In this document: in pieces, positions 1-24,143 of the stretch
How positions within the stretch are numbered: position 1 is the first letter of the stretch
Layout: every line of letters starts with the position of its first letter
Assembly: GCA_045631365.1 (NCBI GenBank)
Contig: JAZQUQ010000371.1
Span: forward strand, 1-24,143
Source: Eubacteriales bacterium
Lineage (GTDB): Bacteria > Bacillota > Clostridia > Oscillospirales > CAG-272
Length of the DNA: 24,143 nt
Reading direction: 5' to 3'
Made by a program: the position numbers and the translations under genes
Notes under the pieces: generated by a model
Databases searched by the model: none
What the model was told of the DNA's origin: nothing
The model's input: only the letters and a program-made list of their open reading frames with translations

Positions 1-165
1 AGGAACTTTTTGCAAAAAGTTCCTCCCCAGACCCCACCTCAAAAACTTTTAGGCAGACAGAAAATATTGTGTCGGGCATGGCTTTTGACAGACGATATTT
101 TATTTATGCTTAAAGGTTTTTGAAGGGGGCGCGGGGGATCCTTTTTGCAAAAAGGGTCCCCCGCA
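1..165. repeat. Inverted pair of hairpin repeat arms (1-50 and 112-165) around a short internal hairpin (61-100)
   Basis: 1-50 reads AGGAACTTTTT-GC-AAAAAGTTCCT...CAAAAACTTTT. 112-165 reads AAAGGTTTTTGAAGGGGGC-GCGGGGGATCCTTTTT-GC-AAAAAGGGTCCCCCGC-A. The arms are approximate reverse complements of each other. The left arm is probably cut by the window edge. Confidence 0.8.
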
Positions 166-198
166 TACAAAACAGAATTTTTTAGAAAGGGCATGAAT

Positions 199-1512
199 AT
201 GGCTCAGAATTCGAGAGGCGGGCGGATCAATATTGAGCGCAGCTGTTCGTTCTGCGGAAGAGGGGAGAATCAGGTTGAGTTTCTGATTCCTTCGCCCACG
301 GGGCTTTACATCTGCGACAAGTGCATTGACGCCTGCAACGATATTATATTTGATCATATGGCGGATATGGAGCCTACGGGAGATTTGTCTTCCGGGGAGC
401 TTCCGACCCCAAAGGAGATCAAGGAGACCCTTGACGAGTACATTATCGGTCAAGACAAGGCGAAGGTTGCGCTGTCCGTGGCGGTGTACAATCATTACAA
501 GCGTCTGATGCACAACGATGCCAAGCAGCAGAGCGAGGCGCGCCGTATGAAGGCGAAAAAGAGAGGCGAGGACGTTTCCGAGATCGAAGAAGAAGTGGAT
601 ATTCAGAAGTCTAACGTGCTTCTGATCGGTCCTACCGGTGTGGGTAAGACTTTCCTTGCACAGACTTTGGCGAAGACCTTGAACGTGCCTTTTGCCATTG
701 CGGATGCGACCACGCTGACCGAGGCAGGTTACGTTGGTGAAGACGTGGAGAATATCCTGGTTCGTCTGGTTCAGGCTGCGGATTACGACATTGAGCTGGC
801 GGAGAGAGGGATTATTTACATCGACGAGATTGACAAGATCTCCCGCAAGAGCGAAAACCGTTCCATCACCCGTGACGTATCCGGTGAGGGCGTTCAGCAG
901 GCTCTGCTGAAGATTCTGGAGGGTACGGTTTCCAACGTACCTCCGCAGGGCGGCAGAAAGCATCCCAATCAGGAGTTTATTCAGGTGAATACGGAGAATA
1001 TCCTGTTCATCTGCGGCGGCGCTTTCGATACTTTGGATCAGATTATCGGTGAGAGAAAGGGTCAGTCTACCGTTGGTTTCGGCGGTGACATCAAGCGGAA
1101 GGACGAAAAGCAGAAGGAAGGTATCTTCAAGGACGTATCTGCTCACGATATTGTGAAGTTCGGTCTCATTCCCGAGCTGGTGGGCCGTCTTCCTGTGATT
1201 GTGGGGCTGGAGAACCTGGATACGGAGGCTCTTGTTCGGATTCTTCGTGAACCCAAGAACTCTCTCGTGAAGCAGTACACCAAGCTCTTCCAGATGGACG
1301 ACGTAGAGCTTGAAATTCTGCCCGATGCCCTTACCGCGGTTGCGGAAAAGGCGATTGAGCGGAATACGGGTGCCCGCGGTCTTCGCTCCATTCTGGAGGA
1401 AACCATGACGGACATCATGTTTGAGATTCCCTCCCGCGACGACATTGCGAAGGTGGTTATTACGGCAGACTGCATCACAAAGCATGCGGCACCGGAATTG
1501 GTTTTGAAGTAA
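199..1512 (+). CDS. clpX: ATP-dependent Clp protease ATP-binding subunit ClpX
   Basis: N-terminal zinc-binding motif CSFC...CDKC, Walker A GPTGVGKT, Walker [13 protein letters not shown] loop and TGARGLR. The start is placed at ATG 199, 8 nt after AGAAAGG (184-190). Confidence 0.97.
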
Positions 1513-1520
1513 AAAATATC

Positions 1521-1572
1521 AAGGGGAACTTTTTGCATGAAGTTCCCCTTTGTAATGCCCCGCAAAACCTTT
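1521..1572. repeat. Hairpin repeat arm (left-type); may double as the clpX terminator
   Basis: AAGGGGAACTT-TTTGCATG-AAGTTCCCCTT hairpin followed by the tail ...GCCCCGCAAAACCTTT, the same layout as 1-50. Confidence 0.7.
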
Positions 1573-1643
1573 CCGGATGGGGAAAAGGGGATGGATTTCC
1601 TTGGGATTTTAGTAAACAAATATTGAATAAATCCGCATATCTA

Positions 1644-1672
1644 TTGTAATTTTCAGAACATTGTGATATAAT
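1644..1672 (+). promoter_or_regulatory. Sigma-A promoter of the SRP RNA
   Basis: TTGTAA (1644-1649), 17 bp spacer, TATAAT (1667-1672), with an extended -10 TG at 1664-1665. Confidence 0.8.
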
Positions 1673-1705
1673 AAACGGGTATTTAGCAGAATAACGCATG
1701 AATCA

Positions 1706-1978
1706 AGGCCATACCAGTCGGGGGAGCAGCGGGTCCCTGTACTCGAAATCCGCTATAGCGAGGATGGTATCCCGAAACGAGGGTGGAGTTTGTATGGTCT
1801 GTGCCATATACGGCCGTGTTGAGGAATGGGTCCTGCGCGATTGGCGGCTGTGAACCATGTCAGGTGGGGAACCAAGCAGCATTAAGCAGTTTAGCCGATG
1901 CGCCGCAGGGCAGCCTGTTCTGAGCGGACGATATGGCGTCGCATAGGGATTTTCATTCGACTTTCGGGTGTATGGCCT
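1706..1978 (+). ncRNA. ffs: Large bacterial SRP RNA (scRNA type with Alu domain)
   Basis: Alu-like 5' segment GGGGAGCAGCGGGTCCCTGTACTCGAAATCCGCTATAGC. Domain IV GAACCATGTCAGGTGGGGAACCAAGCAGCATTAAG (1852-1886). Terminal helix pairs 1701-1714 with 1970-1983. It lies upstream of dnaX-ybaB-recR as in Bacillus. The ends are approximate. Confidence 0.93.
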
Positions 1979-2063
1979 TGATTTGGGTGTTATTCTGCCT
2001 TGTTTTTAGAGGATTGTCGTTTTTTGCGCCACTCTTCGTAAAACATGATTTTATCCAATGTTT

Positions 2064-2115
2064 AAAAAGGTTTGAAAGGGGTTTGGGGGAAACTTTCCTC
2101 AAAAGTTTCCCCCAA
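2064..2115. repeat. Hairpin repeat arm (right-type)
   Basis: AAAAAGGTTTGAAAGGGGT-TTGGGGGAAACTTT-CCTC-AAAAGTTTCCCCCAA, the same layout as 112-165. Confidence 0.75.
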
Positions 2116-2146
2116 GTTGCATCCCTTGCTTGAGAGGTGAGATCGT

Positions 2147-3763
2147 ATGCATCAGGCGTTATACAGAAAGTACAGACCTCGTGATTTTGAGGATGTGTGC
2201 GGTCAGGAGCAGGTGACCTCGGTCCTTCGGTATGAAGCGGAGCACGGAAAGGTTTCTCATGCGTATCTCTTCTGCGGACCAAGAGGAACGGGTAAGACCA
2301 CCTGTGCAAAGATTCTTGCCAAGGCGGTCAATTGTCTTTCCCCGAAAAACGGAAGTCCCTGCGGTGAGTGCTTTGCCTGTCAGAGCATTGACGAGGGAAC
2401 GGCGGCGGATGTTCTGGAGATGGATGCTGCGTCCAACAACGGCGTTGACTACATTCGTGATATCCGAGAGGCGGTCAATTATACACCCAGCGCGCTGAAC
2501 AAGCGTGTTTACATCATCGACGAGGTTCATATGCTGTCCACGGGGGCGTTCAATGCTCTTCTGAAGACGCTGGAGGAGCCTCCGGAGCACGTACTTTTTA
2601 TCTTAGCTACCACAGAGCTTCACAAGCTTCCTGCTACCATTATTTCCCGATGCCAGCGGATGGATTTCCGACGGATTAAGGTGGATGTTCTGGCAGGCCG
2701 TTTGGCTCATATTGCGTCCCTTGAGGGGATTTCCCTTGAGACGGATGCGGCGAAGATTATTTCCAAGCAGGCCATGGGCGGTATGCGTGACGCCATCAGT
2801 TTGTTTGAACTGTGTTCAAGCGGCGGGCATTCCGTTACCTCCGACCGTGTGACCGAAATTTTGGGTCTCAGCGGAACGGAGCTTTCCTACAAGACTGCTG
2901 TTGCTGTAAAGCGGCGTGATACGGCTGCCATCTTCAACATAGTGAAGACGGTTGTGTCCTCTTCAAAGGATCTTTCGGTATACTGGCAGGAGTTGGTTGA
3001 ATTCTGGCGTGATATGCTGGTTTGCAAGTATTTGCCTGCAGAGGAGCTTTCCGATTATCTTGACCTTACAGAACCCGAGCTTCGTGTGCTTACGGATGCA
3101 TCCAAGCGGTTTGAACAGGGGGCGTTGACCTACCATTTCTCCGTTCTTGATGATGCGATGCGTGAGATGAACCGTTCTCCCCGTACCAAACGGCTGACGG
3201 CGGAGCTTAGTTTGCTGAAAATGTGCGATCCTTCTCTTGAGGCTACGGTGGAAGCGTTGACGGCTCGGATTGGTGAGCTTGAGACAAAGCTTTCCATGCT
3301 TCAAGTGGGCGGATTGACCGTATCGGATGCGGCGGTTTCGGTGAAACGGGACGAACCCTCGGTGGGCGGTGAACAGCCTTCACTGTCTGTTGCGGAGGAA
3401 AAGAAGGATGTTCCTGCGGTTCAAGAAAATGCGCCGACTGAGGTAGCTGAACCTACATTGGTTCGGGATATGGGCGAGATTTTGGATCGGGTTGCTCAGG
3501 TGAATCCCATGGTGATGAGTTTTTTCCGTGACTCGGACTGTTATGTGGCTCCCACAAGGAAAGAGGTTACGGTGAAGACGGCGAATGCTTTTGCGACGCA
3601 GATGCTGTCTTCGGATACGGCAAAGAAAGTTCTTTTGTCAGCCTTTGTTTTATGCGGTGTTTGTGACGCCGATGCGGTGCTTAAAATCACGGAGGGTGCA
3701 AGGCCCAAGGAAAAAAGCAATCCCGTGGACGAGCTCCTTTCGACAGAGCTGACAGAGTTTTAA
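2147..3763 (+). CDS. dnaX: DNA polymerase III subunit gamma/tau
   Basis: ALYRKYRP N-terminus, Walker A GPRGTGKT, zinc cysteines, IIDEVHMLS, TIISRCQ; RBS GAGAGGTG. Confidence 0.97.
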   Translation: MHQALYRKYRPRDFEDVCGQEQVTSVLRYEAEHGKVSHAYLFCGPRGTGKTTCAKILAKAVNCLSPKNGSPCGECFACQSIDEGTAADVLEMDAASNNGVDYIRDIREAVNYTPSALNKRVYIIDEVHMLSTGAFNALLKTLEEPPEHVLFILATTELHKLPATIISRCQRMDFRRIKVDVLAGRLAHIASLEGISLETDAAKIISKQAMGGMRDAISLFELCSSGGHSVTSDRVTEILGLSGTELSYKTAVAVKRRDTAAIFNIVKTVVSSSKDLSVYWQELVEFWRDMLVCKYLPAEELSDYLDLTEPELRVLTDASKRFEQGALTYHFSVLDDAMREMNRSPRTKRLTAELSLLKMCDPSLEATVEALTARIGELETKLSMLQVGGLTVSDAAVSVKRDEPSVGGEQPSLSVAEEKKDVPAVQENAPTEVAEPTLVRDMGEILDRVAQVNPMVMSFFRDSDCYVAPTRKEVTVKTANAFATQMLSSDTAKKVLLSAFVLCGVCDADAVLKITEGARPKEKSNPVDELLSTELTEF

Positions 3764-3796
3764 ATTAAAAATTTTTCAAAAGGATGGAACAGAAAA

Positions 3797-4150
3797 GTGA
3801 AAGCAAGACTTCCTAAGGCTATGGGCGGCGCTCAGAGCATGCAGTCCATGATCAAGCAGGCACAGAAGATTCAGGAGGATATGGAAAACCTCCAGAACGA
3901 ACTCAACGAGAGAGAATATGACGTTGCAGCAGGCGGCGGTGCCGTTTCCGTTAAAATCAACGGTAAGCTGGAAATTCTCTCCATCGATATTAAGCCCGAG
4001 GTTGTTGACCCCGATGATATCGAAACCATGTCCGATATCCTTGTTGCTGCAATCAACGAGGCAATCAAGACAGTAAACACCACAAACAGCGATGAAATGG
4101 GCAAGGTAACCGGCGGACTGAACGTTCCCAGCATTCCCGGCCTCTTCTAA
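3797..4150 (+). CDS. ybaB: YbaB/EbfC nucleoid-associated protein
   Basis: MIKQAQKIQ..., AGGGAVSVKING and D.ETMSDILVAA.NEA motifs; position between dnaX and recR. Confidence 0.93.
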   Translation: MKARLPKAMGGAQSMQSMIKQAQKIQEDMENLQNELNEREYDVAAGGGAVSVKINGKLEILSIDIKPEVVDPDDIETMSDILVAAINEAIKTVNTTNSDEMGKVTGGLNVPSIPGLF

Positions 4151-4151
4151 T

Positions 4152-4775
4152 ATGGCATCCCAGTACATTGAGCCTGTGGAACGGCTGGCAGATATGTTCC
4201 GCAAGTTGGAGGGTGTGGGTAAAAAATCAGCCCTTCGATATGCTTTCTGCGTGCTCAACCTGTCTGAAGACGATGTGAGAGAGTTTGCTGATGCTTTGAT
4301 TGCTGTGAAAACAGAGGTTACTCTTTGCTCGGAGTGTCAGAATATCTCGACGGGGGAGATTTGCCCCATCTGTGCTTCCCAAAACAGGGATCACAGCACC
4401 GTCTGCGTTGTGGAGGACCCTAAGGCCGTTATTGCCATTGAGAAAACCCGTCAGTTCGGCGGCGTCTATCACGTGCTTCACGGTACTCTTTCTCCCATGC
4501 GGGGGATTACTCCCGATCGACTGAAGATCAAGGAGCTTCTTACCCGTATCAGCAACAGCATGAACCCCGGGCAGACAGAAATTACGGAGCTGATTCTTGC
4601 TACCAATCCCACGGTTGAGGGAGAGGCGACTGCTATGTATGTGGCAAAGCTGCTGACTCCTCTCGGTGTGAAGGTAACCCGAATTGCAAACGGTGTTCCC
4701 GTGGGCGGCGAACTGGAGTATGCAGATGAGATTACCCTTCGCCGTGCAATAGAGGGAAGGTACGCCATTGGTTGA
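4152..4775 (+). CDS. recR: Recombination mediator RecR
   Basis: Helix-hairpin-helix LEGVGKKSA, C4 zinc finger CSEC...CPIC, Toprim ILATNPTVEGEATA, GGELEYAD. Confidence 0.97.
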   Translation: MASQYIEPVERLADMFRKLEGVGKKSALRYAFCVLNLSEDDVREFADALIAVKTEVTLCSECQNISTGEICPICASQNRDHSTVCVVEDPKAVIAIEKTRQFGGVYHVLHGTLSPMRGITPDRLKIKELLTRISNSMNPGQTEITELILATNPTVEGEATAMYVAKLLTPLGVKVTRIANGVPVGGELEYADEITLRRAIEGRYAIG

Positions 4776-4790
4776 TTCCAGTGAATTTAT

Positions 4791-4829
4791 GGGTGAATTT
4801 CGGTGATGCCGATTTTCACCCTTTTTTTT
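4791..4829 (+). terminator. Intrinsic terminator after recR
   Basis: GGGTGAA...CGG-TGATG-CCG...TTCACCC stem followed by T8. Confidence 0.85.
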
Positions 4830-4859
4830 ATAAAATTTTTATGAGAGGTGGAGTTAATT

Positions 4860-6350
4860 ATGATTACCGATTTCCAGTTGGCATCTCCGGAGAGTGTGGG
4901 CATTCCTTCCGGTGCCATTCATGATTTTATGAACCGTTTACAAGAGGAAAAACGGAACGTTCACGGATTTTTGATTTGGCGGCACGGAAAGCTTGTGGCA
5001 AAGTGCATTGCTCCTCCCTATGATTTTGAGGACAAGCGGCATGTATACTCGATTTCCAAGAGCTTTACGGGGACTGCCATCGGTATTGCACGGGATGAAG
5101 GGCTTTTGAACCTGTCGGACCGTTTGATTGATATTTTCCCTGAGTCAGTGCCTGCGGTGATTTCTCCCAATCTGGCGAGAATGACCATTCATGACGTGCT
5201 TTGCATGGGATGCGGGCATGATGGCTGTGCTGCGTGGGATATGATGAATGATCCCGCCGGGGATTGGGTGCGGATTTTCCTTGCGAAAGAGGTTCCTTAT
5301 GTGCCGGGAACTCATTTTGAGTACAATTCCGGCGGGTCTTATATGCTTTCTGCCATTATCACCAAGCTGACCGGGATGAAGATGATCGATTACCTCCGTC
5401 CCCGTCTGTTTGAGCCTTTGGGAATTACCGACGTGGTTTGGGACGAATGTGCCAACGGAATCAATTTGGGAGGATGGGGCTTCCGTACCTCTCCTGTGGA
5501 TATGCTGAAGCTGGGTGTGATGTATCTGAACGGCGGATACTGGAACGGCAAGCGTATTGTCAGCCGCGACTGGGCGAAGTTGGCAAGCTCCTACAAGATT
5601 TCCAACGACGTGGACGAGGGAAGTGACTGGGGCAGCGGATATTGTTACCAGATCTGGCGCTGTCAGCACAACTGTTTCCGTGGGGACGGTATGTGCGGTC
5701 AGATGCTGATTATGAGTCCTGACAAGGATATGGTGCTGTCCATTATCAGCGAGGACAACAGCTTCCAGGATATGTGCGATGCTTATTGGGAGACCGTGTT
5801 TGCCTCAGCTAAGGGCAATCTGAATACCTACCGCATGGATCCTTACTTCAAGGAAGAAATGGCGGGAGGAGATGCGATTCCCGAAAATCCCGCTGCTTTG
5901 GCGGAGCTTCGTCTGGCAGAGGCACATTGGACCGCGGTTGAACTGCTTGGCAATACGGGGGACGATTACGGCTCCGTTTGCCGCAAGCTGGTTCTGAAGG
6001 ACGGCGCGGCGGAATCGGTGGAGATTTCCGTGAATGGCAATGGAGCGGAGTTTACCGTAGCCTTCCGCAATGGAATGGTGAAGAAGATTTGCGCGGGATG
6101 CGGTGCATGGGTGAGAAATCATTTTGATGAATTCCCCATTGCTGAATTGGAGTTTATGGCTGTGAAGGCGGTTGCTCCCGTTTCCATGGGGGCGTGCTTC
6201 CGTATGGAGGGAGACAAGCTGTTCGTCAACGTACAGGCGACCAACTCTCCTCACGGATTCCGTTTTACCGTAGATTTTGGCGAAGGAACGATCACAAAGT
6301 CCCGTACTTTGCCGCCGTACCACACACAGACTATTTCGTTTGAAGGTTGA
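4860..6350 (+). CDS. Beta-lactamase-fold serine hydrolase (class C/esterase-like) with a C-terminal extension
   Basis: SxxK motif (SISK), Tyr motif (FEYNS) and FRGDG. No signal peptide. The start is placed at ATG 4860 behind GAGGTGGAG. Confidence 0.8.
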   Translation: MITDFQLASPESVGIPSGAIHDFMNRLQEEKRNVHGFLIWRHGKLVAKCIAPPYDFEDKRHVYSISKSFTGTAIGIARDEGLLNLSDRLIDIFPESVPAVISPNLARMTIHDVLCMGCGHDGCAAWDMMNDPAGDWVRIFLAKEVPYVPGTHFEYNSGGSYMLSAIITKLTGMKMIDYLRPRLFEPLGITDVVWDECANGINLGGWGFRTSPVDMLKLGVMYLNGGYWNGKRIVSRDWAKLASSYKISNDVDEGSDWGSGYCYQIWRCQHNCFRGDGMCGQMLIMSPDKDMVLSIISEDNSFQDMCDAYWETVFASAKGNLNTYRMDPYFKEEMAGGDAIPENPAALAELRLAEAHWTAVELLGNTGDDYGSVCRKLVLKDGAAESVEISVNGNGAEFTVAFRNGMVKKICAGCGAWVRNHFDEFPIAELEFMAVKAVAPVSMGACFRMEGDKLFVNVQATNSPHGFRFTVDFGEGTITKSRTLPPYHTQTISFEG

Positions 6351-6354
6351 CAAG

Positions 6355-6600
6355 ATATTGGGGGGGAGAAGAACTTTTTGGGAAAAGTTCTTCTCCCCCC
6401 CAAGCCCCCCTACTTTTCAAAAACTTTTGGGCAAAAAAGATATGGAGAAACCTTGCCGATGAGGGTGGTTCTCCATATCTTTTTTGTTGTGTGGGAGTAA
6501 ATTCTGCGAAGTATTTTGCTGTCCATGTCAAATTTTTTTGAAAAGTGGGGGGCTTGGGGGCGGAAAAGCTTTTTGTAAAAAGTTTTCTCCCCCCCAATAT
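6355..6600. mobile_element. MITE/REPIN-like 246 bp element with ~70 bp imperfect terminal inverted repeats
   Basis: It begins ATATTGGGGGGGAGAA and ends TTCTCCCCCCCAATAT, an exact 16 bp inverted repeat. Each arm carries a hairpin and a TTTTCAAAAA tail. An internal 17 bp perfect stem pairs AAAAAAGATATGGAGAA with TTCTCCATATCTTTTTT. It has no coding capacity, and mobility is inferred only. Confidence 0.6.
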
Positions 6601-6603
6601 GGA

Positions 6604-7464
6604 TCATTTAAGAATCTCAGACAGGTTGGCCTGGATTGCGGCGGCTACGTCGGGTTTATTCATGGAATAGACGTGGACGGCGTTGATGCCGTTGGCGAAG
6701 AGGTCGATGATCTGGTCGGTGGCATAGGCGATTCCTGCCTGCTTCATGGCCAGGGGATTGTCACCGTAGCGATCTACAATGCGGAGGAAACGCTGGGGGA
6801 GGGCTGTGCCGGAGAGGGAACAGATCCGCTTGATCTGCTTGGCGTTGGTTACGGGCATGACGCCTGCTACGACGGGGACGTTTACCCCTGCGCGGAGGAG
6901 GCGGTACATGAAGTTATAGAGGATGTTATTATCGAAGAACATCTGGGTGGTCAAAAATTCGCAGCCGCAGGCTACTTTGATCCGCAGACTTTCGATATCC
7001 ATTGTGCTGTTTTCGCTTTCGGGGTGGTTTTCGGGATAGCAGGCACCGCCGATGCAGAAGCCACCGTAGCGGACGATATCTTCAATCAGTTCGCTTGCGT
7101 AGTGGTAATCCAGATGGTCTGCTTTGAAATCGGCGGGGAGGTCTCCGCGGAGGGCGAGGACGTTTTCGATGCCGCTTGCCTTCAGCTTGTCCAGCTGTTG
7201 GATGACGCCTTCCTTGGTGGAGGAGACGCAGCTGAGATGGGCAAGGGGAACTACGCTTTTTGCCATGATTTTTGTGGCGATATCGACAGTATATTCGCTG
7301 GTACCCCCTCCTGCGCCGTAGGTGACGCTCATATAGCTGGGGTTCAGCTCGGCGATTTGTTCTGCAGCCTCACGGACGGTGGTGTAGGTATCGCTTGTTT
7401 TGGGAGGGAATACCTCAAAGGAGAGGCTGGGTTTTGAACCGTTGATGATTGTAGTGATTTTCAT
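6604..7464 (-). CDS. metF: 5,10-methylenetetrahydrofolate reductase
   Basis: SFEVFPPK, SVTYGAGG, AHLSCV, LALRGD, YPENHPE, TQMFFD and HVYSMNK motifs. Confidence 0.95.
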   Translation of the reverse strand: MKITTIINGSKPSLSFEVFPPKTSDTYTTVREAAEQIAELNPSYMSVTYGAGGGTSEYTVDIATKIMAKSVVPLAHLSCVSSTKEGVIQQLDKLKASGIENVLALRGDLPADFKADHLDYHYASELIEDIVRYGGFCIGGACYPENHPESENSTMDIESLRIKVACGCEFLTTQMFFDNNILYNFMYRLLRAGVNVPVVAGVMPVTNAKQIKRICSLSGTALPQRFLRIVDRYGDNPLAMKQAGIAYATDQIIDLFANGINAVHVYSMNKPDVAAAIQANLSEILK

Positions 7465-7479
7465 TGTAATACCTGATTT

Positions 7480-7761
7480 CTAATATCTTACGAAATAAAT
7501 TATGGTTGCTGCGATCACTGCCATGGCGAGAAGGAGATAACAAAGGGGAGGCAGGAGGGGGAGGATCCCCTTGAGTCCCTGCTGTTTAATATCGATGATC
7601 TGAAGGATGGGGAGTGCCGTGAACAATACTGCGAAAACAGGCAGGAGCGTGGACAGGGGGATCCATTCTGTGTTCAGATAGATCAAACCTAAGATCACTG
7701 CGATTCCGCTGACGAGGATTTGCACGGTTTTCAGCTTGGTTGGGGTTATCCGTTTGTTCAT
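7480..7761 (-). CDS. Small hypothetical membrane protein (~3 transmembrane segments)
   Basis: Three hydrophobic segments. The start is placed at ATG 7761 with GAGGTG upstream. Co-oriented between the 1030-aa gene and metF. Confidence 0.7.
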   Translation of the reverse strand: MNKRITPTKLKTVQILVSGIAVILGLIYLNTEWIPLSTLLPVFAVLFTALPILQIIDIKQQGLKGILPLLPPLCYLLLAMAVIAATIIYFVRY

Positions 7762-7769
7762 GATTTTTG

Positions 7770-10700
7770 TCACCTCTGATGATAATAGGGGCGGCGCGTG
7801 TTTTTGCTTCCGCTGAGGTTGGGGGTATGGGCGGACAGCTTTCTTTGTTCCGTTTCTTCTTTGTCGCGGCGGATGATGAGGATTGCGGCAAAGACGGTGA
7901 CGACGAAGAGGATGCCTACGGTGAAATAGACTTCTAATCCTCGTTCGGGTGGGAGTTCCGCGGGGGGAGTGAACAGGGCTGCCATTGCTTCGGAGGGCAT
8001 TTCTCGGCTCCTCAGAGTGACAGACTGAATTTCAAGGACGGCGGATTCTCCCGAGTACACCATGACGCCGATATAATCCACGTTGGTTTTGCCTTCAAAG
8101 TCGGAAATGGGACATTGGACGGTATGAACTGTGCCGGGTTCCACATCGTTCAGGGGGTATTCGGCACGGATTCGTTCGTTTCCGATGACGAAGATCAAGG
8201 TGGAGGCTTCCGCTGTCTCGGCAACGGAGAAACGGAAGACCAGCTGATCGATGCCGCTGAAATCCATGGATTGGTTGAAATTTCGGAGGACGATGGCACT
8301 TGCCTTGCTGATTTCATAGTCGGAATACACCCTTGTGCGGAGGGCACGGCAGGAAATTCCTGCGGATTGGGAGAAGATTTCGCTTCGCTCCGTGCTGCAG
8401 CCGATTACGGTTCCCCCGGATACCCAGCCGTCATTGTGATACAGATTGGTGAAATCCCACACGGTGTAGCGGTAGTCGTTTTTTTCTTCCGGTTCTGCCG
8501 AGTCTGAGGTGTACTCTGCGTCGAGGGTGACGATTGTGCTGTTTTTGCCCCAGTCGCGGAGGTTTTTGAGGTTTCGGTAGAGCTGTTCCTTTCTTTCGTC
8601 TAAAATCCATCTTACGGAAAGGAAGACTGCCGTTGGATTTTGGGAAAGGACCTCTTCGCAAAGGGTATCGTATTCGGCGGTGATGCTTTCGGCGGAGGAG
8701 GCTTCGTTGGGGGTATAGAAATAGAGAATACCTTTTGCTTCACCGTTTACACCGAAGTGGGAAGAGGCATCGAAGAGACGTTTTGCGTCGGAAAGAAGGG
8801 CGTGGAAGGTCTCTTCTTCTTGCTTATCTTCGGAATAGAGGCAGTACATGACGTACCACGTGGGGCTGCCCATTCTCTTGTTGTGCCATGCCACCATTTG
8901 GTTGACGATATGATTATAGCTTCCGTTGGCGTTGTAGGGGATGATGATGCTTGTGTGGGAGGGCTCAAGGGTAGCGTTGACTGTATTGAAAGTAACGTTG
9001 ATTAAAGCGGACAGTTTCGCGGTATAGGCATAGATCGCCAAGGGGGTGTCTTCCGGGAAGGAGTCCGCGGAGTAGCTTACCGCGTTCCCCAGGATGATGC
9101 CGCTGACCGCATCCTGCATCAAGGCGCTGTCGTAGGTTAAAAAAGTGCGCAGGATTGCGGAATAGATCTCCATATCCCATGCATTGAGGGTGGAGATGTT
9201 GGTGAGAAAGTTGGTGTTTTTGTCGGTGATTCGAAGATACACGTCAAGGTTTGCGGAATGATAGAAGCCGATTTCGGTCAGAAGCTCTCCCATAAGGGCT
9301 GCATCCAGATAGACTGCGGTGCCGTCAGAGCCATAGGTTTTCACCGTGTTGGAATAAGGGAGGTGGGAGGCTTGACGGTCGGGGGGGACGGTTTGCGTTA
9401 CCAGACGGTCAAAGGGGACGTCTACGATGACGTGGGAGGCATTCGATTCGAAGGTTCCCACCACAGAGCCTCCTTCAATGCCTACGATGGAATGGCTGCT
9501 GCTTGTGGGGCTGCCGTACTCTGCACCTCTCGGCATGGAGATCAGGAGGGGGGAATGGTCTGCACCTTCTACGGTAACGCAGAACATGTGAGTTCCTGCG
9601 TATCGTGCGGTCAGCTCTGCATCCAAAATCAGCTCGAAATTCATGTACAGTTGGCTGCGGTGAAGTTCTGTTCCGTCGTAGACCGGCTGTCCGTTTTCAA
9701 TTTTTGATTCTGCTGTATAGGGGACTGCGTAGACTACAAGTTCGTCTTTTTTGTAGGTGTTGGTGATTTTTTGAGAGACACTTCCTTGAATCGTCAGGCG
9801 TCCGTTTTCGGGATTGACTGTGATTGCGGAAACATATCCGTTACCCGTTGCCTGAGGAGGGAGATCGGTTGTGAAAAGGATATCAATGGATTCGATGCAG
9901 ATTCCGTTTCCGCTGTACACGCTGTTTCGGAAGGACAGGCGGTAGGAAACCATGGCATCAGATGCTGTAAAGGGGAAGGAATACACAGCCCGTCCGTTCT
10001 GCATTGGCAGGGCACCGCATTCGGCATAGGTTATGAGATTGTTTTTTGCAGAACGGGAGCCCATGGAGAGGGTGCCTCCTTCAATATTACCCGAAAGGGT
10101 GACCAGCATGAAGGCTTGGGTTCCCTCGGCGGGAAGCTCGCTCAGGACGATATCGCCGTCCAGATCGGTTGAGTTTCCGTAAGGATGCACGGAGATGAGA
10201 CCGCCTGTTTCGGTGAGGCGTCCCCCTGTGATTTTAAAGAGAGAGGTATTGTATCGGCTGATGTAGTTCTTTTGCGTATCGTTATGGAAGAAAAGAGGGG
10301 AGATCCGGATTTTCTCGGGCACATCAACGGTATCGAATGAAAAGGTGACGGTGATGGATTCGATGGAGGATGCTTCGGTGATATCCATTCGGATTTCGTG
10401 CCATGCGTTGAGGGGAACCATTGCTTGAGTTGAGATTGTTTTGAGATTGTCGGACAGGGGGCATTCGATGGTGACACGGCAATAGCCGCTTGCGTTTTCT
10501 GCTTCGATATTCAGGGGAATGGTGAGGGTGGTATAGTTTTCTGCGTTTTCAGGTTCCGGATAGATCAGCTGCAGGGCGTTATCGGAGAAGGTGTCTCTGA
10601 AATTGAGTTGGAGGATGGTTGTGCCGTTGAGCTTTTGTCTGCTGGTACGAACGGTGCTTGACGAGACGGTCCACGAGCTCGAAAAGTTTTGATCCAGATA

Positions 10701-10862
10701 GGATTTGGATGGGTCCGGTTTTACGGTGCCGGTGGGGGCGGTGGTTTTCTTTACGTAGGAGGGAGTGTAAACCGTTTCCGCGGCCGACACGGCAAGTCCG
10801 AGAAACAAAGAAAAAACTGCAATTATAACAAGCATTTGCTTAATCCATATGGGGCGTTTCAA
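7770..10862 (-). CDS. Large secreted, C-terminally membrane-anchored protein; central region possibly DUF5722/glycoside-hydrolase-like barrel
   Basis: TTG start with GGAGG RBS, N-terminal signal peptide (...GLAVSAA), C-terminal TM segment plus a basic tail, 1030 aa. The domain call is by resemblance only. Confidence 0.75.
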   Translation of the reverse strand: MKRPIWIKQMLVIIAVFSLFLGLAVSAAETVYTPSYVKKTTAPTGTVKPDPSKSYLDQNFSSSWTVSSSTVRTSRQKLNGTTILQLNFRDTFSDNALQLIYPEPENAENYTTLTIPLNIEAENASGYCRVTIECPLSDNLKTISTQAMVPLNAWHEIRMDITEASSIESITVTFSFDTVDVPEKIRISPLFFHNDTQKNYISRYNTSLFKITGGRLTETGGLISVHPYGNSTDLDGDIVLSELPAEGTQAFMLVTLSGNIEGGTLSMGSRSAKNNLITYAECGALPMQNGRAVYSFPFTASDAMVSYRLSFRNSVYSGNGICIESIDILFTTDLPPQATGNGYVSAITVNPENGRLTIQGSVSQKITNTYKKDELVVYAVPYTAESKIENGQPVYDGTELHRSQLYMNFELILDAELTARYAGTHMFCVTVEGADHSPLLISMPRGAEYGSPTSSSHSIVGIEGGSVVGTFESNASHVIVDVPFDRLVTQTVPPDRQASHLPYSNTVKTYGSDGTAVYLDAALMGELLTEIGFYHSANLDVYLRITDKNTNFLTNISTLNAWDMEIYSAILRTFLTYDSALMQDAVSGIILGNAVSYSADSFPEDTPLAIYAYTAKLSALINVTFNTVNATLEPSHTSIIIPYNANGSYNHIVNQMVAWHNKRMGSPTWYVMYCLYSEDKQEEETFHALLSDAKRLFDASSHFGVNGEAKGILYFYTPNEASSAESITAEYDTLCEEVLSQNPTAVFLSVRWILDERKEQLYRNLKNLRDWGKNSTIVTLDAEYTSDSAEPEEKNDYRYTVWDFTNLYHNDGWVSGGTVIGCSTERSEIFSQSAGISCRALRTRVYSDYEISKASAIVLRNFNQSMDFSGIDQLVFRFSVAETAEASTLIFVIGNERIRAEYPLNDVEPGTVHTVQCPISDFEGKTNVDYIGVMVYSGESAVLEIQSVTLRSREMPSEAMAALFTPPAELPPERGLEVYFTVGILFVVTVFAAILIIRRDKEETEQRKLSAHTPNLSGSKNTRRPYYHQR

Positions 10863-10907
10863 GTTGACTTCCTCCGTTTCTTTTTGGATTATGACGTTAT
10901 TCTCCTT

Positions 10908-10936
10908 ATTATATCATATAAATTATGCTGAATCAA
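10908..10936 (-). promoter_or_regulatory. Sigma-A promoter of the 1030-aa gene
   Basis: Minus strand TTGATT, 17 bp, TATAAT, with an extended -10 TG. Confidence 0.7.
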
Positions 10937-11001
10937 TGCCGGACTTGTAAAATTGGGGGGAGCAATGGAGTTTCGCGGTCTTTTTTCAGATATTTAAACA
11001 G

Positions 11002-11038
11002 AAAAATCTCTCTGCCTTTTGTTGACAGAGAGATTTTT
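11002..11038 (-). terminator. Intrinsic terminator after mscS
   Basis: 13 bp inverted repeat AAAAATCTCTCTG/CAGAGAGATTTTT; potentially bidirectional. Confidence 0.8.
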
Positions 11039-11046
11039 TGGTGTTA

Positions 11047-11865
11047 TTACTTTTCTTCGGTATCTTTTGCGTAGTGGACGGTGATCTGGGGGAAGGGAAT
11101 TTCGATTTCGAACTGGTCGAATGCCTTCTTTACGTCTTCGTACATATCGAAGTTTACGGTCCAATAGTCACCGGATTTGCACCACACGCGGAGCTTCATG
11201 GTGATGGCGGAATCGCCGTGTGCTGCTACAAACACTGCAGGAGCAGGATCGGTAAGAACCAGGTCGTTATTCTTTGCAGCTGCGAGGAGAACCTTTCTTG
11301 CCAGATCCAGATCGGTGGAGTAGGACACGGTGAAGTCGAAATCCAGACGGCGGGTGTCGTGGGTGGAAAGGTTGGTGATGGAATTGTTTGTAAGGATGGA
11401 GTTGGGGATGACTACGTCACGGTTATCCCCTGTGGTCAGCTTGGTATAGTAGATGCCGATATCCTTTACCACACCATCGCCGTTGGGGGTTGTGATGAAA
11501 TCACCTACGTGGAAGGGGCGGCAGAACATGATGATAACGCCGCTTGCAATGTTGGAAAGCCCTCCCTGAAGTGCAAGACCGATTGCGATGCCGGCGGAAC
11601 CGAGAATTGCGATAAGGGATGCGGAGGGAACGCCGATGATTTCAACGACTACGATGATGACGATGATCTTGAGGAGTACGCTGAAGAAGTTGGCGCAGAA
11701 GGACTGAACATTTACATCCAGCTTGCTGTACCACTTGGTTTTTTGTGTCTGTTTGAGGATGAAGTCTGTCAGTTTGAAGCCGACGAGAAGGACGATCAGG
11801 GCGAAAATCAGGTTGATACCGAACTTGACAACGTAGGTGTTGACAAAATTCAAAAGCCATTCCAT
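11047..11865 (-). CDS. mscS: Small-conductance mechanosensitive channel
   Basis: Three TM helices; GIAIGLALQGGLSNIASG, PFHVGDFI, VVIPNS, IEIPFPQ. Confidence 0.93.
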   Translation of the reverse strand: MEWLLNFVNTYVVKFGINLIFALIVLLVGFKLTDFILKQTQKTKWYSKLDVNVQSFCANFFSVLLKIIVIIVVVEIIGVPSASLIAILGSAGIAIGLALQGGLSNIASGVIIMFCRPFHVGDFITTPNGDGVVKDIGIYYTKLTTGDNRDVVIPNSILTNNSITNLSTHDTRRLDFDFTVSYSTDLDLARKVLLAAAKNNDLVLTDPAPAVFVAAHGDSAITMKLRVWCKSGDYWTVNFDMYEDVKKAFDQFEIEIPFPQITVHYAKDTEEK

Positions 11866-11936
11866 AGAAAAGGTCTCCTTTTTATTTTTTTCGTAATATG
11901 TAGGCGATGATGGGATTCATTACCGCCGCTTCTTAT

Positions 11937-11965
11937 ATTATATCGTATTCTTTCGTAAATATCAA
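11937..11965 (-). promoter_or_regulatory. Sigma-A promoter of mscS
   Basis: Minus strand TTGATA, 17 bp, TATAAT. Confidence 0.7.
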
Positions 11966-11999
11966 GTATTCTTTCGGGATTGATTGATTTTTTTACGGT

Positions 12000-12518
12000 T
12001 CATTCAAACTTCAGGATATATTTGGATTCTTCGGTTTGGGTGTTGGCGTTTCGGTTGTTGCGGATTCCCGTTTCGGAAAGGGTCATTCCGATGTGCTTCA
12101 TGACTTTGGAGGAGGCTTGGTTTTGGCTGTCGCAGCAGGCATAGAGGAGCTTTAACGTGGGGATGGTTCGGGCGAAGTCTCGGACGGCAAGGGCGGCTTC
12201 CGTCATATAGCCGTGACCCCAATGGTCGCGGTGGAGAATCCAGCCCAGTTCTGCCTTGGTCATGGTTTCGTCCAATTCCAGCGAGATTTCCCCAATGTGT
12301 GTGTGGTTCCGTTCTATGGCGAAAAAATAATCGCGTTGGGGGATGCGGGCCATTTTTTCTTCCATTTTTATCAGTTCTGCCCGGGCTTCGGTAAGGTTTG
12401 CGTAGGGGAGGAAGAGCATATATTCCGTATTTTCGGGATTGCCTGCGTAGGCGAAGACTGTTGTCAGATCGTTTGTAGTCAGAGGGCGGAGAGTGAGGCG
12501 GGGTGTGGTGAGTGTCAT
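12000..12518 (-). CDS. GNAT N-acetyltransferase (RimJ/RimL family)
   Basis: TPRLTLRP N-terminus, ELGWILH..HWGHGYMTEAA, N.ASSKVMKHIGM. Confidence 0.88.
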   Translation of the reverse strand: MTLTTPRLTLRPLTTNDLTTVFAYAGNPENTEYMLFLPYANLTEARAELIKMEEKMARIPQRDYFFAIERNHTHIGEISLELDETMTKAELGWILHRDHWGHGYMTEAALAVRDFARTIPTLKLLYACCDSQNQASSKVMKHIGMTLSETGIRNNRNANTQTEESKYILKFE

Positions 12519-12550
12519 TTGGCTGCCTTTCTTGATGGAGAATTCTCTTG

Positions 12551-12600
12551 AAAAAACAACAGACCGGAGGTTGTTTTCTCCGGTCGTGTTTGTTTTTGCT
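12551..12600 (-). terminator. Intrinsic terminator after rplS
   Basis: GACCGGAG/CTCCGGTC stem flanked by A-rich and T-rich tracts. Confidence 0.75.
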
Positions 12601-12605
12601 TGAGA

Positions 12606-12953
12606 TTAGTTCTGGATCATTTCCTTAACCTTGGATGCCTTACCAACTCTGTCTCTGAGGTAGTACAGCTTGGAGCGTCTTACCTTACCGTAGCGGATTA
12701 CCTGTACAGCCGCAACGTTGGGAGAGTGGAGGGGGAAGGTCTTTTCTACACCGCAGCCATATGCTACGCGGCGTACTGTGAAGGTTTCGGAAATCCCGCC
12801 GCCATGACGTGCGATTACGGTTCCTTCAAACATCTGGATTCTTTCTCTTGTACCTTCAACAATCTTGTTGCTGATGCGGACGGTGTCACCGACCTTGAAG
12901 GAAGGTACTGTTTCCTTCAGCTGCTCATTTGTAAAAGCGTCGATCTTGTTCAT
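12606..12953 (-). CDS. rplS: 50S ribosomal protein L19
   Basis: [50 protein letters not shown] at 12953 with AAGGAGGAG RBS. Confidence 0.98.
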
Positions 12954-12977
12954 TTTTCGACTCCTCCTTAATAACAC

Positions 12978-13011
12978 GGAGCATTCATGCCGAGCCGCAG
13001 AGGACTGCTCC
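12978..13011 (-). promoter_or_regulatory. Probable L19 leader (autoregulatory hairpin)
   Basis: Minus strand GGAGCA-GTCCTCTGCGGCTCGGCATGAA-TGCTCC stem-loop between the promoter and the RBS of rplS. It resembles Firmicute rplS leaders as I remember them; not tested against Rfam. Confidence 0.5.
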
Positions 13012-13046
13012 TGAATTCGTGCCGTTTAGTGACACATACAGGATAT

Positions 13047-13075
13047 ATTATAGCACATTTCTTTTCGGATGGCAA
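13047..13075 (-). promoter_or_regulatory. Sigma-A promoter of rplS
   Basis: Minus strand TTGCCA, 17 bp, TATAAT, with an extended -10 TG. Confidence 0.8.
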
Positions 13076-13171
13076 GTCTTTTCGAAAATATTTTTCGTTT
13101 TTTTCGATCTTTTTTGGAAAATCGTTGGAATTCCCTTGGAAAATCGCGGGACGACAGGGGAGGGGGGCTTG

Positions 13172-13180
13172 TGATACAAT
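13172..13180 (+). promoter_or_regulatory. Extended -10 promoter candidate for the phage-like operon
   Basis: TG-A-TACAAT with no recognisable -35 element. Confidence 0.45.
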
Positions 13181-13314
13181 TTAGGCACAGGCAAGGAAAT
13201 CCGATGCCGTTCGGCGATGCGGAAACTTCATCGGGAGAGACCGAGTTTGATTGAAACTGCCGCCCATGACGGATGGCTGTGGATTTTCAATCCGCCTAAA
13301 GAAAGGAGAGAAGG

Positions 13315-13668
13315 ATTACGGAAGAGAAGAAGACGATGATTGCCCGTGAGATGATCCGTCGGCAGAACGTTGCTGAGGTTCTCCGCGAGCACGGGGTTTC
13401 CGAGGAAGAGTTTCTTCGGTGGCTGGAGGAGGGTGAGGTGGCGGAATACCTTTACCGTATGGCAAAGACCAAGGCGATGGCCAAGGTATCCGAGCTTTGG
13501 CTGAAGCTGGAGAAAATGGCTGCGGCGGGGGATTTGAAGGCCATGAAGCTGTACTATGATCTTTGCGATCGGATGCGATCGGAAGAAAAGGGCAGTGAGG
13601 TGGGTGCTGATCCCGAGATTGACAGAATCAGACAGGAGCTTTTCGGCAATGGGCAAGCAGAGCGCTGA
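13315..13668 (+). CDS. Terminase small subunit-like helix-turn-helix protein
   Basis: N-terminal HTH-like segment (VAEVLREHGVSEEEFLRWL) and a helical GDLKAMKLYYDL motif. It overlaps the TerL start. The start is ambiguous: ATT 13315 (with RBS) or ATG 13336. Confidence 0.7.
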   Translation: MTEEKKTMIAREMIRRQNVAEVLREHGVSEEEFLRWLEEGEVAEYLYRMAKTKAMAKVSELWLKLEKMAAAGDLKAMKLYYDLCDRMRSEEKGSEVGADPEIDRIRQELFGNGQAER

Positions 13669-14935
13669 GAAGTACGTATTCGGGGAAAAGCACCGTGAGT
13701 ACATGAGGCGTGCGGCTGTCTGCACGATCAACGTGGCGGAGGGTGCTGTCCGTGCGGGGAAAACCGTGGACAATGTATTCGTCTTTGCGGCGGAACTGGA
13801 ACGGTCGGCGGATCGGTTTCATCTTGCAAGCGGTTCCACTTTGGGAAATGCCAAGCTGAACATCGGGGACTGCAACGGGCTGGGGCTTGAGAACATTTTC
13901 CGAGGGCGTTCCAGATGGGGAAAGTACCGTGGGAATGAATGCATGATTGTTCAAACGGCTATGGGAGAGAAGGTCATCATTTTTGCGGGGGGGAAGAATG
14001 CGGATGCGTACAAGAGGATCCGAGGAAATTCCTATGGAATGTGGATTGCTACGGAGATTAACCTTCATGCGGATTCCTTTATTCGGGAGGCGTTCAACCG
14101 TCAGCTTGCCGCTGTACATCGGAAGGTTTTTTGGGATTTGAACCCTTCTGCTCCGAATTCTTTGATTTACCGTGAGTATATTGATCGGTATGCGGAGATG
14201 GGGGAAGAGAACTTTTTCAACTATGCCCGTTTTACCATCCGCGACAATCCTGTGATTTCTCCCGAGCGGCTTCGTGAGATTGAGGCGCAGTATGACAAGG
14301 CTTCCATTTGGTATCGGCGCGATATTTTGGGAGAGCGATGTGCTGCGGAGGGGGTGATTTATCATCTCTTTGCCAATGACCGAGCGAGGTTTACGGTGAA
14401 ATCCGTGGATGCGAATGCCATGGAATTTATCAACATCGGGGTGGACTTTGGCGGAAACCGATCGAAAACCACCTTTGTGGCTGCGGCGTTTCTTCGGGAT
14501 GGGACGATCTGCATTGTGAAGGATCATGCGGTCAGCGGAGGGAAGGGGGAGATTGATTCCCCGCGGATCAATGAAGAGCTCAGAGTGTTTATGGAAGGGT
14601 TGAGGAGGGATTTTCCCGGGGTGAGTATCCGATACGTTTTCTGTGACTCTGAGGCTCAGTATCTGATCAATGGTTTACGACGGAGTCTGCGAGGGTGCGG
14701 GACGGTGATTTCCGACTGCGCGAAGAAGAGGATCCGGGACCGTATTGCCTTTGTGAATTCCATGATGGCGGCGGGGAAGTTTATGCTTCTGGAACGGTGC
14801 AGCCTTGTGGCGGACGGTCTTGCCTGTGCGGTTTGGGATGACAGCGGAGAGGACAAGAGACTGGATGATTTTACCTCCGACATTGACATCCTGGATGCTA
14901 TGGAATATGCCATTGAACGGTATATGAAGCGGTGA
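13649..14935 (+). CDS. Terminase large subunit (PBSX-like)
   Basis: Walker A EGAVRAGKT, WDLNP coupling motif, nuclease acidic motifs IGVDFG, FCDSE and DIDILDAMEYAIE. ATG 13649 follows CAGGAG. Confidence 0.92.
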   Translation: MGKQSAEKYVFGEKHREYMRRAAVCTINVAEGAVRAGKTVDNVFVFAAELERSADRFHLASGSTLGNAKLNIGDCNGLGLENIFRGRSRWGKYRGNECMIVQTAMGEKVIIFAGGKNADAYKRIRGNSYGMWIATEINLHADSFIREAFNRQLAAVHRKVFWDLNPSAPNSLIYREYIDRYAEMGEENFFNYARFTIRDNPVISPERLREIEAQYDKASIWYRRDILGERCAAEGVIYHLFANDRARFTVKSVDANAMEFINIGVDFGGNRSKTTFVAAAFLRDGTICIVKDHAVSGGKGEIDSPRINEELRVFMEGLRRDFPGVSIRYVFCDSEAQYLINGLRRSLRGCGTVISDCAKKRIRDRIAFVNSMMAAGKFMLLERCSLVADGLACAVWDDSGEDKRLDDFTSDIDILDAMEYAIERYMKR

Positions 14936-15006
14936 TGGAAAGGAAGTTTTGCTGTTTTGCTGCCGTTTGAGTGGATGATTTTCAAAATTATTCTGTTGGA
15001 GGAAAA

Positions 15007-16398
15007 ATGAAAGAAGAAATATTAAAAATTCTCGCAGAACAGGTGGGCACTGCTGTGGGGATTGGCTGTTATGCCCGTATTGATGAGTGGCTGGCGTGGT
15101 GGAGAGGGACCTATCCTTCCTTCCATCTCTATTGGGAAAACGGGGTGGGAGGATATCCCATTCGCCGTGAGCTTTATCGCATGAACATGGCGAAGAAGAT
15201 TTGCGAGGATTGGGCGGCTATTCTGATGAACGACCGTACCTATGTGAATGTTCCTCACGAGCTTACTAAGCATTGGCTGGATACTCATCTTGGTGACGCT
15301 TTTTTTCGAGGAATGAACCGTTTGATTGAAAAGACCTTTGCTTCGGGGACGGGTGCTTGTCTGATTCGGCTCAATGGAGCGGAACTGGACGAGGATGGAA
15401 GAATTCTTCCCATAGTGGGGTTCCGAGGTGTGGGGGGACCTGAGATCTCTTTTGATTTTGTGGATGCCTCTCATATTATTCCCATTACGGTGCGAGGCGG
15501 GGAGATGATAGAAGCGGCGTTTGTTTCCGAAGTTCGCATACGTGGAGAGGCGTTGATTTATCTGGAAATTCACACGCTGGAGGAGGATGGGTACGTGATC
15601 CGTAACCGTCTTTACCGTCAGCAGGATGCCGTTCTTGAGGAAGTGCGAGGCGGTGGAGAGGCGGCGGCTGTGATCCGTACGGGATCCCGTATTCCGTTTT
15701 TCGCCATTCTGACGCCCAATCTTCTCAACCATATTGATGAGGGAAGCGGGATGGGGATTTCCGTTTTTGCGGATGCCATTGACTGTCTGAAAGGGGTGGA
15801 CTTAGCATTCAACAATTTCTGCCGCGACATTAAGCTGGGCGGAAAAAAGGTGTTTATCAATCAGTCTTTGATCTGCCGTGATGCGGATGGGAATGTATAT
15901 ACGCCCGATGACGTGGCTCAGCAGTTGTTTGTGACCGTTGGGGACACGGATATTGCGGACAATCCCATGATTACGGAGCATAATCCCGAGCTTCGCAGCA
16001 ATGAAAATGCGGATGCGGTGCAGAGTCAGCTTGATTACCTTTCCTTCCGCTGCGGGCTTGGTACACAGCATTATCAATTCCGTAATCTGAGGGGTGTGGC
16101 GAAGATGACTGCCACTCAGTATATGGGGGAAAAACAGGATCTTCGTCAGAATGCGGCGAAGCATGGGCAGAACCTTGGTTTATTCCTTCGCCGAATTGCG
16201 GAATGTGTGGTTTTCCTTGGGGAGGCGGTATATGGGCTTCCTTTGGACGGAACCGGTCTCAGTATTCGGTTTGACGACAGTTATTTCATTGACAGCGACA
16301 GCGAGCGAAGCCGTGATCTTCATGAGATGGAGCTTGGGGTGATGACGGCGGAGGAATTCCGTGAAAAATGGTACGGTACGCCTTTGGGAGGCGGTTGA
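15007..16398 (+). CDS. Phage portal protein (SPP1/A118-like)
   Basis: NMAKKICEDWA, GISVFADAIDCLKGVDLAFNNF and IRFDDSYFID..., EEFREKWYG C-terminus. It follows TerL. ATG 15007 follows GGAGG. Confidence 0.88.
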   Translation: MKEEILKILAEQVGTAVGIGCYARIDEWLAWWRGTYPSFHLYWENGVGGYPIRRELYRMNMAKKICEDWAAILMNDRTYVNVPHELTKHWLDTHLGDAFFRGMNRLIEKTFASGTGACLIRLNGAELDEDGRILPIVGFRGVGGPEISFDFVDASHIIPITVRGGEMIEAAFVSEVRIRGEALIYLEIHTLEEDGYVIRNRLYRQQDAVLEEVRGGGEAAAVIRTGSRIPFFAILTPNLLNHIDEGSGMGISVFADAIDCLKGVDLAFNNFCRDIKLGGKKVFINQSLICRDADGNVYTPDDVAQQLFVTVGDTDIADNPMITEHNPELRSNENADAVQSQLDYLSFRCGLGTQHYQFRNLRGVAKMTATQYMGEKQDLRQNAAKHGQNLGLFLRRIAECVVFLGEAVYGLPLDGTGLSIRFDDSYFIDSDSERSRDLHEMELGVMTAEEFREKWYGTPLGGG

Positions 16399-16412
16399 AA
16401 GGAGGTGACGGT

Positions 16413-16826
16413 ATGAGTGAATCCATCAAGAATTTGTTCGGAGAGGAAGCGATCAGCTATGAGGAGCTTATTCGCCGTGCGGAGGATGCCAAGGTGAAGA
16501 TCGGGGATCTTACGGAGGCGGAAGCGGCACATCGGAAGGAATTGGACGGGATTTGCATTTCCCATGCGTTGGAGCGAGGGCTTGAGAGACTTGGAGCGAA
16601 AAATGCGGACCTTGTTCGTCGTGCCATCCGACTTGAGACGGTATCTGTGGAAAACGGGAAGGTTGTGGGACTGGACGAGCAGCTTTCCGCTTTGCAGGCC
16701 AGCGACCCGTATCTGTTTCGTGAGCGAGAGACGGTTCGTACGGGGGGAGAGCATGGGCAATCCTTCCGTGACCCTGACAGCATGAGTGATGCGGATTTTT
16801 ACAAAATTCGATTTGGCTGCCGATAA
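16413..16826 (+). CDS. Capsid scaffolding protein (GP20-like)
   Basis: GAKNADLVRRAI, VVGLDEQLSALQASDPYLF and C-terminal MSDADFYK; located between portal and coat; RBS AAAGGAGGTG. Confidence 0.8.
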   Translation: MSESIKNLFGEEAISYEELIRRAEDAKVKIGDLTEAEAAHRKELDGICISHALERGLERLGAKNADLVRRAIRLETVSVENGKVVGLDEQLSALQASDPYLFRERETVRTGGEHGQSFRDPDSMSDADFYKIRFGCR

Positions 16827-16855
16827 TTGGCAGAAAAAACTACATTTTATATTAT
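16827..16855 (+). promoter_or_regulatory. Possible internal sigma-A promoter upstream of the coat gene
   Basis: TTGGCA (16827-16832), 17 bp, TATTAT (16850-16855), in an AT-rich 57 bp gap. Confidence 0.45.
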
Positions 16856-16883
16856 TATTTTCAAACAAGAAAGGATTTTTATT

Positions 16884-17981
16884 ATGGCAGAAACATTTTT
16901 TTCAGTAAAACAGATTGCAAGGGAGACTCTTCCCAGACTGATTGATAATCTTGTATTCCCTAACCTGGTGTACAAGGATCTTTCCTCTGCGTTTACCGCG
17001 AAGAGAGGGGATACGGTTGGGGTTCGCAGACCGGTGAAGCTTTGTGCGGAGGAGTTCAATGAGACCTCCGGCGTTTCTCCCGTGGGCTTCGCGGACGACA
17101 CCGTTGACGTGAAGCTTGACAAGATTGCGACCGTGGATATGGAGGTTTCCGCGGTGGAGGCAGCCTGTGATTTTGATTCTCTGACACGACTTTTCATCGA
17201 GCCTGCGGCTGCTGCTCTGGCGGAAAAGATTAACCGCGACGGTCTGGCGCTTTACAAGGACATTCCTTACGTGATGGGTACTGCGGGAACTTCTCCCGAC
17301 GGTCTGGACGATCTGGCGGGGGCAGCCTTTGCTCTGGACACCCTTCGTGTGCCTACCGATGCAAGATGCGCGGTTTGGGATCCCTATACGACCTCCAAGC
17401 TGAAGCAGATTCCTGCTGTGGTGAACGCGGAAAAGTGCGGAAGTGCCAAGGCTCTCCGTACCGGCTCCATCGGCAGAATTTTCGGTGTGGAAAACTATAT
17501 GTCTCAGGGTGTTTGTGATCATGAGACAGAGCTTTCCTCCGCTTCCTTTACGGTGAAGGCTGACGTGGCAGATTCCGATAAAGTGACCATTACTTCTGCT
17601 TCTGCAAACGGCAGTGTGCGTAAGGGGGACATCCTTACCGTGAACGGAAGCACCTATACGGTCACCGCGGATGCGGCTGTTGTGGGCAATGAGGCTGTGG
17701 TTTCCGTTTATCCCAAGATGACGGCAAACGCCAAGGATGCGGTGGTATTCACTCCTTCTCACAAGGCAAACCTGGTGTTCCATCCCAATGCCTTTGCTTT
17801 TGTGACACGTCCTCTTTCTACTCCTGCGGGTGTGGAATCCTATGTTACCACTTACAACGGCATTTCTCTCCGTGTGGTGAGAGGATACAACATGAAGTAC
17901 AAGAAGGAAGTTCTTTCTATGGATATCCTGTACGCCTTCAAGACCATTTATCCCGAACTTGCGGTTCGTTATCTGGCGTGA
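16884..17981 (+). CDS. Major capsid protein, P22 coat-like family
   Basis: IARETLPRLIDNLVF, KRGDTVGVRRP, FIEPAAAALAEKIN, a beta-rich insertion domain, NLVFHPNAFAFVTRPL and SMDILYAFK. ATG 16884 follows AGAAAGGA. Confidence 0.88.
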   Translation: MAETFFSVKQIARETLPRLIDNLVFPNLVYKDLSSAFTAKRGDTVGVRRPVKLCAEEFNETSGVSPVGFADDTVDVKLDKIATVDMEVSAVEAACDFDSLTRLFIEPAAAALAEKINRDGLALYKDIPYVMGTAGTSPDGLDDLAGAAFALDTLRVPTDARCAVWDPYTTSKLKQIPAVVNAEKCGSAKALRTGSIGRIFGVENYMSQGVCDHETELSSASFTVKADVADSDKVTITSASANGSVRKGDILTVNGSTYTVTADAAVVGNEAVVSVYPKMTANAKDAVVFTPSHKANLVFHPNAFAFVTRPLSTPAGVESYVTTYNGISLRVVRGYNMKYKKEVLSMDILYAFKTIYPELAVRYLA

Positions 17982-17982
17982 T

Positions 17983-18339
17983 ATGGATTACGGTTATTAT
18001 TTAAACAAATTCGGCGGAAAATTGATTCCCGAGGAGGATTTCTGCCGTGTGATGGAGGAGGGGAAGGGGATTCTCCTCTCCCTCCTCTTCCCTTTGAGGG
18101 AGGAGGATCTTTCCTCGGGGGACAGAGAGGTGTTCTGCCGTGCGTTATGCTATGAGGCGGAGTATCTCTTCTCGGGAAAGAACGAGGAAGGAACCGTGAA
18201 GTCGGAGAAGGCGGGGGATTATTCCGTTACTTACCGCTCTGTTTCGGACAAGAAGACGGTCAGCGTGTTTGGCAGTGAGGTTTCGCCCGCTGCTTGTCAT
18301 CTTCTCCTTGCATCGGGGTTAATGTTAAGGTGGGTGTGA
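17983..18339 (+). CDS. Head-tail connector (adaptor, gp15-like)
   Basis: YGYYLNKFGGKLIPEEDF N-terminus, ALCYEAEYL and SEKAGDYSVTY; immediately after the coat gene. Confidence 0.75.
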   Translation: MDYGYYLNKFGGKLIPEEDFCRVMEEGKGILLSLLFPLREEDLSSGDREVFCRALCYEAEYLFSGKNEEGTVKSEKAGDYSVTYRSVSDKKTVSVFGSEVSPAACHLLLASGLMLRWV

Positions 18340-18341
18340 GA

Positions 18342-18737
18342 ATGCTTTTGAAGGACAGAGCGACGGTTTTTATGCGGCAGGAGCCTGAAGCCGATCCGTA
18401 CGGGGTGGCGTTCAGACGGTTTGATCTTCGCGGTGTGATGGTTTTTGAAAAACAGGCTGTATCCTTGGATCGTGCGGTGGGGGGAGACCGCGGTGACGGG
18501 GGACGTTGCGTGGTTTATTTCTTTCCTGCCAGAAGCGAGATTGTGGGAAAGAGGCGTGGCGATCCTGCCGATGGGTTCCCTAAGGTGAGTCCCGGGGATC
18601 TTCTTGTGGTGGGGGCTTGCAGAGATCGATTTGACCCTTGTGCCGATGCGGACGGGATTTGCCGCAGGATCGTTTCGGTGGAAAAGAGGACGTGTGGTTC
18701 GGAACGGGTGCATCACATTGTGATTGAGGCAATCTGA
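18342..18737 (+). CDS. Head-closure-like neck protein
   Basis: Beta-rich 131-aa protein with PGDLLVVG and a C-terminal HHIVIEAI; it occupies the position after the adaptor. Confidence 0.6.
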   Translation: MLLKDRATVFMRQEPEADPYGVAFRRFDLRGVMVFEKQAVSLDRAVGGDRGDGGRCVVYFFPARSEIVGKRRGDPADGFPKVSPGDLLVVGACRDRFDPCADADGICRRIVSVEKRTCGSERVHHIVIEAI

Positions 18738-18750
18738 CGGAGGTGTTGAG

Positions 18751-19197
18751 TTGGAAGCTTTATGGGAGATGGTTTGCTCTTATCTGAATGGATTTGAAGG
18801 GAGGATTTGTGATGTTCTTCCTGAGGAGATTGGAAAAAATCGTCCGTGTGCGGGGATTTTCGTGCAGGCGGGGACGAAAGAGAAGGCGTATCTTGACGGA
18901 TCGGTTTGTGTACGGATTCCGTTTATGCTTTGTCTGCGGATGAACGCATATTCCGTGAGGGAGAAGTTGGACGGGGTGGGAAGTCTGATGGGGCTTTTGC
19001 GGTACGTTCGGACTGTTCCTTGCAGAGGGGAGTTTAAAGGAGGACATATTGTGGGAATTCACGGGACGGACATTCCTTATCGATCTGTGGTATTTGACGA
19101 CGGTGGAGAAGAATTCAAGATGAACTTTTCTGTAGACGTGAGGTTGGATTTGGCCGCTCCGGATTTGACGGAAATGGAGGATGTTGATGAACATTGA
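18751..19197 (+). CDS. Tail terminator / minor-capsid-like neck protein
   Basis: TTG start 5 nt after GGAGGTG; KEKAYLDGSVCVRIPFML motif; occupies the third neck position. Confidence 0.6.
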   Translation: MEALWEMVCSYLNGFEGRICDVLPEEIGKNRPCAGIFVQAGTKEKAYLDGSVCVRIPFMLCLRMNAYSVREKLDGVGSLMGLLRYVRTVPCRGEFKGGHIVGIHGTDIPYRSVVFDDGGEEFKMNFSVDVRLDLAAPDLTEMEDVDEH

Positions 19198-19969
19198 GAT
19201 TGTATCGGGGGAGAACGTTCTCACGTTTTCCCCCTCATCTCCCCTTCGTATTCTTGCGGGGGGAATGGTTGGGTTTGACGGAGGGGAGACTCATCTTTCC
19301 TTTGAGGGAAATGCGGGGGGGATGGGGGCTTCTTTGATGGGGTGTTGTTTCCCTGAGAGAGAAATGAAAATTCGGTTTGAAATTGATGCAGTATCTTCCG
19401 AGGACGAGGCGGAATGGATGCGGTGGGTTCAAAAGGCTGCTTCTCCGGGAGAGGCTTGTGTGATCCGTTCCGAGAGGTTTGGCAGGTGGTGTCAGATCGA
19501 GGCTTTTGTGACAAAGGTTTCCTTTGAGCGGGACAAGGTATTTGAACGAATGGAGGGGGAGGTTTGTTTTTCTGCTCCGATCCCCTTCTTTGAGGCTATT
19601 GATGCTGTGACGGGGATGATTTCCGTGGGAAATTTGGGTTCTGACGTGTATAACAGCGGTGATGTATCTTGCGGTGTGCGAGTGGTGATACGTGCTGTTG
19701 GGGGGACGGTGGTGGCGCCTTCCGTGAAACTGGAGGAACGTGTGATTCGGATTACGGAGAGCCTTTCTGATGGGGATGAGCTGGTGATTGATACTCGTTT
19801 TGGTCGAAAAGGAGTATGGATCAACGGAGTGGAGAGTTTCAATTTCGATGGGAAGAGCAGCTTTTTCTCCCTTACGGTGGGGGAAAACAGGGTTTCTGCG
19901 GATGCGGATGAGGGAAAGGAGTTTATGGCGGTATCCTACGAGTTGAAACCGCTGTATTTTGGAATTTGA
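19187..19969 (+). CDS. Distal tail protein (Dit, siphovirus-tail family)
   Basis: PEREMKIRFEI, FSAPIPFF, VYNSGDVSC, GDELVIDT, FFSLTVGENRV and PLYFGI. ATG 19187 follows GGAGG. Confidence 0.8.
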   Translation: MNIEIVSGENVLTFSPSSPLRILAGGMVGFDGGETHLSFEGNAGGMGASLMGCCFPEREMKIRFEIDAVSSEDEAEWMRWVQKAASPGEACVIRSERFGRWCQIEAFVTKVSFERDKVFERMEGEVCFSAPIPFFEAIDAVTGMISVGNLGSDVYNSGDVSCGVRVVIRAVGGTVVAPSVKLEERVIRITESLSDGDELVIDTRFGRKGVWINGVESFNFDGKSSFFSLTVGENRVSADADEGKEFMAVSYELKPLYFGI

Positions 19970-20949
19970 TGGAGTGTTATTTCTTAGACAAGGAGTTATG
20001 TAGGATTACGCCTCCCATTGACACGGTTGTATCGCTTCGATGGAATCTGCGTTTCTACGAATGCGGGAGATTTCGTGCGGTTTTGGCGGCGGATTCAGGG
20101 CTTGCTGCTTCGGTCAAGAAAGCGGAGTATCTTTTGTCCGTGCAGGAAGGAGGAGTTCGCTGCGGCAGGATTGATTCCGTTGAGATTGTAGGGGGAAAGA
20201 TCAAGCTTGAGGGACGGCTGCCGGAGTGTCTTCTTTCGGACCATTTGATTGAGGGAACGTTTCGGCAATCCGGACGGGTCAATGATGCCGTTGTGCGGGC
20301 GGTTTCCGAAAATTGCAGGGAGCTGCCCTTGATTGTAGGGGAAGATTCTGCAGTGATCGATGGCAGCGGTGTTTTTTCGGTTGTTTGGGAGAATTTGGGG
20401 GCTTGGGTTTATCGTGTGCTCAAACCTTACGGCGCTTCTTGCAGAGTGGATTTTGATTCGGAACGAAGTACTTTTGTATTTCGTGTGGTGAATCCCGAAA
20501 GAGAAAGCAGAACGGTGTTTTCCGCTTCATTCGGAAATATTTGGGATGCGGAATATTGTAGGGATTCATCCTCATTAAAAAACAAGGTGTCCATCGAGGG
20601 AAAAGACGGGAAGATGGTTTGTATAGACATATCAAACGGGGCGGCAAAGAAAGAGGTGTATCGAAAGGCGGAGGATCTCAGTTTGGATTTGTTTGAGACA
20701 GTGTCGGAATATGCTGAGGCGTTGGTGATTCGTGCCAAAGAGGTTCTTTCCGGCTATGAATCGGGGACGGTTTTGCGTTTCAAGCTTTCCGGGAAAGAAG
20801 AGCTTCGTTTTGAACGGGATTACCAGATGGGGGATTTTTGCTATGCTGCGGATGAGGAGACGGGAAGGTATGCAAAAGCGAGGATTGTCGGTGCGGATGA
20901 GGTATGGGAAAACGGGGGACGGACGATAAGACTTTCTCTGATGCTTTGA
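19969..20949 (+). CDS. Baseplate hub / Tal-like protein (ReqiPepy6 Gp37-like)
   Basis: SLRWNLRFYECGRF, VFSASFGNI, KEVYRKAED and FERDYQMGDF motifs. TGATG coupling to Dit. No enzymatic C-terminal extension. Confidence 0.75.
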   Translation: MECYFLDKELCRITPPIDTVVSLRWNLRFYECGRFRAVLAADSGLAASVKKAEYLLSVQEGGVRCGRIDSVEIVGGKIKLEGRLPECLLSDHLIEGTFRQSGRVNDAVVRAVSENCRELPLIVGEDSAVIDGSGVFSVVWENLGAWVYRVLKPYGASCRVDFDSERSTFVFRVVNPERESRTVFSASFGNIWDAEYCRDSSSLKNKVSIEGKDGKMVCIDISNGAAKKEVYRKAEDLSLDLFETVSEYAEALVIRAKEVLSGYESGTVLRFKLSGKEELRFERDYQMGDFCYAADEETGRYAKARIVGADEVWENGGRTIRLSLML

Positions 20950-20990
20950 GTTATGTCAAATCGGTGGGGGGAGTTGGTATGGTTCGTAGT

Positions 20991-21026
20991 AAATAAAAAC
21001 CCCCTCCTGCATGAGCAGAAGGGGGT
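20991..21026 (-). terminator. Intrinsic terminator of the discoidin-protein gene
   Basis: ACCCCCTCCTGC-ATGA-GCAGAAGGGGGT stem. Its single C/A mismatch is a G-U pair on the minus strand, and the A-tract at 20991-20999 gives a minus-strand U-tail. Confidence 0.8.
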
Positions 21027-21083
21027 GTGAACCGGATAGGATCAATATCACAGGTTCAATGATTCAGTTTGAGCTGTCAGAGA

Positions 21084-22895
21084 TTACTTTCTCTTCTTTG
21101 TGATTGCGTAGCCTGCTGCGGAAACGATAGCAGCAACAGCGGCGATTACGCCCATATCGAAGGTCTGGGGAGCAACGGGTGTGTCTGTGCCTTCGGTGGG
21201 AGCAGTTGTTTCTGCGGGGATTTCAACTGTTTCTGCAGCGTAGATCTTCATTTCATAAATGCCGAGTTCTGCACAAGGATGATCAAGGGTGGTGTTGATA
21301 ATACGGAAGTATTCGTAAGCGTTTGTGTCGGAGATTGTCTTTGTGAACCAACCTTCCGCATCCTTTGTTTCTGCATTGCCTGCGAATACTGCAAGGTCAA
21401 CCCAGTTGATACCGTCAACGGAGCCCTGGAAGTAGAGATCTTCGGTGATATCATCGGTACCGCGGTTGATCTTTACAGAAGAAACTGCGGTAGCAGCATC
21501 AGCCTTGAGACCAACCCAGAACTGGATACCGTTGTATCTCGGAATTGTGCCGTAGTGTGTGTCGAGATTGCCGTCGAATGCAGATTCTACACCTGCATCT
21601 CTGCCTGTCCAACCGTCGAAGGTTTCACCGCAAACGGGAGTACCGGAGATTTCGGTATCAACAACAGTATTCTTCGCTGCTGCGTAGTAGAGGGGACCCT
21701 CGTACTTGTTGTGTGTAGCGATAACGGGATCAACAGTGAAGGGTTCAGCAGCTGCTGCGGGAGCACCGTAAAGTGCAAGGTCTGCGCAGGAGCTCTGGAG
21801 AGGACCGCTGGATACGTAACGGAAGTAAGTGTAGCCGTTTGTATCGGTAACGGGCTTGCTCACCCAGTCCTGCTTGGAGGGAACGTCGTCGATGGAGTAT
21901 TCAACCAGAGTTCTCCAGTTTACACCGTCGAGAGAACCCTGAACCAGACCGTACTGAATGTCGGTATAGCAGCCTCTCTTGGGGAGGATTCTTACCTCGG
22001 TGAGAGCATGGGGCTCGTCGAACATCATACCAACCCAGCATTCGGGACCTTCCAGAGAGGGGTCGAAGTGAGTTCTGCCGTTGTTGTCGAATGCCTTTTC
22101 GTAAGCAGCCTTGTTCCAGATACCGCCGCCGCCGATGATGGTGCCGGTGAGGGATCCGTCAACAGACGTTGCAGTAGCGTTGCTTCTTACGAGAATGTTG
22201 CGCCCATAGTAGTAAGGAGTTGCAATGTTCTTTGTAGCTGCAATTTCAGCGGTCAGCTCGGTAGCGGGAGCGGGATTACCGTACAGTTCAAGTTCGCCAA
22301 CGCGGTTGTCAACAACACGGTACATGCTGTAGGAACCGCCTGCGCTTACCCAATGGATACTTTCGTCCATTCTTGCACTGTAGCCTGCATCGATGTAACG
22401 CTGATCGGTTACAGTCTGAGGAGTGAAGATGTGGTAGTCGTTGCCGTGAGCGTCCTGGCGCATGATGATAATATCAGCCCAGTTCACGCCGTCGTTGGAG
22501 CCCTGAAGCCAGAAATTGAAGAAATCGCCTGCTTCCAGATTGGGGTTGGGTGCCGCACGGACTTCGGTGAGCTCGTAAGCCTGATCGAGAATCAGACCTG
22601 CCCAACCGAGGTCGAGACCCATGTAATGGGTGTCCTGCTTGCCGTCAAACATGAGGTCTGCGCTGTTTGCACCGTCGCACTGAATGCCCTGTGCGTTCTG
22701 GCTTGTGAAAATGGTACCCTTCAGAAGCTGACCTGTGGTCACTTCGGGCAGCCCTGTGGATGTGGATGCGGGGTATGCGGCTGCGGTGATTTCACCCAGC
22801 TTTACATAGTCGCTGTTTTCTTCCCACGCGGATGCTGTGAGGGATGTGCCTGCAAGCATCAGTCCTGCGAGAAGAAGGGAAAAGAGTTTCTTCAT
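21084..22895 (-). CDS. Secreted surface protein with three discoidin/F5-8 type C (CBM32-like) domains and a PQTFD sorting-like tail
   Basis: Signal peptide MKKLFSLLLAGLMLAGTSLTASA. Three repeats of (A/M)FD(G/N)...TH...W.G...QGS.DG.NW. C-terminus APQTFD, hydrophobic stretch, KKRK. Confidence 0.85.
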   Translation of the reverse strand: MKKLFSLLLAGLMLAGTSLTASAWEENSDYVKLGEITAAAYPASTSTGLPEVTTGQLLKGTIFTSQNAQGIQCDGANSADLMFDGKQDTHYMGLDLGWAGLILDQAYELTEVRAAPNPNLEAGDFFNFWLQGSNDGVNWADIIIMRQDAHGNDYHIFTPQTVTDQRYIDAGYSARMDESIHWVSAGGSYSMYRVVDNRVGELELYGNPAPATELTAEIAATKNIATPYYYGRNILVRSNATATSVDGSLTGTIIGGGGIWNKAAYEKAFDNNGRTHFDPSLEGPECWVGMMFDEPHALTEVRILPKRGCYTDIQYGLVQGSLDGVNWRTLVEYSIDDVPSKQDWVSKPVTDTNGYTYFRYVSSGPLQSSCADLALYGAPAAAAEPFTVDPVIATHNKYEGPLYYAAAKNTVVDTEISGTPVCGETFDGWTGRDAGVESAFDGNLDTHYGTIPRYNGIQFWVGLKADAATAVSSVKINRGTDDITEDLYFQGSVDGINWVDLAVFAGNAETKDAEGWFTKTISDTNAYEYFRIINTTLDHPCAELGIYEMKIYAAETVEIPAETTAPTEGTDTPVAPQTFDMGVIAAVAAIVSAAGYAITKKRK

Positions 22896-22953
22896 AGAAT
22901 GTTTCCTCCGTTTTTTTGCCGATTCGATCGACAGTATATTTTTATACGGATAT

Positions 22954-22982
22954 ATTCTATCACAAATCAGCTATTTTTTCAA
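22954..22982 (-). promoter_or_regulatory. Sigma-A promoter of the 603-aa gene
   Basis: Minus strand TTGAAA, 17 bp, TAGAAT, with an extended -10 TG. Confidence 0.75.
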
Positions 22983-23089
22983 TATGTTTTCCAATTATTT
23001 TTTGCTTCAATATGTACAAAATATTTCAGTATTCTTAGTGAAAATGCTCATAGACTGCCGTTGGAGCATCAGACATGGGGTCCGATACG

Positions 23090-23136
23090 AAAAACTCCCC
23101 TTTCCGCGACGAGAATCCGTGACGAAAAAGGGAGTT
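23090..23136 (-). terminator. Intrinsic terminator of the upstream paralog
   Basis: Long stem 23093-23136 whose three C/A mismatches are G-U pairs on the minus strand; A5 at 23090-23094 gives the U-tail. Confidence 0.7.
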
Positions 23137-23166
23137 CTGTTATATCAATGGGTCAAATCAGAGGAA

Positions 23167-24143
23167 TTACTTTCTCTTCTTTGCAACTGCATAACCTGCA
23201 GCGGAAACTACAGCAGCAACAGCAGCGATCACGCCTGCGTCGAAGGTCTGAGGAGCTTCAACGGGTGTATCAGAACCTGCAGCGGGTGTATCTGCAGCGG
23301 GAGCCTCAGTTTCTGCGGGAACGTCAACGATTTCAGCCGCGTAGATCTTGATTTCGTCTGCGCTGAGAGAACAGTTGGGGTGATCGGTGGAGGGGTTCAT
23401 CAGACGGAAGTAGGTGTAAACGCCGGTGTCGGTGATTTCTCTTGTGTTCCAGCCGTCGGCATCCATTGCGGTAACATTGTTGTTGATTACGGCAAGGTCA
23501 ACCCAGTCGATGCCGTCAACAGAGCCCTGGAAGAAGATGTCTTCTTCATAGCCGCTCTTATTCAGAATCTTGACGGTGGAAATCGAAGTAGCAGTATCAG
23601 CCTTCAGACCAACCCAGAACTGGTCACCTTCGAATCTCGGAATGGTGCCGTAGTATGTATCGGCATTTCCGTCAAATGCCATTTCAATGGAGCGTCCGTA
23701 GCCAACCCAGCCGTTGTAGCCGAGACCGCAGATGGGATTACCGGAGATTTCATTGTCGACGATGGTGTTCTTGGTTTCGGAAATGTAAAGTTCACCGGTG
23801 TACTTGTACTGGGTAGCGATGATGGGATCTACGGTGAAGGGTTCAGCAGCTTCTGCGGGAGCACCGTAGAAGAGGAGATCCGCAACGGAACTCATTGTAT
23901 CGGTTACGCATACATAACGGAAGTAGTAGTAGCCTTCTGTTATGGGGAATGTCTTGATGACCCAATCCTGCTTTGTGGTGCAGTCTTCGACGGAATATTT
24001 AACCAGCGTCTTCCAGTTTACACCGTCAAGAGAACCCTGAATTTCACAGTGCTGAATGTCGGTGTAGCAGCCTCTCTTGGGGAGAACTCTTACTTCGGTT
24101 AGACCGATGGGTTCATCAAACTTCACGCCCACCCATGTTTCGG
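23167..24143 (-). CDS. Paralogous discoidin-domain surface protein (5' end outside the window)
   Basis: The frame is open to the window edge (...ETWVGVKFDEP). It is co-linear with domains 2-3 of 21084-22895 and has the same APQTFD-TM-KKRK tail. Confidence 0.85.
   Translation of the reverse strand, partial: ETWVGVKFDEPIGLTEVRVLPKRGCYTDIQHCEIQGSLDGVNWKTLVKYSVEDCTTKQDWVIKTFPITEGYYYFRYVCVTDTMSSVADLLFYGAPAEAAEPFTVDPIIATQYKYTGELYISETKNTIVDNEISGNPICGLGYNGWVGYGRSIEMAFDGNADTYYGTIPRFEGDQFWVGLKADTATSISTVKILNKSGYEEDIFFQGSVDGIDWVDLAVINNNVTAMDADGWNTREITDTGVYTYFRLMNPSTDHPNCSLSADEIKIYAAEIVDVPAETEAPAADTPAAGSDTPVEAPQTFDAGVIAAVAAVVSAAGYAVAKKRK

Follow-up and report, generated by a model that had tools for sequence, protein, structure and literature searches.

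A tail-reduced, chromosomally inherited phage-particle operon in an uncultured Oscillospiraceae genus: a candidate GTA-like element

How does a bacterial chromosome come to carry, beside a ribosomal-protein gene, an intact operon for the head, neck and tail tip of a phage without the other modules of one? The question is raised by a contig of 24,143 nucleotides (hereafter, the window), for which an earlier note had proposed a domesticated DNA-packaging machine resembling a gene transfer agent (GTA). VLP sequencing has revealed GTA-like packaging of host DNA in Oscillospiraceae and Ruminococcaceae, where most of the gene clusters are unidentified and the responsible genes have been identified for Faecalibacterium only (PMC12946183). 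The element family described here, which occurs in dozens of gut and rumen species yet to be cultured, represents an independent candidate of different phage ancestry. Our analysis makes it probable that the locus holds a phage-particle operon that was domesticated and is inherited through the chromosome, a tail-reduced form of a GTA-like 'viriform' candidate in an uncultured gut and rumen genus of Oscillospiraceae. The domestication proposed in the earlier note is supported by single-copy recurrence, congruent trees, low dN/dS and the lack of a close phage.

Gene content and boundaries of the operon

The operon spans positions 13336-20949 and comprises ten co-oriented open reading frames on the + strand, from TerS to Tal, with no internal stops, in agreement with the initial description of the locus. 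Pfam and PHROGs assign eight of the ten genes (TerS, TerL, portal, scaffold, coat, adaptor, Dit and Tal) and structure the remaining two (g07 and g08); the starts given below for TerL and all genes after it were refined by comparison with relatives. A small terminase with an N-terminal HTH (TerS, 13336..13668; PF13022, 3.4e-08; phrog_24579) is followed by a large terminase of the PBSX/Terminase_3 type (TerL, 13649..14935; phrog_2, 6e-26; TIGR01547 at 89 bits, below its cut-off), an A118-type portal (15007..16398; phrog_533, 4e-75; TIGR01542 at 104 bits, below the cut-off of 277.2), a short scaffolding protein of 137 aa (16413..16826; PF06810, 1.5e-18), a P22-type major coat protein (16884..17981; PF11651, 1.7e-37; phrog_283, 1e-75) and a head-tail adaptor (17983..18339; phrog_541, 1e-11). 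The product of g07 (18330..18737) is weakly assigned as a stopper/head-closure-like neck protein from a structure model (pLDDT 85) whose best PDB matches are neck and stopper chains, with an E-value of 4e-3 and TM of 0.3-0.5. The model for g08 (18751..19197; pLDDT 92) matches lambda gpU, T5 p142, Listeria antigen B and RcGTA 6tba_4A, identifying a tail terminator. The operon closes with the distal tail protein Dit (19187..19969; PF22768, 2e-09; phrog_33), whose start overlaps g08 by 11 nt, and with the Tal tail hub (Sipho_Gp37; 19969..20949; PF14594, 3.9e-24).

The tail terminator is retained although no tube gene lies downstream of it. It carries an acidic C-terminal extension of 12-17 aa, found also in the relative L096; a fused tape-measure remnant was considered as its origin and rejected, no similarity being found.

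Host genes lie on both sides. To the left, rplS, encoding ribosomal protein L19 (12606..12953, - strand; PF01245, 6.9e-48), is preceded by a strong promoter-like site (13075-13047, - strand; TTGCCA-17-TATAAT with TG), and the same flank occurs in four relatives (L096, L097, L030 and L211). To the right, two F5/8-type-C genes on the - strand converge on the operon, separated from Tal by a 12-bp G+C-rich hairpin (20999..21026). The earlier note took the rplS promoter and a host-type terminator as the bounds of the operon; the promoter-like site stands and the hairpin is real, but its T-run lies on the - strand and an A-run on the + strand, so that it would serve primarily as terminator of the convergent host gene. 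The absence from the window of integrase, replication and lysis genes, as first noted, holds at the locus, where tube and tape-measure genes are also lacking; a search for an att-like flanking direct repeat returned none, and the window contains no tRNA. The operon junctions are tightly coupled and free of gene debris, as had been remarked. An assembly chimera, which the earlier note had named as a possible undoing of its proposal, is ruled out because the rplS-TerS, terminator-Dit and Tal-flank junctions recur in two independent assemblies (L096 and L097).

Inheritance, deletion and selection across the genus

A homologous structural cluster of 16-17 genes is found in relatives of the window genome, again composed of structural genes only and with host genes at both edges; the literature searched makes no mention of it. 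Of the 53 species genomes examined in the genus, 41 carry a single copy of the cluster with a stop-free coat gene; the other 12 lack it, four of them being 92-94% complete. Its coat gene was detected in none of 25 genomes from other genera of the same family and in 15 of 26 genomes of one other family. The TerS-to-Tal genes of the window are orthologous to this genus-wide cluster, in the same order and in single copy, at 41-95% protein identity, so the gene set does recur once per genome across the genus, the outcome that the domestication proposal called for. Judged with ClpX as the single host marker, inheritance is vertical: element and ClpX distances are correlated (Mantel r 0.84, p 1e-4). 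Trees of both, built for 16 genomes, are congruent and have all supported clades in common. Conservation of position, also anticipated, extends only to the rplS site in close relatives, since at least four chromosomal contexts occur across the genus and position is not fixed; the window's own genome retains an 'empty' older site on contig C409.

No close complete phage was found in INPHARED, where the best coat match reaches 39.5%, as the domestication proposal had required. An intact or recently decayed prophage is ruled out by the genus-wide presence of the element, the lack of a close phage and the lack of pseudogenes; strain-specific presence, a close complete phage and pseudogenes, the marks of a prophage, are each missing here. 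A second mobile alternative is a helper-dependent capsid supplier like the capsid-forming PICIs (cf-PICIs), making its own filled heads and relying on another phage, either resident or infecting, for tails, lysis and induction. The gene set is near that of cf-PICIs, which, in 2023 work by Alqurainy and colleagues, are reportedly equipped with TerS, TerL, portal, scaffold, coat and connectors and lack tails. Integrase, excisionase, a replication module and att repeats are nevertheless all absent from the locus, inheritance is vertical rather than mobile, and the operon retains its own Dit and Tal. A search of the MAG also returned no second phage capsid and no tape measure or holin, although prophages are often lost from MAG bins. 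We regard this alternative as very improbable. A selected, vertically inherited element, on the other hand, is a reading that we hold with high confidence.

The window copy is smaller than the genus cluster. The same ten genes and junctions occur in L096 (95% coat identity) and nine genes in L097 (90%), while full-form relatives at the rplS locus, with 80-84% coat identity, still possess the tube with its chaperones, a mini tape measure and a pair of distal genes. Missing from the window are X14, the tube, two chaperones (DUF6673 and Phage_Gp15), the mini tape measure and the two distal genes X11 and X12; the tube, chaperones, mini tape measure and X11/X12 are absent also from L096, L097 and the rest of the MAG. 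Gene absences were cross-checked by gap sizes, a codon-usage ORF caller having missed two genes in L033. What had been called a minimal operon does consist of ten genes only, but comparison with the fuller relatives at the same site indicates that the 10-gene form is a derived deletion state and not an ancestral minimal set. Searches of the MAG (91% complete, fragmented) by tblastn with all family members and by Pfam families returned no orphan tube, tape-measure, distal or lysis gene, and likewise no holin, endolysin partner or receptor-binding gene, which, as regards release and adsorption, counts against a working particle; two Xer-like recombinases, on other contigs, were the only ones detected.

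Purifying selection acted after the deletions. Between the window and L096, dN/dS is 0.05-0.27 for all ten genes (dS 0.65-1.7), with the coat at 0.05 and Dit, Tal and the terminator at 0.13-0.27, the neck and tail-tip genes evolving faster than the head genes. Over three pairwise comparisons of the reduced form the range is 0.05-0.36, the maximum belonging to Dit in the L097 pairs; the window-L096 values equal those of the full-length pair L098-L210. The expectation of dN/dS below 1 was thus borne out by a wide margin, with values no higher than in full-length copies, and selection is confirmed for both the 16-gene and the 10-gene forms. These data bear on a further alternative, in which the locus would be an inert, decaying prophage remnant that owes its intactness to timing or to selection on one or two genes. 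The loss of seven genes relative to close relatives, the 12 genomes without the element and the faster evolution of neck and tail-tip genes speak for decay; against it stand frames that have remained open in all ten genes in the window and L096, and in the nine retained in L097, across dS of about 0.65-1.7, dN/dS no higher than in full-length copies, tightly coupled junctions without debris and a conserved promoter. We consider such a remnant highly unlikely.

Predicted promoter and candidate regulatory sites

The operon is preceded by a predicted promoter (13139..13180, + strand) recognized by conservation in relatives as the block GGAAAA-N3-CGGGACGACA, with a -35 element ACGACA (13151-13156), a G-rich spacer of 18 nt and a TG-extended -10 element TACAAT (13175-13180). 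From its sequence it is a conserved promoter of sigma-A type, and across the element family 28 loci have the block ahead of TerS. Just upstream, two direct repeats of TTGGAAAATCG, 22 nt apart (13114..13151, + strand) and conserved across the alignment of the rplS subclade, form a candidate regulator site. A small HTH protein encoded on contig C409, a homologue of f17, is one candidate for the regulator. The promoter leads into a leader of about 155 nt (13181..13335, + strand), conserved with L096 and L097, in which no riboswitch or known RNA family was matched.

A LexA box, GAAC-N4-GTTC with 0-1 mismatch, occupies the promoter spacer in 10 listed relatives. No such box was found near the window operon or in the promoter spacers of its subclade, and SOS control of the window copy was accordingly rejected; LexA itself appears in the MAG as a sub-threshold match only. 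The window copy thus shares with the genus cluster homologous genes in the same order, the promoter block and inheritance with the host, and differs in its rplS site, its seven fewer genes and a promoter spacer without a LexA box. In the sequence-run listing, three DNA runs appear, with 5-7% of the sampled words, and no RNA runs are listed.

Predicted particle and relation to known systems

The explanation that we favour for this domesticated operon begins with an A118/SPP1-like siphophage, whose head-neck-tail module would have been kept while all other phage genes were lost. The tape measure, once about 1000 aa long, would have been shortened to 113-290 aa, with chromosomal inheritance of the module ever since. 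Within the subclade of the window, one deletion would then have removed the tube, two chaperones and mini tape measure, and a separate deletion the two distal genes. The operon would still build DNA-filled capsids by headful packaging. Their neck would end in a stub, the terminator ring sitting directly on the tube-like N-domain of Dit and Tal closing the podovirus-like structure. The resulting particles would carry host DNA, with release and regulation supplied from elsewhere in the genome. Two points weigh against this picture: siphophages normally need a tape measure to begin building the tail, and the HTH domain retained by TerS could make packaging site-specific.

A complex model of Dit and the terminator scores 0.53, against 0.00 for the best control, with an interface involving the invariant YxDG loop of the terminator. 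Of 80 solved complexes, 58 attain this score, as do 2 of 110 mismatched pairs, but among passing complexes scoring 0.60 or under there are only seven solved ones plus both mismatched pairs. The modelled docking therefore falls in a weak band, and the score may reflect the likeness of terminator and tube only.

Under the GTA (viriform) criteria of Lang et al. 2012 and Kogay et al. 2022, the features found are phage structural and packaging genes without integration, excision and replication modules, vertical inheritance and purifying selection. Inherited through the chromosome and maintained by selection, the window element is a strong GTA candidate without a tail tube, and the chance that it behaves as a DNA-transferring GTA appears to us a little short of even. 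Purifying selection indicates some function without specifying which, and the particle could confer a benefit other than gene transfer, such as PBSX-like killing or lysis, DNA release for the community or another use of the capsid. Such a role would agree with the loss of the tube, of the tape measure and of both distal genes, whose products probably bind receptors, and PBSX, a DNA-packaging bacteriocin, is a precedent for it. Dit, Tal and the terminator are, however, constrained like head genes (dN/dS as given above), a constraint that would be difficult to account for in a particle making no use of a tail tip, and the operon comes with neither a lysis gene nor a toxin gene. We judge a non-transfer particle unlikely, and equally so its corollary that the tail was lost because DNA delivery is not needed. 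The most specific version of the transfer reading envisages a siphophage-to-podophage transition inside a domesticated element, in which, once the tube, chaperones and tape measure had been deleted, the terminator (itself dispensable in L097) docks on Dit, host DNA is still packaged and delivered by a functional particle with a 'zero-length tail', and SOS control has been replaced by another regulator acting on the TTGGAAAA repeats; as a whole, we hold this to be possible but doubtful.

The earlier note knew of no characterised system with this gene set. The set indeed lies outside the family of the FpGTA of Faecalibacterium prausnitzii, but FpGTA is a characterised analogue, backed by particle, proteome and DNA-size evidence (Nat Commun 2026, PMC12946183). 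The ten ORFs of its operon encode a head plus short tail, with no integrase or replication genes among them; FpGTA produces podovirus-like particles with no visible tail and is near-ubiquitous in its genus, placed in Ruminococcaceae; FpGTA I measures 10.5 kb, and a second operon encodes baseplate, fibre, holin and endolysin (PMC12946183). The two resemble each other in their ten-ORF operons and their hosts, gut Clostridia of a related group. Their capsids differ: that of FpGTA, taken by name from Supplementary Data 2 of PMC12946183, is an N4-gp56 family protein, whereas the window coat is a clear PF11651 (P22_CoatProtein) member scoring 19.8 bits against TIGR04387 (cut-off 60), and FpGTA family membership was rejected on this ground. 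No counterpart of the second FpGTA operon was found in the 91%-complete MAG, which yielded neither holin_4_1 nor homologues of the distal or lysis genes of the element family.

RcGTA of Rhodobacter capsulatus offers a second parallel, as a roughly 15-kb, 17-gene head-to-tail-tip cluster of siphophage origin with a shortened tail, vertical inheritance, purifying selection and genes elsewhere, and the terminator and stopper folds of the window match its 6tba chains; it differs in phylum, in having an HK97-type capsid with protease rather than a P22-type coat with scaffold, and in having both a tube and a tape measure. The window TerL is nearest to the family model of PBSX, the defective phage-like element of the Firmicute Bacillus subtilis. 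PBSX is SOS-induced, like many relatives of the window locus, but at 28 kb it is myovirus-like, has a contractile tail and encodes a repressor and lysis functions. It acts as a bacteriocin yet packages DNA, as discussed in PMC12946183.

Phage relatives of the element are A118/SPP1-like temperate siphophages from IMG/VR (L157, L158 and L164), with 56-62% coat identity and a matching order of TerL, portal, scaffold, coat, adaptor, Minor_capsid_2, tube, Gp15, tape measure, Dit and Tal. These are 32-38 kb long, with a minor head protein of 544 aa, a scaffold of 209-248 aa and a tape measure of 967-1267 aa, against a tape measure of 113-290 aa or none in the element; the shortened scaffold and lost minor head protein hint at a smaller head. 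The reduction to a form without a tail and the loss of the SOS box are both new here. The element family forms a graded series, from siphophage relatives with a tape measure of ~1000 aa through forms with 262 aa, 115 aa and none to a form with no tube, which opens two questions to direct test: the amount of tail that a transfer particle requires, and the way in which deletion can alter tail shape. All forms of the element are compact, uninterrupted operons.

Gene content and setting of the operon

The window is the whole of a 24.1-kb contig from a MAG of 2.2 Mb in 409 contigs, 91% complete. Positions 13336-20949 hold ten forward-strand ORFs without a single stop, separated by no gap larger than 60 nt and in several cases overlapping by 1-11 nt. 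Pfam and PHROGs searches named eight of them, all on the forward strand: a small terminase (TerS) that carries an HTH domain, the large terminase (TerL), an A118-type portal, a scaffolding protein, a P22-type coat protein (PF11651, 1.7e-37), a head-tail adaptor, the distal tail protein Dit (SPP1_Dit) and, last, the tail hub Tal (Sipho_Gp37). For the two others, structures were modelled from family alignments. The model of the eighth gene, g08 (18751-19197, +; pLDDT 92), matches tail terminators (lambda gpU, T5 p142, Listeria antigen B and the RcGTA terminator chain), and that of the seventh, g07 (18330-18737, +), weakly matches neck or stopper chains. On the strength of these names and structural matches, the ten labels given in the earlier note are all correct. 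Within the scaffold-coat gap lies a promoter-like TTGGCA-17-TATTAT (16827-16855, +); the coat gene has the lowest dN/dS of the operon (0.05).

The operon is flanked on the left by reverse-strand rplS, GNAT acetyltransferase and MscS genes, and on the right (21084-24132, -) by two paralogous F5/8-type-C (discoidin) domain proteins with homologues at the equivalent place in two related loci, L096 and L097. The window contains no tRNA, and no direct repeats above chance flank the operon; a hairpin 3' of Tal has its T-run on the reverse strand. Elsewhere in the window, the bacterial large SRP RNA (RF01854, 179.8 bits) occupies 1709-1975 (+) between clpX and dnaX, where the ORFs called are spurious, and a 1021-aa ORF without Pfam matches (7770-10835, -), absent from the fetched flanks of relatives, lies between metF and mscS.

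A genus-wide cluster and its tail-less form

A survey of related genomes, as proposed in the earlier note, recovered exactly one coat homologue per genome, free of internal stops, in 41 of the 53 species genomes of the genus (10 of 14 high-quality genomes) and in none of 25 genomes from other genera of the same family. The hosts are catalogued as rumen, caecum and faecal MAGs of uncultured Oscillospiraceae or 'Ruminococcus sp.'. When the genes of about 80 loci were mapped, a canonical order emerged: TerS, TerL, portal, scaffold, coat, adaptor, X10, X14 (Minor_capsid_2), terminator, tube, DUF6673, Phage_Gp15, tape measure (short, about 262 aa), Dit, Tal, X11 and X12. This cluster spans ~12.2 kb, carries structural genes only and directly adjoins host genes, among them DUF1934, MatE and PHP. 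One subgroup (L036, L037, L043, L045, L046, L052, L070 and L075) ends in Phage_holin_4_1 and Amidase_3-SLH genes (L045, 10978-12274), evidence that the cluster can include lysis genes. One further family of the order has coat homologues as well (15 of 26 genomes); its more distant, single-copy clusters of 8.5-10 kb (L076-L085) encode TerL, portal, coat and adaptor together with a 350-aa protein and either a holin or an NlpC/P60-like gene, Dit and Tal being absent.

Five relatives with 80-84% coat identity (L030, L098, L210, L211, L213) share the rplS/rimM/serpin neighbourhood and carry 16 genes, among which are those for the tube, two chaperones and a tape measure of 113-120 aa, as well as X11 and X12. 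Serpin genes adjoin the cluster in these relatives, as tandem pairs in L098 (796-3366) and L213 (12622-15300) and singly at the locus edge in L210 (11489-12329). L096 (95%), from a separate assembly, has the same ten genes as the window, and L097 (90%) has nine, the terminator being missing as well. The ten-gene form is a derived, tail-less version. The window and L096 also agree in a terminator extension of 12-17 aa, in the overlap of terminator and Dit, and in a Tal-flank junction that can be aligned, so the deletions are older than their split. Other subclades have independently compacted forms, with the tape measure missing (L036, L037, L039, L043, L045, L051, L052).

Between window and L096, dS is 0.65-1.7 and dN/dS lies below 1, a check proposed in the earlier note, ranging from 0.05 (coat) to 0.27 (terminator, g07), with Dit at 0.21 and Tal at 0.13. 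The full-length pair L098-L210 yields the same values, so the neck and tail-tip genes that remain have stayed under unrelaxed selection since the tube and tape measure were lost. Orphan tail and lysis genes elsewhere in the genome, a possibility raised in the earlier note, did not materialise: the rest of the 91% complete MAG gave no match to tube, chaperone, tape measure, X11/X12, holin_4_1, HK97 capsid or PhageMin_Tail, and only two Xer-like recombinases were present.

Inheritance, phage ancestry and promoter

Pairwise TerL+portal+coat distances track ClpX distances across 16 genomes (Mantel r 0.84, p 1e-4), and maximum-likelihood trees of element and ClpX agree on all supported clades, with the window's genome on one and the same deep branch in both; this is the congruence with the hosts that the earlier note proposed to look for. 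True phage relatives in IMG/VR are 32-38 kb contigs with 56-62% coat identity and the same gene order, but their tape measure has 967-1267 aa, their minor head protein 544 aa and their scaffold 209-248 aa; INPHARED contains nothing closer than 39.5%. The cluster family is thus a siphophage module that was reduced and then diverged together with its hosts. Its chromosomal position has changed within the genus: in at least eight relatives TerS is preceded by a small HTH gene (f17), PHP and DUF1934, and another contig of the window's MAG (C409, 5871-8051) keeps an f17 homologue beside PHP and DUF1934 with the cluster absent.

Upstream of TerS, 28 loci share a block GGAAAAA-N2-3-CGGGA(C/T)GACA, followed by 18 nt of spacer and a TG-extended -10. 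This is the element's own promoter, since it is conserved even where the upstream host genes of relatives differ. In ten relatives (L031, L038, L039, L060, L066, L068, L071, L073, L074, L091) the spacer itself consists of a LexA (SOS) box, GAAC-N4-GTTC (0-1 mismatch), and exact boxes are far commoner than chance. The window's subclade has a G-rich spacer without the box, box-like sites in the window are fewer than in shuffles, and for LexA the MAG gives only a match below threshold. Upstream of the window's promoter lie two TTGGAAAATCG repeats with a distance of 22 nt; no Rfam family matches the 155-nt leader. In many relatives f17 adjoins TerS.

Proposed particle and known systems

The element combines an intact gene set, vertical inheritance, purifying selection and a conserved promoter, and is a candidate GTA of predicted function. 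TerS and TerL would use the portal to fill P22-type capsids, the head would be closed by adaptor and stopper, a terminator hexamer would dock directly on the tube-like N-domain of Dit, and Tal would seal the channel of a stub-tailed particle. A 2+2 terminator-Dit complex model, whose interface draws on the terminator's invariant YxDG loop and on the N-domain of Dit, scored 0.53 (best control 0.00), a value that 58 of 80 solved complexes and two of 110 mismatched pairs attain, those passing at 0.60 or below being only seven solved complexes and both mismatches. The model hints at such a contact, and its score may simply reflect the likeness between terminator and tube.

GTA-like packaging is reported to be prevalent in Ruminococcaceae and Oscillospiraceae, with a characterised, podovirus-like example of ten ORFs in Faecalibacterium, FpGTA (PMC12946183). 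The capsid protein of FpGTA belongs to the N4-gp56 family (PMC12946183), whereas the window has a P22-type coat; membership of the window coat in the N4-gp56 family was rejected because it scores 19.8 bits against that model, below the cut-off of 60. The literature search found no paper describing this cluster family. New here are tail-less ten- and nine-gene forms kept by selection, a graded series of tail reduction, and the loss of the SOS box in the window's subclade. In layout and evolutionary behaviour the element is similar to RcGTA.

Follow-up and report, generated by a model that had tools for sequence, protein, structure and literature searches.

The window analyzed here, 24,143 bp in length, is one whole contig (C371) of a metagenome-assembled genome from a gut bacterium of Oscillospiraceae type (G000; G-numbers denote genomes and L-numbers fetched loci) that has 409 contigs, is 91% complete, and has 5.8% contamination, and genome-wide absences reported for G000 carry that scope. 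The leftmost part (1–12977) contains the host genes clpX, dnaX, recR, a beta-lactamase-fold gene, metF, MscS, GNAT and rplS; between metF and MscS there is a leftwards transcribed ORF (7770–10862) encoding a 1030-residue product with no Pfam or PHROG match. To the right is a head-tail cluster of ten co-oriented genes extending from 13336 to 20949, in which all of the ORFs are intact and tightly coupled (Table 1). The true start of TerL is likely to be near position 13661. The second neck protein, X131, also matches the g125 homologue of L021, and its weak DUF6751 match and Minor_capsid_1-like features are treated as leads only; it is probably a stopper or head-closure-like protein. No integrase, replication or regulatory module is present in the 24-kb window.

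The cluster stops immediately after the Tal gene at 20949, and its right neighbours are convergent, minus-strand host genes coding for surface proteins, paralogues of which are found on at least 10 other G000 contigs with protein identities up to 57%. The hairpin between the two is predicted to terminate the surface-protein gene at 21084–22895. Plus-strand ORFs at 21069–23351 and 22837–24102 were considered as possible tail genes and rejected, as they are shadows of the minus-strand surface-protein genes.

Table 1. Features of the head-tail cluster and its right flank in the window, and of the short tape measure-like (TMP-like) ORFs at related loci.
Feature	Location	Strand	Evidence and remarks
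TerS-like (HTH), first gene of cluster	13336–13668	+	PF13022, 3.4e-8; homologue 5′ of TerL in all relatives
TerL	13556–14935	+	phrog_2, 6e-26; congeners 62–69% identical
Portal	14971–16398	+	phrog_533, 4.2e-75
Scaffold	16368–16826	+	PF06810, 67.8 bits
P22-type major capsid protein (coat)	16827–17981	+	PF11651, 129.6 bits; phrog_283, 1.3e-75
Head-tail adaptor	17983–18339	+	phrog_541, 1e-11; identity 57% with G042, 71% with L052
Second neck protein X131 (X)	18342–18737	+	Homologous to second neck gene of relatives (46% identity with L044)
Predicted tail terminator Y148 (Y)	18751–19197	+	AlphaFold2 fold, Foldseek; orthologue of gene 5′ of tube in relatives
Coupling junction	19176–19197	+	GGAGG, Dit ATG, terminator TGA, 11-nt overlap; read from sequence
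Dit	19187–19969	+	PF22768, 38 bits (cut-off 25); phrog_33, 3.7e-15
Tal/hub-like, last gene of cluster	19969–20949	+	PF14594, 85.8 bits (cut-off 26.2); phrog_538, 5.6e-35
GC-rich hairpin	20999–21026	.	12-bp stem, T-run on minus strand; between cluster and convergent surface-protein gene
Two paralogous secreted, membrane-anchored surface proteins	21084–22895, 23167–24141	-	Signal peptides; large family
TMP-like ORF	L012:9344–9487	-	
TMP-like ORF	L023, near 9057–9200	-	
TMP-like ORF	L044:10372–10713	+	
TMP-like ORF	L019:4721–5056	-	
TMP-like ORF	L046:8312–8815	+	

Within the cluster, the arrangement of the tail genes is unusual in the partners that it joins. The terminator ORF has a TTG start at 18751 preceded by GGAGG at 18739–18743, and ends with a TGA at 19195–19197; the Dit gene starts with an ATG at 19187, and its ribosome binding site (GGAGG, 19176–19180, with a 6-nt spacer) lies within the terminator gene, such that the two genes overlap by 11 nt (ATGAACATTGA, 19187–19197) with no spare sequence between them. 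The original prediction had given exactly these coordinates for the overlap, and had correctly described the internal GGAGG and the absence of any remnant. The Tal ATG at 19969 has one base in common with the Dit stop codon. Such stop/start overlaps are ordinary operon coupling and are statistically unremarkable; the odd point is the identity of the gene pair. We considered whether a tape measure remnant is fused to the C-terminus of the terminator and rejected this, the 16-residue extension being unlike the tape measure motif.

The terminator was assigned from its fold. A Y148 alignment of 38 sequences was assembled from a full HMMER scan (21 matches) together with the genus loci, and the AlphaFold2 model (pLDDT 90.8) has as its top Foldseek matches 4acv, 8bcp_B (T5 p142), 3fz2 and 8iyd_K (gpU), 9j1j_A, and 6tba_4A, with E values from 7e-5 to 4e-3. 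These are tail terminators and their tailocin and GTA counterparts, and include lambda gpU, Listeria antigen B, the monocin cap, the pyocin collar and the RcGTA neck. A terminator-family profile found no match among PDB sequences, and a tube profile (A2) found none among the genes within 17983–19197; on its modelled fold, the 18751–19197 gene is thus a tail terminator and not a tube protein, as originally proposed. Its homologue is directly 5′ of the tube gene in 27 relatives, whereas in the window the next gene is Dit. Apart from the query, a word-index search for homologues of the terminator recovered a single protein, 87% identical and encoded on a contig of 571 bp; the 87% identical ENA protein has the same DVDEH end, the part that carries the overlap. 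Searches of viral contigs with the terminator relatives P0008 and P0009 gave no match, and the terminator alignment (A3) is too variable to scan loci with.

The Dit protein retains the motifs of the C-terminal half that are conserved among its congeners, and its N-terminal half, although diverged, can be aligned with the Dits of congeners. It is at most 36% identical to the other Dit proteins of the genus, and no other genus genome has a Dit, Tal or terminator as diverged as those of G000. No relatives of the Dit were found in viral contigs or in metagenome contigs, and the best match in a phage database, phage nd12, is an ordinary siphophage with a tape measure gene 5′ of Dit. The shortness of the window Dit (260 residues) was examined as an adaptation to tube loss and dismissed, as the same 28-residue segment is gone in L033 and L049, which have a tube and a full tape measure. 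There is also a departure in base composition: over the neck and tail genes (18342–20949) the G-over-C skew is 0.33–0.44 overall and 0.40–0.56 at third positions, including 0.40–0.56 in the terminator, Dit and Tal genes, compared to third-position values of 0.07–0.29 in the head genes and the plus-strand host genes, and the homologues in relatives are without the excess. This high third-position skew may reflect weak translational selection or relaxed constraint.

Comparison with other members of the genus illustrates what is absent from the window. The cluster is carried by 43 of 53 genus genomes, usually with one match per genome, and nine or ten genomes are without it; we fetched 32 relative loci and inspected about 20 kb of each. 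The cluster of the relatives usually runs from the coat and adaptor through one or two neck genes to Y, which is followed by genes for a 158–168-residue protein, a DUF6673 protein, a Phage_Gp15 chaperone and a TMP-like protein, and then by Dit, Tal, and two genes coding for proteins of about 240 and 360 residues (d246 and d364). No gene of the cluster is better conserved than that of the 158–168-residue family (69% mean column identity), which matches PDB 11ok_A (6.6e-17); its model (pLDDT 90.4) matches the tubes of NF5, 80alpha, lambda and SPP1 as well as RcGTA chains in Foldseek, and judged by this structural resemblance it is the true tail tube that is missing from the window. A Dit match is present in 42 of the 52 congeners, all 42 of which have a tube gene, and of the 53 genomes scanned with the tube profile 43 match, all of them among the 52 congeners, leaving G000 as the only genome with Dit and without a tube. 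In another genome, G008, the Dit match (C11:3140–3460) is a 110-residue open frame and the tube match (C43:7603–7860) is weak, partial, and on another contig; this cluster may be a decaying copy. At L018, a DUF1492/HTH (phage sigma-like) gene (17960–18349, leftwards) is located just 5′ of TerS and may be what activates the cluster; nothing equivalent was seen in the window.

The missing functions do not appear to be encoded elsewhere in G000. Six proteins of a relative that are missing from the window (the tube, the chaperones, the tape measure and the two distal proteins) gave no tblastn match in the genome, nor did the tube profile A2 or PF10145, PF06854, PF04630 and PF04984, and no second capsid (PF05065), second terminase (PF17289) or sheath was found there. 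The motif found at the C-terminus of the tape measures is absent from the window. The view that there is no tube, chaperone or tape measure is therefore borne out for both the window and the 91% complete genome. The d246 and d364 genes, which are probably peripheral or receptor-binding parts, are likewise not found in G000, although every complete relative has both. Without d246, d364 and the tape measure motif, receptor binding and DNA delivery by G000 particles are doubtful.

The closest relative of the window cluster is that of G042 (L044), with which it pairs in a quick maximum likelihood tree of TerL, portal and coat (SH-aLRT 100%). The left flank of G042 is as in the window, with rplS, MscS and GNAT being 92%, 79% and 67% identical, respectively, and the genome encodes Y, a 158-residue tube, a 118-residue chaperone, a 190-residue Gp15, a 113-residue mini-TMP and Dit, with Tal, d246 and d364 on a second contig. 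This sister position, together with the shared flank and the full set of tail genes, indicates that the deletion in the window occurred after the two lineages split. Because close relatives keep tube and tape measure genes at the same spot, the layout reflects a deletion specific to this lineage, not the ancestral arrangement, and we regard it as very probable from the gene comparisons that the cluster is a deletion derivative of a tube-bearing ancestor.

The tape measures of the family bear on this loss. Every fetched genus locus that spans the interval 5′ of Dit, with the exception of the window, has a TMP-like ORF there, which ends in SPY..A..IRRESEA..R followed by the stop codon and abuts the Dit start. 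Most are 236–289 residues in length, with others of 216, 194, 167, 144, 121, 113 and 111 residues, and the shortest are in L012 (about 47 residues) and L023 (at most 60–86 residues). On the tree, short forms are spread over three or four separate clades at least, and in L012 and L023 Gp15 has been lost and the tubes have diverged. The repeated shortening, with the Dit-proximal end kept, looks like selection for shorter tails, with the window as the end point of the trend. At L023 (9542–10399, leftwards; genome G011) the terminator and tube homologues are in frame within one 285-residue ORF, which is either a natural terminator-tube fusion or a sequencing error in the MAG. A distant relative of the cluster in another family of the order (L057:7537–12336, genome G153; coat 46% identical) has an adaptor, a DUF6751-like protein, a Y-like protein, a 162-residue tube-like protein, then, directly after it, a 362-residue tail protein and two DUF6273 proteins. 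No chaperone, tape measure or Dit was detected in L057 by sequence, and it may represent another tape-measure-free architecture.

A second example of the junction is suggested by L052, a 2113-bp metagenome contig that is collinear with 17077–18959 of the window at 73% nucleotide identity; a search with the coat in viral contigs yielded one contig, which ends 85 bp past the coat gene, short of the junction. Relative to the window, identity across L052 falls from 88% in the coat to 71% in the adaptor, 53–58% in X and 47–50% in Y. The L052 Y gene ends within 35 bases of the contig end and is overlapped by an ORF starting MNDEMRIEVGLGEN. The start of its product, MRIEVGLGEN, aligns without gaps to the start of the window Dit, MNIEIVSGEN (8 of 2000 shuffles score as high), and fits the starts of tube, chaperone, Gp15 and tape measure proteins less well than that of Dit; this recurrence draws on the last 14 codons of a single 2.1-kb contig, and support becomes marginal (23 of 500 shuffles) when the profile of the Dit N-terminus leaves out the window.

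The same contig provides a measure of selection on the genes that it covers. Between the window and L052, the Nei-Gojobori dN/dS rises from 0.065 in the coat to 0.21 in the adaptor, 0.27 in X and 0.37 in the terminator, with dS at about 1.0–1.3. If the junction is common to L052, purifying selection has continued to act on the terminator long after the loss of the tube. It has nonetheless evolved quickly: at 88% coat identity the window and L052 terminators are 49% identical, compared to 57–79% in pairs with full tails at 85–88% coat identity. Y is faster still in the mini-TMP pair L012 and L023 (33% identical). This faster evolution fits relaxed constraint as well as it fits remodelling. The original prediction had foreseen that relatives with tube and tape measure genes at this position could reveal a recent one-off deletion; such relatives do exist, but the deletion does not look like a recent and single event, since a diverged metagenome relative appears to have the junction and its neck genes are under purifying selection.

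The cluster shares features with several known systems. In the relatives its flanks are host genes that vary between clades (pyruvate kinase, DUF1934 and MatE, RNase and rotamase, PHP, rplS), no integrase or replication genes were seen at any inspected locus (about 20 kb each), and related coats are scattered in other families of the order; these features fit a domesticated, GTA-like cluster. The tail genes resemble the tail module of the siphophages SPP1, TP901-1 and 80alpha, with the same terminator fold, Dit C-terminal domain (PF22768) and Tal N-domain (PF14594), and the congeners have the same gene order, including a Gp15-type chaperone (PF06854) and a tape measure. They differ in that the full relatives have very short tape measures (236–289 residues), and the window has no tube, chaperones or tape measure and its terminator overlaps Dit. 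Like the RcGTA of Alphaproteobacteria (6TBA), the cluster is a compact, structural-only set of head-tail genes that lies between host genes, shows neither integrase nor replication genes, and is carried by most species of its genus; the congeners have the gene order of RcGTA, and both the terminator and tube models match RcGTA chains. However, RcGTA is in another host phylum and keeps its tube and tape measure, and its coat is of the HK97 type, with a protease, whereas the cluster described here has a P22-type coat and a scaffold. Capsid-forming PICI satellites (cf-PICIs) have their own head and neck genes and no tail shaft, as in the window, but they also possess genes for integrase, regulation and replication and depend on a helper for complete tails, whereas the window cluster is without these and keeps its terminator, Dit and Tal. 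In lambda (gpH) and TP901-1, deletion mutants with a shorter tape measure form proportionally shorter tails, and these parallel the natural series from 289 to 47 residues, although the mutants are engineered and keep the tube and part of the tape measure. We know of no description of a complete natural loss of the tape measure and tube with coupling of terminator and Dit.

The closest parallel among gut Clostridia is FpGTA of Faecalibacterium, which is GTA-like, has a core operon of ten ORFs and no visible tail, and has been proposed to be podovirus-like (PMC12946183); its capsid is of the N4-gp56 type, with a tail nozzle (PMC12946183, supplementary file 4). The window cluster is similarly a GTA-like cluster of ten ORFs. 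The capsid type and nozzle led us to reject FpGTA as a homologue, and the two differ in derivation, FpGTA being podovirus-derived whereas in the window cluster a siphovirus-type tail would have been reduced to a stub by deletion. Two recent papers describe GTA-like packaging in gut Oscillospiraceae and assign no cluster to it (PMC12946183; bioRxiv 10.64898/2026.07.08.737213).

The most probable course of events begins with an ancestor whose genes were arranged as TerS, TerL, portal, scaffold, P22-type coat, adaptor, one or two neck proteins, terminator, tube, two chaperones, a short tape measure, Dit, Tal, and two distal genes. In the lineage of the window a deletion then took out the tube and the tape measure together with both chaperones, leaving the terminator translationally coupled to Dit, and G000 also lost the two distal genes. 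The remaining ten genes could build a DNA-filled capsid whose neck (portal, adaptor, stopper and terminator hexamer) stacks straight on a Dit hexamer that is closed by a Tal trimer. The terminator, the tube and, in characterized siphophages, the N-domain of Dit are tube-fold rings that stack by the same kind of interface. This common fold and interface makes a tube of zero length geometrically plausible, and the particle would look podovirus-like. Mechanistically, the early suggestion of a nearly tail-less virion, its Dit/hub attached to the neck, is still the best reading, in which the stacking and the function of the particle are inferred. We put the probability that the cluster still makes a working stub-tailed, GTA-like particle, with the terminator ring directly on Dit/Tal, at about 0.5. 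The intact and coupled ORFs, selection on the neck genes, the recurrence of the junction, the family trend and the common ring fold speak for it; the lost distal genes and tape measure motif, the strong divergence of the tail genes, the mutation-like skew and the brevity of the one contig with a second junction weigh against it. Somewhat more tentatively, the family as a whole may be a natural transition from siphovirus-like to podovirus-like particles, in which tape measures shrink, L023 fuses the terminator and tube, and G000 and L052 are tube-less yet working.

The chief competitor, to which we assign a smaller but substantial share of belief, is that the cluster is an inactive relic from which six to eight tail genes have been lost in two deletions, with the remaining ORFs unbroken so far or with only the head genes mattering. 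Everything from the tube to the tape measure, plus d246 and d364, is gone relative to the sister G042; G000 is alone among the 53 species genomes in having Dit without a tube; and a relic would suit both the divergence of Dit (at most 36% identity), Tal and terminator and the third-position skew of these genes, which appears mutation-driven. Nine or ten congeners are without the element, so its loss is tolerated. Decay is harder to reconcile with ten intact ORFs whose ribosome binding sites and coupled junctions are preserved, with the retention of the conserved Dit C-terminal motifs, and with neck-gene dN/dS values of 0.2–0.4 at a dS of about 1.0–1.3 versus L052, which appears to have the junction; moreover the graded and repeated shortening of the tape measures, with their C-terminal motif always kept, looks selected and not random.

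Two further readings are much less probable. Heads and necks made by the cluster could be completed by a tube and tape measure, or by entire tails, that a helper phage or a second locus provides, as in the cf-PICIs, an option raised at the outset and made attractive by complete head and neck genes without tail-shaft genes in a MAG that is fragmented and 91% complete. This is improbable given that none of the tube profile, PF10145, PF06854, PF04630, PF04984, PF05065 and PF17289 has a match in G000, that no sheath was found there, and that the window has no integrase, replication or regulatory module; borrowed tails would also bring their own terminator, Dit and Tal, and the retention of exactly these three is unexpected. 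We give least credence of all to an assembly artefact, with the contig collapsed or chimeric at the terminator/Dit junction or past Tal. The fragmentation into 409 contigs, the 5.8% contamination and the multi-copy surface-protein family on the right flank invite the suspicion, but the two operon genes meet cleanly and in frame with a ribosome binding site at the junction, the independent contig L052 appears to have the same gene order, the independent ENA protein has the same DVDEH end at the overlap, and surface-protein paralogues of at most 57% protein identity are too diverged to collapse.

To our knowledge, no siphophage studied so far is regarded as able to build a Dit/Tal-initiated tail without its tape measure and tube. 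The deletion described here seems to be old and tolerated. Were the cluster only a relic, it would have the smaller value of a dated example of stepwise decay in a domesticated phage cluster. If working, it is a candidate for the GTA-like packaging of gut Oscillospiraceae (PMC12946183; bioRxiv 10.64898/2026.07.08.737213). If the terminator, Dit and Tal have stayed under selection after the loss, then tail-tip complexes could assemble and join the neck without a ruler, which would provide a concrete route from long-tailed to short-tailed particles and a tail built without a tape measure, and the graded tape measure lengths in sister species make this idea directly testable.
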